In this document: one piece after another, positions 1 to 53,586 of the stretch
How the letters are laid out: each line of letters begins with the position of its first letter
How positions within the stretch are numbered: the first letter of the stretch is position 1
Virus record (IMG/VR): IMGVR_UViG_3300007735_000754
Location: 1 to 53,586 of that record
Strand: one strand, 5' to 3'
DNA length: 53,586 nt
Origin: a virus
Lineage: Duplodnaviria; Caudoviricetes
Notes under the pieces: model-generated
Database searches by the model: none
The model's input: only the letters and a program-made list of their open reading frames with translations
What the model was told of the DNA's origin: nothing
Program-made: the position numbers and the translations under genes

Positions 1-2
1 AA

Positions 3-569
3 CTCCAGAATAAACCCGTAGAACTGGTAGCGGATGCATTCTTGAAGGCATGGGAGATGAGACCCATCCGTGCCGAACCGCTTTATCATCTTTCCTGCGT
101 TTACAGAAAGCACAACAGACATGCGGCAGCATTCATGGCTGCTATGTTGGCTCTTTCCATTCCCAAGCCACAGGGAGACATTCTCTTCGTTGATAATGAT
201 CCTTATAAGTGGGGCATTCTGGACGAGATCGTTTCTACAGCACATAGCGTAGGAAAATTCCATCTTGGGCTTCAGGCAGCAGATCGTTTGTTGAACGAAT
301 CCCTTGTTCCGCCAGACCAGATTGAGAGAGTACAGAAGAATCGCCAGTCCTATTATACAAAGGTATTGGAGATTCAGGCTCACATGGCAGAACAGCAAAA
401 AGCGCAATTAGAAGCGCAAAATAAAGTTCAGCAAAAGGTAATTCCTGCTACAACTTTAAACCTAAGTAATGCTGCGGTTACTATGGCGCCAAAGCCCCAA
501 GTTTATGGAGCAGAAGCACCAAAGCCACAAAGTAAACAAAAATCTTTCAAGAAAAAGTCTAAAAGGTAA
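3..569 (+). CDS. C-terminal part of a TPR-like protein, probably a glycosyltransferase-TPR fusion (truncated by window edge)
   Basis: Frame is open from the window start. RPIRAEPLYHL...ILFVD..Y.W..LDE resembles the TPR tail of phage GT2-TPR proteins. Confidence 0.5.
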   Translation, partial: LQNKPVELVADAFLKAWEMRPIRAEPLYHLSCVYRKHNRHAAAFMAAMLALSIPKPQGDILFVDNDPYKWGILDEIVSTAHSVGKFHLGLQAADRLLNESLVPPDQIERVQKNRQSYYTKVLEIQAHMAEQQKAQLEAQNKVQQKVIPATTLNLSNAAVTMAPKPQVYGAEAPKPQSKQKSFKKKSKR

Positions 570-605
570 TCTCTTTCTAGCGGCTAAATATTATACTTAG
601 CCACC

Positions 606-2630
606 ATGAAAGTTAAAAAAGATTCATTAAAATTAATCGGAGAGTGTCCACAATTGGTTGTGGGCTCCGATTATTTTTTAATTGAAAGAGTATTAAATCC
701 TATAAAGATAAAAATAGGCCATGGGTTAAGTAAGCTTCAATTGGAAGATTCATCTGGTCGCCAGTTTGTTTTGGAGGGCAATCAGGGCAGTATTTTATCG
801 CTATTCAAGCACAATAATCTGTACAATCTTGTTAAATCTAAAACATACACTTTAACTTCCTCGGTTGGAAACTTAGCAGAAGGCACAGAACTCAAAGAAA
901 TTCCTGCTTCACGTTATGTGGACAGTTCCGTCAATATAGGAGTTGGTATATCTGAAAAGTATTTTGTTGAGAGCCAAACAAACAATATTATAAAATTTGT
1001 TGGAAATTTGAACAAAATAAATGATCTTTTTGAAGAAATAGTTCCTCCTCCAGCCGAACAGCCAAAAACAGTTATAATTGAAAAGGTTGGTCCGATTGGC
1101 CCAAGAGGACTCCAAGGTGACATTGGACCTATGGGCATTCAAGGTTCTATTGGAGAAAGGGGCGAAAAGGGTGAACAAGGAATCCAAGGCGAACGTGGAG
1201 AACAAGGAATCATTGGTCCAATTGGCCCGCAAGGCCATATTGGTGATATTGGGCCTATTGGCCCTATTGGCCCTCAAGGTATACAGGGAATTCAGGGCCC
1301 TAAAGGTGAACGCGGAGAAGAAGGCGAACGTGGCCCGGAAGGCATACAAGGACCACAAGGCACGCAAGGACTGGTTGGCCCAAAAGGACAAAAAGGCGAC
1401 AAAGGAGACAATGGAAGCCAGGGCCCGTCTGGACAAAAAGGTGAAGTGGGCGAAAAAGGTGATCGCGGAGAGAAAGGCGATAGAGGTCCAGAAGGACCGC
1501 AAGGACAAAAAGGCGAAAGAGGACCACAAGGACCTCAAGGATTACAAGGACCACAGGGAGTAAAAGGAGATAAGGGAGAACAGGGATTACAAGGCCCCGA
1601 AGGCAAGTCTCCTGTAGTATCCGCGGAATATCCTCTAAAGCTGTCTGACGGTGTTATAACATTTGATTCTGAACGCCTTACAAAACTATTAGATAAATTT
1701 AAAAACACTGATATCCAAAAGGCCATAGATCAAATGGCAAAAACAATGCCAGCTGGCGGTGGTGCTGTCGGCATTAGGTTTAATGGATCTAAACTTATAA
1801 AATCAGTAAGTGATGTAAATTTTACTGGAGCAGGAGTAACAGTAACACAATATGGAAAAGATGTTACTGTAAACATTGCTGGTGCAGAAGGTGCAGTTAC
1901 AAGTTTAATTGCTGGGCCCGGTATTACATTAAGTCCTTCAACCGGTATTGGTGCGGTTACCGTAACTAATCTTTTGAGCGTAAAAGGAAATGCTGCTGGA
2001 ATAATTCAATTTTCAAATTCTGCACAGACAGATTTGGAAAGTGACAATGCATTTAAATTAAATCAGATTACCAGTGAGCTTCAACTTCCAAAAGGATTGA
2101 TATTAAATTCTACTTCAACATTTGCTGAATCTTTTATACAATTTCAAGACGGAAGTACTCAAGGAACGGCTTCATCAAAATTCTTTTATACCCCAACATC
2201 TCCTTCTGGTGTAACTCAAGGCGACCGTTGGATGGATTCAGACAACGGTATTGAATACGTCTATATTAATGATGGCAATAGTGAGCTATGGGTACAGCCA
2301 ACAAATACTGGAGGCTCTAGCACAACATCAATTTCAATCCTTGCAACTACCGAAGTAACCGGAGCAACATATGCGGCACTTGCATCTGATTATTATATCG
2401 GAGTAAGTTATGCTGGACAAGTAACAATCACTCTTCCAACCAATCCAGAGACCGGAAGAGAATTGGTAGTAAAAGATGAATCTGGAAATGCAGGCAACGG
2501 AGTCAATCGTCAGATCACGATTGTCGGAGCCACTGCAGCACATAAGATCGATAATCAAAGTTCAGCAATAATTAATCTAGACAATGCCGGGTTGCATTTC
2601 ATTTATAGAAATGGATGGAGAATAATATAA
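606..2630 (+). CDS. Collagen-like tail fibre / virion fibre protein
   Basis: About 57 uninterrupted Gly-X-Y triplets, then Gly/Thr-rich beta segments and a GDRWMDSDNG..YVYIND module typical of phage fibres. CTAAATA late promoter at 584-590. Confidence 0.8.
   Translation: MKVKKDSLKLIGECPQLVVGSDYFLIERVLNPIKIKIGHGLSKLQLEDSSGRQFVLEGNQGSILSLFKHNNLYNLVKSKTYTLTSSVGNLAEGTELKEIPASRYVDSSVNIGVGISEKYFVESQTNNIIKFVGNLNKINDLFEEIVPPPAEQPKTVIIEKVGPIGPRGLQGDIGPMGIQGSIGERGEKGEQGIQGERGEQGIIGPIGPQGHIGDIGPIGPIGPQGIQGIQGPKGERGEEGERGPEGIQGPQGTQGLVGPKGQKGDKGDNGSQGPSGQKGEVGEKGDRGEKGDRGPEGPQGQKGERGPQGPQGLQGPQGVKGDKGEQGLQGPEGKSPVVSAEYPLKLSDGVITFDSERLTKLLDKFKNTDIQKAIDQMAKTMPAGGGAVGIRFNGSKLIKSVSDVNFTGAGVTVTQYGKDVTVNIAGAEGAVTSLIAGPGITLSPSTGIGAVTVTNLLSVKGNAAGIIQFSNSAQTDLESDNAFKLNQITSELQLPKGLILNSTSTFAESFIQFQDGSTQGTASSKFFYTPTSPSGVTQGDRWMDSDNGIEYVYINDGNSELWVQPTNTGGSSTTSISILATTEVTGATYAALASDYYIGVSYAGQVTITLPTNPETGRELVVKDESGNAGNGVNRQITIVGATAAHKIDNQSSAIINLDNAGLHFIYRNGWRII
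1089..1604 (+). repeat. Collagen Gly-X-Y triplet repeat
   Basis: Continuous GPx/GEx/GDx triplets in the translation. Confidence 0.95.
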
Positions 2631-3865
2631 TGTCTTACCTATTCAATGATACAGTTGGTTTTAAGGACAATGCGATTGATTCTTTCAATCGTTTAAAGGT
2701 TGCTAATCCGTTTACTATTTTTGATAGCCAACACAGATATCAACCAAATGACAAATGGGATGCATTCGGAGTAACGGGAGGAACTTATTCATATGCTTTA
2801 AATGAAAGTGCCATCAATTTAATTGTTGGTACCACTGCTGGCTCCAAAGTTACAAGAGAAACCAAAAGAGTTTTTCCATATCAGCCCGGTAAATCACTTT
2901 TAGTACTGAGCACCTTTGCTTTTAATCAACCAAAATCAGGATTGAGACAAAGAATTGGATACTTTGGAATTACTGGTGGTGCTACAGCTGGTATTCCATA
3001 TAACGGAATTTATGTAGAACAAAATGGATTGACTTTAAGCATGAATTTAGTGTCTGCTTCTTTAGGAACAACTACAACAGCCAATCAATCTAATTGGAAC
3101 GGTGATCCATTTGATGGAAGTGGACCATCTGGAAGAACACTGGATATAACAAAAACAAATATTTTTTGGACTGATATTGAATGGTTGGGTGTCGGTGACG
3201 TTCGTACTGGTTTCTTTGTTGACGGAAAGCCAGTGATAGCCCACACATTTCATAATGATAATATTCATACAACAACCTACATGACCACTGCATGTCTTCC
3301 GATTCGTTACGAACTTGAAAATTTAACTGGTCAAACAGGAAGCAGTCAATCAAAACAAATTTGCTCTTCAGTAATCTCTGAAGGTGGTTATGAAGGATTT
3401 AGCAGAAGATTCAATATTTCCACAGACGCAACAACAACCACATTGACAAGTGCAGGAACATATTATCCGATTCTTTCAATACGGTTAAATTCAAATAGAT
3501 TAGATTCAATTATAGTTCCATCAAATATTAGTGCTATAGTCGAATCTGCTGGATCATCATGGGTACATTACCGAATAGTCTTGGGTGGAACTTTTACAGG
3601 CACCACTCCAACATGGCAAACTCACTATAATGGAAATGTAGATTATGTTGTACATGTAAACACTACTGGTTTGACCGGGGCAACGGAGGTTATTGGTGGT
3701 TACATAAGTGCAGGTGGAGTTGTAGACATCGGTTCTCAAAATGATTTTAATTTTCAACTAGGAAGAACCCAAAGTGGTGTAAGTGATATTATAACATTGG
3801 TTGCTGGTGGAGTAACACCAAATACAAAATTTGCAGCAGATCTTTCATGGTTTGAAATCGTATAA
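2630..3865 (+). CDS. Virion structural protein (beta-rich, tail-associated)
   Basis: Start ATG overlaps the upstream stop (TAATG). D.F.RL.V..P.T.FDS N-terminal motif recurs in myovirus structural proteins. Lies between fibre genes. Confidence 0.55.
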   Translation: MSYLFNDTVGFKDNAIDSFNRLKVANPFTIFDSQHRYQPNDKWDAFGVTGGTYSYALNESAINLIVGTTAGSKVTRETKRVFPYQPGKSLLVLSTFAFNQPKSGLRQRIGYFGITGGATAGIPYNGIYVEQNGLTLSMNLVSASLGTTTTANQSNWNGDPFDGSGPSGRTLDITKTNIFWTDIEWLGVGDVRTGFFVDGKPVIAHTFHNDNIHTTTYMTTACLPIRYELENLTGQTGSSQSKQICSSVISEGGYEGFSRRFNISTDATTTTLTSAGTYYPILSIRLNSNRLDSIIVPSNISAIVESAGSSWVHYRIVLGGTFTGTTPTWQTHYNGNVDYVVHVNTTGLTGATEVIGGYISAGGVVDIGSQNDFNFQLGRTQSGVSDIITLVAGGVTPNTKFAADLSWFEIV

Positions 3866-3868
3866 ATA
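3861..3868 (+). promoter_or_regulatory. T4-type late promoter TATAAATA
   Basis: Exact gp55 consensus 7 nt before the ATG at 3876. Confidence 0.75.
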
Positions 3869-3875
3869 TTAAGAC

Positions 3876-5387
3876 ATGGCATTAGACTTTCCTACAAATC
3901 CAGCACTAAACGAAATTTACACCTATGGTGGGCGTTCTTGGCAATGGAACGGAACCGCTTGGGATGTTTATAATGCTGCGAGTGGTCTGACGCAATATGT
4001 TTCTCAATTAAATGGCCTTTGTGGTTCTATTAATATTGCTGCTGGAACTTCTATATCCGTAACACCATCTGGCAATACGCTTACAATTGCCTATACAGGT
4101 GGTGGTGGAGGTGGTAACACCGGAGCAACAGGTGCCACTGGTCCTACAGGACCCCAAGGAAACACTGGTGCTACTGGTGTCACTGGATCACAAGGAAATA
4201 CTGGAGCAACTGGTGCTACTGGACCACAAGGAAACACTGGTGCTACTGGTCCAGTTGGTGATTACGTAATTTCATTCAATGGATTGACGGGAGCTGTTAC
4301 TGGTGTAACTCTTGGTGGTGCAGCCTTTACAGGACTGGTATCTTCTACAGTTGGTTTCTCTGGTGCTGCAACAAATCTTACAGGGAATGCCTCGGGATTA
4401 ACTGCTGGAAGTGCTTCTAAAGTTCAAATTTCCGAAGCAGCAGCGACCACTCACTATTTGGCTCTTGCTACTGGTACTGGAAATACTGGAATTTATATTG
4501 ATACATCTGCTCCAAGATGGACTTATATTCCGAGTACAGGAGTATTGAGTACACCTGCAGGAAGTTTAAGTGCTTATGATATAACTGCTGTGGCCACTAT
4601 AATATCTAATAATTATTATCCATATGATAATAATAGTCCAACATATTTTACTTCTTCATTTAATGGTACTGTTAGTTTACCAATTTACATTGGTGATGTA
4701 GATGGCAACGGACACAATACTGTATTTGTTATAAATGACGATTTATCAACTTTTTCATTTCAAAATGATGGATTATTTGCAGGTTCGGTAAACATAAATC
4801 TATCTGGTGGACTAGGATTATATAATTCTGGTCCTTTAAAATTTTATGATATTCAAGAACCACAAGGATATGTTGGATTCCAAGCACCGTCTATTGCAAA
4901 TAATATATTGTGGACACTTCCAGGGTCAGATGGAACTTCAAATCAAGTACTGACCACAAATGGTTCTGGTACTTTGAGTTGGACTAAACCCGTAAACACA
5001 TTAAATGGTCTTTCAGGTGGCGTAACTCTTGCTGCTGGTACTGGCATTACATTTACTGCTTCTTCTGGTACTATAACTTTATCAACTACTGGAAATGGCG
5101 GTGGTATTTCTAGAAGTATATCAACAATTACAGGATCAACTACAGCTTTAGCTGCATCATCTACTGATTATGTCTATGTTGGTAATACATCAGGTAATAT
5201 AAATCTAACTATGCCAACTGCCGTATCAAATACGAATAGATATACTGTAAAACAAAATAATATTGGAATTTTGACACTTCTTACCACATCATCACAGACA
5301 ATTGATGGTGTGACCGGTTATCTTTTGACCAGACAGTATCAAGCAGTTGATTTAATGAGTGATAATTCAAACTGGTTTGTAGTATAA
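3876..5387 (+). CDS. Tail fibre protein with short collagen-like segment
   Basis: MALDFP..P...Y.Y..R.WQWNG N-terminus, GNTGATG repeats, V..LNGL.G.V repeats and [19 protein letters not shown] motif. Confidence 0.75.
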
Positions 5388-5397
5388 TGAGGTATTT

Positions 5398-6267
5398 ATG
5401 GCACACGGTATACAAAGTAAGAATAGCTATACTTTAAAGCATACTGCAAACACGGATAATCCAAATCAATTGGATACCATGTTTTTTACTGATTTTCATC
5501 AAGGTGCTACTTTAGTTAATACTGTACCGCTAGAGGGTGGAATTTTTTATTTTACTAGTGCAGGTGGTGGAACTATATCAAACAATAATACTGCAATTTT
5601 AACAGCCTTTGGCATAACTGCAGCCTCTGGAACAATTCAACTACAAACTGGCACAACCAGCAATAGTACCGCATCAGTAGCAGTTGTTACCGGAGGAAGC
5701 ACAAATTTAGCTATGCTTCCCGGAATACCAACCCCAACCACTGGCCTTATAACAAAATATGAATGGGAATCTCTAATTCGTACTGGTGCAGCAATTTTTA
5801 ATGGAGGTGCAACATTAGGTGGGGCATTTAGATTTGGAATAATGGATAGCACACAGGGGTCCATATCAAACGGTGTTTATTTTGAATTTTTAAATAATGG
5901 AACAACTAATGATACCACTTTTTGGCTTGTATGGCGAGCAGGAAGCGCACAGGAAAGATTTGATACTACTGTAACTTATGCAGCAAATAAAACATATCGT
6001 CTATACATGAGTGTTGAAGCCAATACTGCAGGAACAATAACCACAACTTATAAAATTAAAAATTTCACAGATAATACAAATACTGAAGGAACAGCTACTC
6101 CTGTGAATACAGCAAGAATACCAACAGCAATTACTGCTTATTGTGCCCCAGTGATAGAAATAAACAAAGATACCAGCGTCACAGCAACCTCAACTGTTTT
6201 AAATTTAGATTATATTGCTTATAGAATAAGAAGGCCAGTTTCCAGAGAAATAATAACAAGTCTTTAA
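5398..6267 (+). CDS. Tail-associated beta-rich protein, paralog 1 of 3
   Basis: Shares N..QLD..FTDF.Q, LPGIPTP...TKYE.E.LIRT and RIRRP.SREI with the next two ORFs. Confidence 0.6.
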   Translation: MAHGIQSKNSYTLKHTANTDNPNQLDTMFFTDFHQGATLVNTVPLEGGIFYFTSAGGGTISNNNTAILTAFGITAASGTIQLQTGTTSNSTASVAVVTGGSTNLAMLPGIPTPTTGLITKYEWESLIRTGAAIFNGGATLGGAFRFGIMDSTQGSISNGVYFEFLNNGTTNDTTFWLVWRAGSAQERFDTTVTYAANKTYRLYMSVEANTAGTITTTYKIKNFTDNTNTEGTATPVNTARIPTAITAYCAPVIEINKDTSVTATSTVLNLDYIAYRIRRPVSREIITSL

Positions 6268-6269
6268 AA

Positions 6270-7145
6270 ATGTCATACGGAATACAACCAACTACAGAAC
6301 ATGTATATTTTGGGTCATCTCAAGGAGAGAATCCAAATCAACTAGATTGGAGATTATTTACAGATTTTAATCAAAATAATATCCCATCTGCAACTATTCC
6401 TACAGAGGGTGCTAATTTTCATTGTGTTACTTCTGCTGGGGGAACAATAACAAATAATTCATCTACATTATTTACTGGTGTTGGTGTTACTTTGTGTTCT
6501 GGTGTAATTTCAGTATCAACGGGGGGAACAAATAATTCAACTGGATATGCAACTGTACAAACTAATGCTTGGATTCTTCCCGGTATTCCTACGCCTTCAG
6601 CGGGGCAAGTTACAAAATATGAATTTGAAACATTAATACGAACAGGCACAGTAATACACAGTGATACTGTTCGTGGTGTTTTTAGACTTGGTTTTTTTGA
6701 TAATACTGGATTTACAGCACCCGGAGATTCTACAGGATATGGTCCGCATTTTAAGTTTTTATGTGACGGCACTACAACCCATACTAAATGGAATGTATAT
6801 TTTGGAGATGGTAGTGCAAACTTTGCAACAGTTGATACTGGTGTGGCAGTATCAATCAATACAACATATCGAATGTACTTGAGCGTTGAAGTAAATAGCG
6901 CAGGTACTTTTACCACAACTTATAAAATAAAAAATATAACAACTGGAACCAATACAGAAGGAATTGCTTCGCCTCCCTCATCGGCATATTATCCAGTATC
7001 AGGTTATACAACATCAATGGGGGCAGGAATTTTTAATGGAAAAAGCAACGTCACGGCAACATTGACGCCAGTTCCAATAACAGTAGATTATATGTTTGTA
7101 AGAATTCGAAGACCTATGAGCAGAGAAATACTTATTTTTTCATAA
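6270..7145 (+). CDS. Tail-associated beta-rich protein, paralog 2 of 3
   Basis: Same motifs as 5398..6267. Confidence 0.6.
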   Translation: MSYGIQPTTEHVYFGSSQGENPNQLDWRLFTDFNQNNIPSATIPTEGANFHCVTSAGGTITNNSSTLFTGVGVTLCSGVISVSTGGTNNSTGYATVQTNAWILPGIPTPSAGQVTKYEFETLIRTGTVIHSDTVRGVFRLGFFDNTGFTAPGDSTGYGPHFKFLCDGTTTHTKWNVYFGDGSANFATVDTGVAVSINTTYRMYLSVEVNSAGTFTTTYKIKNITTGTNTEGIASPPSSAYYPVSGYTTSMGAGIFNGKSNVTATLTPVPITVDYMFVRIRRPMSREILIFS

Positions 7146-7149
7146 TATT

Positions 7150-8010
7150 ATGGCATACAGTACACCTTCAACCAATGATATAGTTTTATGCGCTACAGAA
7201 GAAGCAACAAATATAAGTCAATTAGATCTTATTTGGTTTACTGATTTCAATCAATATGCTGCGCCAAGTACTTCAATTCCAGCTGAAGGAGGAATGTATT
7301 TTGGTAACTCGGCAAACGGAGGTTCCATAACAGTTCCAACATCAACCGCAATTATGACCTCCTTTGGTGGACACACGGCTGCAAATGGAGCGATTCAGTT
7401 GGCAACAGGAACAACAAATAACGCAACAGGGTATGGTTCCATATACAGCCATCAAAATATATTACCTGGAATTCCAACTCCTTCAAATGGATTTGTCACA
7501 AAATATGAATATGAGTGTTTAATTCGAACCACGGGCACCATTCACAGTAATACTGTAAGAGGATCATACGTACTTGGTTTTATTAATGGTATTTCTAATG
7601 CGGCTCAGTCTGATGGTGTGTATTTTGAATTTTTATGTAATGGTATTACAACCGATACAACATGGAAAGTAGTATTTATGAATGCATTATCTGAAAGAAA
7701 TGATACTACTGTAACGGTTTCTGCAAATACAACATATCGAATGTACTTGAGCGTTGAAGTAAATAGCGCAGGAACATATACGACAACTTATAAAATAAAA
7801 AATATGACTACAGGTACAACTACAGAAGGTACCACTTCTCCAACCACAACTGCAAGATATCCTGCTGCGGCTACAGATTATATTGGCGCAGGGATAATAA
7901 ATAGTAAAACAACTACGGCAACAACAACATCTATATCTTTAAATGTAGATTATCTTGGGGTTCGAATCCGCAGACCATTAAGCAGAGAAATTTTAATAGG
8001 AAACATATAA
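7150..8010 (+). CDS. Tail-associated beta-rich protein, paralog 3 of 3
   Basis: Same motifs as 5398..6267. Confidence 0.6.
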   Translation: MAYSTPSTNDIVLCATEEATNISQLDLIWFTDFNQYAAPSTSIPAEGGMYFGNSANGGSITVPTSTAIMTSFGGHTAANGAIQLATGTTNNATGYGSIYSHQNILPGIPTPSNGFVTKYEYECLIRTTGTIHSNTVRGSYVLGFINGISNAAQSDGVYFEFLCNGITTDTTWKVVFMNALSERNDTTVTVSANTTYRMYLSVEVNSAGTYTTTYKIKNMTTGTTTEGTTSPTTTARYPAAATDYIGAGIINSKTTTATTTSISLNVDYLGVRIRRPLSREILIGNI

Positions 8011-8011
8011 T

Positions 8012-8227
8012 ATGGCAAATCCACGACCATTATCAGTAGTAAAAATTTCAAATTCTAATAGCGCAGGTGCAAAAAATTGGGCATTAACTGAAACTGATAG
8101 ATTCATATATTGGGGTGAGATTGCACAAGATCCGACCCGTTGTTATGTTGAAGGATTAAACAATGGTGTAAAAATTGCATGGATGTATCCAGAAGATTTT
8201 GTAGAAGTTGATCCTTTAGATTTTTAA
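8012..8227 (+). CDS. Small hypothetical protein ending the fibre operon (possible chaperone)
   Basis: Starts 1 nt after the previous stop. Function inferred from position only. Confidence 0.5.
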   Translation: MANPRPLSVVKISNSNSAGAKNWALTETDRFIYWGEIAQDPTRCYVEGLNNGVKIAWMYPEDFVEVDPLDF

Positions 8228-8255
8228 TTGACTTGCCTATAATTTGTGATATAAT
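8228..8255 (+). promoter_or_regulatory. Sigma70-type early promoter (TTGACT-N16-TATAAT, extended TG)
   Basis: -10 ends 6 nt before the dUTPase ATG. Confidence 0.75.
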
Positions 8256-8261
8256 ATTCTC

Positions 8262-8783
8262 ATGATTCTTGAATATTTTAAAGATAATCCGTACATCCCA
8301 GATCCAAATTTTCAGACCAAGATGGCAGCGTGTTTTGATCTTGCCGCCTACATTCCAAAGAATGAAAAGGTCAAAGTTTACTCTGGCAAGGAATGCATGG
8401 ATGTCTCCCCAATCTATGACTCCGAGAAAGAAGACTCTTATGTCTGCCTGATGCCCGGAGAAAGGGCTCTAATTCGTACAGGATTGACTTTTAAGCTGCC
8501 CGATGGATATTCCCTCCGTCTACACCCCCGGTCAGGGATGGCCCTTAAATACGGTCTTACGCTGACAAATTGCGAAGGCGTAGTTGACGAAGATTATACC
8601 TACGAGACCAAACTTATCATGATGAATACCAATAGCAAGGAGTCCATCAAAATTTATAATAAAGATCGTGTGGCACAGGCAGAACTAGTTGCATATGAGC
8701 AACCTTTGCTGGCTGAGATTCAAACTCGTCCGACTCTAAAGTCAGACAGGGTTGGTGGGTTTGGTAGTACTGGAGTCAGATGA
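8262..8783 (+). CDS. dut: dUTPase (trimeric)
   Basis: Motifs A.FDL, PRSG, GVVDEDY, RVAQ and R.GGFGSTG. Confidence 0.95.
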   Translation: MILEYFKDNPYIPDPNFQTKMAACFDLAAYIPKNEKVKVYSGKECMDVSPIYDSEKEDSYVCLMPGERALIRTGLTFKLPDGYSLRLHPRSGMALKYGLTLTNCEGVVDEDYTYETKLIMMNTNSKESIKIYNKDRVAQAELVAYEQPLLAEIQTRPTLKSDRVGGFGSTGVR

Positions 8784-9008
8784 TTTCTTTGAGAATTTAA
8801 CTGATTTAAATTCTTTCCAAGCAATCCATATTACGAATACCAACATTCCAATATACCAGAATGACCATTCGGCTGCTTTGTCTGGAGTATTGAAGAAAGA
8901 AGTCTCGGATACGGTATGAATGGGGTTACCTTGTTTGTCCTTTAGGGTTACAAACTCTGGGGAAGTACAAGATGCCAAGAATGCAAGAAGTGGTAGAAGA
9001 TATTTCAT
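8742..9008 (-). CDS. Small lipoprotein with C-terminal TM helix (u-spanin-like architecture)
   Basis: MKYLLPLLAFLASC lipobox and WSFWYIGMLVFVIWIAW TM segment. Last gene of a putative lysis operon. Confidence 0.5.
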   Translation of the reverse strand: MKYLLPLLAFLASCTSPEFVTLKDKQGNPIHTVSETSFFNTPDKAAEWSFWYIGMLVFVIWIAWKEFKSVKFSKKSSDSSTTKPTNPV

Positions 9009-9436
9009 TTATTGCCTCCTGCTGCTGAACCAAAGTAGAATCCTACAACCGCCAAAAGAACTTGGCGGTTTTCTTCTGCCAAGAAGTATCCGGGAACCTC
9101 AACAAAATATCTGCGAGTTGTTTCTGGGATCATGCCAAAAATGCTTGATGGTTGATTTTGTGTATACTCAACAAATGTTGGTATTCCAAAGAATGGAAGT
9201 ACAAAGGGAGCAGCAACTACCGCAAACAAGCAAGCCAATACAATGAGTCTGCGAACATTCTTGCCAACATCGATACCAACACGTTGAGCAGCCTTGTCTT
9301 GGTTGTCTGTGGTCTGGGTATTTGCCTTAAGCATTTGCTCAAATAATTGCTTTTGATCTTCTGCGCGTTGAGCCCAGTATTTGAAAAGAAATCCGGTAAC
9401 TCCACCACCAAGCAATGATATTAGTTGTTCAGTCAT
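9005..9436 (-). CDS. Putative holin / multi-pass membrane protein
   Basis: Three hydrophobic segments and a C-terminal AVVGFYFGS typical of 3TM holin-like phage proteins. Confidence 0.55.
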   Translation of the reverse strand: MTEQLISLLGGGVTGFLFKYWAQRAEDQKQLFEQMLKANTQTTDNQDKAAQRVGIDVGKNVRRLIVLACLFAVVAAPFVLPFFGIPTFVEYTQNQPSSIFGMIPETTRRYFVEVPGYFLAEENRQVLLAVVGFYFGSAAGGNK

Positions 9437-9443
9437 ATAAACC

Positions 9444-10049
9444 TCAATTCTTTTGTCTTGTTAAATCAATTTGTATTGAATTGTGAATATCTTCAAAAAG
9501 TGGAATAAAAGCTTCTTCTTGATCTATAGTAGGTGAATAATCTTTATGCCATTGAACTAATAAAAATCCTACAATTATTCCTTTATTTTTCAAAGGAAGT
9601 GCAGCAAAATGAGAAATGAATTCATCTTCAAAAAAGTGTTTTGTGTGACCATGGTCTTCTAAACTTTCAACAGCATGAATAATAGGTTTATTTTCCATTA
9701 CTACGGTCAAAAGAATAGTAAACAAAGAACAAAGACTGTTTTTAAATTTTAATACTTGCGGATAATAACCTTTATATCCAGACTCATGGGAAACTGAAAA
9801 TTTTCGCATGGATATGCCGTCCATGTAGTATTCACCATTATGAAATTGCATAATGCTTGCACGCATTGCATTAGATTTTACTCTTAATTCAGAAAGACGT
9901 TCATTAATGTCACTGTGTATCTGAATAAAATTGTCACCCTTTAAAGATTTTAAAAATCTACGGACTCCCAGACCAGTTCCTAAAATTCCAGCAATCCACC
10001 ATGCAACGCTTTCTACTGTTCTTGGTACTTCTAAGAATCCTAATGGCAT
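9444..10049 (-). CDS. Putative T-like holin (single N-terminal TM plus GAF-like soluble domain)
   Basis: TM WWIAGILGTGLGV followed by RASIMQFHNG...AALPL....IVGFLLV GAF-like pattern. Late promoter upstream. Confidence 0.5.
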   Translation of the reverse strand: MPLGFLEVPRTVESVAWWIAGILGTGLGVRRFLKSLKGDNFIQIHSDINERLSELRVKSNAMRASIMQFHNGEYYMDGISMRKFSVSHESGYKGYYPQVLKFKNSLCSLFTILLTVVMENKPIIHAVESLEDHGHTKHFFEDEFISHFAALPLKNKGIIVGFLLVQWHKDYSPTIDQEEAFIPLFEDIHNSIQIDLTRQKN

Positions 10050-10068
10050 AAAATCTCCCGTGCTTTAA

Positions 10069-10076
10069 TATTTATA
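10069..10076 (-). promoter_or_regulatory. Late promoter TATAAATA for the putative lysis cassette
   Basis: Exact consensus on the minus strand upstream of 10049. Confidence 0.75.
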
Positions 10077-10078
10077 TA

Positions 10079-10107
10079 TTGACATATCCCTTGAAATATG
10101 TTATAAT
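10079..10107 (+). promoter_or_regulatory. Consensus sigma70 promoter TTGACA-N17-TATAAT
   Basis: Perfect -35/-10 with extended TG. ATG 6 nt downstream. Confidence 0.85.
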
Positions 10108-10113
10108 ACTGCA

Positions 10114-10431
10114 ATGAAAAGAGAAGAATTATTTAAACTCCACGAAGATATTTGCAAAGAGGCATTTGAATTGATGCGTAAAAAGAACAATGATTACGCG
10201 TCTGGTTCCGATCCTTTCATGAACTTCAAAAGAGCGGAATATTTGGGGTTTGCAACAGCAGAATTGGGCGTTTTGATACGAATGACGGATAAGATGTCCA
10301 GAATTTCCACATTCTTGAAAAACGGCGAACTGGCCCTGAGCAACGAAAGTGTATATGACGCACTGGTTGACATGGTAAATTATTCCATTATCTTGGCTGG
10401 ACTGTTGAAGGACCGCGAAGGTAAGGTATAA
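10114..10431 (+). CDS. DUF1599 / nucleotide-modification-associated domain protein
   Basis: KKNNDYA...DPF.NF, R..DK.SRI and D.L.D.VNY motifs. Confidence 0.7.
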   Translation: MKREELFKLHEDICKEAFELMRKKNNDYASGSDPFMNFKRAEYLGFATAELGVLIRMTDKMSRISTFLKNGELALSNESVYDALVDMVNYSIILAGLLKDREGKV

Positions 10432-10439
10432 TATACCAT

Positions 10440-12938
10440 ATGAACTTCTTTACAAGCGTAACAATCCGAGGAAATAGCATTCTGTACCGTGGGTACAAGA
10501 ATGGTAAAAGAGAGACGCGAAGGGATTCCTTTGCGCCTTCTTTCTATCTATTGGAACCAAAGGGTGAGTATCGGTCTCTTAGCGGTCAGGCATTGAAACA
10601 GATCTCTTTTGGAGACATACGCGATGCTAGGTCGTTTCTGGACGAGTACAGAGGTACAGAAAACTTCAAGATCTTCGGTACCGCTGATTATGTCCAGCAG
10701 TATATCTATGACACCTTTCCAAATGCGATTGAGTATGACTTCAAGTTGTTGAAGATCATGACAATTGATATTGAAACGGAATGCGAACACGGATTTCCAA
10801 ATATTCAGAAGGCGAATGAAAAGCTTTTAATCATAACTCTCCGAATGAATGGAGAGACGCATATGTTTACAATGCGGCCCTGCAATATTCCTGATGTATT
10901 TGTACACCATGCAGATACCGAAGAAGAGCTGATCACTGACTTCTATTCCATGCTTAAGAAGATGGACCCAGACATCATTACGGGGTGGAATATCAAATAC
11001 TTTGACTTGCCATACATCGTAAATCGAGCAGAAGTTTTGATGTCCGAGGATATTGCAAGTAAGATAAGTCCGTGGGGATACATCAAAAAGAGAGAAAAGA
11101 ATGTCGGAGGCCGTAATTATTACTGGATTGACATTCCGGGTTATACTGTTCTGGATTATTATGAGCTTTACAAAAAGTTTTCTGGCAAAAACCAAGAAAG
11201 CTATAGCCTAAACCATATTGCCGAGATGGAACTTGGAGAGAAGAAACTTGACTATAGCGACTATGGCACTCTACGGGAATTCTATGCCAAAAATTACCAG
11301 ATGTTTGCTGAGTATAACGTACAGGACGTACTGCTTGTAGAAAAGTTGGATAAAAAGCTAAAGTTGATTGAGTTGGCCGCTTCTATTTCATACGAAGCCA
11401 AGATCAACTTTGACAACGTCTTTTTCTCCACCAAGATTTGGGAAAGCATTTGCTATGATTACCTAAAGGACTTCAATATTGTTCCGGGTCTCAAGGAAAG
11501 CTATTCCAAGGACGATCAGTTCGTTGGGGCATACGTCAAAGAAGTTGTTCCCGGACTTTATAAGAACATAATCAGTTTTGATGCCACAAGCCTGTATCCA
11601 AGCATCATCATGCAATTTAACATCAGCCCCGACACGATTGAGACCAAGGGAAGTGGATGGATTGCCGATTCGTTTTTGATGGAAAATAATACTTCGTTGG
11701 ATGAGTATATTACTTCAGCGACGGCAAATGGTTGTTGCATGAGTGCTACGGGATCTTCTTTCCGAATGGATAAGAAGGGATTCATTCCTACGCTTATCGA
11801 ACGCACATTCAATCAGCGCCAAGAGGCAAAGAGGGAAATGATTGCGCTTGAGAAGTCCAAAGAAACAAACGGAGATCCAGATGGATCGTTGACGGCCAGG
11901 ATTGTATCGCTTAAGATCAAAGAGTCAGTAAAAAAGATTTTGGCTAACAGCTTTTATGGCTGCTTGGGAAATCCAGGATTTGTTTATTCTTCTCCCGATC
12001 TTGCTACTGCGGTGACAATGACGGGCCAACTGGTCATTAAGACTGCGGAAAAGGCCATTCAGGATTACTTCAAGAAAGTAACTGGCGTTACACAAGATGT
12101 TGTAATTGCATCTGATACAGATTCTCTTTATATTGACATGAGCACCATTGTAGATAAGGTAGGAGTGTCAAAAGAAGATTTGGTTGATTTCTTGGACAGC
12201 GCTTCGAAGAAAGCAATTCAGTCTGTTTTGGATAAATCGATGGCCGATCTTGGCAAGCGGTTAAACTGCAAAGACAACCGACTTAAGTTTAAGCGCGAAG
12301 TCATCGCATCATCCGGCATCTTTGTTGCAAAGAAACGATATGCTCTATGTGTCTACGACAAAGAGGGCGTTAGATATACCAAACCTTGGATTAAGATCAT
12401 GGGATTGGAGACTGCACGATCTAGCACACCCCAACTTGTGCGCGATAAATTGAAAAGAGCGGTAGAGATTATCTTGATGGAAAACCAACAGTCATTGGTT
12501 TACTTTGTGTCTGAGTTTAGAACAATGTTCTTCCAGCAGCCAATTGACAAGGTAGCATTCCCAAGAGGAATATCCGGCTTGGATGTATATGAAGATAGGG
12601 ACACCATTTACAAGAAGTCCACTCCGATTGCAACTAAGGCAGCGCTTCTTCACAACCACCAGATTAAGAAATTAAAACTTGATGAATCTCATCCTCTTCT
12701 GAAAGAAGGAGATAAGATAAAGTTCATACATATCAAGGTGCCAAATCCATATGGAAAAAACGGCAGAGATCGTGTGCTTGCTTTTATGGGTACCCCACCT
12801 AAAGATTTTTATCTTGAAAAATATGCTGACTACGAAATGCAGTTTGAGAAAACATTCTTGGAACCCCTGAAGAATGTTACTAATATCATTGGCTGGACCG
12901 TAGACTCCAAGGCAACACTTGAATCTTTTTTTGGATAA
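10440..12938 (+). CDS. 43: Family B DNA polymerase (T4 gp43-like)
   Basis: Exonuclease DIET and YN..D motifs, polymerase SFDATSLYPSII, K..LANSFYG, SDTDS and KKRYA. Confidence 0.97.
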   Translation: MNFFTSVTIRGNSILYRGYKNGKRETRRDSFAPSFYLLEPKGEYRSLSGQALKQISFGDIRDARSFLDEYRGTENFKIFGTADYVQQYIYDTFPNAIEYDFKLLKIMTIDIETECEHGFPNIQKANEKLLIITLRMNGETHMFTMRPCNIPDVFVHHADTEEELITDFYSMLKKMDPDIITGWNIKYFDLPYIVNRAEVLMSEDIASKISPWGYIKKREKNVGGRNYYWIDIPGYTVLDYYELYKKFSGKNQESYSLNHIAEMELGEKKLDYSDYGTLREFYAKNYQMFAEYNVQDVLLVEKLDKKLKLIELAASISYEAKINFDNVFFSTKIWESICYDYLKDFNIVPGLKESYSKDDQFVGAYVKEVVPGLYKNIISFDATSLYPSIIMQFNISPDTIETKGSGWIADSFLMENNTSLDEYITSATANGCCMSATGSSFRMDKKGFIPTLIERTFNQRQEAKREMIALEKSKETNGDPDGSLTARIVSLKIKESVKKILANSFYGCLGNPGFVYSSPDLATAVTMTGQLVIKTAEKAIQDYFKKVTGVTQDVVIASDTDSLYIDMSTIVDKVGVSKEDLVDFLDSASKKAIQSVLDKSMADLGKRLNCKDNRLKFKREVIASSGIFVAKKRYALCVYDKEGVRYTKPWIKIMGLETARSSTPQLVRDKLKRAVEIILMENQQSLVYFVSEFRTMFFQQPIDKVAFPRGISGLDVYEDRDTIYKKSTPIATKAALLHNHQIKKLKLDESHPLLKEGDKIKFIHIKVPNPYGKNGRDRVLAFMGTPPKDFYLEKYADYEMQFEKTFLEPLKNVTNIIGWTVDSKATLESFFG

Positions 12939-12952
12939 GGTATAATATACAT

Positions 12953-13180
12953 ATGGGACAAATCTTTAAACACACTTTTAAAAAAAAGTATAACTTTAAT
13001 AAACCTAAACCGTACAACAATTCGTTTGTTCCCTATTTCCCGGGACTAGAACCAAATACGGAACCTTCACAGAATTCCAAAGAATTGAGCCGCCTGAAGG
13101 AAGAAAACGAAGAACTGAGGGAAGAAATCGAAATGCTCAAAAGAGAGATCGAAGAACTAAACAAAATGGTGAACAACTAA
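12953..13180 (+). CDS. Small coiled-coil protein
   Basis: Own promoter (TTGAAT-N16-TATAAT, 12919-12946) and a heptad C-terminus. Confidence 0.65.
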   Translation: MGQIFKHTFKKKYNFNKPKPYNNSFVPYFPGLEPNTEPSQNSKELSRLKEENEELREEIEMLKREIEELNKMVNN

Positions 13181-13181
13181 C

Positions 13182-14204
13182 ATGTCAAAATATCTAGAAA
13201 ATTTAATTTCAAAAATCAATAACCCGGACGCAACCATCGTATCAGAAGGAATCGATGGCTCCGATGTAACGGGATTTATCGACACTGGGTCATACGTACT
13301 TAATGCCCTTCTGTCGGGATCTATTTACGGTGGACTCCCTAATAACAAAATTTCTTGCTTAGCAGGAGATCCGGCAACCGGAAAGACTTTCTATGCAATT
13401 GGTATTGCTCGTCAGTTTCTGGACAGCAATAAAGATGGAATTGTAGTCTACTTTGATACCGAACAAGCAGTGACAAAGGACATGTTTACCTCGCGTGGTG
13501 TGGATGTCAAGCGCGTTGCAGTTGTTCCTGTTGCTACAATTGAGGAGTTCAAGACACAGGCTCTTAAGATTGTCAACGAGGTCATTGAGACTCCCGAAGA
13601 AGATCGAAAGCCAATGTTCATGATACTGGATTCGTTGGGCATGTTGTCCACTGAGAAGGAGATGAACGACTCTGCTGAAGGAAAGAATGTCCGTGACATG
13701 ACCAAGGCACAGCAGACCAAGGCAACATTCCGCGTACTCACTATGAAGCTTGGTAAGGCAAATATTCCCATGCTTCTTACAAATCACACCTACCAAGTCA
13801 TCGGATCGTATGTACCGACCAAGGATCTTGGAGGTGGTGTTGGTCTTAAGTATGCGGCAAGCACGATTGTTCTTTTGTCCAAGAGCAAGGACAAGACCGA
13901 TGAAGGCGTAATCGGAAACTTTATCAAGTGCACCAATTACAAGAACCGCTTCACCAAAGAAAATATGAATGTGGAAACTAGATTGAATTACAATTCTGGT
14001 CTAAGCCGATATTACGGCCTGACGGACTTTGCAATCAAGTACAATATCTTTAAGAAGGTTTCCACGCGGATTGAACTTCCCGATGGAAGCAAGACATTTG
14101 AGAAAACCATCGATGAAGATCCCGAAAAATATTTTACCAAAGACGTTCTTAACCAACTTGACGCAGCTTTTCAAAAGGACTTCCGATATGGATCTGCCGA
14201 GTAA
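13182..14204 (+). CDS. uvsX: RecA-like recombinase UvsX
   Basis: IDTGSY.LNALLSG, Walker A GDPATGKT, ILDSLG and GGG.GLKYAAS. Confidence 0.95.
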   Translation: MSKYLENLISKINNPDATIVSEGIDGSDVTGFIDTGSYVLNALLSGSIYGGLPNNKISCLAGDPATGKTFYAIGIARQFLDSNKDGIVVYFDTEQAVTKDMFTSRGVDVKRVAVVPVATIEEFKTQALKIVNEVIETPEEDRKPMFMILDSLGMLSTEKEMNDSAEGKNVRDMTKAQQTKATFRVLTMKLGKANIPMLLTNHTYQVIGSYVPTKDLGGGVGLKYAASTIVLLSKSKDKTDEGVIGNFIKCTNYKNRFTKENMNVETRLNYNSGLSRYYGLTDFAIKYNIFKKVSTRIELPDGSKTFEKTIDEDPEKYFTKDVLNQLDAAFQKDFRYGSAE

Positions 14205-14556
14205 GAGCGAAGATTATATTTTCTTGGACGATTTTTCTGAATACTCTGAGATCGACACTATACCAATTCGTATAGTAGTTGGCCCATACAGTGGAGTAGA
14301 ATTTAGATTTGACCGAGTATCTTTGACACAGAAAAACGATCACTTGAATGTAAATTTTGACGCAGAGATTTTAAAATCTCCTGAAGAAAAAGAAATTTCA
14401 CTAAATGATCAGGAGTTCGTTGACTTCTTGGGCAATATCCTGTATGATATAATGGTAAACAGGACAGACATCAGCGCTAAGGTCGAAGAGTCGCGTGAAC
14501 CTATAGATCTTGAAGATGATGTCCATATAGAGCCACATGGAAAAGATAATTCTTAA
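14188..14556 (+). CDS. Hypothetical protein at the T4 gene 40 position (uvsX-40-41)
   Basis: ATG 14188 overlaps the uvsX end. Acidic 122-aa protein; assignment by synteny only. Confidence 0.5.
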   Translation: MDLPSKSEDYIFLDDFSEYSEIDTIPIRIVVGPYSGVEFRFDRVSLTQKNDHLNVNFDAEILKSPEEKEISLNDQEFVDFLGNILYDIMVNRTDISAKVEESREPIDLEDDVHIEPHGKDNS

Positions 14557-15940
14557 AAACCTCGCTAAGAATGAAGAATACAGCCGCAAAGTACTCCCCT
14601 TCCTCAAGGAGGAGTATTTTGCTACCAAGGCAGAACGAATCGTCTTTACTACGATTTCAGATTTCATCAACAAGTATTCCTCTCTTCCTACAAAGGACGC
14701 ACTCAATGTGATTCTTGATACGAAGAAGGGAATCAGTGCAGATGATTTCAAGGATTCTACGCGGATCATCACCGAGATCTTTGACAATGCGGATAGAGAA
14801 GATCAGGCATGGCTGTTCGATAAGACAGAGAAACTCTGCAAGGACCGTGCTATTCATCTGGCCATCATGAATTCCATCAGCATTCTCGATGGAAAGAGTG
14901 AAGAGTATACGGAAAGCGCCATCCCTGAAATCCTGAGCAATGCTCTTGCTATCAGTTTTGATACCAAGGTCGGCCACGATTTCATTGAAGATGCTGAAAG
15001 TCGCTTTGACTTCTATAATCAGACCGAGAAGCGAATTCCTTTTGATCTGGAGTATTTTAACACGGTTACTGGTGGTGGTACTCCGACGAAGACGCTGAAC
15101 ATCATTATGGCTGGTACTGGCTGTGGTAAGAGTCTTTTCCTCTGCCATCATGCAGCAGCATGTTTGATGCAGAACATGAACGTTCTGTACATTACTCTTG
15201 AGATGGCAGAAGAACGCATTGCAGAACGTATCGATGCCAACCTTCTCGATGTTCCTGTGCAGGACCTTCGTAACATGCCGCGCAACTCCTACAAGAAGAA
15301 GATTGACCAACTCAGGACTACCTGCAATGGTCGCCTCATCATTAAGGAATATCCTACTGGTGGAGCAAATGCAAATCACTTCAGAATTCTTTTGCAGGAA
15401 CTGCGCACCAAGAAGAAGTTCAAGCCCGATATTATCTTTGTTGACTATCTTAACATCTGCAGTTCTTCGCGCATCAAGAATACGGGTAACACGAATAGTT
15501 ACCACTATATCAAGTCTATTGCAGAAGAACTGCGTGGTCTTGCAGTTGAGTTTGATGTTCCCCTGTTCAGCGCCACTCAGGTCAACCGAAGTGGGTTCAG
15601 CAGCAGCGACATTGGCCTTGAGGACACTTCCGAGTCGTTCGGTCTTCCCGCTACGGCAGATTTCTTTGCGGCGTTGATTCGCACTGACGAGTTGGATGAT
15701 GTCAATCAACTTATGGTCAAGCAGTTGAAGAACCGTTACAATACTACTTCTGTCAACAAGAAGTTTGTGATTGGTGTTTCGTTTAGTAAGATGAAACTTA
15801 GCGATGTTGAGGAAGAAGGTCAGCCAGTGCTGGTAAGTGCCAACCAGTCTAGCAATAAGGAAAAGCGCAGTCAGGAAGAAAGCTACTACAAGAGCATTAC
15901 TAATAATAGCAAGAAGATTGGCGCTGACTGGAATATTTGA
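14537..15940 (+). CDS. 41: Replicative DnaB-like helicase gp41
   Basis: GTGCGKS, YITLEMAEE, IIKEYPTG, VDYLNI, AEELRGLA and SESFGLPATAD. Confidence 0.96.
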   Translation: MEKIILKNLAKNEEYSRKVLPFLKEEYFATKAERIVFTTISDFINKYSSLPTKDALNVILDTKKGISADDFKDSTRIITEIFDNADREDQAWLFDKTEKLCKDRAIHLAIMNSISILDGKSEEYTESAIPEILSNALAISFDTKVGHDFIEDAESRFDFYNQTEKRIPFDLEYFNTVTGGGTPTKTLNIIMAGTGCGKSLFLCHHAAACLMQNMNVLYITLEMAEERIAERIDANLLDVPVQDLRNMPRNSYKKKIDQLRTTCNGRLIIKEYPTGGANANHFRILLQELRTKKKFKPDIIFVDYLNICSSSRIKNTGNTNSYHYIKSIAEELRGLAVEFDVPLFSATQVNRSGFSSSDIGLEDTSESFGLPATADFFAALIRTDELDDVNQLMVKQLKNRYNTTSVNKKFVIGVSFSKMKLSDVEEEGQPVLVSANQSSNKEKRSQEESYYKSITNNSKKIGADWNI

Positions 15941-16926
15941 TGATTTCCATAATTGACAGAAAATTCATTAACATGGTATCGTCTTCCCTTGAGAAGTTCA
16001 AGTGGAAGAAAGATAATGTAGCCACCTGCAGATGCTATAAGTGCGGCGATTCACAGAAGAACAAGAGCAAGACTCGCGGTTACTTCTATATTAACAAAGA
16101 TCACTATTATTACAAATGCCATAACTGTGGGTTTTCGTGTACAGTCAAGACCATTCTTGAAGACTTGGCCCCAAGTCTTGCAAAAGAGTATGTGCTTGAG
16201 GCATACAAAAACAATTTCTTTGGCAATACTTTTTCTGTTACCGTAGAAAAGAAGGAAGAAGTAATAGTTCCAGATTATATCGGAACTTGTATAATTGATC
16301 TTCCCGAAAGGCATAAAGCAAGACAGTATGTACTCAGTCGAAAGATTCCAGAGTCAAAGCACAAGTATCTCTACTACTGTGAAGATTTTTCCAAGATAGC
16401 ACAGAAGTTTTTTAAGTCATCGTTCTCTGAGCCAAGACTAATCATTCCGTTCTTTGATGATAACAACAAAGTAATTGGTGTACAAGGAAGATCATTTGAT
16501 AAAAATGCAAAAATCAGATACATCACTTATAAGAGCCCACACGTAGAGCGACTTTGGTACGGCTTGGAAAGAATAAACTCCCTTAAACCTGTTTATGTTG
16601 TTGAGGGGCCGTTGGATTCTTTGTTCTTGGATAATGCAATTGCAATGGTTGGATCTAGTTATCCAGATGCAATGCCAAAGAAGATCCAAGGATCGGAGCT
16701 TATTTTTGTCTACGACAACGAGCCAAGAAACGCAGCACTGCATGCAATGATGGCAAAGTCAATTGATGCTGGCCATAAAGTGGTAATATGGCCACCGATG
16801 GATGAAAAGGACATCAATGAAATGGTCTTGAAGTATGGTCCAGACGAGGTGCGGAGAATCCTAGATACTAGTACATATTCAGGAAATGTCGCTAGGTTAA
16901 AATTTCAAAATTGGAGACGCACATGA
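15937..16926 (+). CDS. 61: DNA primase gp61
   Basis: Zn ribbon C..CGDS...KCHNCG, RLIIPF, TOPRIM EGPLDSLF, DNEPRN and KDINEM. Confidence 0.95.
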   Translation: MMISIIDRKFINMVSSSLEKFKWKKDNVATCRCYKCGDSQKNKSKTRGYFYINKDHYYYKCHNCGFSCTVKTILEDLAPSLAKEYVLEAYKNNFFGNTFSVTVEKKEEVIVPDYIGTCIIDLPERHKARQYVLSRKIPESKHKYLYYCEDFSKIAQKFFKSSFSEPRLIIPFFDDNNKVIGVQGRSFDKNAKIRYITYKSPHVERLWYGLERINSLKPVYVVEGPLDSLFLDNAIAMVGSSYPDAMPKKIQGSELIFVYDNEPRNAALHAMMAKSIDAGHKVVIWPPMDEKDINEMVLKYGPDEVRRILDTSTYSGNVARLKFQNWRRT

Positions 16927-17135
16927 ACGAAGATGAAAATTATAAAAATTTAAATGAAGAAGCACAATTAAAAGCATGTCAGGCATTTCTCCAATTCAAT
17001 TCTTTTTTTAACAGTTATATAAAAGAACTAGATCCCGGATTGTGGAAAAAAGCAATAGAGTATGCAAAGGATTGTGTTGACATTCCGGGTGTTGAATTAA
17101 GATTTGTGGATGAAGATTTAGATACAGAGGAATAA
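16923..17135 (+). CDS. Hypothetical protein
   Basis: ATGA overlap with the primase stop. Confidence 0.6.
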   Translation: MNEDENYKNLNEEAQLKACQAFLQFNSFFNSYIKELDPGLWKKAIEYAKDCVDIPGVELRFVDEDLDTEE

Positions 17136-17141
17136 TTTATA

Positions 17142-17870
17142 ATGATGCAGCGAATTGATGTGCTCGACAAGGGGCACGTAGATCTCATTTCAGTTATGGG
17201 AAGCGATCTTACCGTAGTAAACGCAGCGAGAGTTTCTTTCAACAAGGAAAGTGACTGGGGTGGTACCGGAGAAGATCATACACCACGACCCGGCAAAGAA
17301 GAACCATTTGATTCTTATCTTCATGATAAAGATATCAAACTTATAAACTATCTTGCAAAACACAAACACTGGACGCCATTTGCGCATCCACAAATCACGG
17401 TCAGAATTAAGGCTCCTATATTCATTCGCACACAACTCTTCAAGCATAAAGTGGGATTTGTAGAAAATGAAGTATCACGCAGATATGTCACAGATACTCC
17501 GGAGTTCTACATTCCTAGATGGAGAGGTGCTCCTACGAATGGAGCAAAGCAAGGTAGTTCCGATTTTATTATAGACGATACAGTTGCAAATCAACTTGCA
17601 TTCCAGTATAATAGTGTAATTGACGGAGCATTATCTACATATGAAAATCTTTTGGAACAAGGTGTCGCCCCGGAACAGGCACGTTCGGTCCTTCCGCAAG
17701 GAACATACACCGAATGGTGGTGGACTGGATCTCTCGCAGGATTTGCAAGAGTATACGCACAAAGAATTGATCCCCATGCACAGTGGGAAGTTCGCCAATA
17801 CGCAGAGGCTATCGGGTCTGCGATATCTCCATTCTTCCCAGTAAGTTGGGAAGCTTTAACAACTAAATAA
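17142..17870 (+). CDS. thyX: Flavin-dependent thymidylate synthase
   Basis: VVNAARVSF, HWTPF, KH.VG..ENEVSRRY, EQARSVLP and HAQWEVR. Confidence 0.95.
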   Translation: MMQRIDVLDKGHVDLISVMGSDLTVVNAARVSFNKESDWGGTGEDHTPRPGKEEPFDSYLHDKDIKLINYLAKHKHWTPFAHPQITVRIKAPIFIRTQLFKHKVGFVENEVSRRYVTDTPEFYIPRWRGAPTNGAKQGSSDFIIDDTVANQLAFQYNSVIDGALSTYENLLEQGVAPEQARSVLPQGTYTEWWWTGSLAGFARVYAQRIDPHAQWEVRQYAEAIGSAISPFFPVSWEALTTK

Positions 17871-17888
17871 AACACAAACTAAAACATT

Positions 17889-19775
17889 ATGAATAACCTA
17901 CCAGCATTTCAAGAATTTATTTTTATCTCTCGCTACTCCCGTTGGATGAACAGCCAGAACCGCCGCGAAACATGGGAGGAGTGCGTTCAGCGATGGTGGG
18001 ATTATTTCACCTCAAAGGTTCCGCAACTCTTGGAACGACCCGATGTCAAGGATGCAATTCTCAATCTTGATGTTCTTCCATCCATGAGAAGTCTGATGAC
18101 TGCAGGTCCTGCAGTCGATCACGACAATACCTGCATCTACAATTGCTCGTATCTTCCAATCGATTCAATTGAATCGTTTGCTGAATTGTTTGTTGTGTTG
18201 ATGAATGGCACCGGAGTTGGATACTCTGTAGAAAGACAGTACACGGACAAGCTTCCGGGTGTTGCTTCAAAGATTGAAAAGAATTTTGAAAACGTTATTG
18301 TAGTAGAAGATTCGAAGGAAGGTTGGGGAAATGCAATCAAATCACTCTTGGCTAATCTCTACGAAGGCAGACATCCTAAATGGGATCTATCTAAGATCAG
18401 ACCTTCTGGTGCTCGTCTCAAAACTTTTGGTGGTCGTGCTAGTGGTCCTGCGCCTCTGGACAACCTATTTAAGTTTATTGTCAAGCTTTTCTATAACGCA
18501 CAGGGCAGACGTCTTACTGCACTTGAATGTCATGACGTATGCTGTGCCATTGCCAATGCAGTTATCGTAGGCGGCGTTCGTCGTTCTGCCATGATCTCAT
18601 TGAGCGATCTTGCTGACCGCGAAATGGCTCTCTGCAAGAGCGGTGCTTGGTGGGAACAGGCTGGCTTCCGGTCATACGCAAACAACTCTGCTGTGTATCG
18701 TGGCCGTCCTCCCATGGGTCAGTTCCTTGAAGAGTGGACATCTCTGTACAACAGTCACAGCGGCGAACGTGGTATGATCAATCGTTCTGCTCTTCAGGCT
18801 CATGCTGCAAAGAATGGAAGAGATGAAGATTGCGAATACGGCACCAATCCATGTTCCGAGATCATTCTGAAGCCATTTGAATTCTGCAATCTATCCACTG
18901 TAGTTGTTCGCCCAACGGATACTGCAGCATCTTTGAAGAAGAAGATTGAGATTGCCACAATCATTGGTACTGTTCAATCTACCTTTACTCACTTCCCATA
19001 TCTTCGTCCCGAGTGGAAGAAGAACTGTGAAGAGGAACGTCTACTTGGCGTTTCTATGACTGGCATTTTCGACAACAAGCTGACCAGCGGTTTGGAAGGC
19101 AAGCCAAAGCTTGTTCGTCTTCTTGAGACGCTTCGCGATCATGCGAGTGCGACCAATCTCAAGTGGGCAGAGAAGTTGGGAATCACTCCCAGCAAGTCGA
19201 TTACATGTGTGAAGCCTGAAGGCACTACATCGTGTTTGGTGGACTCAGCCTCCGGTCTCCATCCTCGCTATGCGGACTACTACTACCGCAGAATTCGCCT
19301 TGACAAGAAGGATCCCCTTTATCAGTTGATGAAGGATCAAGGTGTACCATGTGAGGATGATGTAATCAACCCAACTTCTACTGCAGTATTCACCTTTGCA
19401 ATGAAGGCTCCCAAGGGAACTCTCACGACAGAGGAACTCCGTGCACTAGATCACCTTGATCTATGGAAGACATACCAAGAGCATTACTGCCATCACAAGC
19501 CATCTATCACCGTCAACTATAGGGACAACGAGTTCCTTGAAGTTGGTAACTGGTTGTGGGAAAACTTTGATTGTGCTACTGGTATTTCATTCCTTCCGGG
19601 TGGAGATTCGCACACTTATGCTCAAGCACCATTTGAGAGAATTGATGCAACTGTGTACAACAGCCATCCAAAGATTGAAGTAGACTTCAACAAACTTTCC
19701 AACTATGAACAAGAAGACAACACAGAGTCCGCAAAAGAATACGCTTGTCAAGGCGGAGCCTGTCAAATCATGTAA
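17889..19775 (+). CDS. nrdJ: Class II (B12-dependent, monomeric type) ribonucleotide reductase
   Basis: PSMR, NCSY, GTGVG, GGVRRSA, TNPCSEI, CNL, KPEGT and C-terminal C.GGAC. No beta-subunit gene adjacent. Confidence 0.92.
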   Translation: MNNLPAFQEFIFISRYSRWMNSQNRRETWEECVQRWWDYFTSKVPQLLERPDVKDAILNLDVLPSMRSLMTAGPAVDHDNTCIYNCSYLPIDSIESFAELFVVLMNGTGVGYSVERQYTDKLPGVASKIEKNFENVIVVEDSKEGWGNAIKSLLANLYEGRHPKWDLSKIRPSGARLKTFGGRASGPAPLDNLFKFIVKLFYNAQGRRLTALECHDVCCAIANAVIVGGVRRSAMISLSDLADREMALCKSGAWWEQAGFRSYANNSAVYRGRPPMGQFLEEWTSLYNSHSGERGMINRSALQAHAAKNGRDEDCEYGTNPCSEIILKPFEFCNLSTVVVRPTDTAASLKKKIEIATIIGTVQSTFTHFPYLRPEWKKNCEEERLLGVSMTGIFDNKLTSGLEGKPKLVRLLETLRDHASATNLKWAEKLGITPSKSITCVKPEGTTSCLVDSASGLHPRYADYYYRRIRLDKKDPLYQLMKDQGVPCEDDVINPTSTAVFTFAMKAPKGTLTTEELRALDHLDLWKTYQEHYCHHKPSITVNYRDNEFLEVGNWLWENFDCATGISFLPGGDSHTYAQAPFERIDATVYNSHPKIEVDFNKLSNYEQEDNTESAKEYACQGGACQIM

Positions 19776-20088
19776 GCGAAATGTTGTCAGTATTTTACTG
19801 AAACACGCCAAGCACAGGGCAAAGAAAAGGAACTTAGAATTTAATCTTACCAAAGATGACATTGTAATACCTGAAGTTTGCCCTGTGCTGGGGATAGAGA
19901 TTCGGCCATTTGACTTTCATCACTCTCCTTCTATAGATCGAATAGACAATACAAGGGGATACACGAAAGACAACATAATAGTTGTATCATTCAAGGCCAA
20001 TCAATATAAAGGCGCAGCCAACATAGAAGACTTACGTAAGGTTGTAGAATTTTACGAAAATCTTAATCATAAAACATCCTCTAAATAA
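19705..20088 (+). CDS. HNH-like (His-Me finger) endonuclease
   Basis: AKKRNLEFNLT, CPVLG and SPSIDRID...GY.KDNI.VVS.KAN. Start uncertain; overlaps nrdJ. Confidence 0.75.
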   Translation: MNKKTTQSPQKNTLVKAEPVKSCKRNVVSILLKHAKHRAKKRNLEFNLTKDDIVIPEVCPVLGIEIRPFDFHHSPSIDRIDNTRGYTKDNIIVVSFKANQYKGAANIEDLRKVVEFYENLNHKTSSK

Positions 20089-20092
20089 TAGG

Positions 20093-20653
20093 ATGTTTTA
20101 TACTATAGTGGGAATTGACTATTCAATGACTTCTCCGTGTCTCTGCTTGTTCGACACACGAAAGAAGTTTTGCTTTGAAAACTGTAATTTTTATTTTCTT
20201 ACTGATTGTAAGAAATATACTAACAAATTTCTTTCAAACGTAACCGGAGAACTCTTCCCCGATTACGGTCATGATACAGAAAGATTTGACAGTATATCTT
20301 CGTGGGCTTTGAATCTTTGCATAGGTGCAGCAGAGGTAAGCTTAGAAGGATATGCATACAACTCTACCGGAAGAATATTCCATCTGGCAGAGAACGTGGG
20401 AATTCTAAAGCATAAGCTTTATAAAAATGCAATTCCACTTAGCGTAATAGAACCCAGCCGTGTCAAGAAGATGGCAACAGGCAAAGGCAACGCAGACAAA
20501 CAATATATGTTTGAATGTTTTGAAAAAGAAACATTTGTTGATCTTAAATCTTTAATGTCGCAAAAGACACTATCGAATCCTGTTACGGATATTATCGATA
20601 GTTTCTATATTGCTAAAATTTTGGCGGAATCTAAACTCAATCAAGAGATCTGA
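20093..20653 (+). CDS. RuvC-like (RNase H fold) resolvase/nuclease
   Basis: VGIDYSMTSP, LEGYAY, P..VKK.ATGKGNADK and DIIDS. Confidence 0.8.
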   Translation: MFYTIVGIDYSMTSPCLCLFDTRKKFCFENCNFYFLTDCKKYTNKFLSNVTGELFPDYGHDTERFDSISSWALNLCIGAAEVSLEGYAYNSTGRIFHLAENVGILKHKLYKNAIPLSVIEPSRVKKMATGKGNADKQYMFECFEKETFVDLKSLMSQKTLSNPVTDIIDSFYIAKILAESKLNQEI

Positions 20654-21020
20654 CGGAGAAAGACTCAACGATTGGTGCTGGTATGGTTTTTACGATTTCG
20701 TAGTTATCCCATTCCTCTTTCAGTATCCCATCCTTAACCATCTTGGCAAGTGTGGCCTTCATGGGTTCATCCATATTATTGAAGGTTATGTATTTTTTGC
20801 CATTATCTAATGCAAGTTTCATTGCCATAGCAATACTATCCCCATAGGGGTAGTCATCGAAACTTTTAGTTCTCACTGATGGAAGGATGTAATACAAAAA
20901 GCCAGCAACATCTTGTTTTGGCACTATAACAGAATGTCTAGAGGCACATTTTGAGGTGCCAATATTGTAAACTTCACTCTCCTCTGATACGTATTTTTCT
21001 ATTAAAAGTTTGGTTGCCAT
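20637..21020 (-). CDS. Hypothetical late protein
   Basis: ATG 8 nt after CATAAATA on the minus strand. Confidence 0.6.
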   Translation of the reverse strand: MATKLLIEKYVSEESEVYNIGTSKCASRHSVIVPKQDVAGFLYYILPSVRTKSFDDYPYGDSIAMAMKLALDNGKKYITFNNMDEPMKATLAKMVKDGILKEEWDNYEIVKTIPAPIVESFSVRSLD

Positions 21021-21038
21021 TACACAAATATTTATGTT

Positions 21039-21326
21039 TTAGCCACCGCGCCGTTCGCTAGCCATATCCAAACCCTTCCTAAAGCGTTGGGGTATTCCAG
21101 GCTTGATCTTGGCCATTAGTTCGTTCCAAGCGCCTCCAGTGGCCTTGTTGGGGCTTAAAGTGGCATCCATAGACATACCGTAGGTCTCCCCAGAATAGTT
21201 CCGAATAACCTTTTTCTTCTTGCATTTAGGGCAGGGCTTCTTGGTGGGAGCATCGTTGTCCTTCATTAGAAGTTGTTCATCAAAGCAATTTTCGCAGGAT
21301 TCGCACTTAAAAGAATATATTGGCAT
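21039..21326 (-). CDS. FmdB-family zinc-ribbon protein
   Basis: MPIYSFKC..C...CPKC. Confidence 0.85.
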   Translation of the reverse strand: MPIYSFKCESCENCFDEQLLMKDNDAPTKKPCPKCKKKKVIRNYSGETYGMSMDATLSPNKATGGAWNELMAKIKPGIPQRFRKGLDMASERRGG

Positions 21327-21327
21327 A

Positions 21328-21822
21328 TTAGGGTTTTCTCATAAACATTTTTATAACTTCCTCAAACATCATATTGTGGGTAGGTTCTTTTGGCTTTCTT
21401 AGAAGTTCCATTCCTGCCTCTTTGGGGGTTTTGTTTCCCTTAAAAAGATTGCAGTCACGGCAACATGCAACTAAGTTAACCCAAGAGTTCCCCCCACCTT
21501 TGTGTCTGGGAACGATGTGATCTACAGTAGCATCCTTGTCGGTAAGCTCCAAGGAGCAATATTGGCATGTATATTTATCGCGTCTGAGGATGTTCTTTTT
21601 GCTAGGAAAACATTTTTTGTTGGGGATTTTCACATAATACTTGAGGATAAGTACTTTTGGAATTTTGATTTCCCCGACAAGCGCCTTGACTTTAATGCAC
21701 TTTTGCCCTTCAATTTCATAATAAACCTTATTTTTTGTCATAAGGTCAAGAGCACGTCGCATGGTAATTATATTAAGAGGGCTTTGGTCAAAATTCAATA
21801 ACAGTACTGAATTTTCAACCAT
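21328..21822 (-). CDS. HNH endonuclease (McrA-like)
   Basis: VLLLN...PL, NILRRDKYTCQYC and TVDHIVPR.KGG..SW.NLV.CC..CN..K. Start placed at MVENSVLLLN. Confidence 0.88.
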   Translation of the reverse strand: MVENSVLLLNFDQSPLNIITMRRALDLMTKNKVYYEIEGQKCIKVKALVGEIKIPKVLILKYYVKIPNKKCFPSKKNILRRDKYTCQYCSLELTDKDATVDHIVPRHKGGGNSWVNLVACCRDCNLFKGNKTPKEAGMELLRKPKEPTHNMMFEEVIKMFMRKP

Positions 21823-22003
21823 TGTTTTGGAGGAAGGTCGCGAAGGAGGCAATTCTGCTCTCGTTCTGTTGTTGACTTTCTTCTTTAGACGCTTCGATTG
21901 CTTGAAGCTGGTGTATGGCTTTTGCTTTGGACTCATGCTTACCTAAAATCTTTTCACCTGAAGAGTCTGTCACGATCCAGTTATTTCCAGATTGTTTAAT
22001 CAT
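21815..22003 (-). CDS. Small phage protein (LG.H.S...A..QL.AIE.SK type)
   Basis: Late promoter CTAAATA at 22017-22011, 7 nt upstream. Confidence 0.7.
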   Translation of the reverse strand: MIKQSGNNWIVTDSSGEKILGKHESKAKAIHQLQAIEASKEESQQQNESRIASFATFLQNNG

Positions 22004-22010
22004 CTGTTAT

Positions 22011-22030
22011 TATTTAGAGAAACCTAAATA
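22011..22030. promoter_or_regulatory. Divergent pair of late promoters (CTAAATA on each strand)
   Basis: tatttag at 22011-22017 and ctaaata at 22024-22030, each 7 nt from an ATG. Confidence 0.7.
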
Positions 22031-22037
22031 ATTTGTA

Positions 22038-22217
22038 ATGAATAAAAATATTTTGGCACATTTGAATCATCTTGGCAGGAAAGCCGAAAGCATTGCAAAG
22101 CCTGTAGTTGCATCCTATAAGCCTCTTTCACCCTTTAAAACCAATAAAGTTCAAAAGCTGGTCGAACAAAAAGAACAGATGTTTGGGTTTAATCTGTCAA
22201 AAATTGCTAAAAAGTAA
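22038..22217 (+). CDS. Small basic protein, 59 aa (not in ORF track)
   Basis: MNKNILAHLNHLGRKAE...SKIAKK*, directly after a late promoter. Confidence 0.6.
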   Translation: MNKNILAHLNHLGRKAESIAKPVVASYKPLSPFKTNKVQKLVEQKEQMFGFNLSKIAKK

Positions 22218-22222
22218 AATTT

Positions 22223-25200
22223 ATGAAAAATTTTAATGATCTCATAAACGAATCAACTAGTAAAAAAGTTACATCAGATTATAACAGCTTTTTGCTAGAA
22301 AAGCAATATTTTATAACCAAAAAGACGGTTATGATTTTGACGGAGCAAGAGGAAGATAGCGGAGATCCAGAAGATGACGAAAATGCGGGAACGCATTTCC
22401 GTCCACACTTGGGTGGAAAGTATTTCGTACACGTTGACATTGACGGAAAAAGAGACATTAAAGTAGTAAACACCCCACAAGAAGCGGCCTTGATTGCACA
22501 AAAATATCCCGGTACTGTTGCCTATAATTTTAAAGGGGATGTATTAGATTTAAATTCAAATGAAGGTTACATAGCAGAAGAAGAAGATACCAGAAGTAGA
22601 AGGGGTATGCCAGAAGTAGAGTCTGATGATTCTTGGGCCAACCCATGGCATCTTCTTGGTGCAGTTGACTCTGTCGCAAAAGCATGGAGAGGCAAGGAGA
22701 AGGGAGCAGCTATCCGAGTAACTGCTCCTGAGTTTGCCGGACCAAGAGGTGACATAGAGACATTCAATAATCTTGCAAGACGTATTGGAGTTTTTGGATC
22801 TGACAACACTCCACAAAAAACTGTATCATCAAGAGACAAAGAAGTCCAAGCAAGAAATGAAAAAATTGCAAAGTATGAACAAGAGATGTGGGGAAAGGGC
22901 TGGAAAAAAGCAGAGGATGTTGCAGTAGGAGAACCAGAGAAGGGTCCATCTCTTCCAGGACAAAAGTCCACACACCAACAAAATGTGGAACTTAAAAAGT
23001 TTAAAGAATATAATGCAACAGTTACCAAGTACCAAGGAAAGGCGCTACAAGATTATTATGATGCCAATCCAGATAAGTTTGAAGAACATGAAGGATTCAT
23101 GGACTCAAACACTGCAACTCGGCTGATGCCAATTGGTGTAAGTGAAAAAAGAGGTTCTGCCATGCCCAAAGATCTTGCTGATACAGTCAGTGGATCTTTG
23201 GCAAATCTTGGAGCACAGATTCCAGAGCTTTCAATGGTTGGAGCTGCAGCTGCTGCTGCACCAGCGGTAGCAGCAGGAGCAGTAGGGGCTATTCCCGGAG
23301 CAGCAGGAGTTGTTGCACCAGAAGCCGCCGCAGCCGCTACTTCCGGCGCAATCACAGGTGCTTTTGGTCTGCAAGGAGCAAAGGGACTTTCCGATGTAGC
23401 AATTGGAACGGAAAAGGGAGATGTCGTTAAAGCTGCTATGGACGCAGCTATGGCCGCTGCAGCGGGAGGCCCAGCACTCAAGGGATACGAAGCCCGCGTT
23501 AACGCACCTAAGGCATCAATGGAAGCCGGTGTTGCAAAGGCAGCTGGAGTAAAGTCTTCAGCAGATTCAGTACGAGCAATGCGAGATCAAGCAATTGCAG
23601 ATGCAAAAGCTGGCGCAGAAGCAGGAAGACTTGAAACTGGTCAAGCAAAAGAAACAAGAAGAACTTCAAACCAAAGAAAAACAGCAGCAGCCGAAGCAGA
23701 ACTGGAACAACTTCCATTTGGCTTACGTCATTTTGTAAAGGCACTAAGAGATGCCACAACACCAAAGCCAGATATTGGAAAAGTTGGGCCAGAAACACAA
23801 AGAGTCCAACGTAGCGAAATAGCAAGAGACGTCTCAAAGGATTTGGAAGCCAAATACAAGGAACAAGCACAGGATGCGCTGGATGTTGTATACGGAGATA
23901 AACATCTTCCTACGCCAGACACATCATCCTCAACTGTTGCTCCACCTTCCGCTTTTGAACAAGGTAGACTTGCGGTTCGACAGGGTGTTGAGGATGTAAG
24001 ATTTGACTTCAAGAAAGCATGGGAAAAGACTCATGGCGGAATAAAATTTGATGATGTATTCAAATCTCAAACTTTAAGAGCAATAGAAGCCCAAAGAGCA
24101 AAAGAAGAAAAAGAAGCAGCAGAAAAAGCAACCAAAAGTGTAGAAGCTGCAAATACAGCGGCTGCAGCAAGAGCACCAATCCAAAATGCAATGATTGGAC
24201 AGCTTATTCGCGGAGAGCTCTTGGCAAAGAAAGTTGGATCGGCTGTACGAGATGTCGCAGAGCCACTTATAACTCAACCGCTGAAAACAGCAACTCTCGC
24301 TACTGCTCTATCTACTGCAAGCCCAGTAAATCTTATTACACCAGAAACAGTCGGAAGACTTCCATTTGGCCAGTTGGTACAAATGATAGAGCCAGCCACA
24401 GCGGCACCCAAAACATCAAAGACTGGAATAGATACGCGATTCTTTGAAACGGAAAAACCGGCGACACCAAAAGCCGAAGCGCCTAAAGTCGAAGCACCTA
24501 AAGTTGCTTCTACCGTTAAAGCTCCGGCAACTTCTGCTCCCGCAATTTCAATTGGCGGAATGAATCAACCCATGGATCTGTCACAAATTCCAGATGAAGA
24601 AGAGTCAAAGTCTCTTGCTGTATCATCTGGGGGAATGAATCAACCTATGGATCTGTCACAAATTCCGGATGAAGAAAAACCAGATTCTCCGGTATCAATT
24701 CCATCTAGCAGACCCCAAGCTTCACCACAGCCGTCTGTAACACCAAGCACCAAAGCACCATCATCTTCACAGCAATCTGTTTTAAATGCAATTAAATCTG
24801 CTAGACAAAACATAAAATCTGTTTCTCCTAAACCATCTGATACTCCAGACGCAATACTAGACCGCTCTATGGATTCAGTTGAAGCCGCTAGAGCTGCTGC
24901 TTCTTGGAGAGCCCCCGAAAAAGAAACAGTATCTTTTGGTACTTCTGGTAAACCAACTGGCGCTGAAGCTCCAGCTATGGCACAACCTAAAATCGAACCA
25001 CAAAAGCCATCAAAGGAAGATGTTAAAAAGTTTGCCGATTTGTTTAAGTATCAAATAGGAGGAGACATTCCGCTAGACCGTTCTATGGATTCGGTTGAAG
25101 CCACTAGAGCTAAAGCCGCGTGGAGGGCTCCAGAAAAAGCAACAGTATCTTTTGGAGGCGTTGGTCCTGCGGAGACATCAAAAGTACAGCCACCAAAGGA

Positions 25201-26029
25201 AGAAACTGTTAAACCATCCAAAGAACAAATTAAAAAGTTTGCGGATCTATTTAAATATGAGGTTGGAGGTGCTGGAACCCCACCAGACCGTTCAATGGAT
25301 TCCGTAGAAGCCTCCAGATCTGCTGCTAAGTGGGCACCAGACATAGATCGCTCAATGGATTCTGTTGAAGCCGCTAGAGCTAATGCTGCATGGAGAGCTC
25401 CAGAAAAATCAACAGTATCTTTTGGTACTTCTGGTAAACCTGGTGGCGGCGAAGTTCCTTCTATGGAAGCTCCGAAGACAGAAACACAAAGACCATCCAA
25501 AGAAGACGTTAAAAAGTTTGCAGATCTATTTAAATATGAGTTCGGAGGAACAAGCCTCCCACCAGACCGTTCAATGGATTCGGTCGAAGCATCCAGAGCC
25601 AATATTAAGTGGACAACTGCGGCGCAAGCTCCGGTTGTTGTAAAGGATGTAGAAACCATAACAAATAAAGCTGAAGTAAAGAAGACTATAGAAGATACAA
25701 AAAAGGCCGAGGAACGCCAAAAAGAAGAAACTCGTAAAAACATCGATGATGCTCAAAAAGTAATTGATCAGGAAAAGGTTATAGATAAACAGATACAGAA
25801 AGCCGAAGAAGGAAGAGGCGGGGGAGAAGGAAAAACAGAACCACCAGTTGATATAACAAAACCAAGTATTGCCGCAGCAGCGGGAGGTTTGGGTGGTTGG
25901 CCATTTGGATCAGACTTTGGATATGAGGGCATTCCATTCAAGAAAGAAGCGATGCAATCCGGCATACAAAACTGGGATCTTTTGATGAAGCATATCTATG
26001 GAAAGTATGCTGGAACTGTGTCTAAATAA
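22223..26029 (+). CDS. Large low-complexity repeat protein, putative internal head protein
   Basis: N-terminal MKNFNDLINE (CTS-like), Ala/Pro/Lys-rich body and internal peptide repeats. Confidence 0.65.
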   Translation: MKNFNDLINESTSKKVTSDYNSFLLEKQYFITKKTVMILTEQEEDSGDPEDDENAGTHFRPHLGGKYFVHVDIDGKRDIKVVNTPQEAALIAQKYPGTVAYNFKGDVLDLNSNEGYIAEEEDTRSRRGMPEVESDDSWANPWHLLGAVDSVAKAWRGKEKGAAIRVTAPEFAGPRGDIETFNNLARRIGVFGSDNTPQKTVSSRDKEVQARNEKIAKYEQEMWGKGWKKAEDVAVGEPEKGPSLPGQKSTHQQNVELKKFKEYNATVTKYQGKALQDYYDANPDKFEEHEGFMDSNTATRLMPIGVSEKRGSAMPKDLADTVSGSLANLGAQIPELSMVGAAAAAAPAVAAGAVGAIPGAAGVVAPEAAAAATSGAITGAFGLQGAKGLSDVAIGTEKGDVVKAAMDAAMAAAAGGPALKGYEARVNAPKASMEAGVAKAAGVKSSADSVRAMRDQAIADAKAGAEAGRLETGQAKETRRTSNQRKTAAAEAELEQLPFGLRHFVKALRDATTPKPDIGKVGPETQRVQRSEIARDVSKDLEAKYKEQAQDALDVVYGDKHLPTPDTSSSTVAPPSAFEQGRLAVRQGVEDVRFDFKKAWEKTHGGIKFDDVFKSQTLRAIEAQRAKEEKEAAEKATKSVEAANTAAAARAPIQNAMIGQLIRGELLAKKVGSAVRDVAEPLITQPLKTATLATALSTASPVNLITPETVGRLPFGQLVQMIEPATAAPKTSKTGIDTRFFETEKPATPKAEAPKVEAPKVASTVKAPATSAPAISIGGMNQPMDLSQIPDEEESKSLAVSSGGMNQPMDLSQIPDEEKPDSPVSIPSSRPQASPQPSVTPSTKAPSSSQQSVLNAIKSARQNIKSVSPKPSDTPDAILDRSMDSVEAARAAASWRAPEKETVSFGTSGKPTGAEAPAMAQPKIEPQKPSKEDVKKFADLFKYQIGGDIPLDRSMDSVEATRAKAAWRAPEKATVSFGGVGPAETSKVQPPKEETVKPSKEQIKKFADLFKYEVGGAGTPPDRSMDSVEASRSAAKWAPDIDRSMDSVEAARANAAWRAPEKSTVSFGTSGKPGGGEVPSMEAPKTETQRPSKEDVKKFADLFKYEFGGTSLPPDRSMDSVEASRANIKWTTAAQAPVVVKDVETITNKAEVKKTIEDTKKAEERQKEETRKNIDDAQKVIDQEKVIDKQIQKAEEGRGGGEGKTEPPVDITKPSIAAAAGGLGGWPFGSDFGYEGIPFKKEAMQSGIQNWDLLMKHIYGKYAGTVSK
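24860..25612 (+). repeat. Five DRSMDSVEA.R....W repeats interleaved with three KKFADLFKY repeats
   Basis: Copies start at 24860, 25076, 25286, 25346 and 25565. Confidence 0.9.
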
Positions 26030-26068
26030 TTTGTAATTTCTGTACATTTTTGGTATAATGGCAATAAC

Positions 26069-26743
26069 GTGTTACCAGCAAAACTTTTTAATCACGATAA
26101 ACTTTCTTTAGATTCTCTTCTTCAAGAGGAAACATCAACAACGGGACGTTCCTATAAGACTCCTGATGGTGTTTTTCCTTCTGTTACCACTGTTGTTGGT
26201 TTTGAAAAACAACAGTTTTTTGCAGAATGGAGAAAGAAAAATCCAACAGAAAGCGTTAGAGTAACTACACGGGGAACAGAGTTTCATGCTCTTATAGAAA
26301 GATATCTCAATAACGAAGAGATAAACTTTGACACGATCATGCCTAACATGGTAGACATCTTTGTTCAGATGCAACCAATGTTGCATAGAATAGACAATAT
26401 TAAGATGCTTGAGGCTCCTCTGTGGTCTTCCTTAATAGGTCTTGCAGGCAGAACAGATTGCATTGCAGACTTTGATGGGAAGTTGTCGATTATTGACTTC
26501 AAGGCCAGTACCAAGCAGAAGAGAAAAAAGGATATTGAAAATTACTTCTTGCAGGCTACGGCTTATGCCATGATGCTTCAAGAACGCACTGGAGTAAAGG
26601 TAGAGCAATTCGTAATATTAATTGCGTGCGAAGACGGAACTAGTCAAATTTTTACCGATAAGCCCATTAATTACGTGAAGAAATTAAAAGAAATTATAGA
26701 AAGATACAGGGAACATATCAATGCACAGAGAGAGAATAGTTGA
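26069..26743 (+). CDS. PD-(D/E)XK (Cas4-like) exonuclease of T4-like phages
   Basis: PSVTTV, RGTEFH, E..LWS, AGRTDC, IIDFK and QATAYA. Sigma70 promoter at 26031-26059. Confidence 0.88.
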   Translation: MLPAKLFNHDKLSLDSLLQEETSTTGRSYKTPDGVFPSVTTVVGFEKQQFFAEWRKKNPTESVRVTTRGTEFHALIERYLNNEEINFDTIMPNMVDIFVQMQPMLHRIDNIKMLEAPLWSSLIGLAGRTDCIADFDGKLSIIDFKASTKQKRKKDIENYFLQATAYAMMLQERTGVKVEQFVILIACEDGTSQIFTDKPINYVKKLKEIIERYREHINAQRENS

Positions 26744-27353
26744 CATTGGCGAGCGCGTAAACAAGCGAAACACTAAACTTTGGTTTATGATGAACGAAAA
26801 TTCTCGTTCAGCTCTGCACCGAGAGCAGTTTGTACAGAACAATGGTGGTCTGTTCTACAAAAATGATCGGGGCGAGTGGATGTGGAAGAATGATTACATC
26901 GTCAAGAACGGCTATTGGCTCATGCGCCAAGAGACAGGAGAAAAGGTATTCTTTGAGAACATGAGCGAGTTCTGTCGCAAGAATGATCTTTCTATTGTAA
27001 AAATTTGCGAGATCATGAATGGGAAAAGAAAGAGTTACAAGGGATGGATCCCAATAGAAGTTCGCCCAGTCAAGGATGGAGTTGGATCGCACAAGAATAT
27101 TGGAGAAAACCCTGATCTAAAACCCAAGTACGAGATTGTAACACAGACAGCAATCTTCAAGAATTGGGCAACAAACGAGATCGTTCTGGTCACCAATATA
27201 CCAGAATTTGCCGAAAGAATCAAGGGCCAGCAAAAGGAACTCTATCTGGTTGCTCAGGGCAAGAAAAAGTTCTACAAAGACTGGACTTTGGCTACCTCTT
27301 CGACTCCTCCATCCAATTTGGCCAAAAAGAAGGCTCCCAAGAAGGAAAGCTAA
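26721..27353 (+). CDS. Protein with two NUMOD1-like DNA-binding repeats
   Basis: F.N..EF..........GKRKSYKGW and ..N..EF..........GKKKFYKDW repeats. Confidence 0.5.
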   Translation: MHRERIVDIGERVNKRNTKLWFMMNENSRSALHREQFVQNNGGLFYKNDRGEWMWKNDYIVKNGYWLMRQETGEKVFFENMSEFCRKNDLSIVKICEIMNGKRKSYKGWIPIEVRPVKDGVGSHKNIGENPDLKPKYEIVTQTAIFKNWATNEIVLVTNIPEFAERIKGQQKELYLVAQGKKKFYKDWTLATSSTPPSNLAKKKAPKKES

Positions 27354-27365
27354 ATATTATGACCA

Positions 27366-29768
27366 ATGAACTTTCAACACAATTTCCTAAAATATCTTAC
27401 AGAAGCGCAATCTAAAGGCCCAGTAAAAATGGGCACAAGTCTGGCCAAGGAGACTGCGATGGCCAGCGCTGGGGATAAAAAGTCCAGAGATGCCGCGCGC
27501 AAGCGTGCCGAACGTTCTAAGGCACCAAAGCGAAGCCAGCTTGCTGCAACCGAACTTGTCAAACAAGTCGTAGCCGTTAAAACAGCAGACGGCGCCAGCG
27601 AGCTCATTTATAAAGATTCATACAATCCAAACTTCCACGAAATCATCAACGCGGAAAAGGATTTGTCAATTGAAGACGCCAAGGCAATCACAAAGGATGC
27701 AGGGTTCGTACAGACCCAAGCTTCTCAGCAACTCTTTGGTGATTTGAAGAAAAAGGCAGAGGCGAAGGAAAGAGAAAGAGCAAAACAAGAAGCATCGGGC
27801 GAACCAAAAGGTGGAAAGCCCGGAGAAGAAATCGAAGCCGGACCAGAAGTAGAACCTAAAAAGTTTGAAAAGCCCAAAAAGATTTCCGTACAAGATCTAT
27901 TGGCAAGCATGGGATCCATGGATTCTGTTCAAATGGGTTCAATTCCATTTGATCTGCGCCAAGAGTTCTTCATGAACAACAGAGATCCAATGTCCGACAA
28001 GGACTTTGATAATATGACCTTTGAGGCAGTTGCAGCAAAGTTTGGCATTGCAAAGGTAGACATCCCGTACAACGAACAGGTAAAGAATGCTCTTATCATG
28101 CTTTCTCGTATGAAGGCCGGAGCATCAGACCAAGAACTAGGCTTCGTAACCAATCTAAAGGGCGGAGCTTTCACTCAATTCGGCAGAGAAGCATTTGAGC
28201 AAGCAAAGAAGATTCTTTCTAATGTTGGAGATGAGTGTCTGCAACTCATGGTATCTGCATCAGAAGCTGGACTTTCTGGAGTTTCTCCAGAAGGAAGAAC
28301 TGACTTCAAGTGCGGTAACATCAAGTTTGCCGTAAACTCTCAGGGTGAAATTTCTCTGTCAAGCGGCGATCCCACACAACAAGGAAAGAACGTTCGCAAG
28401 ACAATCCAAAGAAGCTTGGTTCAAACCATGCAAGACCACACTCTTGCTGACAAAGATCCAATTTATAAACAAGCAATTACATCAGTAAACGATGTAATGG
28501 CACAGAGCGCACCGGCTCTTATAAGCGATGAATCTTTCAAGCAGTTGTCAAAAGATCCTGCAATGTTTGCATTCATGCAGTCTGAGCCAGTAATAAGCCC
28601 AACTGGCGAAAACCTCGGAGCAATGGTTCTTCCAAGCGGAGAACTCAATCCGGCTATATCTTTCAAGAAGTTTGAAGATAGCATGGATAGAATCCTTGAT
28701 AAATTTATCTCACAGGAAAAAACAAACAAAGCGCCGTTCATGAGAGGTCTTATTCAGAACACGCTTGCCAACTTTGTAAGAGGCGACGGTGTAGTTGAAC
28801 CAGATGCGGCTCCTTCTCACTTGGTTACTTCTAGTGGAATATTCCCACTATCCAATGAATATCTTGCTTCTGTTGCAAACAACAGCGATATCATGGTCAG
28901 TAAGAACAATAAGGTGTTTGGTGGAAAGAAAGATGATATCAGCCGTTATAGAACCGTAATAGAGCAAGTTGAACCCGCACTAGATCCAATGGCTCAACAA
29001 CAGATGGATCCTTATTTTGAACAAAGACAAACCTTGCAAGCCGCATTGCTTCCCATTCCCGGGACACCAATCGATGCATTGGCGACAATGTTGACAAAGA
29101 ATTATAATTTTGACATGAATGTGAGCATGTTGCCCGGTGTTGAGCCAAAGGACATTCACGGAGTTGAATATAATTACATTTCTGTACACGGCAAAAAGTT
29201 TAAAATTCCAGTACATCGCGATCAAGAATTGTTGGCAGCAAGCTTCGATGAAAGCTACGCCGCAGCTAATGATCTCTTGCTGGAAAGCCTAGAGAACGAT
29301 GATGTACTGAGAGCTTTATACGAGACAGATCTGATTGATTTTGATGGTGCAGAAAATATTGTAAGCGCCCGATATGGTGGTTTAAACGAGTGCAGAGACA
29401 TCTTGATTACCGTAATGGAATCGATGGCACAAGAGATCTATGAGAAGCCTTGGTTGCTTGCAGTTTGTCAAAAGAACTTGATTGAGGGCAAAGAAAGAAA
29501 AAGAAATTACAAAAGAGAGTACAAACTTTTTCATGGAAAGCCTTCTCAGATCAAGAAGAGAGCCAAGAGAGTAACAGCTAGACGTAAGATGGAAAAACAG
29601 GGCAAGGTTCATAAGGGTGATGGTAAAGATGTAGACCATAAGCACCCACTTCGTAATGGTGGTGGAAATGGAAAGGGAAATCTTCGCGTTCGTGATCGCG
29701 GAGAGAACCGTTCTGACAATGGTAAATATAAAGGTCAATCACCAGATAAACCGAGAAAAGACAAATGA
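27366..29768 (+). CDS. Large late protein with CTS-like N-terminus and C-terminal HNH-like domain
   Basis: MNFQHNFLKYLTE, C-terminal DVDHKHPL..GG.N...NLRV....ENR and CTAAATA promoter at 27350-27356. Confidence 0.65.
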   Translation: MNFQHNFLKYLTEAQSKGPVKMGTSLAKETAMASAGDKKSRDAARKRAERSKAPKRSQLAATELVKQVVAVKTADGASELIYKDSYNPNFHEIINAEKDLSIEDAKAITKDAGFVQTQASQQLFGDLKKKAEAKERERAKQEASGEPKGGKPGEEIEAGPEVEPKKFEKPKKISVQDLLASMGSMDSVQMGSIPFDLRQEFFMNNRDPMSDKDFDNMTFEAVAAKFGIAKVDIPYNEQVKNALIMLSRMKAGASDQELGFVTNLKGGAFTQFGREAFEQAKKILSNVGDECLQLMVSASEAGLSGVSPEGRTDFKCGNIKFAVNSQGEISLSSGDPTQQGKNVRKTIQRSLVQTMQDHTLADKDPIYKQAITSVNDVMAQSAPALISDESFKQLSKDPAMFAFMQSEPVISPTGENLGAMVLPSGELNPAISFKKFEDSMDRILDKFISQEKTNKAPFMRGLIQNTLANFVRGDGVVEPDAAPSHLVTSSGIFPLSNEYLASVANNSDIMVSKNNKVFGGKKDDISRYRTVIEQVEPALDPMAQQQMDPYFEQRQTLQAALLPIPGTPIDALATMLTKNYNFDMNVSMLPGVEPKDIHGVEYNYISVHGKKFKIPVHRDQELLAASFDESYAAANDLLLESLENDDVLRALYETDLIDFDGAENIVSARYGGLNECRDILITVMESMAQEIYEKPWLLAVCQKNLIEGKERKRNYKREYKLFHGKPSQIKKRAKRVTARRKMEKQGKVHKGDGKDVDHKHPLRNGGGNGKGNLRVRDRGENRSDNGKYKGQSPDKPRKDK

Positions 29769-30961
29769 ACCTCAAGACACGACTTGAAAAATTATTAGTA
29801 GAAAAGGTCTATGCAAACTCTGGACTTGGGAAGTGGTTCAACAAAGAATCTGCTACCAGTGAGCCAGGATGGGATCGTTACGACAGCACGGGAAAGCGTG
29901 TAGGTAAATGCGGTGATTCGAAAGAAGGCGCTGCATATGCTGCTTGCTTAAGTAAGCAAAAAGCAAAAAAGCTTGGCAAGAACGGAATATCAAAGTTCGT
30001 AAAGAGAAAACGAAAAGCCCAATCAGAAAAGGGTCGCGGTAAAAAGGGTGAAGGTAAAAAGGGAAAGAAGCCAATATTTGTCAAGACAGGTGCAGCAGAA
30101 GTTAAAGAAAGCTACCAAGCAGATCTGTTTATGGTTGAAGGATTTGCGGGTAAGTCTATTTCCTTTCCAGTTGTTCGTGCTAGCGAATTAGAAGCATACG
30201 ATTTGTTCGTTGACAAAGAAGGAAATCTTTTTGAAGTCAACAATGTAGAAGAGGATGCAGGCAAGCTTTTGATTGATATTACCTGCCATACTGGTCTATA
30301 TGAAGGCGATGAACATCAGGTTCAAGTAAAGATCAATGAAGAGTTTGGTCTTTATGGTGAAGCACCAGAGAATATTATAAACGAGTGGGGCGAACTGGAA
30401 GAAGCAGCTCAAAGTGGTGGAAAGAAAGTCAAGCTGAACAAGATCATGCGGGGCGATGTAAAGAAGTACAAAGTTTTTGTCAAGAATGACAAAGGCAACG
30501 TAGTCAAAGTAAACTTTGGCGATCCCAACATGGAAATCAAACGCGATGATCCTGCACGAAGAAAGAACTTCAGAGCACGCCATAATTGCGAAACCCCCGG
30601 ACCTCGGTGGAAGGCACGATACTGGGCCTGCAAGACTTGGAGCTCGCAATCCGTTTCTTCAATGTTAGAAGAAGAAACTAAGAACAAGGCTAAAGATCCA
30701 AAGAAATGGTCTTCGTGTAAATCTCAGGCTAAACAGAAATTTGAAGTATATCCTAGCGCATATGCAAATGCTTGGGCTTCAAAGTGCTACAAACAAAAGA
30801 AGGGCAAATGGAAGAAAGTTGCTGAAGACTTCTTCCTAAACAAGCCAGATACTACATTAAGTGAGAATAATTGCATAGAGCAAATGGAAAAATCAATAGA
30901 TTTGTCCAAAAATGGCGTAGAACAATCAATCGCATATTTAAGACACTTTTTTGGCAAATAA
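29765..30961 (+). CDS. Multi-module basic late protein of T4-like phages
   Basis: Modules GL.KWF...GW, KKYKVFVK...VNFGDPNM..RR.NFRARH.C..ARYW.C and KF.VYPSAYAN.W, separated by acidic linkers. Confidence 0.7.
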   Translation: MNLKTRLEKLLVEKVYANSGLGKWFNKESATSEPGWDRYDSTGKRVGKCGDSKEGAAYAACLSKQKAKKLGKNGISKFVKRKRKAQSEKGRGKKGEGKKGKKPIFVKTGAAEVKESYQADLFMVEGFAGKSISFPVVRASELEAYDLFVDKEGNLFEVNNVEEDAGKLLIDITCHTGLYEGDEHQVQVKINEEFGLYGEAPENIINEWGELEEAAQSGGKKVKLNKIMRGDVKKYKVFVKNDKGNVVKVNFGDPNMEIKRDDPARRKNFRARHNCETPGPRWKARYWACKTWSSQSVSSMLEEETKNKAKDPKKWSSCKSQAKQKFEVYPSAYANAWASKCYKQKKGKWKKVAEDFFLNKPDTTLSENNCIEQMEKSIDLSKNGVEQSIAYLRHFFGK

Positions 30962-30979
30962 ATAGAATAGGAAACAACC

Positions 30980-31507
30980 ATGAAATTCAAAGATTTAAAC
31001 AGAAAAATTCAGAAACTACACGAAATGGGTGGCGGAGAGCACACCGAAGGCGGAAGCTTACAGGGCGGAGATCCCCGTAGCTCGGTCAAATCCTTGTTGA
31101 CCGACTTTGGTTCACACCGTCTAGACAACGATGCCATGCTGGATAGACTCAATGCATTCATCTACAGCTACAGTGGCAAGGAATTCCTTGACCCCGAGGG
31201 AGCCCTGAATGTTCTGAAGAATAAGTTAAACATCATCGGGATCGACTTTAAGCCAGTTAAGATTGCTCCCGGAGTCAATATCATCAAGCTTTATCAATAC
31301 GGAGCCCCCGGAATGGGCGTCTTTGGTGTTCGCAAGGACCTCAAGGGAGATCTTGCCAAGGATGGCTTCAGCCAGACCGCAGGATTGGACGATAGCTTTG
31401 ATTACAACCTCGTAATTAATGTTCAAAAGACCCCAAGCTATTTGATGAAATTTGACATGAAGGTAGTACGTAACGGTGAAGAAGTCGATTGTGGTTGCCA
31501 ACACTGA
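30980..31507 (+). CDS. Hypothetical late protein with CTS-like start
   Basis: MKFKDLNRKIQKLHE, with AATAAATA and an AGGA RBS upstream. Confidence 0.65.
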   Translation: MKFKDLNRKIQKLHEMGGGEHTEGGSLQGGDPRSSVKSLLTDFGSHRLDNDAMLDRLNAFIYSYSGKEFLDPEGALNVLKNKLNIIGIDFKPVKIAPGVNIIKLYQYGAPGMGVFGVRKDLKGDLAKDGFSQTAGLDDSFDYNLVINVQKTPSYLMKFDMKVVRNGEEVDCGCQH

Positions 31508-31523
31508 GGCTAAACGCACACTA

Positions 31524-31913
31524 ATGGAAGAAAATGATGATGCTTTTATAGCGTTTGCAAAGAAGCATTACTTCAATCCTAGTTGTGCGTCCAATATTGA
31601 ATTTTTGGAAGACCTCAAGAGAGTGAAATACATCAAGCGATTGTTGTTTCGCTTTCACAAAGCTAGATCTTTGAAATCGATCAAGGAAAGATTGATAATA
31701 AACCACTTGATCGTCTTGAGAAATGTGTTTGGAGATAGCGCTACTGTTCATCTTTTGTTCCTAAAGCATGAACCAAAGTTTCATAGTTATCTAAAAAGTT
31801 TTTTGGTTTTTCTGAAATTTGATGTAAAATCGGCACCTGATACTGATTATTCAAAGATAATAACAGACCCAAGAGTAGATAGAAAACTTTCTTTAATAAC
31901 GGAAAAAGAATGA
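31524..31913 (+). CDS. Conserved T4-like phage hypothetical protein
   Basis: Y.NP.C....EF.EDLKR.KYIKRL...ERLI.NHLIVL.NVFG motif recalled from T4-like phages. Start may be 31476. Confidence 0.75.
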   Translation: MEENDDAFIAFAKKHYFNPSCASNIEFLEDLKRVKYIKRLLFRFHKARSLKSIKERLIINHLIVLRNVFGDSATVHLLFLKHEPKFHSYLKSFLVFLKFDVKSAPDTDYSKIITDPRVDRKLSLITEKE

Positions 31914-32707
31914 CTCCACTAAACCTCATCATCAAGCCATCGACTGTATACCACTTTGCAGAACTACTGCAGAAACCATATAACCAATATGAGGCTTACA
32001 GAAAGAATGTTATCGATGATCAGGGAAGAATCATCGGACGAGATGTAAGCTTTGATGGTCTGGAATACATTGCACTACGTCTTCGTAGTTTGTTCAAAGA
32101 ACTGATGCCAGGAAGCAATAGGTTTTTCCTACAGTCTTTAACTGGAACCCTGAAGTTGTTCAACGAAGAATTCCAAGAAATGGGAATTGACCGAAACGAT
32201 GTAAATCTGGTTGTTGAAGATTATACATTGAGATGCTCCTATGGATCTATAAGCTATCTTGACTATCTGCTAGAAGAAGCACAAGTCAGACACATCTCAG
32301 AAGAAATGGGAGCAGCAATGGTCAGTGCACCTTCTTCTCCTAACCTTCAGGGTGGATTGGCTGGATACGACAGACCGTTGCGTCCAGTTGTCATGAGAAG
32401 ACCTGCAAAGAAGAAGAAAAAGTCTCGCCGTATTGTAGAAGAACAGATGGCGCAGGCCCAACAGGCACCCACGCCACCCAGTCCTTACTTGCCTCTTCAG
32501 GTAGATCCATTGAACTACGAAGAGCTTTTTAGATCTTTGTCTCCCAGTGGTGAGTTGGATTTAGAACAAATCACAACACCAGAATTAAAGAAATACTTCA
32601 AACGATTATCTGAAAGAACTGGTGGCAAGCAAGTCTTTGTTGTTGGAAATCAACAACAGCCACCAAGAGCGCTTAGTTTCCCTCAGAGAGGAAAACGCGC
32701 CCGTTAA
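31910..32707 (+). CDS. Conserved T4-like hypothetical protein
   Basis: L.KP....EAY...VID..G motif and ATGA coupling to the upstream gene. Confidence 0.65.
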   Translation: MTPLNLIIKPSTVYHFAELLQKPYNQYEAYRKNVIDDQGRIIGRDVSFDGLEYIALRLRSLFKELMPGSNRFFLQSLTGTLKLFNEEFQEMGIDRNDVNLVVEDYTLRCSYGSISYLDYLLEEAQVRHISEEMGAAMVSAPSSPNLQGGLAGYDRPLRPVVMRRPAKKKKKSRRIVEEQMAQAQQAPTPPSPYLPLQVDPLNYEELFRSLSPSGELDLEQITTPELKKYFKRLSERTGGKQVFVVGNQQQPPRALSFPQRGKRAR

Positions 32708-32927
32708 GTCCTTCGTGCGCCTCTTTGTAAAGAGGATGACCCATCAAAGGAGAACTCTGAGAAAGAGTTCTCTTTTCATTTTCTAGGATATCGTTATGGC
32801 AATCGCTGTATCCCTTGTTATACTCTTCAAGAAGAGAAGGAACAGGGCAATTACCTGTGACCTTAGGAAGACCCGCCTTGCGGTCATCCCAACCCTTACG
32901 ATACATCTGTCCGGGAGAATATGTCAT
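32673..32927 (-). CDS. Hypothetical protein
   Basis: Coupled (TAATG) to the upstream minus-strand gene. Y.KGW.D / Y.KGY.D pattern. Confidence 0.6.
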   Translation of the reverse strand: MTYSPGQMYRKGWDDRKAGLPKVTGNCPVPSLLEEYNKGYSDCHNDILENEKRTLSQSSPLMGHPLYKEAHEGLNGRVFLSEGN

Positions 32928-33289
32928 TACTGAATGTCCCTTGGCTGAAGTGTGTTGAGAATCTTGTTAATCGTATCAACGTACTCGGTCTTGTTGTTCA
33001 TCTTGAAGTATCCACGCATCTCAATTAGATTCTCGTAGTCATCCTCAAACATGACAACCATATTGGGCTTGCCAGCAGCAGCACCCTTCTTCCTTCGCTC
33101 ATCAAAGTTTTTCATGAAGCGCTGCCAATCATCCTTAGAGAAATTGGACTTTTGCGACTGAAAGAAATCATCAAAATTTTCTGAAATACTCATGTTGTCA
33201 TCCTTAAAATAATCACGTAAACGGTTGATATGCTTGTAATTCTTTTTCTCGGGAGAATCCCACCCGTTATTGTTTTCTTTATTGTTCAT
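32927..33289 (-). CDS. Hypothetical protein
   Basis: Part of an overlapping minus-strand operon. Confidence 0.6.
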   Translation of the reverse strand: MNNKENNNGWDSPEKKNYKHINRLRDYFKDDNMSISENFDDFFQSQKSNFSKDDWQRFMKNFDERRKKGAAAGKPNMVVMFEDDYENLIEMRGYFKMNNKTEYVDTINKILNTLQPRDIQ

Positions 33290-33602
33290 TAGTGTTTGGC
33301 TTCTGGTTTACGTCAAAGAAGTTTTCATAGATAATGCTACCATCTGACGTAGTCGCAGAGAGATATCGAATGTGGTGATTCAATGCCTCTTTGAGAGTTA
33401 AAGGATGGTTGACTCCAAATGAAAAGTTTTTAATCCAAGCGGGGCAACCACCGATAGTGATTCTCAGTTCGGTGCCATCTAATGAATTTCCATAAAAATC
33501 AAAACTTGAATTGTCACCATCATAATACGTGAAGAAACAATCTATATCAGAATAGCTGGACTTCAGTTTATCTAAATCTATCTTGTTTACCGTTTTTTTC
33601 AT
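33279..33602 (-). CDS. Hypothetical protein
   Basis: ATGA overlap with the upstream small ORF. Confidence 0.6.
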   Translation of the reverse strand: MKKTVNKIDLDKLKSSYSDIDCFFTYYDGDNSSFDFYGNSLDGTELRITIGGCPAWIKNFSFGVNHPLTLKEALNHHIRYLSATTSDGSIIYENFFDVNQKPNTNEQ

Positions 33603-33763
33603 AGACGGGCTTCCTTTACAGAACGAGGAAGTTGGCCAATTGCATCAAGCTTTACCAAGGTTGACTTCTTGGCTTCCATGATGCTCTTGGTTCTGTTTCT
33701 CTTCAGACGTTCTGATCTTTGCTTGTGCTTTTTAGCAGTAAGTCTTTGTTTAGAATTTGGCAT
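33599..33763 (-). CDS. Small highly basic protein, 54 aa (not in ORF track)
   Basis: MPNSKQRLTAKKHKQRSERLKRNRTK...EARL*. AGGTGA RBS, with both sigma70 (TTGACG..TATAAT) and TATAAATA promoters upstream. Confidence 0.7.
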   Translation of the reverse strand: MPNSKQRLTAKKHKQRSERLKRNRTKSIMEAKKSTLVKLDAIGQLPRSVKEARL

Positions 33764-33841
33764 TAAATCACCTGTTAATAAAAGTAATACACTATATTAT
33801 ACGCGAAAAACGGCTTTTCGTCAATATATTTATAGTGAAGT

Positions 33842-33876
33842 AAAAAACCCGGTTTTTCAGATGCGGGAAAACCGGG
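33842..33876 (-). terminator. Intrinsic terminator closing the tmRNA transcript
   Basis: CCCGGTTTT...AAAACCGGG stem followed by TTTTTT on the minus strand. Confidence 0.75.
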
Positions 33877-34170
33877 AAACCCCACTGCTTTAAGCAGCCA
33901 TTGCTAATTCGTTAGCAATTATTTTTTGCAACTGTTTATTTACGACACTTGTTACCCGTGTCGGGTATCTCCTTCTTCATTACTCTATGCAGGTCGAAAC
34001 CAAATTTAGGCCCTTAATGCCCAAAGCCTAGGACTTTGGGCGATGCCCCGCTGCTACGAGGACTTGGTTCGCCATTCTCAAAGAATCGCAGAATCTTTGA
34101 GTAAGGCTAATGGACCTATCGGAAATCGAATCCGAGTGTCTGACACATTTCTTGTCGATATCAACAATAC
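33842..34170 (-). ncRNA. ssrA: Circularly permuted (two-piece) tmRNA
   Basis: Acceptor piece first (T-arm TCGGA-TTCGATT-TCCGA, then TAGGTCC-A ending at 34111), then a 97-nt spacer, then the coding piece starting GGGCCTA AATTTGGTTTCGAC at 34013. 7-bp acceptor stem with G3.U70, PK1, and tag ANELAMAA* at 33916-33890. Confidence 0.92.
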
Positions 34171-34176
34171 CACTAT

Positions 34177-34218
34177 TATTTATATTTTTTTATATGGAGA
34201 CCATGGGAATTATAAATA
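34177..34218. promoter_or_regulatory. Divergent late promoters: TATAAATA (-, 34184-34177) for the tmRNA and TATAAATA (+, 34211-34218) for the HNH gene
   Basis: Two exact consensus octamers. Confidence 0.75.
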
Positions 34219-34223
34219 ATTGT

Positions 34224-34769
34224 ATGAACACTGTATCATGTAAATGTGAAGTATGCAATAAATCATTTGAAAAATTTATTGGTGAATATAATAGAAAAAT
34301 TAAAAAGAAAACACCATTTTATTGTAGTCTAGAATGCTCAGGAAAAATATCAATAGATAAAAATAATAAAATTAAAAAATGGAATAAAAGTCAAAAAAAT
34401 ATAAACCAATTAAAATCCATGTGCGGAAATAGACGAGATGATTATTCATCTTTTAAGTACTTATATCGTACTATAAAAATGAGAGCAAAAGAAGGAAAAG
34501 AATTTAATCTAACATTGGAAGATTTAAAAACTATTTGGGAACAACAAAAAGGGTGTTGTGCTATTTTAAATCATAAACTTACTTTACCAATTTGGAATGT
34601 AAAAAATAATAACTCAAATTATTTAGCTAGTATTGATCGTATTGATAGCCAAAAAGGTTATATAAAAGACAATATTAGATTTGTATGTTTGACAATAAAT
34701 TATGCAAAAAATAAATTCAATGATAATGTTCTAAATGAATTTATCAACATGTGTAAAAATAAAACATAA
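34224..34769 (+). CDS. Free-standing HNH-like homing endonuclease with N-terminal Zn finger
   Basis: C..C....YCS..C, EFNLT and SIDRIDS.KGY.KDNI.FV...IN. Very AT-rich and opposite in strand to the flanking RNA genes. Confidence 0.8.
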   Translation: MNTVSCKCEVCNKSFEKFIGEYNRKIKKKTPFYCSLECSGKISIDKNNKIKKWNKSQKNINQLKSMCGNRRDDYSSFKYLYRTIKMRAKEGKEFNLTLEDLKTIWEQQKGCCAILNHKLTLPIWNVKNNNSNYLASIDRIDSQKGYIKDNIRFVCLTINYAKNKFNDNVLNEFINMCKNKT

Positions 34770-34772
34770 TAA

Positions 34773-34854
34773 TGCGAGCTGAGGGATTCGAACCCCCGTA
34801 GGCGCTGCCATCTGATTTACAGTCAGACCTCGTTGTCCACTTGAGTAAACTCGC
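34773..34854 (-). tRNA. trnY: tRNA-Tyr (GTA)
   Basis: GCGAGTT/AGCTCGC-A acceptor, TCTGA-CTGTAAA-TCAGA anticodon arm, long variable arm, GGTTCGAATCC. CCA not encoded. Confidence 0.93.
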
Positions 34855-35004
34855 TTAAACGGGCATTGAACCCTTTTTCCAAAGCCGATCAAGCCTTGGG
34901 AAGTATGATACTAGCCCTGTGCGTTCTTCTATGGTTTTACGCACCCCACCACTGATTGCAGCTTGGGTATCAGGTATCCCGACACTGCTTTTTGAAGAAT
35001 TGAA

Positions 35005-35077
35005 CTCCTCCGACTGGATTTGAACCAGTGACCCGAGAGTTAACAGCTCTCTGCTCTACCAGCTGAGCTACAGAGGA
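35005..35077 (-). tRNA. trnN: tRNA-Asn (GTT)
   Basis: TCCTCTG/CGGAGGA-G acceptor, GAGAG-CTGTTAA-CTCTC anticodon arm, GGTTCAAATCC. CCA not encoded. Confidence 0.95.
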
Positions 35078-35085
35078 AAGTTATA

Positions 35086-35379
35086 TTAAGATTTTGGTCG
35101 AAGCTTTACTTCAACCTTTGCATAATCATTTCGGTCACAGTCCAAGAACTTAACGGACTCCACCAGTCTATTGTCTGGGATTTCTGCAAGTCGTGCGGGA
35201 AGATTAGTTTCAATGTACGGGCCACCTTCGAAGTCTGCCATTGTTCCATCAGTAGTACCTCGGGTGAAGGAAGTTTCTCCTTCAATGATGTACGTATTCG
35301 CATCAACCTTTCGGACGAGGCGCTCTACGTGATACCGACTTAACATTCTTGCGACTATTGGATATTCTTCCTGAAGCAT
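35086..35379 (-). CDS. Hypothetical protein
   Basis: Coding-like ORF containing DFEGGPYI. Start uncertain. Confidence 0.6.
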   Translation of the reverse strand: MLQEEYPIVARMLSRYHVERLVRKVDANTYIIEGETSFTRGTTDGTMADFEGGPYIETNLPARLAEIPDNRLVESVKFLDCDRNDYAKVEVKLRPKS

Positions 35380-35479
35380 TAGTTTTCTTTTTAAAAATAG
35401 AATCCCAGTTTTTAGACCAGTTTTCATAGTTCACACTGCGATATGTATCGCCTTTACCAGCACCGTGCTGACCTTCCAT
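35303..35479 (-). CDS. Small phage protein (GKG..YR.V....W..NWD.IF type)
   Basis: ATG 6 nt after TTGACA-N16-TATAAT (35513-35486). Confidence 0.7.
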   Translation of the reverse strand: MEGQHGAGKGDTYRSVNYENWSKNWDSIFKKKTNASGRISNSRKNVKSVSRRAPRPKG

Positions 35480-35513
35480 ATGCATATTATATCACAACTA
35501 CATTAAATGTCAA

Positions 35514-35753
35514 TCAGTTTAATTCGTATGCTACGACAGTTCCAGATCCAGTTTTGGACCAGCTTTTAACGTATACTGGAAAAATCGAATTACCGACTCC
35601 AAGAGTTAAAACTACGTTAACAGAATTTCCAACGGCATCAAGGCAAACAAATGTAACTGTTGCTGATGCAGTTGTTATTGTTAACAGCAATCCTTTATTT
35701 GCGGGACTGTTTACGCCAGTGGCTAACGATTTAATTCTTCGATATGTTCTCAT
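35514..35753 (-). CDS. Small beta-rich late protein
   Basis: AGGA RBS. Resembles the upstream ORF. Confidence 0.55.
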   Translation of the reverse strand: MRTYRRIKSLATGVNSPANKGLLLTITTASATVTFVCLDAVGNSVNVVLTLGVGNSIFPVYVKSWSKTGSGTVVAYELN

Positions 35754-35762
35754 GATGTTTCC

Positions 35763-36158
35763 TTATAGTAGTGCGTAGATTGTGCAGTCTGATACGGGGG
35801 TATCGCCGTATGAAGCCGATACATTTGTTATTATATATGGATGGAATGACCATGGATTCGCTACCACGTTTCCCTGACTGATGCTGTTATCCTCTAAAAA
35901 TCCCATTCCCGTATAACCTGAATTGCTGGTAAGGTTGTTTGAAGGATCATTTAGGTCCCAAGTTCTTAAAAATATAGAGGATGTTACTCCTGTAGCATCT
36001 AATACAGTTACCGTCACATCTGCAGGAACTCCAATTGCATCAGATCCTGGTTGGGATATAAATCCCTTCATATTAGGACAATTTATGGTGGCCGAAGTGG
36101 TGCTCACACCAAATGTATATTTTTGGACACGTCTGTAATATGTTTCTTCTTCGTTCAT
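35763..36158 (-). CDS. Small beta-rich late protein
   Basis: CTAAATA on the minus strand at 36173-36167. Confidence 0.6.
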   Translation of the reverse strand: MNEEETYYRRVQKYTFGVSTTSATINCPNMKGFISQPGSDAIGVPADVTVTVLDATGVTSSIFLRTWDLNDPSNNLTSNSGYTGMGFLEDNSISQGNVVANPWSFHPYIITNVSASYGDTPVSDCTIYALL

Positions 36159-36193
36159 TTCATGATTATTTAGGTATTCTAAATAATATTACC

Positions 36194-36763
36194 ATGGACC
36201 CATTTACTATTCAATACAGACGTCAAATTGACGAGTTAAACGAAGAAATCGCAGAACTCGTAGAAGCCCTAGAAATTTATGATGAAATTTTGGAATACAT
36301 TGATCCTGTATCCGAAAGCATGCTAATTGCAGAAGCCAAGGATAAGAAGTGGATTCAAAAGGCCATTAAGAAGCCCGGTGCCCTGCACAAGGCACTCAAA
36401 GTCAAGAAGGGCGAGAAGATTCCTGAGGGTAAGCTTGAGAAAGCAGCCCACAAGGGAGGCAAGTTAGGCCGAAGAGCCAGACTTGCTAAAACTTTGCGTG
36501 ATTTATCAAAGAAAAAGGTAAACGAAGAAGCAGAAGGCCCCGTACTTGGCGTTGTTTATAACGCAGACCAAGTACAAGATTTGGTCGATCAACATCCACC
36601 TTCAGAGTTTATACCATGGCCGGGAACTTTTACCAAAGACGGTGAACCTTATATCATAAATCGTGGGATCAAAAATCCAAAAGGACCGGGAAGAGTGCCA
36701 TCAGTTCTTGATAAAATGGTGGAAAAGATCCAAGGCACAAGAACTATAAAGAATAGCCGATAA
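36194..36763 (+). CDS. Late protein with 31-aa heptad leader and KWIQKAIKKPGALH module
   Basis: ATG 8 nt after CTAAATA. Basic module follows LIAE. Confidence 0.7.
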   Translation: MDPFTIQYRRQIDELNEEIAELVEALEIYDEILEYIDPVSESMLIAEAKDKKWIQKAIKKPGALHKALKVKKGEKIPEGKLEKAAHKGGKLGRRARLAKTLRDLSKKKVNEEAEGPVLGVVYNADQVQDLVDQHPPSEFIPWPGTFTKDGEPYIINRGIKNPKGPGRVPSVLDKMVEKIQGTRTIKNSR

Positions 36764-36784
36764 AGATAAAAAAGAAGATTAAAA

Positions 36785-36812
36785 ACTCAAGGCCCCTTAC
36801 GGGGCCTTGAGT
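36785..36812. terminator. Hairpin terminator between convergent genes
   Basis: ACTCAAGGCCCC-TTAC-GGGGCCTTGAGT perfect 12-bp stem. GTAA loop and U-run on the minus strand. Confidence 0.85.
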
Positions 36813-36813
36813 G

Positions 36814-37014
36814 TTACTTGATGTTGTTGATTGCTCGGGTGATTGCAAAAGCAATTTTTGTCAGATCTTCTTTCGGTCCACTTATCTGGACCGAATTTCT
36901 ATCTTCCCCCTCAATTAGAAGATTGTAGAATCCGTCTTCCCCAATGGTGGAGACAGAGACAATGAATTGCTCATGGAGCGTTTGAACGGAGCTGCAAGTG
37001 TTAATAGTATTCAT
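36814..37014 (-). CDS. Hypothetical protein
   Basis: AAGGTGA RBS. Ends at the terminator. Confidence 0.65.
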   Translation of the reverse strand: MNTINTCSSVQTLHEQFIVSVSTIGEDGFYNLLIEGEDRNSVQISGPKEDLTKIAFAITRAINNIK

Positions 37015-37027
37015 AGTTCACCTTAAA

Positions 37028-37099
37028 TGCGGGTTGGGAGAATCGAACTCCCATGACAGGTTTGGAAAACCTGAGTAATGGCCGTTATACGAAACCCGC
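37028..37099 (-). tRNA. trnG: tRNA-Gly (TCC)
   Basis: GCGGGTT/AACCCGC-A acceptor, CAGGT-TTTCCAA-ACCTG anticodon arm, GGGAG-TTCGATT-CTCCC T arm. Confidence 0.92.
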
Positions 37100-37177
37100 C
37101 AGTATCATTTCATTCGCAAAGAGTCAACGAACATGGCTAAACTAAATTTTAAAGAAATCCAATATGCCTTGAGTTTG

Positions 37178-37423
37178 TTAAGTAGCTTTTTCATCGCTGT
37201 ATTCCTTCCACGCCTTTGAATCCCAAAATTTATTTAATTCAGTATTTTTAAACTTTGGGTCATTGTGCCATATGCAGTGAGTATTATATTTACGCTTTGC
37301 AAGAATGGCAACATCCCATACTTTGCAATTAGGAATTTTGTTCAAAGATACGGTAAGGCCCTTTGATTCTACCAATTCTTTGAAGTCTAGGACTTCCTGT
37401 GGAATTTTGGCTTTTCTTCCCAT
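37178..37423 (-). CDS. Hypothetical early protein
   Basis: ATG 7 nt after TTGACT-N16-TATAAT (37458-37431). Confidence 0.65.
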   Translation of the reverse strand: MGRKAKIPQEVLDFKELVESKGLTVSLNKIPNCKVWDVAILAKRKYNTHCIWHNDPKFKNTELNKFWDSKAWKEYSDEKAT

Positions 37424-37487
37424 ATGCCATATTATATCACGGAAATGGCCTAAGTCAAGCATCTAAATAATATTACTGAGGAGCGAT

Positions 37488-39947
37488 ATGGATACCATTA
37501 CAAAATATTATAAAAATTTGTTTGAAAAATTAGAAAACCAAAAAAATGGTTTATTGAATAAATTTACCAATTTATTTGAATCAAATTTACGCCCACATGA
37601 TTACTTATATGCAGAGGCAAAAAAGAGGGGCTATGAAAATATAACTGACATTCCTAATGAGGAATTTAATGAGATCCGGAAGAGCCCAGAGTATCAGAAG
37701 TTAAGGGCCTTAGAAGACGCAGATGCTTTTATGGGACAGAACTATGGACTTGGAGAATACCATAGGAATCGCTTCGATAGCCCTCAACGTGAATATGGTA
37801 AATATGAGCAATCTTATGTAGATGCTGGACCAAAGGATACGCAAGATACCAGTGACCAAGAAGATCAAACTTCACCAGACTTTGTTGGTCCTCGTAATGT
37901 AAGCCAAGAAGATCAAACTTCACCAGACTTTGTTGGTCCTCGTAATGTAAGCCAAGAAGATCAAACTTCACCAGACTTTGTTGGTCCTCGTAATGTAAGC
38001 CAAGAAGATCAAATGTCACCAGACTTTGTTGGTCCTCCCAGTAATTTGGCAAATCCTCCAGCACAACCACAACCCTCTGTTCAAGATCAAATAAATCAAC
38101 AATTTGATCAGGCAGCTCAGGGTGAAAAAGACAGCTATGAAGCTGCTCGTAGAAAATACTATAACCGCAGAAACCAAGAAGAAAAAGATAAGGCAGAAGA
38201 AAATTTAGCTCGTATTGCTGCACTTGACATGAGCAAGATGTCTGCTTCCGGTAGAGCTCAGGTTGCCGTAAACAAACTCAAAGCCGAAAGAGCGCTAAAG
38301 AGAGATAGATTCGACAAAGAAGCAATTGATCGAATGGCGGCAAGCGACAGAGCAGAAAGGTTCATGACCCCGGAACAAAAGGCTGCAAGAGAAGCCAAAA
38401 ACAAACAAGCAGTACGTGATATAGAAACTCGCGGCCATAAAAATCTTGGTCATACCCAAAATGAAAAAGGAGAATGGGTAGATGCAAAAGGAAATCCCGC
38501 ATCTCTTGTTGGTCCTATTCGTGATAAATTTGGACCCGACGTAGTAATAGGAGGTACAAATATGACTTACGGTGAGTTTGAAAGACAAACCGGAAGAAAG
38601 TATAATGCTTCTAACAGCGAAGACAGAAATTTAATAATAAAGTTGGCTGGCACGGGAGGTGGAAGATTTTCAAGCGAAGCAGCCAGACAGGCTGCATTGA
38701 GTGCAGACGCCACAAATCAAGCGTATAGACAACAAAATGATGACATGGCAAGACGACAAGGCGAACTTGATCGTAAGGCTGACGCATCACAAAGAGAATT
38801 GGATCGTTTTAGAAATGATCCACAATATCGCGAACAACTCCGCAAAGCCGAGATGGAGAAAGTAAGACCGGGAGTCGAAGCGGAACAACGCGCAAGAGAT
38901 GAAAAGAGTGCAAGAATTAAAGCCCAAGGTGATGCCAATTTTGCTCAAGGTGTACAAAACCAAATGCAGCAACAGTTTAATCAAGCAGGCATTCAAGCAA
39001 GAAATAGAGAAGCAGGACCGGGTAAGGTTGGAGTTCCAAGTCTTTTAGCAAAACCCGGACAAGAACCAAAGGCTCCTAATTTAATTAGCAGACCCGAGGG
39101 AGCAGCACCAGAAGCTCCTACATTAATACAAGCACCCCCACCCGAAACTCCTGCTGCTCCAGTTTATACAGGACCGGGGAGCAAAGATTATGGAAAACCT
39201 CCCGCCGGAATTGCAAGACCTGAGGATACAACTCCAGATCTCTTAAGAAGAAACAGCACTGGAGGAATACCAGTAGGAACACAGATAATTAACAAATCAG
39301 AGTCCATGGCAGCAAAACCCGGACCAACCGCTGCTCCCGCAACTGCAGCTAGTCAGAAAGTTACTACATCTGCTTCTCCTGTTACTCCACCACCCCCAGC
39401 ATCTACTGGTGGTCAGGTTGCACAAAAAGTCGCACAGATGGCAGCACCAGCTACGTCTAGTGGTGGCATGAATCAACCAATGGATCTTTCTCAAATTCCA
39501 GATGAAGAAGAAAAACCAACTCCAGCAGGAGCTGAAAGTTCTACCTCAGGAACACAATTCCGAGGTGTCCCGCCTGACCAAACTGATGCAGCCAAACAAA
39601 ATGCTGCATCCAGAACAACAGGATCTCCTCAGGCCGCTTCACAGCCAACTATGAGTCCTGCAACTGCACCAAAGCCAGCTGCTGCAACAACCAGCACTCC
39701 AGTTGCTGCTGCAACTCCTCCCGCTAAACCAGTTGCAATTGGAAGCCAAGTCACCGCAGCAGCAACAAAAATGGCTGCTCCTCCACTCATCTCCAACGCA
39801 CCAGAAGAGGAAGATGAACAACAAAAGGGACCGCTTCCAGCAGGACAGAGCGCACTAAACGTTCCAATCCCACAGAAGAAAAGAGGATCCAATATTCCGG
39901 TAGGAAGCCCGGTAAGATCTGGAATGGCAGGAAATAGAGGAGTATGA
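37488..39947 (+). CDS. Large Q/P/A-rich late protein with 31-aa heptad leader
   Basis: CTAAATA plus GAGGAG RBS, tandem repeats and disordered composition. Confidence 0.7.
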   Translation: MDTITKYYKNLFEKLENQKNGLLNKFTNLFESNLRPHDYLYAEAKKRGYENITDIPNEEFNEIRKSPEYQKLRALEDADAFMGQNYGLGEYHRNRFDSPQREYGKYEQSYVDAGPKDTQDTSDQEDQTSPDFVGPRNVSQEDQTSPDFVGPRNVSQEDQTSPDFVGPRNVSQEDQMSPDFVGPPSNLANPPAQPQPSVQDQINQQFDQAAQGEKDSYEAARRKYYNRRNQEEKDKAEENLARIAALDMSKMSASGRAQVAVNKLKAERALKRDRFDKEAIDRMAASDRAERFMTPEQKAAREAKNKQAVRDIETRGHKNLGHTQNEKGEWVDAKGNPASLVGPIRDKFGPDVVIGGTNMTYGEFERQTGRKYNASNSEDRNLIIKLAGTGGGRFSSEAARQAALSADATNQAYRQQNDDMARRQGELDRKADASQRELDRFRNDPQYREQLRKAEMEKVRPGVEAEQRARDEKSARIKAQGDANFAQGVQNQMQQQFNQAGIQARNREAGPGKVGVPSLLAKPGQEPKAPNLISRPEGAAPEAPTLIQAPPPETPAAPVYTGPGSKDYGKPPAGIARPEDTTPDLLRRNSTGGIPVGTQIINKSESMAAKPGPTAAPATAASQKVTTSASPVTPPPPASTGGQVAQKVAQMAAPATSSGGMNQPMDLSQIPDEEEKPTPAGAESSTSGTQFRGVPPDQTDAAKQNAASRTTGSPQAASQPTMSPATAPKPAAATTSTPVAAATPPAKPVAIGSQVTAAATKMAAPPLISNAPEEEDEQQKGPLPAGQSALNVPIPQKKRGSNIPVGSPVRSGMAGNRGV
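37857..38037 (+). repeat. 48-bp coding tandem repeat (QEDQTSPDFVGPRNVS) x3.8
   Basis: Units at 37857, 37905 and 37953 are identical; 38001 is partial. Confidence 0.95.
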
Positions 39948-40477
39948 AGAAACTAAGTCCGCTTGCAAAATATTTGGTGGAGTATGCACAAGGCAATACT
40001 CCACGGCCACCCGGCAAAGAGGGTATGACTACAGTAGACTCTGGTATTTTTAGCTTTGGCGATCAATCTATATTTGCAAACGTTGTTGTCAAAAATCCGA
40101 CAGGTGATGGGTTTAAACCAGTAAAACCAACATTTGGACTTGGTTTTGACATGGCGCCAACATTAGCTGCAAGTGTAATGGACGTAGTACGTGCTCACGG
40201 AGATGACAAAGACAAGACAGATCTAGGACTATTAGGGGGAGAAGAGGGCCCAGAGTGGGATACTGACGATCCATCCAACGAATATGAAAAATTTGCTTCT
40301 TGGCAACAACTTAACCGTGCTGTTGGAAATTATGTGACCAACAGAGCAAATATTGCCATGAACCCCTTTAAACTGGGAAAAGTTCCCAAAAATCCAGTTG
40401 GGCGATATGACGGGCTAGATACTACAAAAATGGGATTAATTTCAGACAAACGTGGCCGAAAAACTAAGGTAAAATAA
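39944..40477 (+). CDS. Hypothetical late protein (KYLVE N-terminus)
   Basis: ATGA overlap and GAGGAG RBS. Confidence 0.65.
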   Translation: MKKLSPLAKYLVEYAQGNTPRPPGKEGMTTVDSGIFSFGDQSIFANVVVKNPTGDGFKPVKPTFGLGFDMAPTLAASVMDVVRAHGDDKDKTDLGLLGGEEGPEWDTDDPSNEYEKFASWQQLNRAVGNYVTNRANIAMNPFKLGKVPKNPVGRYDGLDTTKMGLISDKRGRKTKVK

Positions 40478-40516
40478 ATCTAAATATTAACACAGGTATA
40501 CTTTCAAAGGAAAATA

Positions 40517-41251
40517 ATGCATTACTTAACACAATACTACAAAAATCGTTGCAATCAACTTCAAGAGCAAATCAATGCTCTTAACGGCAAACTTTATATG
40601 CTTGCTGAAGCTGCAGTTGCTTCCAGCTCAACCGAAACCGCCGACCAATCTGGCGTTGGTGCTACCAAGCCATTCAGCGGAGCCCAACTTGGCCAGCTGC
40701 TCGGTTCCGGTAACATGGATGCCGTACACAATTACATGGCTCAGTATTATGCCAACAACCCATCTGCTCTAAGAGCAATTGCTGCTATGAACCAAGGTCA
40801 GGCTTCTGGTGGTGCAGATTCTGGCGCAGGAGTCTTTGATGGTGCAAATCTTGGACGCATTCTTGGTGCCAATGATCCCTCAGGTGCTCGTCGTTATGTC
40901 GGACAATTTGGCGGTGGCAGCGATGAAGGTGAGCAAACCGCTCCTGGTATGAGAAGCATGCTGCGCGCTGCTACCAATAAGGCTGCAGGAGTTCGCGGTG
41001 GTTCCATCGGTGGTGGTGAGATGGCTGGCGGATACGGCGGTGGAGCTTCACCTTACGGCGAAGCTGGTGGCGCTGCTGATTCTGGCGCTTTCGGTGGTGG
41101 TAGCAACGGTGGTGGTGGTGGTGGCTTCAGTGGTGAAGTTCTCGGCCAACTGCTCGGTAAGGGTGACATGGATGCAGTCGCTAACTACCTTCAGCAGTTC
41201 AAGGGATACCAAATGGGAGCATTTGGTCCAAAGAACAGACGTAGAAGCTAA
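40517..41251 (+). CDS. Gly-rich late protein with 31-aa heptad leader and three F.G..LG..LG repeats
   Basis: CTAAATA and AAGGA upstream. Repeats at 40673, 40835 and 41126. Confidence 0.7.
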   Translation: MHYLTQYYKNRCNQLQEQINALNGKLYMLAEAAVASSSTETADQSGVGATKPFSGAQLGQLLGSGNMDAVHNYMAQYYANNPSALRAIAAMNQGQASGGADSGAGVFDGANLGRILGANDPSGARRYVGQFGGGSDEGEQTAPGMRSMLRAATNKAAGVRGGSIGGGEMAGGYGGGASPYGEAGGAADSGAFGGGSNGGGGGGFSGEVLGQLLGKGDMDAVANYLQQFKGYQMGAFGPKNRRRS

Positions 41252-41437
41252 TTAGACATTAAGTCTTTTAGAAGTAGTTCCGAAGAACTCATCGAATATT
41301 TCGGTGAGTTCTTCTCTTTTCTTTACAGTCTGATTGTATTCCTTTTGGGATTGTTTTCCGTCAGTCTCCAATCGCCCCAGTCTGTACATAATTTGACCAA
41401 ATTCGTATATAAGTTCTTCTAGCTTTTTATCAGACAT
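41252..41437 (-). CDS. Hypothetical early protein
   Basis: ATG 6 nt after TTGCTT-N17-TATAAT. Confidence 0.65.
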   Translation of the reverse strand: MSDKKLEELIYEFGQIMYRLGRLETDGKQSQKEYNQTVKKREELTEIFDEFFGTTSKRLNV

Positions 41438-41488
41438 GGCATCATTATACTGCAGTTGAAAACCAAAAGCAAGCATATAAATAATAGT

Positions 41489-43918
41489 ATGCCGGACCAT
41501 GTAAATAAGAAATTTTTAGATAGCTTTTTTGGCAAGAATATTCCAATAGAAGTCAATAGTCCTGAATATTTCGCTAAACAAAAATATTTAAAAGAAGAAG
41601 AGCAAAAGAGAAAAGAACTTGAGAGAAAGCTGGCAAAGGTTCAGTACATTTCTGAATTCAAAAGAAACAGACCATCAAGATATTTGGAGCCCAAAACGTC
41701 TGAAGTTTTGAAAGAGAAACTATCTTTATATTTTTCTCGCGTTCAAAAGCCTTTGTTTGAACAAATGTTCAACAGCGATAGCAACCCTTGGGTTATGCAA
41801 AATACTCCAGTTGGTATCTTTTACATGAATAAAGATACTGGTCAGTGGATGAATGGTTTTGGTGTCGTTGCGAATAGCCTAGAAGAACTTCTCCACGCAT
41901 CGGGAGAAGACACTCATTCGTTTGGAAACTCCACTCCACAGATACAACTTGATGGTTATCTTCCAGAGTATCCACCACTATCTGCTGCAAGTAGTTCATT
42001 AGATTATGAAGTATTTGCGACTGACTGGAATATACAAAATTTAAGAACATCGTATGGATTTGGAACTCCTGCTTACACTTTACATTCACTTGTTCCAAGT
42101 GTTTCAATTCTAGCAAATGGGTATAATGGTTCTAGAACCCCATCTAACTCAACGGGATCTGATTTTAACCTAAATTATTTAAAAACGTATTTACAAGATA
42201 TACCAGAAAGTAGAAGAGTTGTAAATCTTGAAATGTTCTGGCCAGACATACCCGCATATGATGCCTATCGTAGAGATTTTTATGAAAACACGGCAGATGC
42301 TACTACTTATTTGGGATCTACATTTTTAACACCTTGGTGTGATGTAGAGGCAGCAGATGTAAAATCTTCATTAACTGCTGTTTTAAATCTTTGTCAGAAT
42401 GAAAATTTAGTAATTCCTTATTTTACCGATAACAGAGGATTGGAAACTGCTGGTAACGTATACAGCATTCAAGGAGCTAACAGTTATTGGAACGGAAATG
42501 CAGCCTTTGATGCAAGCGGCAATCCATTGACTCCAATTGCTGCTCCTGGTGGTAATTACGGAGTATACGGTACATGGTATCCAGATGCAAGATATTATGC
42601 GGCTTGGATCAATGATTCTCGGTTTAACAATTATATTATGTCAACTTCTGGTAAGAGTGTTGCCACCAGCATGGTTGATTATTATAATACACTCAGCGGA
42701 AATACATTACCCGTAACAGCAGAGCAGCTTTTTAGCCGAGCAGCAGGTATAACCCTAGCGGGCGATTTTACGGGCTATGGATATTACTATGAGAAACAAT
42801 TTAGCTATTATGGACCGGGAGCTCCTTTAACAAACATACAAAGAATAGATGAAACATACAGAGCTTCAGCTTGGATTGCAACATTTGATGAACTTACAAA
42901 TGGCCACTATGCTGCAAAAAATATAATTGAAGCAAAAAATTCTGTAAGTTTGTATGCCAATAGTTTGTATTCATCATACGAAATATACCCCACAGGAACC
43001 ACTGAATGTGAATTTTATCGTGATTCAAATGATCAAAAGTTTTTAAAACCAATTTTTCCAAATTTAAGTGGAGGAAACGGATGGTACGGGTGGCATGGAA
43101 ATATAATTTATCCTCACGGAGGATATCCTAATGTTTCTCCAAATTATATTTCGGGATATGTATTAAATCCACAAACAGACGAAGAAAAATATAATTGGGC
43201 AGGACATAATAATCCTTCATATGTACCAACAGCGGGAAGCACGTTGGTAAGATATGCATCCACTCCATTGGTTGATGTAGAAGAATGGAAGTCACAAGTT
43301 GTTTATAAACAATTTGTAAATGATATAAAGTTACTTCGTCATCAATATCGAGCTAAACCGGATTTTCACCTATATCATACTCCATTTTTAGCAACCAATT
43401 TCAGTGGTTCTGGGCCTGGAGGAGCGCCTTTATGTTTGTATAATGAGTATTATGACGATAGCAGATATTTTAGAGAATTTGTGTATCACATATTGCTTCA
43501 CGGCGTTGCATATGTAATGAACTATTGGGCAAAGAAAGAAACAATGCATGAAATTTTGGATGCATGGAGAACCATAAGTTATAATTCAAAATCCATTCCG
43601 TGTTCCAATTCTACCGGAAATACAAATCTTCCAGTTGACCGTTTAATCTTAAGCAATGCAATAACAAATCAAGTTATGAGTGGCGGCAGAATGACAAAAA
43701 CAGGAAAATACCTGTGGAGAATTACTGCTCCACCAACTGCAAAACGAGCAAACAACACAATCGTTTTCCAAAATCTTGAGTCTGGATTTGAGCCAGATCT
43801 TCCATTTGAAGTAACTATTGATTGCTCTAATCCCGCAAACGGTTACGGATTCTGGATAAAACGTAACGTTTCTACCCCACCAAACTATGGAGTTGTTCCA
43901 GAGCCAGAACCAGCCTAA
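41489..43918 (+). CDS. Large Tyr/Asn-rich late protein, probably virion-associated
   Basis: ATG 5 nt after exact TATAAATA (41476-41483). Function not recognised. Confidence 0.6.
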   Translation: MPDHVNKKFLDSFFGKNIPIEVNSPEYFAKQKYLKEEEQKRKELERKLAKVQYISEFKRNRPSRYLEPKTSEVLKEKLSLYFSRVQKPLFEQMFNSDSNPWVMQNTPVGIFYMNKDTGQWMNGFGVVANSLEELLHASGEDTHSFGNSTPQIQLDGYLPEYPPLSAASSSLDYEVFATDWNIQNLRTSYGFGTPAYTLHSLVPSVSILANGYNGSRTPSNSTGSDFNLNYLKTYLQDIPESRRVVNLEMFWPDIPAYDAYRRDFYENTADATTYLGSTFLTPWCDVEAADVKSSLTAVLNLCQNENLVIPYFTDNRGLETAGNVYSIQGANSYWNGNAAFDASGNPLTPIAAPGGNYGVYGTWYPDARYYAAWINDSRFNNYIMSTSGKSVATSMVDYYNTLSGNTLPVTAEQLFSRAAGITLAGDFTGYGYYYEKQFSYYGPGAPLTNIQRIDETYRASAWIATFDELTNGHYAAKNIIEAKNSVSLYANSLYSSYEIYPTGTTECEFYRDSNDQKFLKPIFPNLSGGNGWYGWHGNIIYPHGGYPNVSPNYISGYVLNPQTDEEKYNWAGHNNPSYVPTAGSTLVRYASTPLVDVEEWKSQVVYKQFVNDIKLLRHQYRAKPDFHLYHTPFLATNFSGSGPGGAPLCLYNEYYDDSRYFREFVYHILLHGVAYVMNYWAKKETMHEILDAWRTISYNSKSIPCSNSTGNTNLPVDRLILSNAITNQVMSGGRMTKTGKYLWRITAPPTAKRANNTIVFQNLESGFEPDLPFEVTIDCSNPANGYGFWIKRNVSTPPNYGVVPEPEPA

Positions 43919-43929
43919 ATAATATAGCC

Positions 43930-44175
43930 ATGTTAAAATTTTCCCAATTCATCAAAGAAGCAAAAGTACAAGGTGCAATTACTCAGATGGGGCTTGCGGT
44001 TACCCCAGACGAAGAGCAAGAGTATCGCAATATAATTGCCGCCAATCAGGATAACCCAAATACGGAAGAAGTAGAGCAGACTGGGGATGATCCGGCTTGG
44101 CAGAACACTAATGCAGCGGTATCAAATTACGTCAGCAAACAAGTTCAGTCAATGCGTCAACAAGCAGGACTTTGA
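43930..44175 (+). CDS. Putative internal head protein (CTS MLKFSQFIKE)
   Basis: CTS-like decapeptide and CTAAATA upstream. Confidence 0.65.
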   Translation: MLKFSQFIKEAKVQGAITQMGLAVTPDEEQEYRNIIAANQDNPNTEEVEQTGDDPAWQNTNAAVSNYVSKQVQSMRQQAGL

Positions 44176-44176
44176 A

Positions 44177-44797
44177 ATGGCAAAGAAAAAAGAAATAAAG
44201 ATCCCAGAAGACAAGCAGAAAAGATTTGAGGAATTGATGGACAAGTATATGGATACACATAACATGTCCGGTGATGCTGCTCGTCAACGTGCACTGGATG
44301 ATCTTGGTCTTTCATCTAAGAAGCTTCATGAGGGATTTAGAAAGGCAATGCGAAGAGTCAAGGCGAATGATATTGACTACGCAGAGAAAGAAGCCAAGCG
44401 TCAGGCATTTCGCAAAGGAATAAAAGATTCCAAACTTGATACTCATAAAGCAGTCAAGAGAGAGTTGGGATTAGAAATTTTGTCAGACGAAGATAAGGCT
44501 CGTATGGAAGCAGGATCAAGAGCCAACAAACAAAACATTCAAAAGATTGCTCTTGGCTTGTATCCAAACATTCCTGGCGATAGATTTGAGGGACAGAAGA
44601 AAGCATCAGAGAAAGATCGCCGCGAACTAAAGAATGCTGCAAAGGCTGTTACAAACCGGACAACCGCATCCGAGATTGCAAACGAAATCTACAACGAACA
44701 ACCTGTAATCCGTGATCGTAAAGCAAAGACCAAGGAAATGTACGACAAGTTAACTCATCTTCGCTTCATGAAGAAATTGCAAAAGAAGGGCTTCTGA
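44177..44797 (+). CDS. Basic helical late protein
   Basis: ATG 1 nt after the previous stop. K/R-rich. Confidence 0.6.
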   Translation: MAKKKEIKIPEDKQKRFEELMDKYMDTHNMSGDAARQRALDDLGLSSKKLHEGFRKAMRRVKANDIDYAEKEAKRQAFRKGIKDSKLDTHKAVKRELGLEILSDEDKARMEAGSRANKQNIQKIALGLYPNIPGDRFEGQKKASEKDRRELKNAAKAVTNRTTASEIANEIYNEQPVIRDRKAKTKEMYDKLTHLRFMKKLQKKGF

Positions 44798-44799
44798 CT

Positions 44800-45054
44800 A
44801 TGGGATCAATTACAGAAAACTGGAAACGCAAATTTGAAGAACTTACTCTCGTCAAGGAAAACTTGGAGAGAATGGTCTACAATCTTCTTGAGATAAAAAG
44901 CACTGCTCAAATCGATAGAAGCCAAACCGAAGCTAAGAAGAAAGCAGCAGAAATTCAAAGAAACGCCAGACAAGATCCCAAAAACGCAAACAATACAAGA
45001 TTGATGCGTACTGATGATCAACGTGAACGAAGGGGATCAGAAAGAAGAGTGTAA
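44800..45054 (+). CDS. Small late protein with 31-aa heptad leader
   Basis: MGSITENWKRKFEELTLVKENLERMVYNLLE. Confidence 0.65.
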   Translation: MGSITENWKRKFEELTLVKENLERMVYNLLEIKSTAQIDRSQTEAKKKAAEIQRNARQDPKNANNTRLMRTDDQRERRGSERRV

Positions 45055-45259
45055 ATTGGCCAAGAAAAGAATCCGAAACAAAAATCGGAAACCAAATGAG
45101 GACGCAAGTTACTACTTTGTGGCCCACGTAGATTCAGCAGGAGAGGTAACCCCTCTCCTTTTAACTGATGTGGAGTTCGAAGTGGCAAAGAAGAGAGCAA
45201 ACAAAAATCAAGAGGATGTACCTCTTGATTTTATTGTCTTTTCCCAAGCCCACAAGTAA
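45014..45259 (+). CDS. Hypothetical protein
   Basis: LLLT..E...A.KRA.KN.EDVP pattern. Start uncertain. Confidence 0.55.
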   Translation: MINVNEGDQKEECKLAKKRIRNKNRKPNEDASYYFVAHVDSAGEVTPLLLTDVEFEVAKKRANKNQEDVPLDFIVFSQAHK

Positions 45260-45472
45260 TTATTCGTCTTTGCCTTTTCCCCAGCCGCTTGCGTGGTTGT
45301 AGGCTATTAGCACAGATTCCTTTGTCTCCAGTGCACAATTTTTCTGCACACGAAGCACACGAATTTCTTCTGCCGCATCTCTGCAAACTTCAAATACTTC
45401 TCGGTTTGCATCGTGCCATTTGTCTGCCATGTTTCTCAGGCGTTCTTCAATGTCTTTCATTTGATTCATCAA
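45260..45472 (-). CDS. Hypothetical early protein (DI.ERLR...AAEEI..LR type)
   Basis: ATGA-coupled to the upstream gene. Confidence 0.65.
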   Translation of the reverse strand: MMNQMKDIEERLRNMADKWHDANREVFEVCRDAAEEIRVLRVQKNCALETKESVLIAYNHASGWGKGKDE

Positions 45473-45636
45473 TCTTCGTTATTGACTCGGATCTCGTTCA
45501 GCAAAAACCCAACAACCATGCCAATTATGCTGCCCATGAGTGCCCCCTCATAGTTGTAGTGGTATGCAATACCAACAAGATTAATAATTGCCAAAACAGT
45601 GAGGGGAACCGTGATTTTATTAATAATGTTTTTCAT
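45469..45636 (-). CDS. Small two-TM membrane protein
   Basis: Two hydrophobic segments. ATG 6 nt after TTGACA-N16-TATAAT. Confidence 0.65.
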   Translation of the reverse strand: MKNIINKITVPLTVLAIINLVGIAYHYNYEGALMGSIIGMVVGFLLNEIRVNNED

Positions 45637-45686
45637 GATAATATTATACACCAATTTGAATAATTGTCAAGGATAAATATTGTAGT

Positions 45687-45992
45687 ATGCTTAGCTTCAA
45701 AGAATTTTTAATCGAATCTTCCGCCGCATGGCAACGCAAAGAAGGCAAAGACCCCAAGGGTGGTCTGAACAAGAAAGGCGTTGAGTCTTACCGCAGAGAA
45801 CATCCCGGTTCTAAACTTTCCACTGCTGTAACAACCAAGCCATCTAAATTGAAGAAGGGCTCTAAGTCTGCAAAAAGAAGAAAATCCTTCTGCAGCCGCA
45901 TGAAGGGAATGAAGGCTAAACTTACTTCTGCCAAGACCGCAAGAGATCCTGATTCAAGAATCAATAAGTCCTTGCGTAAATGGAACTGTTAA
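45687..45992 (+). CDS. Basic protein (AAWQRKEGK..GGLN..RRKSFC.RM..W.C module) with CTS
   Basis: MLSFKEFLIE followed by a module common in T4-like phages. GATAAATA upstream. Confidence 0.75.
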   Translation: MLSFKEFLIESSAAWQRKEGKDPKGGLNKKGVESYRREHPGSKLSTAVTTKPSKLKKGSKSAKRRKSFCSRMKGMKAKLTSAKTARDPDSRINKSLRKWNC

Positions 45993-46106
45993 TTTTTACG
46001 TTCTTTGAAGTGAATTATAATTTCTGCAATAGCCATTGCAATCACTGGCAGGAACGTAGCACCAGCAAACCAATAGATGTTTACGGGAGTTTCAATCACC
46101 TGATAT

Positions 46107-46544
46107 TTATCGGTGTCTTTTGAATGCAACCAATGTTGCCATTGCCACAAGCAGTCCCATTCCGGGAGCAGGAACATGAGGATGATACGGGGGATCGTCC
46201 GTAAGTTCTTCGGGCACAAGATCCATGCAGACGCTCTCAATGCGGTCGTATGAAACAGGAATGAACATATCCTGATTCACGCCCTGCACGGTCATCACAA
46301 GATTGCCTTCACGGTAGATCTTATGAACCCAAAAGCCATCAAAGGAACCCATGAAGAAATTATGAGGAACCTGTGGGTAGTTGGAGACAGTCGGATGGTC
46401 GATTGCCTCTTCATAAGGAGAGGTGATCGTGAGCGTGTTGTCAAAGGTCAGAGGCTTGGTGTACGAAACACCAACATACATCGAACCTTCATTGATGGAG
46501 GCCGAGAAAAGATTGCCCTGTCCGTAAATCAAAGATACGCTCAT
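46107..46544 (-). CDS. Protein with PEP-CTERM-like C-terminal sorting signal (VPAPG variant)
   Basis: Ends VPAPG-MGLLVAMATLVAF-KRHR: motif, TM helix, basic tail. Confidence 0.65.
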   Translation of the reverse strand: MSVSLIYGQGNLFSASINEGSMYVGVSYTKPLTFDNTLTITSPYEEAIDHPTVSNYPQVPHNFFMGSFDGFWVHKIYREGNLVMTVQGVNQDMFIPVSYDRIESVCMDLVPEELTDDPPYHPHVPAPGMGLLVAMATLVAFKRHR

Positions 46545-46858
46545 TAGATCCCGTCCATTTCATTGTTGTCATCGGGTCCAAAGAATCCCAATTCGTTGTC
46601 AATATCAGCCATCTTGTCCAAAGCCTGCTGCTGCTTCATCTTCTCCATGCGCTCCGGTGTACGGAACTTCTTCATGAAGTCACAGTTGCAATGTTCAAAC
46701 TCACGGTCATCGGAGTGAATGAGGAGCCCGTCCCATTCATCACACCAATGCCATCCATTGGCAAGTTCCTCTGCAGTGAGCATGACACTCTCATCGCCGT
46801 CAAAGGGACGCATGAGGTAGTTCCAACGTTCTTCAGTCATTCCGTGTTTGTCATCCAT
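46544..46858 (-). CDS. Hypothetical early protein (GWHWC.EWDGL...C.C)
   Basis: Starts at the AAGGAGAACACCAATG junction. Confidence 0.7.
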   Translation of the reverse strand: MDDKHGMTEERWNYLMRPFDGDESVMLTAEELANGWHWCDEWDGLLIHSDDREFEHCNCDFMKKFRTPERMEKMKQQQALDKMADIDNELGFFGPDDNNEMDGI

Positions 46859-47183
46859 TGGTGTTCTCCTTGAACAAGTTGTAAATGGCTTCAAGATGCC
46901 CGTTGCTCTCCGCGCCGTGTTCTATGCGGCAGTCGATCTCATTGAGGATGCGTGCCGTTTGCAGCCTTGCCTCGTCGCGCTCTTCCATCATGCGGCGCAT
47001 CTCATTGCAGATGCATGAGTAGTCACGGCGCAGCCGCTCAATCTCCTTGATGGCACACTCAATGTCGTAAGCGGAAGTCGCAGGGGAGGCAAAGATGTCT
47101 GCAATCCCGCCGACCTCCCTAATGGTTGTAGCGATCTGCTGAAGGCGGGGGATGGGGTCGAACTTGGGGGTGGTGTCAGTCAT
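46851..47183 (-). CDS. Hypothetical early protein (EIERLR...ERDEAR)
   Basis: Starts and ends in the junction motif. Confidence 0.7.
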   Translation of the reverse strand: MTDTTPKFDPIPRLQQIATTIREVGGIADIFASPATSAYDIECAIKEIERLRRDYSCICNEMRRMMEERDEARLQTARILNEIDCRIEHGAESNGHLEAIYNLFKENTNG

Positions 47184-47194
47184 TGGTGTTCTCC

Positions 47195-47524
47195 TTATCG
47201 AAGCAATCCACCGGAGGGTCCAGTAGTGCTATTGGTGAATCCGTTATAAATGCGAGATGATTCATTGTCATCACGCCTTGGTCTGTTGGACCGCCGTGGC
47301 TTTGGCTGATTGGGATCATTCACAGGAGTATCCCTTTGTGAAGATGATCTTTCCTCTTGCCTATAACGATTCCTGTATCCATTGTCATCACAGCCAACAA
47401 CAATCAGGGATGCTGCCATTCCCACGATCAAGAAAGGAATCGCAAGATCGTGCAGCAATTTGCTGCGGTTGAGATCCTTGCGCTGCCGTGGGGTCATTCG
47501 GTTGGTGTCGTATTCAGCGGGCAT
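47195..47524 (-). CDS. Membrane protein / possible lipoprotein
   Basis: Hydrophobic LAIPFLIVGMAASLIVVGC. Starts at the junction motif. Confidence 0.6.
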   Translation of the reverse strand: MPAEYDTNRMTPRQRKDLNRSKLLHDLAIPFLIVGMAASLIVVGCDDNGYRNRYRQEERSSSQRDTPVNDPNQPKPRRSNRPRRDDNESSRIYNGFTNSTTGPSGGLLR

Positions 47525-47897
47525 TAGTGTTCTCCTTGAAAAGGTCAATCTTTTGTGGGACTGCCTTGCGAGTGTTTTCCGTAATTTCGTTCACGGTGTC
47601 CTTGATCTGTCTAGCAATGGCATCATGCTTCTCGGCTGACCAAGGTTCGTTGGTGTTCTCCTTGTAGCAGTCCCATCCCATTTCCTCTGCGATGCTTTCC
47701 GTGGTGTTCTTTTCTCCAAGATTCTCCGTGATCTCCTGGAACGCAATGCAGTAGAGCCGCCTTGCTTCATCCCGCTCCTTACGCAGCCGTTCGATCTCCG
47801 CATACGCCTCACCAATGTCCCGCAGAACATCCGCAGGGAGATCGGTGCGCTTGGTATGGCAGCGTAGGCGGTAATCTATGGGCTGGTAGTCGGGCAT
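47514..47897 (-). CDS. Hypothetical early protein (EIERLRKERDEARR)
   Basis: Shares a segment with 46851..47183 and contains two KENTN junction copies. Confidence 0.65.
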   Translation of the reverse strand: MPDYQPIDYRLRCHTKRTDLPADVLRDIGEAYAEIERLRKERDEARRLYCIAFQEITENLGEKNTTESIAEEMGWDCYKENTNEPWSAEKHDAIARQIKDTVNEITENTRKAVPQKIDLFKENTNAR

Positions 47898-47898
47898 A

Positions 47899-48168
47899 TC
47901 AGTTCTTCCATTCAATCGCAGAGGTTCCCTGAAGGTGGATACTACGGCCATCAGAAGTGGTCAGGGCAACACCAGTTCTGTCAATGTACCAAATTTGGCA
48001 ATTTTCATACACGGCGGTTGGAGTGGTTACCGTAGCCGTTTTGTTTACGTGCCAGTCCCACTTTATCATGCAGAACACTAGCACGATGAACAATACAGAC
48101 AGAATAATCCACCAGTAATCATCAAGGATGATGAAGCAGGCCTTTACCAGTGCTGAGAGTTCTTTCAT
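47899..48168 (-). CDS. Small membrane protein
   Basis: TM WWIILSVLFIVLVFCMI. Promoter TTGACT-N16-TATACT at 48205-48178. Confidence 0.6.
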   Translation of the reverse strand: MKELSALVKACFIILDDYWWIILSVLFIVLVFCMIKWDWHVNKTATVTTPTAVYENCQIWYIDRTGVALTTSDGRSIHLQGTSAIEWKN

Positions 48169-48197
48169 TATGGTCATAGTATACCACACAAAACGAA

Positions 48198-48365
48198 TCA
48201 GTCAACCTTGTCCTTGATGGATTCCAACAGAGCCTTGATGCGATTCTCGCAAAAGGTCGTGTAGATCATCGGGTAGTCTTCGGGATCTTTGTAAGGATTA
48301 TCTTTTTTCCACTCCTCAAAGAATACGGTAGCCATCGCTTCCAACAGGAGTTCTTTGTCTTTCAT
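48198..48365 (-). CDS. Small protein, 55 aa (not in ORF track)
   Basis: MKDKELLLEAMATVFFEEW...KDKVD*, 2 nt after the upstream stop, with GAGGA RBS. Confidence 0.6.
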   Translation of the reverse strand: MKDKELLLEAMATVFFEEWKKDNPYKDPEDYPMIYTTFCENRIKALLESIKDKVD

Positions 48366-48367
48366 AA

Positions 48368-48769
48368 TCAAAGTTCCTCGTACTTCTTCTCAATGACGCT
48401 TGCAATCTTTTTAAAAGAATCTCCATCATCGTTCATTGAGACAAGATCGATCTCACAGTAAAGATCAGTCTCTAGATCTCCATTTCTGCTACGCATCCCA
48501 GCCCACTTTTTAACTGCAACAGGAAGAATCTCCGCTTCTTTCGTAGATCCATAGGCGACAATGCATCCGTCACCATCATCATAAATTCTTTTAACCGTCA
48601 AAGCCTTCTTCTTCTTTCGCTTGCATTCCTGCTGATACATATCAGTCAGGACGCCCAAGCAGCAATGCTTTGTGCCTTTAGTGGTAACTTCACACAGAGT
48701 ACCGTTGCCCTGCTTGTACTTGCCGGAACGAAGAGCCTTGACCCAACGAGTTGCAATGTCCTTCTTCAT
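48368..48769 (-). CDS. Widespread phage hypothetical protein (WV.ALRSG.Y.QG..CCLGV..ND.G.SF..IA type)
   Basis: Recognisable motif set. Confidence 0.75.
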   Translation of the reverse strand: MKKDIATRWVKALRSGKYKQGNGTLCEVTTKGTKHCCLGVLTDMYQQECKRKKKKALTVKRIYDDGDGCIVAYGSTKEAEILPVAVKKWAGMRSRNGDLETDLYCEIDLVSMNDDGDSFKKIASVIEKKYEEL

Positions 48770-48774
48770 GTGTA

Positions 48775-48957
48775 TTACTTTCCAAAAGTGATGGTAATCT
48801 TCTCAGCCAACTGAACGCACAGCATCATCATCATGAATGCCGTCCCGAGGAACATGACGGTGACGGCAACATCAACGAGGAAGCCCAACACACCCTGTTC
48901 GGGAAAGAGGCTGAGGGTCTTGGTGACGGTCTTGGTGTTCTTTTTCTTGGTAGCCAT
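48775..48957 (-). CDS. Small membrane protein
   Basis: Basic N-terminus followed by a long hydrophobic segment. Confidence 0.6.
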   Translation of the reverse strand: MATKKKNTKTVTKTLSLFPEQGVLGFLVDVAVTVMFLGTAFMMMMLCVQLAEKITITFGK

Positions 48958-48959
48958 GT

Positions 48960-49190
48960 TTATTTCTTTTCTGAATGTTTGATAAAGTCGGTTTCGTGCT
49001 TGAGGAGATCATCTTCAACCACACAGATGTTATGCGAGATCTTATCCAACGCATCTTGAATCTCAATCTGCGAGATGGTTCCATCTCCGACATCATTGCA
49101 CAAAAGATCAATCTGTTCAATGACGATGGAAAGTTTTTCCATTGCTTTGAAGAAACGCTTGGGGCTCTTGGTCTTGGTTTTGGTAGCCAT
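48960..49190 (-). CDS. Hypothetical early protein
   Basis: AGGA RBS and tight operon packing. Confidence 0.6.
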   Translation of the reverse strand: MATKTKTKSPKRFFKAMEKLSIVIEQIDLLCNDVGDGTISQIEIQDALDKISHNICVVEDDLLKHETDFIKHSEKK

Positions 49191-49205
49191 GATTTTTCCT
49201 ATGAA

Positions 49206-49418
49206 TTAGTGGTCAAAGTCGGCGAGGGGAAGATCCATATCATCCTCATCAACGTAATCTGCATAATCGGCGATGGTTTCACCGAGTGCCTTGAGTCGGC
49301 GATTCTCCCACACGGGGCAGGACGAGCTATTCCACTCCCACAGCAAACCGCGCATAGCATTGATTTTATCATTGAGGCGAGCGATTTCGGCCTTGAGGGT
49401 TTCGATCTCGTTTTCCAT
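49206..49418 (-). CDS. Hypothetical early protein with acidic tail
   Basis: ATG 6 nt after TTGATT-N17-TATCAT. Confidence 0.65.
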   Translation of the reverse strand: MENEIETLKAEIARLNDKINAMRGLLWEWNSSSCPVWENRRLKALGETIADYADYVDEDDMDLPLADFDH

Positions 49419-49474
49419 ACGCATATGATACCACAAAGAACCCGAGGAATCAATAAATAAAGAGGAAGAAACAC

Positions 49475-49666
49475 ATGAAAACTTTCATTCATTTTATCAA
49501 CGAAGAACACGACAAGGTATGGAAGGCCAAGGTAAAGGTCACAAAGGACGGAAAGACCACAGAAGTCGCTGTGGAGTCATCTGAGAACATCCGCAAGGCC
49601 GTACACGCAAAGGTAGCCCAACTGAGCAAGGATGGCTACAAACTTGATGGTGTAGATTACGATTGA
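49475..49666 (+). CDS. Putative internal head protein (CTS MKTFIHFINE)
   Basis: CTS-like start, AATAAATA and GAGGA upstream. Confidence 0.7.
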   Translation: MKTFIHFINEEHDKVWKAKVKVTKDGKTTEVAVESSENIRKAVHAKVAQLSKDGYKLDGVDYD

Positions 49667-49688
49667 TAAATAACAAGGAATAAAATTT

Positions 49689-50045
49689 ATGCAAAATTTC
49701 AGAGAACTAAAAGGTCTAATCGAAGCAGCAGAAGCAGTAATGGGATATGCCCTACCCGGCGAACCTCCAATTGGCCCACCGCCCCCACCAGACACAGGCC
49801 CAAAGCAACCTCCTATTGAAATTCCTCCGATTAAGAATCCAAAGTTTAAGTCTTCATCGAGATCCAATCAAAAATCTTATCCATCGGGAGATTTGGCTTC
49901 TTCCAAACAAAAGAATGAGCCCGAAGTAGATCTTCCTGATTGGGTAGAATACTTCAGACCCGGCAAAAACACAGGTCCACGGGATGGCTACAACCCATAC
50001 CCAAAGATCGACCTTCCGGGAATATTCGGTCACGGAATTAAGTAA
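49689..50045 (+). CDS. Pro-rich putative internal head protein (MQNFRELKGLIE)
   Basis: CTS-like start and GATAAATA upstream. Confidence 0.6.
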   Translation: MQNFRELKGLIEAAEAVMGYALPGEPPIGPPPPPDTGPKQPPIEIPPIKNPKFKSSSRSNQKSYPSGDLASSKQKNEPEVDLPDWVEYFRPGKNTGPRDGYNPYPKIDLPGIFGHGIK

Positions 50046-50048
50046 AAA

Positions 50049-50375
50049 TTAATTCGCTGGGCCAATTCGTTTCCAATCGACAAGGTTTTCGCCAAATTCC
50101 ATTTTCATTCTCTTCTTGAATGTTTTTGCCTCCATCTTGGTGGCAGTTATGGTCATTTCGACAAAATTTCCATAGTCAGAATATTGCACAGAAGAATACC
50201 AATGGGTACTCACAATAGGACTGACTTCAGCCATTGGTCCTTGAATTGTGCATTTGTACTGAAACATCTTGCTGTCATTGAAAAGAGTAAGACAAGGATT
50301 GATGCCATTCTTTGTGGCATGGGTATATGGAAGTTTACTATTGAAAAAAAGTGTATAGTTGTTAATATTTGACAT
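50049..50375 (-). CDS. Hypothetical protein
   Basis: Fills the gap between + strand genes. ATG start. Confidence 0.5.
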   Translation of the reverse strand: MSNINNYTLFFNSKLPYTHATKNGINPCLTLFNDSKMFQYKCTIQGPMAEVSPIVSTHWYSSVQYSDYGNFVEMTITATKMEAKTFKKRMKMEFGENLVDWKRIGPAN

Positions 50376-50398
50376 TTTGTGTTAGAATAAATATTATT

Positions 50399-50731
50399 AT
50401 GAAAAGTTTCAAAGATTATCTGTTAGAGGGAATTAAGAAAGCCATCAGAAGCAAGAACCCCGAGGCATACCGCAAGGAATTGCTGCGACAGGGTGTAAGA
50501 GGGGCAGACCCAAGAACAGATGCGCCATACAACGGGAAAGATCGTGGGTCGCTTGGCGACAACATGATTAAATTGGCGATTGAGGCAGAAAACGAAGGAA
50601 TGGGGCTGGGGCTGTACAATAAGGGAGATTATAAGGCAACACTAGATGCTTTGTCAAGTGTAGCAGGAAAAGCACAGACTCAGAAGTTAAACGCATTGGC
50701 CCGTAACAAGAGAAACGCAAAGAAGAAATAA
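50399..50731 (+). CDS. Putative internal head protein (CTS MKSFKDYLLE)
   Basis: ATG 5 nt after AATAAATA. Confidence 0.7.
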   Translation: MKSFKDYLLEGIKKAIRSKNPEAYRKELLRQGVRGADPRTDAPYNGKDRGSLGDNMIKLAIEAENEGMGLGLYNKGDYKATLDALSSVAGKAQTQKLNALARNKRNAKKK

Positions 50732-50732
50732 T

Positions 50733-51452
50733 ATGAAAAGATTCAAGGAATATCTATTTGAAAATGTTTTAGATATGCCAGCAGTTCGTAAACTGTTGCA
50801 TGGCACCAAAGTTCTTGGACCCGATGGGACTCCTGCCAGAGTATTTCATGGAACTAGCGCAGCAAAAGAATTTAAAAAATTTGCATTAACTAAAGATTTT
50901 GGATATCACTTTGCAGAAGATCCAAAATTAGCTGCAGCAGCACTCCGAAGTAGAGTAGGCGGTCGGACACAAGCGGGGGGTGGAAGGACCATTCCCACTT
51001 ACTTGGCGATCAAAAACCCGGCTCCGTTTGATGAAATCACCAAAGAAGACATTACCGATTCTCCGGGAGGTTGGAAATTTGCCGATGTGGTCAAAAAGAT
51101 GGCAGACAGAGGAATCTTTTCCATCACACCCAACCCACATGAATTTGATGAACCAACAGAACCCGGACAAATCGTAGGTCCCCCAAAGAAGAGAAAAATT
51201 GGAAGAATTGACAAAGATCAAAGAGAATATGTGGGACAAGTTGCTGATGAAATAAGACAAGCAACTAAAGGAAAAAAATTATCTGTAATGAAAAGAAATC
51301 AACTCATGTTGAAAAGATTGGTAGGTGACTTAAGGGGATTGGGTTATGACGGTGGTGTTTATGATAATAAATTTGAAGGCAAAGGTAAGACATGGGTAGC
51401 ATTTGATCCCAAACAGATAATCAATTCCATAACCGGAAGGCAGATGGGATAA
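50733..51452 (+). CDS. ADP-ribosyltransferase-fold protein of the polyvalent-protein (ART-PolyVal) type, with CTS
   Basis: VFHGT, GYHFAEDP..A, YL.IKNP, GYDG..Y.N and WVAFDP.QI. N-terminal MKRFKEYLFE. Confidence 0.7.
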   Translation: MKRFKEYLFENVLDMPAVRKLLHGTKVLGPDGTPARVFHGTSAAKEFKKFALTKDFGYHFAEDPKLAAAALRSRVGGRTQAGGGRTIPTYLAIKNPAPFDEITKEDITDSPGGWKFADVVKKMADRGIFSITPNPHEFDEPTEPGQIVGPPKKRKIGRIDKDQREYVGQVADEIRQATKGKKLSVMKRNQLMLKRLVGDLRGLGYDGGVYDNKFEGKGKTWVAFDPKQIINSITGRQMG

Positions 51453-51457
51453 GAACC

Positions 51458-52201
51458 ATGAAAAGATTCAAGGAATTTCTCAGCGAAGCAAGAAGATCCC
51501 TTGAGGGAACGCATGCCCTGAACAAAGTATACGACGAACGCCCATTCTTTGGAGAAGTTTCCGCCAAGATGCCCAAACTTTCAGAAACGGAGAGAAGACT
51601 TCTTGATGCGTACACACAGAAGGCATTACCCCTCAACAGAGAACTGAGACAGGCAGCAGTATGGGAGACATCAAGAAACAGAGGAAATATTCCATCCCCG
51701 GAGCAAGTTCTAGCAAGAATGAGAGACAGCAAAGAACTTACAAGGGACTTGGATGATCTTATCCAGCAGAAGGGAATGGTGCTTGCAAGACCATTCACCA
51801 CATACCGCGGAGTAACCAACCCGGAAAATCCCGAATTCTCCGATAATCTCATACGCGGAATTCAACATGGATTCCTTTCAACGGGAGTCTCACCGAGGGC
51901 ATCTGCATCGCTTCCAACCAGCGAAGTTCTTTCAATACACGACTGGGAGCGCAGAAGGCCAAAATTGTTAAAAATAAATGTACCCACAGGAACTAGGTTC
52001 TTGCCCAATCCCCAGACACGAAGTTCAAGGTTCAGAGGAGAGAATGAAATTATATTTCCAAGGGGAATGCATCTTGATACCGAAATGTCACCAGAGTCTC
52101 TATTGAAGTTCTATGGAGTAGGTGGAAAATCAGGAATGGAGAATTTTCACTATTCCATGCCCGTACATAGATCAAGAATATCCCATAGAGGCCACTCATG
52201 A
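51458..52201 (+). CDS. R-S-E clade (VIP2/Alt-like) ADP-ribosyltransferase with CTS
   Basis: YT....LN..LR, TYRGV, GFLSTG, L.I.VP.G and ENEIIFPRG. N-terminal MKRFKEFLSE. Confidence 0.8.
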   Translation: MKRFKEFLSEARRSLEGTHALNKVYDERPFFGEVSAKMPKLSETERRLLDAYTQKALPLNRELRQAAVWETSRNRGNIPSPEQVLARMRDSKELTRDLDDLIQQKGMVLARPFTTYRGVTNPENPEFSDNLIRGIQHGFLSTGVSPRASASLPTSEVLSIHDWERRRPKLLKINVPTGTRFLPNPQTRSSRFRGENEIIFPRGMHLDTEMSPESLLKFYGVGGKSGMENFHYSMPVHRSRISHRGHS

Positions 52202-52800
52202 AAAGTTTCAAACAATTTCTTTTAGAGGGACAGGCGGAAGTCGATGCGGCGATCAAAGCAACTGAGGACGCGCACAACAGAGAGCGTAAAATTTGGTATG
52301 CCCGGGGAAGATTAGAAACCATGATCGCAGATGCTACCGACAAAAATAATGTGTCTGACAGTGAATATTCTAGATTGAATCGAAAGGCACACCAAAAGGT
52401 ACAGCAAAGAGTCAATCCCATGTTAAAGAAAACTTTTACAAATTTATCCCCTGAAGATAGAATGCAATTTCTTCTATCCCCACGTTCATCAAATTCCGAG
52501 TGGGCAGAATTTCATGACAAATACTCTCCCGGTGGTGCAGCAGGACAAACCATGTATGATAAAATAAAACAGGATCGTCAAGTTGAAATGTTCCCATTAA
52601 AAGATTTAAGGGATGCGGAGGACATGCTTTCAGTTATTCGAAGTAAAAAAATAGATCGCAGTTTCCATCCGAAAGATCGCAACTTAACAAAGTCACCCAT
52701 AACGCAAGATAGAGGGGATAATAGAATCAAGGGAGGAACTTTCCATGAGAGAAAGAAAATGAGAACAGAACGGAATAAGAGAAAGTCCTCAAAGAAATAA
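52198..52800 (+). CDS. Putative internal head protein (CTS MKSFKQFLLE)
   Basis: ATGA-coupled to the ART gene. Confidence 0.7.
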   Translation: MKSFKQFLLEGQAEVDAAIKATEDAHNRERKIWYARGRLETMIADATDKNNVSDSEYSRLNRKAHQKVQQRVNPMLKKTFTNLSPEDRMQFLLSPRSSNSEWAEFHDKYSPGGAAGQTMYDKIKQDRQVEMFPLKDLRDAEDMLSVIRSKKIDRSFHPKDRNLTKSPITQDRGDNRIKGGTFHERKKMRTERNKRKSSKK

Positions 52801-52825
52801 AGAAATATTCACTTGTCAAAGAAAG

Positions 52826-52858
52826 AAACCCTTCTAGGAACAAACTAGAGGGGTTTTT
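52826..52858 (+). terminator. Intrinsic terminator
   Basis: AAACCCTTCTAG-loop-CTAGAGGGGTTT stem running into a T tract. Confidence 0.75.
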
Positions 52859-53346
52859 AATTAGGTAGAGGCAGAGGTTGCCCAATAGTTGGGGCTAAGG
52901 ATAGAGGGGGGTACGGGGGAGGGGTAAAGGGGGAGAAGAAAGATGGGAGAGGGGGTAAAGAAATTTTAGAGAAATTTTGAGGGATTGGGGTTACAAAACT
53001 TTCTCAAACACTCTTTTATACGCCTCATTAGCGCACACAGAGGTATCTCAGAGCCCTCCGAACGCAAAAAAGGTCTCCCAGCACCTTTTAGACCCTCCGA
53101 GGCCCTATAAACGATTTGTACTATACAATCCCAATACAAAATTTAACAAAATTTGTGAATCCTGTCCACTGACCCCCTCAATGACCCCCTCTAAGAGCCC
53201 CTATAAGAGTGACTATGAACAATGTCAATACAATTCTGTCCATATTGTTCTGAATCCTGTCCATAAGCGTCCCTCTAGCCAATCTATCGAAGACTCTGTT
53301 GTACTTACTGTTCACACGGATGAAAGATTGTCTGAGGTGCATACTT

Positions 53347-53547
53347 TTAATTGTTTTTAGTGATACTGAACGTGCCATTGGTGTAAATTTTAATATCCTT
53401 TGAGAGAAAGTGCTTGACTTGGCCACCGTCCTTCAGAGTGACGCACCAGACGTCGTCATCGAAGGTACCGCTATCGCGCACGTAGATAGCCATACCGTCT
53501 CCCAGGGGGGTCACTACGGGTATTGGCTGGGTGAATTCATGAATCAT
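53347..53547 (-). CDS. Small phage hypothetical protein (P.PV.TPLG.G.A type)
   Basis: Coding-like ORF with a recurrent phage motif. Confidence 0.65.
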   Translation of the reverse strand: MIHEFTQPIPVVTPLGDGMAIYVRDSGTFDDDVWCVTLKDGGQVKHFLSKDIKIYTNGTFSITKNN

Positions 53548-53586
53548 TCTGGATACCGTCCCCGTTATTATGGGACACGCGCTGAT

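What the first reader, a model, noticed from the sequence alone, without database searches (positions are those of the whole stretch)
36194..45054. A second, gap-free 31-residue coiled-coil leader ending at E31 on four unrelated late proteins
MDPFTIQYRRQIDELNEEIAELVEALEIYDE (36194), MDTITKYYKNLFEKLENQKNGLLNKFTNLFE (37488), MHYLTQYYKNRCNQLQEQINALNGKLYMLAE (40517) and MGSITENWKRKFEELTLVKENLERMVYNLLE (44800) align without gaps: hydrophobic4, T5, Y/W8, K/R9, L15, L22, hydrophobic26, L/Y29, E31. The 8-15-22-29 spacing is a heptad, and L29-x-E31 (3 of 4) matches the gp21 L/I-x-E cleavage consensus. Downstream bodies differ completely. I know no described signal like this. Inference: an alternative prohead-targeting propeptide that zips onto scaffold coiled coils.
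Basis: partly seen in the sequence, partly recalled or inferred. Interest (0 to 1): 0.85.

Follow-up and report, generated by a model that had tools for sequence, protein, structure and literature searches.

The report
Second head-loading leader in T4-like phages
Four unrelated late proteins of this uncultured T4-like phage start with the same helical leader of about 30 residues, which heads hundreds of unrelated proteins in related phages and swaps places with the known T4-type head-loading tag, so it is probably a second, undescribed signal for packing proteins into the phage head.

Summary
All four ORFs start with the quoted 31 residues. They are the four best of all Met starts in the window against an independent profile.

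The leader belongs to a large family with no match in print or in 50,697 cultured-phage records.
- 815 representative proteins of 1.84 billion match at E<=1e-3. 144 of the 150 listed match from residue 1.
- 232 bodies fall into 59 BLAST clusters.
- Five large relative records carry 2-8 copies each.

Evidence on function is indirect.
- Six bodies carry this leader in one contig and a T4-type decapeptide tag in another. In the three clearest pairs homology resumes right after an L-x-E.
- 3 of 4 large relative contigs encode a gp21-type prohead protease.
- 111 of 135 leader genes have a late-promoter-like TAAATA upstream.

E31 is not a universal end. In the wider family the last L-x-E lies at 23, 27/28, 31 or 34.

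No proteomic or binding evidence exists. This scan's index holds no look-alike stretch on other DNA.

Best reading (about 0.6): a cleavable prohead-targeting propeptide, a new variant of the T4 capsid targeting sequence.

The parts
36194..36286 (+). Leader 1 (31 codons) of the 189-aa protein 36194-36763. Diverged, acidic variant: net charge -8 over the first 31 residues, +13 over the body.
   Evidence: Anchored profile score 13.4. Not found by unanchored HMMs. Orthologues start at the same Met. The body is basic and matches phrog_15706 weakly.
37488..37580 (+). Leader 2 of the 819-aa low-complexity protein 37488-39947. Predicted cleavage motif L29-F30-E31.
   Evidence: E=4.5e-5 with the independent HMM. 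Anchored score 34.5. No Pfam or PHROG match.
40517..40609 (+). Leader 3, the canonical form, of the 244-aa Gly-rich repeat protein 40517-41251. Predicted cleavage motif L29-A30-E31, followed by Ala.
   Evidence: E=3.6e-13 with the independent HMM. E31 is invariant in 12 of 12 orthologues, and indels begin just after it. The AF2 model has a helix at residues 3-35 but low confidence.
44800..44892 (+). Leader 4 of the 84-aa basic protein 44800-45054. Diverged variant with L29-L30-E31. It starts 2 nt after the stop of the preceding ORF, in one gene string with the decapeptide-tag gene 43930.
   Evidence: Leave-one-out E=0.13. Anchored score 0.8 against -5.4 for the next window Met start.
36179..36186 (+). 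Late-promoter-like CTAAATA[AT] motif 15 nt before the ATG at 36194. It lies inside the upstream extension of the frame, which supports 36194 as the true start.
37463..37470 (+). Late-promoter-like CTAAATA[AT] motif 25 nt before the ATG at 37488.
40480..40487 (+). Late-promoter-like CTAAATA[AT] motif 37 nt before the ATG at 40517.
43915..43922 (+). The same motif 15 nt before the decapeptide-tag gene 43930. It probably also serves 44800 further down the gene string.
43930..44175 (+). Neighbouring gene with a classic T4-type decapeptide tag (pattern M-x-x-F/Y-x-x-F/Y/W-I/L/V/M-x-E).
45687..45992 (+). Neighbouring gene with a decapeptide tag and a DUF6321 domain.
49475..52800 (+). Further decapeptide-tag genes at 49475, 50399, 50733 (ART-PolyVal), 51458 (ADPrib_exo_Tox) and 52198. 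They are context showing that this phage has a T4-like set of tagged proteins.

Best explanation
The leader is an N-terminal amphipathic helix of about 23-31 residues. The canonical form begins M-[N/D/H]-Y-L-T-N-Y-Y-K-N-L-[C/S]-E-Q-L-Q-E.

I propose that it works as a capsid (prohead-core) targeting propeptide in a clade of uncultured T4-like phages.
- Late in infection the tagged proteins join the scaffolding core through the leader before the shell closes.
- The gp21-type prohead protease then cuts after a Glu of an L/I-x-E motif at the end of the leader: E31 in three or four of the window's proteins, E23, E28 or E29 elsewhere.
- The varied, mostly low-complexity and often basic bodies stay in the head with the DNA and may be ejected into the host.

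Shown here: the leader's N-terminal position, its family size, the diversity of its bodies, selection at the peptide level, a late-promoter-like context, interchange with the decapeptide tag, and a gp21-type protease in relatives.

Inferred: binding to the core, cleavage, packaging and ejection.
For: 1. N-terminal only and specific.
- 144 of 150 listed library hits start at residue 1; the other six start at residues 6-27.
- 815 representatives match at E<=1e-3 and 135 at E<=1e-10, out of 1.84 billion.
- 147 of 153 hits in 73 sources start at a Met at model position 1.

2. One leader on many bodies.
- 232 bodies form 59 BLAST clusters, 36 of them singletons.
- Five large records carry 2, 5, 7, 5 and 8 matches.

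3. Leader swaps. Homologous bodies carry the T4-type decapeptide in one contig and this leader in another.
- L031:12547 vs L002:10634: 73% over 120 aa, E=1e-59.
- L009:5858 vs L033:2015: 54% over 74 aa, E=1e-23.
- L053:8067 vs P0041: junction alignment; the BLAST hit of that frame was to P0115, 51% over 70 aa, E=1e-12.
- L019:10674 vs L049:2621: 58% over 250 aa, E=4e-85.
- L071:10887 vs L058:5663: 48% over 73 aa, E=3e-15.
- L020:10716 vs L059:367: 32% over 87 aa, E=2e-6 (weak).
- In the first three pairs body homology starts directly after L-x-E in both partners (leader E29, E23, E28; decapeptide E10).

4. The decapeptide is credibly a T4-type capsid targeting sequence (CTS).
- It fits the T4 CTS quoted in PMC8442874 (passage).
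- In the window it heads two ADP-ribosyltransferases. T4 Alt is a packaged ADP-ribosyltransferase whose termini are propeptides (PMC9026906 passages).

5. Protease. PF03420 (Peptidase_S77) is present in 3 of 4 large leader-bearing records searched. One of them has a T4 head module of portal, protease, scaffold and major head protein. T4 gp21 cuts after L/I-x-E (PMC9026906 passage).

6. Boundary.
- Information content is high at positions 1-23 and at 26, and falls to background by about 30-33.
- 232 of 233 members have [LIVM]-x-E within residues 20-36, and the residue after the last one is Ala in 113 of 232.
- Two proteins carry a tandem partial repeat of the leader that begins right after the L-E at 22-23.

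7. Late context. TAAATA lies within 40 nt upstream of 111 of 135 leader genes, against 139 of 750 other ORFs of 100 aa or more. In the window CTAAATA[AT] precedes 36194, 37488 and 40517, and also the decapeptide gene 43930 and the collagen-repeat gene at 606.

8. Selection acts on the peptide.
- In 109 within-locus paralogue pairs, 610 of 1,556 identical residues use different codons.
- All six Leu codons occur at each of L4, L11, L15 and L22.

9. Positions 4, 7 and 8 are hydrophobic or aromatic (L4 in 199, Y7 in 209 and Y8 in 228 of 233). The T4 CTS has Tyr, Phe and Ile at 4, 7 and 8, and residues 4 and 7 matter most for targeting (PMC9026906 passage).
Against: - No virion proteome, N-terminal mapping or cultured phage exists for any member. 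Packaging and cleavage are therefore unobserved.
- The window is a fragment (CheckV 32% complete) without head genes, so its own protease is not seen.
- One of the four large relatives searched showed no PF03420. It is 58% complete.
- L-x-E motifs follow almost automatically from a Leu/Glu-rich helix. Sites at E13 and E17 are as frequent as the proposed terminal ones.
- The residue after E31 is Ile in two of the window's four proteins (44800 and 36194), not a small residue.
- The loci were fetched with a pattern for leader residues 7-16. Conservation of those positions is therefore partly circular.
- Cargo differs from that of the decapeptide. About 26 of 58 decapeptide-tagged ORFs have Pfam domains such as lysozyme, methyltransferase and ADP-ribosyltransferase. 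Only about 4 of 60 leader representatives do. The two samples were drawn differently, but this could mean the two tags are not functionally identical.
- 36194 and 44800 are only weakly tied to the family.
Confidence: 0.6

Rival explanations
1. The helix is a retained oligomerisation or docking module. It would form a coiled coil that plugs interchangeable small proteins onto some virion structure (head surface, collar or fibres) or onto each other, and it is not removed.
For: - The hydrophobic seam at positions 4, 8, 11, 15, 19, 22, 26 and 29 fits a coiled coil.
- One body family gives EF-hand and dockerin hits.
- The window also encodes collagen-repeat proteins.
- Earlier notes of this scan describe shared N-terminal plugs on adhesin-like phage proteins (e1-158929).
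Against: - Six bodies exchange this leader for the T4-type decapeptide. In the three clearest pairs homology resumes exactly after L-x-E. In T4 the decapeptide targets the prohead core and is cleaved off (PMC9026906, PMC8442874 passages).
- Bodies are mostly low-complexity, Cys-free and net basic (153 of 233). That is unlike receptor-binding heads.
- In the window and in L002 the genes sit among decapeptide-tagged genes.
Confidence: 0.17
2. The leader-bearing proteins are themselves expendable core or scaffold components, analogous to T4 gp67, gp68 and gp22. They would co-assemble through the helix, be cut into pieces and leave the head, so they are not cargo.
For: - The leader holds several L-x-E motifs (E13 in 188, E17 in 173 and E23 in 130 of 233 with a hydrophobic residue two positions before).
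- Bodies are low-complexity with few known domains.
- In T4 the core proteins are cleaved into multiple fragments that leave the head (PMC9026906 passage).
Against: - The bodies are far too variable for an essential scaffold role: 59 clusters, with 2-8 different genes in each record searched.
- Bodies are shared with decapeptide-tagged proteins.
- After position 34 [LIVMFY]-x-E motifs are rare, at 0-8 of 233 per position.
- No frame of the three head-gene regions searched resembles the leader.
Confidence: 0.12
3. The conservation reflects a nucleic-acid or translation signal rather than a protein function, for example requirements of leaderless late mRNAs or a recombination hotspot for gene shuffling.
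For: - TAAATA starts exactly 11 nt before the ATG in 83 of 135 leader genes. Many transcripts would then start at or near the ATG.
- The first ten codons are AT-rich.
Against: - 39% of identical residues use different codons, and codon choice varies at every leader position tabulated, 2-27.
- Nucleotide identity among the window's four leaders is only 39-51 of 93.
- Conservation runs over about 26 codons with helical periodicity.
Confidence: 0.03
4. The leader is a recognition sequence for a dedicated modifying enzyme, as in RiPP precursors.
For: An earlier case in this scan was re-read in this way (e1-127136). Position 12 is Cys or Ser in 210 of 233 members.
Against: - No partner gene travels with the leader. 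The commonest neighbour families occur in at most 26 of 73 loci.
- The five of the eight sampled neighbour families that match Pfam are WYL_2-like, GMP reductase, DenV-like glycosylase, lysozyme and DUF7178. Three have no match.
Confidence: 0.03

Closest known systems
Capsid targeting sequence (CTS) of phage T4 internal proteins IPI, IPII, IPIII and Alt
   Same: - It is an N-terminal tag shared by otherwise unrelated proteins of a T4-type phage.
- It ends in L/I-x-E, the motif of the gp21 protease (PMC9026906 passages).
- Positions 4, 7 and 8 are hydrophobic or aromatic.
- Here it is directly interchangeable with a decapeptide that fits the T4 CTS quoted in PMC8442874.
   Different: - It is 23-31 residues long, not about 10.
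- It has a different and much more strongly conserved sequence.
- It has a helical heptad-like seam.
- It has several internal L-x-E motifs and a variable end point.
- It sits mostly on low-complexity bodies, whereas the decapeptide in the same contigs often heads enzymes.
- Targeting and cleavage are untested.
Long N-terminal propeptides of inner-head and ejection proteins of giant phages (phiKZ, 201phi2-1, SPN3US)
   Same: These are propeptides longer than the T4 CTS. They are removed by a gp21-related protease after Glu, sometimes with redundant cleavage sites, and are inferred to target proteins into the prohead (PMC5694885 and PMC9026906 passages).
   Different: - Four SPN3US propeptides are longer than 100 residues (PMC5694885 passage).
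- As far as the passages I read show, those propeptides are shared within paralogue families, not placed as one short module on dozens of unrelated bodies.
- I did not compare them with this leader by sequence.
Cargo-loading peptides of encapsulins and scaffold or delta domains of HK97-type capsids (recalled, not tested here)
   Same: A short address peptide or helical domain brings proteins inside an HK97-fold shell.
   Different: As I recall, encapsulin tags are usually C-terminal and are not cleaved, and delta domains belong to the capsid protein itself. I compared no sequences.

Membership tests
T4-type capsid targeting sequence (CTS) propeptide | Located at the extreme N-terminus of proteins that are otherwise unrelated | tested here: met
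   144 of 150 listed library hits start at residue 1. 232 bodies form 59 clusters.
T4-type capsid targeting sequence (CTS) propeptide | About 10 residues, similar to the T4 CTS as quoted in PMC8442874 | tested here: not met
   The leader is 23-31 residues long with a different consensus. Only the hydrophobic pattern at positions 4, 7 and 8 is shared.
T4-type capsid targeting sequence (CTS) propeptide | Ends in an L/I-x-E motif at the junction with the mature protein | tested here: met
   232 of 233 members have [LIVM]-x-E within residues 20-36. Swap junctions fall right after L-x-E at E23, E28 and E29. In the window 37488, 40517 and 44800 have L29-x-E31, and 36194 has Y29-D30-E31 and L22-V23-E24.
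T4-type capsid targeting sequence (CTS) propeptide | Cleaved off by the prohead protease | not testable with these tools
   Needs N-terminal proteomics or an in vitro protease assay.
T4-type capsid targeting sequence (CTS) propeptide | Sufficient to direct a protein into the prohead core | not testable with these tools
   Only indirect evidence: interchange with the decapeptide tag on homologous bodies.
T4-type capsid targeting sequence (CTS) propeptide | The phage encodes a gp21-type (Peptidase_S77) prohead protease and a T4-type head module | tested here: inconclusive
   Met in 3 of 4 large relative records (head module). The window is a 32%-complete fragment without head genes. Its polymerase, helicase and UvsX-like genes are T4-like.
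Scaffold or core protein segment (gp22, gp67, gp68-like) | Sequence similarity to the phage's own core proteins | tested here: not met
   The leader HMM against 524 frames of three head-gene regions gave a best E of 0.21, in short 45-49-aa frames.
RiPP-like leader recognised by a co-encoded modifying enzyme | A conserved partner enzyme encoded next to the tagged genes | tested here: not met
   The commonest neighbour family occurs in 26 of 73 loci. None of the eight sampled families matches a known peptide-modifying enzyme.

The most novel reading that the evidence does not exclude
These phages run at least two, perhaps three, parallel address systems for the inside of the head. The short decapeptide would load folded enzymes. 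The helical leader would load a different class of bulk, low-complexity, often basic proteins by co-polymerising with the core. A third leader type seen in passing would be a further class. Leader class would then set destination, copy number or timing inside the prohead, and cargo genes would move between classes by recombination at the L-x-E junction.
Probability: 0.18. Interest if true: 0.85.

Novelty: new variant of a known kind. Interest (0 to 1): 0.64.

Why it matters
The T4 capsid targeting sequence is the textbook example of a peptide address for the interior of a virus particle. It is also the basis of T4 protein-packaging technology.

A second, longer and far more conserved address would be significant for three reasons.
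- It is present on hundreds of unrelated protein families in uncultured T4-like phages.
- It is interchangeable with the classic tag, so head loading would be modular and more varied than the T4 model suggests.
- It would give a simple sequence rule for predicting which 'hypothetical' proteins of environmental phages are packaged and possibly injected.

The leader could also become a second tool for loading foreign proteins into capsids. The contrast in cargo, enzymes behind the decapeptide and low-complexity proteins behind the helix, poses a testable question about sorting inside the prohead.

Tried and rejected
- Complex prediction of the leader (alignment A4, 43 rows) with the gp22-like scaffold of the same relative (A5, 3 rows) gave 'no answer', score 0.00, and the controls were not run. 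It counts neither for nor against binding.
- Structure prediction of the 244-aa protein gave a low-confidence model (mean pLDDT 46.5). It has a helix at residues 3-35 followed by disorder. I use it only as a weak hint of helicity and ran no fold search on it.
- The look-up of sequencing runs listed no RNA holder, so there is no evidence on expression. I did not lay reads.
- Cultured phages: tblastn of one 31-aa leader (E<=1) found nothing. tblastn of a 154-aa leader protein (E<=10) found only seven weak matches (E 0.1-5), none covering the leader (query residues 13-148 at most).
- Megablast of 36000-45300 against the phage records found no match.
- PHROG and Pfam scans of the four window proteins gave nothing usable.
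- The idea that E31 is the universal end of the leader is rejected. E31 is invariant in my first six-sequence alignment. For L002:10634 that is partly coincidence, because the swap maps its junction to E29.
- The idea that the leader copies a segment of a core protein is rejected at the sequence level.
- The RiPP-type partner enzyme is rejected.
Virion proteome tables of T4-like cyanophages in such files could bear on whether related proteins are packaged.
- Claims of 'not in print' rest only.
Full report
**What the window is**

The 53,586-base window is a whole IMG/VR virus record that CheckV rates 32% complete. It encodes the following.
- A family-B DNA polymerase 41% identical to gp43 of Synechococcus myophages.
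- A DnaB/gp41-like helicase, a RecA/UvsX-like protein and a ribonucleotide reductase.
- Collagen-repeat proteins.

It is therefore a fragment of an uncultured T4-like phage. No head genes were recognised among its ORFs.

**The observation**

For 36194 the frame opens at 36113, but three things support the internal ATG.
- A late-promoter-like CTAAATA[AT] motif lies at 36179, inside the upstream extension.
- Most orthologues in the protein collection start at the same Met.
- The residues read upstream of the Met are those seen in front of other family members whose starts were called too early.

The four leaders align without gaps, with 7-13 of 31 identities.

Significance was tested in three ways.
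- Leave-one-out HMMs against all 953 stop-to-stop frames of the window recover 37488 (E=1.2e-5), 40517 (E=3.6e-5) and, weakly, 44800 (E=0.13). They do not recover 36194.
- An HMM of 171 leaders from other contigs, built after removing every orthologue of the window's four proteins, finds 40517 (E=3.6e-13) and 37488 (E=4.5e-5) only.
- A gap-free profile anchored at Met1 ranks the four as the top four of all Met starts in the window: 60.7, 34.5, 13.4 and 0.8, with the next at -5.4. Among 5,880 other Met starts in 73 sources, the only four above 13.4 look like diverged leaders themselves.

36194 and 44800 are distant variants.

**A large family**

- A first search with the 244-aa protein found one IMG/VR relative, L002. 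It has two adjacent genes with the same leader and unrelated bodies, next to a run of genes starting with a T4-type decapeptide.
- A profile search of longer proteins gave 273 hits at E<=10 among 2,440 candidates. All 120 listed have E<7e-7, lengths of 76-455 aa and no Pfam domain. The leader is at residue 1 in 115 of them and behind an over-called start in 5.
- A DNA pattern for ten leader residues found 71 stretches in IMG/VR, on contigs up to 137 kb.
- An HMM of 92 unique leaders gave 153 hits in these loci plus the window. 147 start at a Met at model position 1, only one is internal, and a single locus holds up to six copies. Some loci overlap on the same contig, so these counts include duplicates.
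- The word-free HMMER search of 1.84 billion representatives gave 815 proteins at E<=1e-3 and 135 at E<=1e-10. 144 of the 150 listed match from residue 1.
- Whole-record searches show 2, 5, 7, 5 and 8 matches in five large relatives.
- No cultured phage among 50,697 records has the leader. Literature searches for its core strings found only unrelated papers.
- This scan's own index holds no look-alike stretch in other windows.

**Anatomy of the leader**

These figures come from 233 unique leader proteins.
- Information content is high at positions 1-23 and at 26. It decays to background by about 30-33.
- Hydrophobic positions 4, 8, 11, 15, 19, 22, 26 and 29 form a continuous helical seam.
- Glu occupies position 13 in 209 members, 17 in 173, 23 in 161, 28 in 72 and 31 in 83.
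- The last [LIVM]-x-E within residues 20-36 lies at 23 (66 members), 27 (20), 28 (71), 31 (39) or 34 (20). One member has none.
- The residue after that Glu is Ala in 113 of 232 members.
- E31 is thus one of several end points, not a universal one.
- In the orthologue group of 40517, E31 is invariant in 12 of 12, and indels begin just after it.
- Two proteins carry a tandem partial duplication of the leader that begins right after the L-E at 22-23.

One caveat applies. The loci were retrieved with a pattern covering residues 7-16, so conservation of those positions is partly circular.

**Bodies**

- 232 bodies (residue 35 onward) form 59 BLAST clusters, 36 of them singletons. The window's four fall into four different clusters.
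- Of 60 cluster representatives, about 4 have a Pfam hit and at most 14 have a PHROG hit, mostly of unknown function.
- Bodies are rich in Ala, Gly, Pro, Arg and Lys, essentially Cys-free (0.0% of body residues), and net positive in 153 of 233.

**Peptide or nucleic-acid signal**

- In 109 within-locus paralogue pairs, residues 2-26 are 57% identical, yet 610 of 1,556 identical residues use different codons.
- All six Leu codons occur at each of L4, L11, L15 and L22.
- The window's leaders share only 39-51 of 93 nucleotides.

Selection therefore acts on the peptide.

**Context**

- TAAATA lies within 40 nt upstream of 111 of 135 leader genes. The figures are 19 of 47 for decapeptide-tagged ORFs and 139 of 750 for other ORFs of 100 aa or more.
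- In 83 of the 135 it starts exactly 11 nt before the ATG.
- In the window CTAAATA[AT] precedes 36194, 37488 and 40517. It also precedes the decapeptide gene 43930 and the collagen-repeat gene at 606.
- That TATAAATA-like elements are T4-type late promoters is my own knowledge, not a result of any call.
- 44800 follows 43930 and 44087 in one gene string.
- The window has seven decapeptide-tagged genes, including two ADP-ribosyltransferases.

**The key result: leader swaps**

I stripped the leaders and compared the bodies with all other frames of the loci. I then aligned the pairs; coordinates are. Six bodies occur with the T4-type decapeptide in one contig and with the helical leader in another.
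- L031:12547-12954 vs L002:10634-11098: 73% over 120 aa, E=1e-59.
- L009:5858-6346 vs L033:2015-2359: 54% over 74 aa, E=1e-23.
- L053:8067-8606 vs P0041: junction alignment. The BLAST hit of this frame was to P0115, 51% over 70 aa, E=1e-12.
- L019:10674-11648 vs L049:2621-3571: 58% over 250 aa, E=4e-85.
- L071:10887-11360 vs L058:5663-6379: 48% over 73 aa, E=3e-15.
- L020:10716-11261 vs L059:367-969: 32% over 87 aa, E=2e-6. This pair is weak.

In the first three pairs the shared body begins directly after E10 of the decapeptide, and after E29, E23 and E28 of the leader, each with Leu two residues before. So the two tags occupy the same modular slot, and the slot ends at an L-x-E.

**Why this points to head loading**

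- In T4 the roughly 10-residue CTS targets the otherwise diverse internal proteins to the scaffolding core. It is cut off by gp21 after L/I-x-E, and residues 4 and 7 matter most for targeting. I read passages of PMC9026906, PMC3012670, PMC8442874 and PMC5694885.
- The decapeptide in these contigs fits that sequence pattern. It heads Alt-like ADP-ribosyltransferases, lysozymes and methyltransferases.
- Three of four large leader-bearing records searched encode a Peptidase_S77 protease (a fifth locus, L067, was not held).
- One of these records has the T4 order of portal, 141-aa ORF, protease, 267-aa ORF, scaffold and major head protein. Its major head protein is 53-54% identical to those of cyanomyophages.
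- The leader keeps hydrophobic or aromatic residues at positions 4, 7 and 8. It may be an elongated CTS whose cleavage site has moved 13-21 residues downstream.

**What is missing**

- Nothing shows that these proteins are in particles or are cut.
- L-x-E motifs come almost for free in such a helix.
- The window itself lacks head genes.
- The leader resembles no frame of three head-gene regions.
- The single complex prediction gave no answer (see Tried and rejected).
- Cargo content differs. About 26 of 58 decapeptide-tagged ORFs have Pfam domains, against about 4 of 60 leader representatives. The two sets were sampled differently.
- So the two tags may not be fully equivalent. This is the basis of the bolder reading that they define different cargo classes.

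**Rivals**

- A retained docking or oligomerisation helix is the main alternative (0.17).
- Expendable core proteins are a second (0.12).
- An RNA- or DNA-level signal is disfavoured by the codon data (0.03).
- A RiPP-type recognition leader is disfavoured because no partner gene is conserved: the top neighbour family is in 26 of 73 loci (0.03).

**Verdict**

The leader is most likely a prohead-targeting propeptide (0.6). Its fixed end at E31 and its 'zipping' onto scaffold coiled coils are not supported as stated. It is a new variant of a known kind of signal, with no match in the literature searches I ran or in the cultured phage records I searched.

Noticed in passing
L071:11386-11952:+, L027:2460-3089:-, L045:3118-3792:-, L055:1925-3238:-, L028:10282-10773:+: A third N-terminal leader type of about 28-31 residues contains an N-L-Q or N-N-L-Q core and ends in I/V/L-N-E. 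It sits in front of bodies that carry the helical leader elsewhere: L036:9602, L004:9960, L053:8608 and P0095. L028:10282 begins like the decapeptide tag and then continues into this type.
   Followed up: partly
135 leader genes in loci L002-L073; window 36179, 37463, 40480, 43915: TAAATA starts exactly 11 nt before the ATG in 83 of 135 leader genes. Many of these late genes would therefore have leaderless or near-leaderless mRNAs. This agrees with another first-reader note on this genome.
   Followed up: partly
P0121 and P0122 (proteins): The leader is partly duplicated in tandem. The second copy starts directly after the L-E at positions 22-23 of the first.
   Followed up: no
Leader position 12 in 233 proteins: Position 12 is Cys in 121 and Ser in 89 of 233 members. 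The bodies contain essentially no Cys, 0.0% of residues. The meaning is unknown.
   Followed up: no
window 40517-41251 and orthologues (alignment A6): The body consists of two or three copies of a module of about 25 residues (F-S-G-A-x-L-G-Q-L-L-G ... A-V-x-x-Y-L-x-Q-F), separated by Gly-rich linkers, and it ends in an Arg run. Among the 60 body representatives, the EF-hand_6, EF-hand_1, EF-hand_5 and Dockerin_1 families each matched one member. The output does not say which member, or whether it is the same one.
   Followed up: no
window 22223-26029 and 37488-39947: The 1268-aa protein, which starts with a decapeptide-like tag, and the 819-aa leader protein share a stretch of 24 residues at 88% identity. 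This agrees with another first-reader note.
   Followed up: partly
58 decapeptide-tagged ORFs in the loci and the window, e.g. L003:3757-4383:+: The classic decapeptide tag heads phage lysozymes (8 of 58), methyltransferases (5), LysM proteins (3), DUF5872 (3), GP88 (2), DUF6321 (2) and ADP-ribosyltransferases (3). This is a candidate set of packaged enzymes.
   Followed up: partly
window 36100-41300: Near-identical DNA (half or more of the sampled words) is held by runs labelled reservoir, sediment, wastewater and plain 'metagenome', from four studies besides the possible source. The phage seems to be widespread in inland waters. I did not lay reads.
   Followed up: no
L003 (contig named as a giant-virus bin): One leader-bearing contig carries a giant-virus MAG label in its IMG/VR name, although it holds two leader genes and a decapeptide-tagged lysozyme. 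It is probably a mis-binned phage fragment.
   Followed up: no

What the first reader, a model, noticed from the sequence alone, without database searches (positions are those of the whole stretch)
50399..52800. Four-gene CTS operon with two different ADP-ribosyltransferase classes side by side
50733 has the HGT/G.HF/GYDG pattern of ART-PolyVal domains, usually found in large polyvalent proteins. 51458 has R-S-ExE motifs of Arg-specific VIP2/Alt-like ARTs. Both are small stand-alone proteins with a CTS, tightly coupled to two unknown basic CTS proteins, under one late promoter and one terminator. Known: T4 packages Alt. Inference: a co-injected NAD-using host-takeover or anti-defence cassette.
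Basis: partly seen in the sequence, partly recalled or inferred. Interest (0 to 1): 0.75.

Follow-up and report, generated by a model that had tools for sequence, protein, structure and literature searches.

The report
Two head-packaged ADP-ribosyltransferases in phage

Summary
Window 50399-52800 (+) has four tightly coupled ORFs of 110, 239, 247 and 200 aa. Each starts with a 10-residue leader that matches the T4 internal-protein capsid targeting sequence at the positions known to matter. ORF2 is an ART-PolyVal domain: Pfam E 9.5e-11 over cut-off, H39 and D206 invariant in 41 of 41 relatives, and a pLDDT 81 model whose structural neighbours are PARP, ParT, MbcT and diphtheria-toxin folds. ORF3 belongs to ADPrib_exo_Tox, the Pfam family of T4 Alt, with E 2.8e-7 over cut-off and R-S-ExE invariant in 6 of 6. 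It has no significant pairwise similarity to Alt, ModA or ModB, and its fold prediction failed. All four proteins are basic (pI 9.8-10.1). A late-promoter-like ATAAATA lies 5 nt before the first ATG, overlapped by an 11/12 sigma-70-like site. A strong hairpin plus U-run follows the last gene. The window holds four more leader-tagged ORFs, and the same leader heads many unrelated proteins in IMG/VR. The ART pairing is not conserved in the two related loci found. Head-packaged phage ARTs are a published theme. What is new is a stand-alone ART-PolyVal carrying a T4-type leader, next to an Alt-class ART. Packaging, injection and enzyme activity are inferred, not shown.

The parts
50369..50397 (+). 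sigma-70-like promoter site TTGACA-17-TATTAT (11 of 12), overlapping the late motif
   Evidence: The window has 12 sites of at least 11/12, against a mean of 1.74 in 100 shuffles. Consensus match only.
50387..50393 (+). ATAAATA, T4-late-promoter-like motif 5 nt before the first ATG
   Evidence: 8 of 9 + strand copies are followed by an ATG within 5-16 nt. That this resembles the T4 late promoter TATAAATA is recalled, not tested.
50399..50731 (+). ORF1, 110 aa, leader-tagged basic protein of unknown family (leader 50399-50428)
   Evidence: pI 9.95. No family found in Pfam, PHROGs, NCBIfam or PADLOC. No IMG/VR relative. Atlas scores under 0.9.
50733..51452 (+). ORF2, 239 aa, leader (50733-50762) plus ART-PolyVal ADP-ribosyltransferase domain. 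H39 = 50847-50849, D206 = 51348-51350
   Evidence: Pfam over cut-off; H39 and D206 in 41 of 41; pLDDT 81; ART-fold neighbours
51458..52201 (+). ORF3, 247 aa, leader (51458-51487) plus ADPrib_exo_Tox (Alt/VIP2/C3-class) ADP-ribosyltransferase. R117 = 51806-51808, S141-T142 = 51878-51883, E195-N-E197 = 52040-52048
   Evidence: Pfam over cut-off; motif residues invariant in 6 of 6; 3 of 3 homologues tested also hit PF03496. The fold prediction failed.
52198..52800 (+). ORF4, 200 aa, leader-tagged basic protein of unknown family with an invariant GGTFHERK motif near the C-terminus
   Evidence: 8 homologues, 34-96% identity, all with the leader; pI 9.99. No family or solved relative.
52824..52858 (+). 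intrinsic-terminator-like hairpin (14 bp) ending in a U-run
   Evidence: dG -21.1 kcal/mol, z -3.97, 1 of 200 shuffles folds as well
49475..49666 (+). 63-aa leader-tagged ORF with its own ATAAATA motif. Weak match to a PHROG 'internal head protein'
   Evidence: (phrog_2667, E 9.7e-4). A homologue precedes the ORF3 homologue in L005.
45687..45992 (+). 101-aa leader-tagged ORF (MLSFKEFLIE), DUF6321, pI 10.7, with its own ATAAATA motif
43930..44175 (+). 81-aa leader-tagged ORF (MLKFSQFIKE), acidic
22223..26029 (+). 1268-aa ORF starting with the same kind of leader (MKNFNDLINE), no family found

Best explanation
The four genes form one transcription unit encoding internal head proteins of a T4-like myovirus.

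Inferred mechanism. Each protein is made with a 10-residue N-terminal capsid targeting sequence. The leader docks the protein onto the scaffolding core of the prohead. A gp21-type prohead protease then cuts it off after the L-x-E at residues 8-10. The basic mature proteins (about 11, 25, 27 and 22 kDa) stay among the packaged DNA and enter the host with it.

Inferred enzyme roles. ORF3, an R-S-ExE enzyme of the Alt/VIP2/C3 class, would use host NAD+ to mono-ADP-ribosylate arginines of host proteins, as T4 Alt does on RNA polymerase. ORF2, an H-Y-D-class ART of the polyvalent-protein family, would modify a different target, protein or nucleic acid. The phage would thus hit two targets in the first seconds of infection. 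ORF1 and ORF4 are most likely non-enzymatic internal proteins, such as inhibitors of host nucleases like T4 Ip1-3.

Shown here: gene layout, leader, family membership, catalytic motifs, basic charge, terminator hairpin. Inferred: timing, packaging, cleavage, injection, activity and targets.
For: Leader. Residues 4 (F), 7 (Y/F), 8 (L) and 10 (E) match T4 IPIII/IPII. In T4, residues 4 and 7 carry targeting, residues 8 and 10 carry processing, and gp21 cuts after L/I-X-E (passages of PMC9026906).

The leader is specific: 6 strict hits, all at ORF starts, against 0.17 in shuffles. It is also portable. 114 have E at residue 10, and 101 have an in-frame stop within 15 codons upstream. Of 98 unique proteins I gave 49 to Pfam, and 12 matched a family. 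These included adenylate kinase (2), SAM lyase, NUDIX, HAD phosphatase, PHP and DUF6321.

ART families. Pfam is over cut-off for both, and T4 Alt falls in the same Pfam family as ORF3. R117, S141, T142, E195 and E197 are invariant in 6 of 6. H39 and D206 occur in 41 of 41. This fits the H, Y, D active site that Iyer et al. 2017 describe for polyvalent-protein ARTs (passages of PMC5512222).

ORF2 structure. The model has pLDDT 81 and pTM 0.78. VIA-align neighbours are tankyrase/PARP (Z 6.3-7.0), ParT (6.7), MbcT (6.6) and diphtheria toxin (6.5). On top is a cyanophage A4 pre-ejectosome chain: Z 8.0, and Foldseek E 1.2e-4.

Charge and signals. All four proteins have pI 9.8-10.1. ATAAATA motifs sit just upstream of this operon and of four other leader-tagged or structural genes. 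The genes are tightly coupled and followed by a terminator hairpin.

Published precedent. ARTs are often virion-packaged in myoviruses (passages of PMC9503650).
Against: - The fragment (CheckV 32%) holds no prohead protease, scaffold or capsid gene, so the partner machinery is unseen.
- An 11/12 sigma-70-like site overlaps the late motif, so early expression, as for ModA/ModB, is possible.
- Either promoter would start the RNA at or after the first ATG, which leaves the translation of ORF1 unexplained.
- ORF3 has no significant pairwise similarity to Alt (E 0.22; hhalign E 0.18), ModA (E 3.2) or ModB (E 0.45).
- The ORF3 model failed (pLDDT 35), and the best PDB sequence match, C3 exoenzyme, is not significant (E 0.065).
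- The structural Z scores of ORF2 are middling (all 8 or below), and the tool warns that such values can mean only a common arrangement.
- The A4 gp27 link has no sequence support: no Pfam hit, and hhalign E 0.18.
- The pairing of the two ARTs is not conserved.
Confidence: 0.6

Rival explanations
1. The proteins are not packaged. They are early or middle host-takeover enzymes made inside the cell, like T4 ModA and ModB. The shared N-terminus is a by-product of a shared 5' gene cassette that promotes recombination and gene shuffling, not a working address tag.
For: A sigma-70-like site of 11/12 lies at 50369-50397. ORF3 is of ModA/ModB size (247 aa against 200 and 207 aa). The leader codons are nearly identical at the DNA level between ORF2 and ORF3 (19 nt) and between ORF1 and ORF4 (15 nt) (read), as expected for recombination cassettes. 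The cassette content differs between related loci.
Against: The leader keeps exactly the residues needed for targeting and cleavage in T4. E at residue 10 occurs in 114 of 125 IMG/VR copies, which recombination homology alone does not require. The leader is an add-on ahead of otherwise complete enzyme domains, e.g. adenylate kinase from residue 16-19. All four proteins are strongly basic. A late-type motif is present.
Confidence: 0.15
2. They are packaged, but one or both ART domains are catalytically inert. They would serve as DNA-associated structural or ejection proteins, or as NAD+/ADP-ribose binders or NAD+ hydrolases rather than transferases.
For: The best structural neighbour of ORF2 is a structural pre-ejectosome chain of cyanophage A4 that the authors describe as DNA-binding. 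MbcT, an NAD+ phosphorylase, is among the neighbours. ORF2 carries a roughly 70-residue insert relative to the Pfam model, with low model confidence at residues 131-160. The aromatic position after G57 is His, not Tyr, in ORF2.
Against: H39 and D206 occur in 41 of 41 relatives, and Y90 is Y or F in 36 of 41. R-S-ExE is invariant in 6 of 6. Such conservation across 25-60% identity argues for retained chemistry. Position 59 is His in 23 of 41 relatives, so His is the family norm.
Confidence: 0.15
3. The enzymes are packaged and active but serve anti-defence, not transcription takeover. They would ADP-ribosylate and disable host immune proteins or nucleic-acid sensors, with ORF1 and ORF4 as further defence inhibitors.
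For: T4 Ip1, Ip2 and Ip3 are injected inhibitors of type IV restriction enzymes (passages of PMC12373910; PMC3012670). Among proteins carrying the same leader in IMG/VR are a SAM lyase and a NUDIX enzyme, both classes tied to counter-defence. The locus is variable between relatives, as expected for arms-race genes.
Against: No direct evidence on any target. No PADLOC or other family hit links them to a defence system. This is a sub-case of the best explanation, differing only in the target.
Confidence: 0.3

Closest known systems
T4 internal proteins IPI, IPII, IPIII and their capsid targeting sequence
   Same: A 10-residue N-terminal leader with an aromatic at positions 4 and 7, L/I at 8 and E at 10. 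The proteins are small, basic and mutually unrelated. They lie in a variable locus, with several per genome.
   Different: The cargo here includes two enzymes. T4's leader-bearing IPs are non-enzymatic inhibitors. The leader reads MKSFKEYLxE rather than MKTYQEFIAE. The phage is only distantly related: DNA polymerase is 41% identical to its best cultured relatives, the Synechococcus myoviruses.
T4 Alt (head-packaged, injected ADP-ribosyltransferase)
   Same: Same Pfam family, PF03496. Same R-S-ExE motif set. The Arg-to-Ser spacing is similar: 24 residues against 25 by my count. Both are predicted to be delivered from the head.
   Different: Alt is 682 aa with a large N-terminal region and a different N-terminus (MELITELFDE). 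ORF3 is 247 aa with an IP-type leader. There is no significant pairwise similarity.
ART domains of phage polyvalent proteins (Pfam ART-PolyVal; Tox-ART-HYD2 clade; 'N4-ART' of Iyer et al.)
   Same: Pfam match over cut-off. H39 and D206 are invariant. The motif set is VxHGT, GxHF, PxYLxIxNP, GYDG and AFxPxQI. These domains are predicted to be virion-delivered.
   Different: Those domains sit in giant multidomain proteins or MuF fusions, often in several copies. The top 151 relatives have a median length of 1810 aa, and 111 are 1000 aa or more. Here the domain stands alone behind a T4-type leader. Only 6 of 151 are under 300 aa, and 4 of those carry the MKSF leader.
C3 exoenzyme / VIP2 family toxins
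   Same: The profile alignment places the STG motif on C3's STS and ExE on C3's QxE. The N-terminal helical YT..A..N..LR segment also aligns.
   Different: The match is not significant (E 0.065). ExE rather than QxE points to arginine, not asparagine, as acceptor; this rule is recalled, not tested.

Membership tests
T4-type CTS-bearing internal head protein | N-terminal leader of about 10 residues with the targeting residues (4 and 7 aromatic) and processing residues (8 = L/I, 10 = E) | tested here: met
   All four ORFs have F at 4, Y/F at 7, L at 8 and E at 10. T4 IPIII and IPII were read for comparison. The residue roles come from passages of PMC9026906.
T4-type CTS-bearing internal head protein | A gp21-type prohead protease and scaffolding core encoded by the same phage | not testable with these tools
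   The record is a 53.6-kb fragment, CheckV 32%. No head-module gene was recognised.
T4-type CTS-bearing internal head protein | Late expression | tested here: inconclusive
   ATAAATA lies 5 nt before the ATG, but a sigma-70-like 11/12 site overlaps it. No RNA data.
T4-type CTS-bearing internal head protein | Presence in the virion with the leader removed, and injection into the host | not testable with these tools
   Needs virion proteomics.
ART-PolyVal (PF18760) | Profile match over the curated cut-off | tested here: met
   43.1 bits against 31.2, E 9.5e-11. 40.9 bits in the six-frame search. 3 of 3 homologues tested also match.
ART-PolyVal (PF18760) | Active-site H (strand 1), Y (strand 2), D (strand 5), per Iyer et al. 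2017 | tested here: met
   H39 lies in model strand 37-41 and D206 at the start of strand 207-211; both occur in 41 of 41. For the aromatic there are two candidates. Position 59 in strand 58-61 is H in ORF2 (H 23, Y 8, F 8, W 2 of 41). Y90 in strand 85-91 is Y in 32 of 41. Which is the 'Y' of the paper is not settled.
ART-PolyVal (PF18760) | ADP-ribosyltransferase fold | tested here: inconclusive
   The model has pLDDT 81. Its neighbours are almost all ART folds, but with Z 6.3-8.0 and rmsd about 4 A over about 125 residues. Only one Foldseek match has E at or below 0.001.
ART-PolyVal (PF18760) | Embedded in a large multidomain (polyvalent) protein | tested here: not met
   239 aa, a single domain behind a leader. 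So it is a member of the domain family but not a polyvalent protein.
Alt/VIP2-class ART (ADPrib_exo_Tox, PF03496) | Profile match over the curated cut-off | tested here: met
   30.5 bits against 23.4, E 2.8e-7. 26.3 bits in the six-frame search. P0001, P0004 and P0005 all match, and T4 Alt gives E 5.8e-36.
Alt/VIP2-class ART (ADPrib_exo_Tox, PF03496) | R, S-T-S/G and E-x-E catalytic motifs in order | tested here: met
   R117, S141-T142-G143 and E195-N-E197 are invariant in 6 of 6 sequences.
Alt/VIP2-class ART (ADPrib_exo_Tox, PF03496) | ART fold | tested here: inconclusive
   The AlphaFold2 model from a 6-sequence alignment failed (pLDDT 35). The PDB profile search's best hit is C3 exoenzyme at E 0.065; 7 of the 16 hits at E up to 1 are C3.
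T4 Alt / ModA / ModB orthologue | Significant pairwise or profile similarity to the T4 proteins | tested here: not met
   Alt BLASTP E 0.22 and hhalign E 0.18; ModA E 3.2; ModB E 0.45.

The most novel reading that the evidence does not exclude
In a large clade of uncultured marine T4-like phages, a short portable leader (MKSFKEYLxE) acts as a general address label. It loads a changing set of enzymes into the head for injection. In this phage that set includes two mechanistically distinct ADP-ribosyltransferases acting on different host targets at the moment of entry. The stand-alone leader-tagged ART-PolyVal would then be the minimal free-living form of the domain that elsewhere is chained into giant polyvalent proteins. 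It would offer a small, tractable protein for finding out at last what this very common but biochemically uncharacterised phage ART family modifies.
Probability: 0.3. Interest if true: 0.7.

Novelty: new variant of a known kind. Interest (0 to 1): 0.5.

Why it matters
ART-PolyVal is a very large phage and conjugative-element domain family: 4046 representative proteins at E up to 1e-3. Its delivery into the host is a prediction from domain context, and I found no biochemical target for it. My only look was a full-text search for 'ART-PolyVal', which found 2 papers, both listing it only as a sequence set.

A 239-aa version carrying the experimentally defined T4-type packaging leader gives independent sequence-level support for virion delivery. 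It is also a small construct for assays. The tandem with an Alt-class enzyme suggests that some phages inject two NAD-dependent modifiers at once.

The wider leader census is a cheap way to list candidate injected proteins in uncultured T4-like phages. It found kinase, SAM lyase, NUDIX and phosphatase cargo.

Tried and rejected
- Close relatives in cultured phages: none by DNA. ORF2 gave only distant tblastn hits in Tenacibaculum phage pT24 (24% identity) and Pseudomonas phage F116. ORF3 gave none.
- IMG/VR scans: ORF3, ORF4 and ORF1, as single proteins or profiles, found no relatives. ORF2 found 3 loci, of which only L002 is full length.
- Metagenome scan with the ORF3 profile: one 1.8-kb contig.
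- Fold of ORF3: failed, pLDDT 35.
- PDB by sequence: ORF3 best E 0.065. The ORF2 profiles A2 and A5 found nothing relevant. The ORF4 profile found nothing.
- ESM Atlas for ORF4 and ORF1: best feature scores 0.82 and 0.87, under the tool's 0.9 bar. Structure rows had TM at or below 0.37.
- NCBIfam and PADLOC: no hits for the four proteins except a sub-threshold YmfL match for ORF4.
- Sequence link between ORF2 and cyanophage A-4L gp27, the protein behind PDB 9k3a_B: no Pfam hit, hhalign E 0.18. I keep the structural match only as a lead.
- Conservation of the ART pair: the ORF3 and ORF4 profiles found nothing in the three records that hold ORF2 relatives. These records are 10-24% complete, so absence means little.
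- Signal-peptide or secretion reading of the leader: rejected by eye, because there is no hydrophobic stretch.
- Earlier notes of this scan: none exist for this genome.
Full report
**What the window is.** The window is the whole of an IMG/VR virus record, a linear fragment with CheckV completeness 32%. PHROG matches identify T4-type replication genes: gp43-like DNA polymerase (E 1.8e-260), UvsX, gp41-like helicase, gp61-like primase, thymidylate synthase and ribonucleotide reductase. They also identify tail-fibre genes. The polymerase is at best 41% identical to cultured phages. The top hits are Synechococcus myoviruses. So this is a distant, uncultured T4-like myovirus. No head-module gene was recognised on the fragment.

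**The observation.**
- Four + strand ORFs lie at 50399-50731 (110 aa), 50733-51452 (239 aa), 51458-52201 (247 aa) and 52198-52800 (200 aa).
- They are separated by 1 nt, 5 nt and a 4-nt overlap.
- All four begin MK[SR]FK[DEQ][YF]L.E.
- A strict regex for this leader gave 6 hits in all six frames of the window. Every hit is the first Met of an ORF on the + strand. In 200 shuffles the mean was 0.17 and the maximum 2.
- A looser regex, limited to ORFs of 40 aa or more, gave 8 hits, again all + strand ORF starts. These are the four operon genes plus 49475 (63 aa), 45687 (101 aa), 43930 (81 aa) and 22223 (1268 aa).

**Is the leader a capsid targeting sequence?**
- I read the T4 genes directly. IPIII and IPII begin MKTYQEFIAE, and IPI begins MKTFKEF.
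- Passages of the review PMC9026906 give the functional map. The first 10 residues of IPIII suffice for packaging. Targeting depends mainly on residues 4 and 7, and processing on residues 8 and 10. The prohead protease gp21 cuts after L/I-X-E.
- The four leaders here have F at 4, Y or F at 7, L at 8 and E at 10. The functional positions are therefore all kept, while other positions differ.
- The mature parts of the four proteins are unrelated to each other, and all are strongly basic (pI 9.8-10.1, net +10 to +15). [quoted passage not shown]
- PMC3012670 describes the internal proteins of T-even phages as a highly diverse set sharing only a conserved CTS.

**The leader is portable.**
- An exact scan of IMG/VR used a degenerate 23-nt pattern for the first eight codons.
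- These held 125 matches. 114 have E at residue 10, and 101 have an in-frame stop within 15 codons upstream, so they are ORF starts.
- There were 98 distinct proteins of 50 aa or more. I picked 49 by eye to cover the visibly different groups and gave them to Pfam.
- 12 of the 49 matched a family at E up to 1e-3. These were adenylate kinase (2), DUF6321 (2), DUF6267, PHP, a HAD-type phosphatase, S-adenosylmethionine lyase, NUDIX and DUF5872, plus sub-threshold Zn_protease and HIPIP. None was an ART.
- In the kinases the Pfam domain starts at residue 16-19, so the leader is an add-on ahead of a complete enzyme.
- This fits a modular address tag. It does not prove packaging.

**ORF2.**
- *Family.* Pfam ART-PolyVal: E 9.5e-11, 43.1 bits against a cut-off of 31.2, covering residues 31-234. 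It is the only such match in the window.
- *Close relatives are few.* The three found are 96%, 54% and 34% identical. All carry the leader, and a fourth leader-bearing relative is P0046.
- *The wider family is large.* A profile search of 1.84 billion representatives found 4046 proteins at E up to 1e-3.
- *Most relatives are giant proteins.* I examined 151 (the 150 listed plus P0007). Their median length is 1810 aa, 111 are 1000 aa or longer, and only 6 are under 300 aa. Many hold several copies of the domain. This is the picture in Iyer et al. 2017 (PMC5512222, passages). They report that ARTs are the commonest protein-modifying domains of polyvalent proteins, sometimes with up to 12 copies. 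They give the active site as H in strand 1, Y in strand 2 and D in strand 5, in the Tox-ART-HYD2 clade.
- *Conserved residues.* I aligned 41 whole proteins, all of the hits under about 1200 aa that I chose. H39, P96, G204 and D206 are invariant. Y90 is Y in 32 and F in 4. E215 is E in 28 and D in 6. Position 59 is H in 23, Y in 8, F in 8 and W in 2.
- *Model.* With this alignment AlphaFold2 gave pLDDT 81.0 and pTM 0.78. H39 lies in strand 37-41 and D206 at the head of strand 207-211.
- *Foldseek against the PDB.* One match had E at or below 0.001: chain B of the cyanophage A4 pre-ejectosome (9k3a, E 1.2e-4). Below it came weak PARP15, tankyrase, PARP10 and MbcT rows.
- *VIA-align re-scoring.* 9k3a_B scored Z 8.0 (rmsd 3.9 A, 129 residues). 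Tankyrases and PARPs scored Z 6.3-7.0, ParT 6.7, MbcT 6.6 and diphtheria toxin 6.5. The tool warns that Z under 8 can reflect only a common arrangement.
- *Reading.* I read the structure as consistent with, not proof of, an H-Y-E/D-type ART fold. The family call rests mainly on the profile match and the invariant H and D.
- *The A4 match.* It is attractive, because that chain is an ejection protein seen inside a capsid (PMC12002296, passages). But the A-4L ORF27L protein has no Pfam hit, and its only hhalign match to my alignment has E 0.18. It stays a lead.

**ORF3.**
- *Family.* Pfam ADPrib_exo_Tox: E 2.8e-7, 30.5 bits against 23.4, residues 40-207. It is the only such match in the window.
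- *Relatives.* Five were found, 58-95% identical. The three I tested also match the family over its cut-off. T4 Alt matches it at E 5.8e-36.
- *Motifs.* R117 (in YRG), S141-T142 and E195-N-E197 are invariant in 6 of 6.
- *PDB profile search.* It put C3 exoenzymes on top (7 of 16 rows at E up to 1, best 0.065, not significant). The printed alignment places STG on C3's STS and ExE on C3's QxE.
- *No direct similarity to the T4 enzymes.* BLASTP and hhalign found none for Alt, ModA or ModB. The only shared stretch with Alt is the ExE-I-(I/L)-(F/L)-PRG segment.
- *Fold.* The prediction failed with the 6-sequence alignment (pLDDT 35).
- *Reading.* ORF3 is a member of the Alt/VIP2/C3 Pfam family with a full catalytic motif set, but it is not an Alt orthologue. 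That ExE enzymes of this class modify arginine is recalled knowledge, not tested here.

**ORF1 and ORF4.**
- ORF4 has 8 homologues, 34-96% identical. All carry the leader, an invariant EGQ.E.D.AI segment just after it, and an invariant GGTFHERK near the C-terminus.
- No family, solved relative or informative Atlas neighbour was found for ORF4.
- ORF1 found nothing at all.
- I treat both as internal proteins of unknown role. By analogy with T4 Ip1-3, which inhibit type IV restriction enzymes (PMC12373910, passages), an anti-nuclease role is a reasonable guess and no more.

**Expression signals.**
- *Late motif.* ATAAATA occurs 9 times on the + strand. 8 of these copies are followed by an ATG within 5-16 nt. 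The ATGs are those of 3876, 30980, 34224 (in frame inside a longer ORF), 41489, 45687, 49475, 49689 and 50399.
- By my own arithmetic, the number of copies is about what base composition predicts. It is the placement that stands out.
- That the motif resembles the T4 late promoter TATAAATA is recalled. Three of the leader-tagged genes outside the operon have their own copy.
- *Overlapping sigma-70-like site.* For the operon the motif ends 5 nt before the ATG and is overlapped by TTGACA-17-TATTAT (11/12). Sites of 11/12 or better are enriched in the window: 12 observed against a mean of 1.74 and a maximum of 5 in 100 shuffles. So they are probably real early promoters.
- Whichever signal is used, the RNA would begin at or just after the first ATG. 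This is unexplained.
- *Terminator.* Downstream, 52824-52858 folds into a 14-bp hairpin ending in a U-run (dG -21.1, z -3.97).

**Is the cassette conserved?** No.
- In L002 (IMG/VR, 42-kb record) the ORF2 homologue (54% identity, with leader) is followed by a different leader-tagged 150-aa ORF. The record has no ORF3 or ORF4 relative. That record is only 22% complete.
- In L005 (a 1.8-kb metagenome contig) the ORF3 homologue (66% identity) follows homologues of the window's 49475 ORF and a proline-rich ORF, with no ART-PolyVal gene between them.
- The two ARTs are therefore independent cargo genes in a shuffling internal-protein locus.
- The near-identity of the leader codons may provide the homology for such shuffling. 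ORF2 and ORF3 share 19 nt, and ORF1 and ORF4 share 15 nt.

**Comparison with the literature.**
- Head-packaged ARTs are established for T4 Alt. They are proposed broadly for myoviruses on the grounds of MuF or portal fusions, late-gene neighbourhoods and polyvalent proteins (PMC5512222 and PMC9503650, passages).
- Iyer et al. [quoted passage not shown]
- I found no paper describing a T4-type CTS on an ART-PolyVal domain. The searches were 'ART-PolyVal' (2 papers), 'capsid targeting sequence' with 'ADP-ribosyltransferase' (5 papers, listing only), and 'polyvalent proteins' with 'ADP-ribosyltransferase' and 'phage' (7 papers). Subscription journals and supplements were not searched.

**Verdict.** It belongs to a known theme, injected phage ARTs, but in a new arrangement: a minimal stand-alone ART-PolyVal behind a T4-type leader, next to a leader-tagged Alt-class enzyme. 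Confidence that the proteins are packaged, injected and enzymatically active is about 0.6. The targets are unknown.

Noticed in passing
window 22223-26029 (+): A 1268-aa ORF (135 kDa, pI 6.0) starts with the same kind of leader (MKNFNDLINE). It has no Pfam, PHROG or NCBIfam match. If packaged, it would be a very large internal protein.
   Followed up: partly
window 3862, 34212, 41477, 45673, 50387 (+): At five genes the ATAAATA motif ends only 5-7 nt before the ATG, leaving no room for a leader or Shine-Dalgarno sequence. This suggests leaderless or near-leaderless late mRNAs in this phage.
   Followed up: partly
window 50657-50628 (-): A perfect sigma-70 consensus (TTGACA-18-TATAAT, 12/12) lies inside ORF1 on the opposite strand. 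It points towards the 108-aa minus-strand ORF 50375-50049. A transcript from it would be antisense to the 5' two-thirds of ORF1.
   Followed up: partly
window 45670-45643 (-) and 10079-10107 (+): Two more 12/12 sigma-70-like sites sit back to back with ATAAATA motifs of the opposite strand (45673 +, 10076 -). Early and late signals seem to share intergenic spacers.
   Followed up: no
L002 5165-7952 (-) and 7951-8529 (+); L005 677-1024: A second conserved N-terminal leader of about 29 residues (M.YLTNYYKNL.E.LQ...N.LENMLNE, ending in L-x-E) heads at least five otherwise different ORFs in related contigs. It may be another class of prohead-core or packaged proteins. The window ORF 49689-50045 (start MQNFRELKGLIEA) may be a relative.
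   Followed up: no
proteins P0091, P0100, P0116, P0131, P0122: Proteins of 370-760 aa consist of two or three tandem ART-PolyVal domains. Some have leader-like N-termini (MKLVQFLNE, MRLLEFLSA, MRAKEFTTE). They look intermediate between the solo form here and giant polyvalent proteins.
   Followed up: partly
PDB 9k3a chain B / Anabaena phage A-4L ORF27L (L133 20116-25269 -): The ORF2 model's best structural match is the region up to residue 1600 of the A4 pre-ejectosome protein gp27. The A4 paper's main text never uses the term 'ADP-ribosyl' (0 occurrences). Sequence support is lacking (hhalign E 0.18), so a degenerate ART-like domain in gp27 is only a lead.
   Followed up: partly
window 52880-52975 (+): Just after the terminator lies a purine-rich stretch with many G4-G6 runs (GGGGCTAAGGATAGAGGGGGGTACGGGGGAGGGG...). 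It is unusual for a 41% G+C genome. Its role is unknown.
   Followed up: no
window 19705-20088, 21328-21936, 26721-27353, 34110-34769: Several HNH / endonuclease VII-type genes are scattered among the replication genes, probably homing endonucleases.
   Followed up: no
L002 1-3600: The first 3.6 kb of this IMG/VR contig looks much more G+C-rich than the rest, judging from its ORF translations, with overlapping ORFs on both strands. The contig may be chimeric.
   Followed up: no
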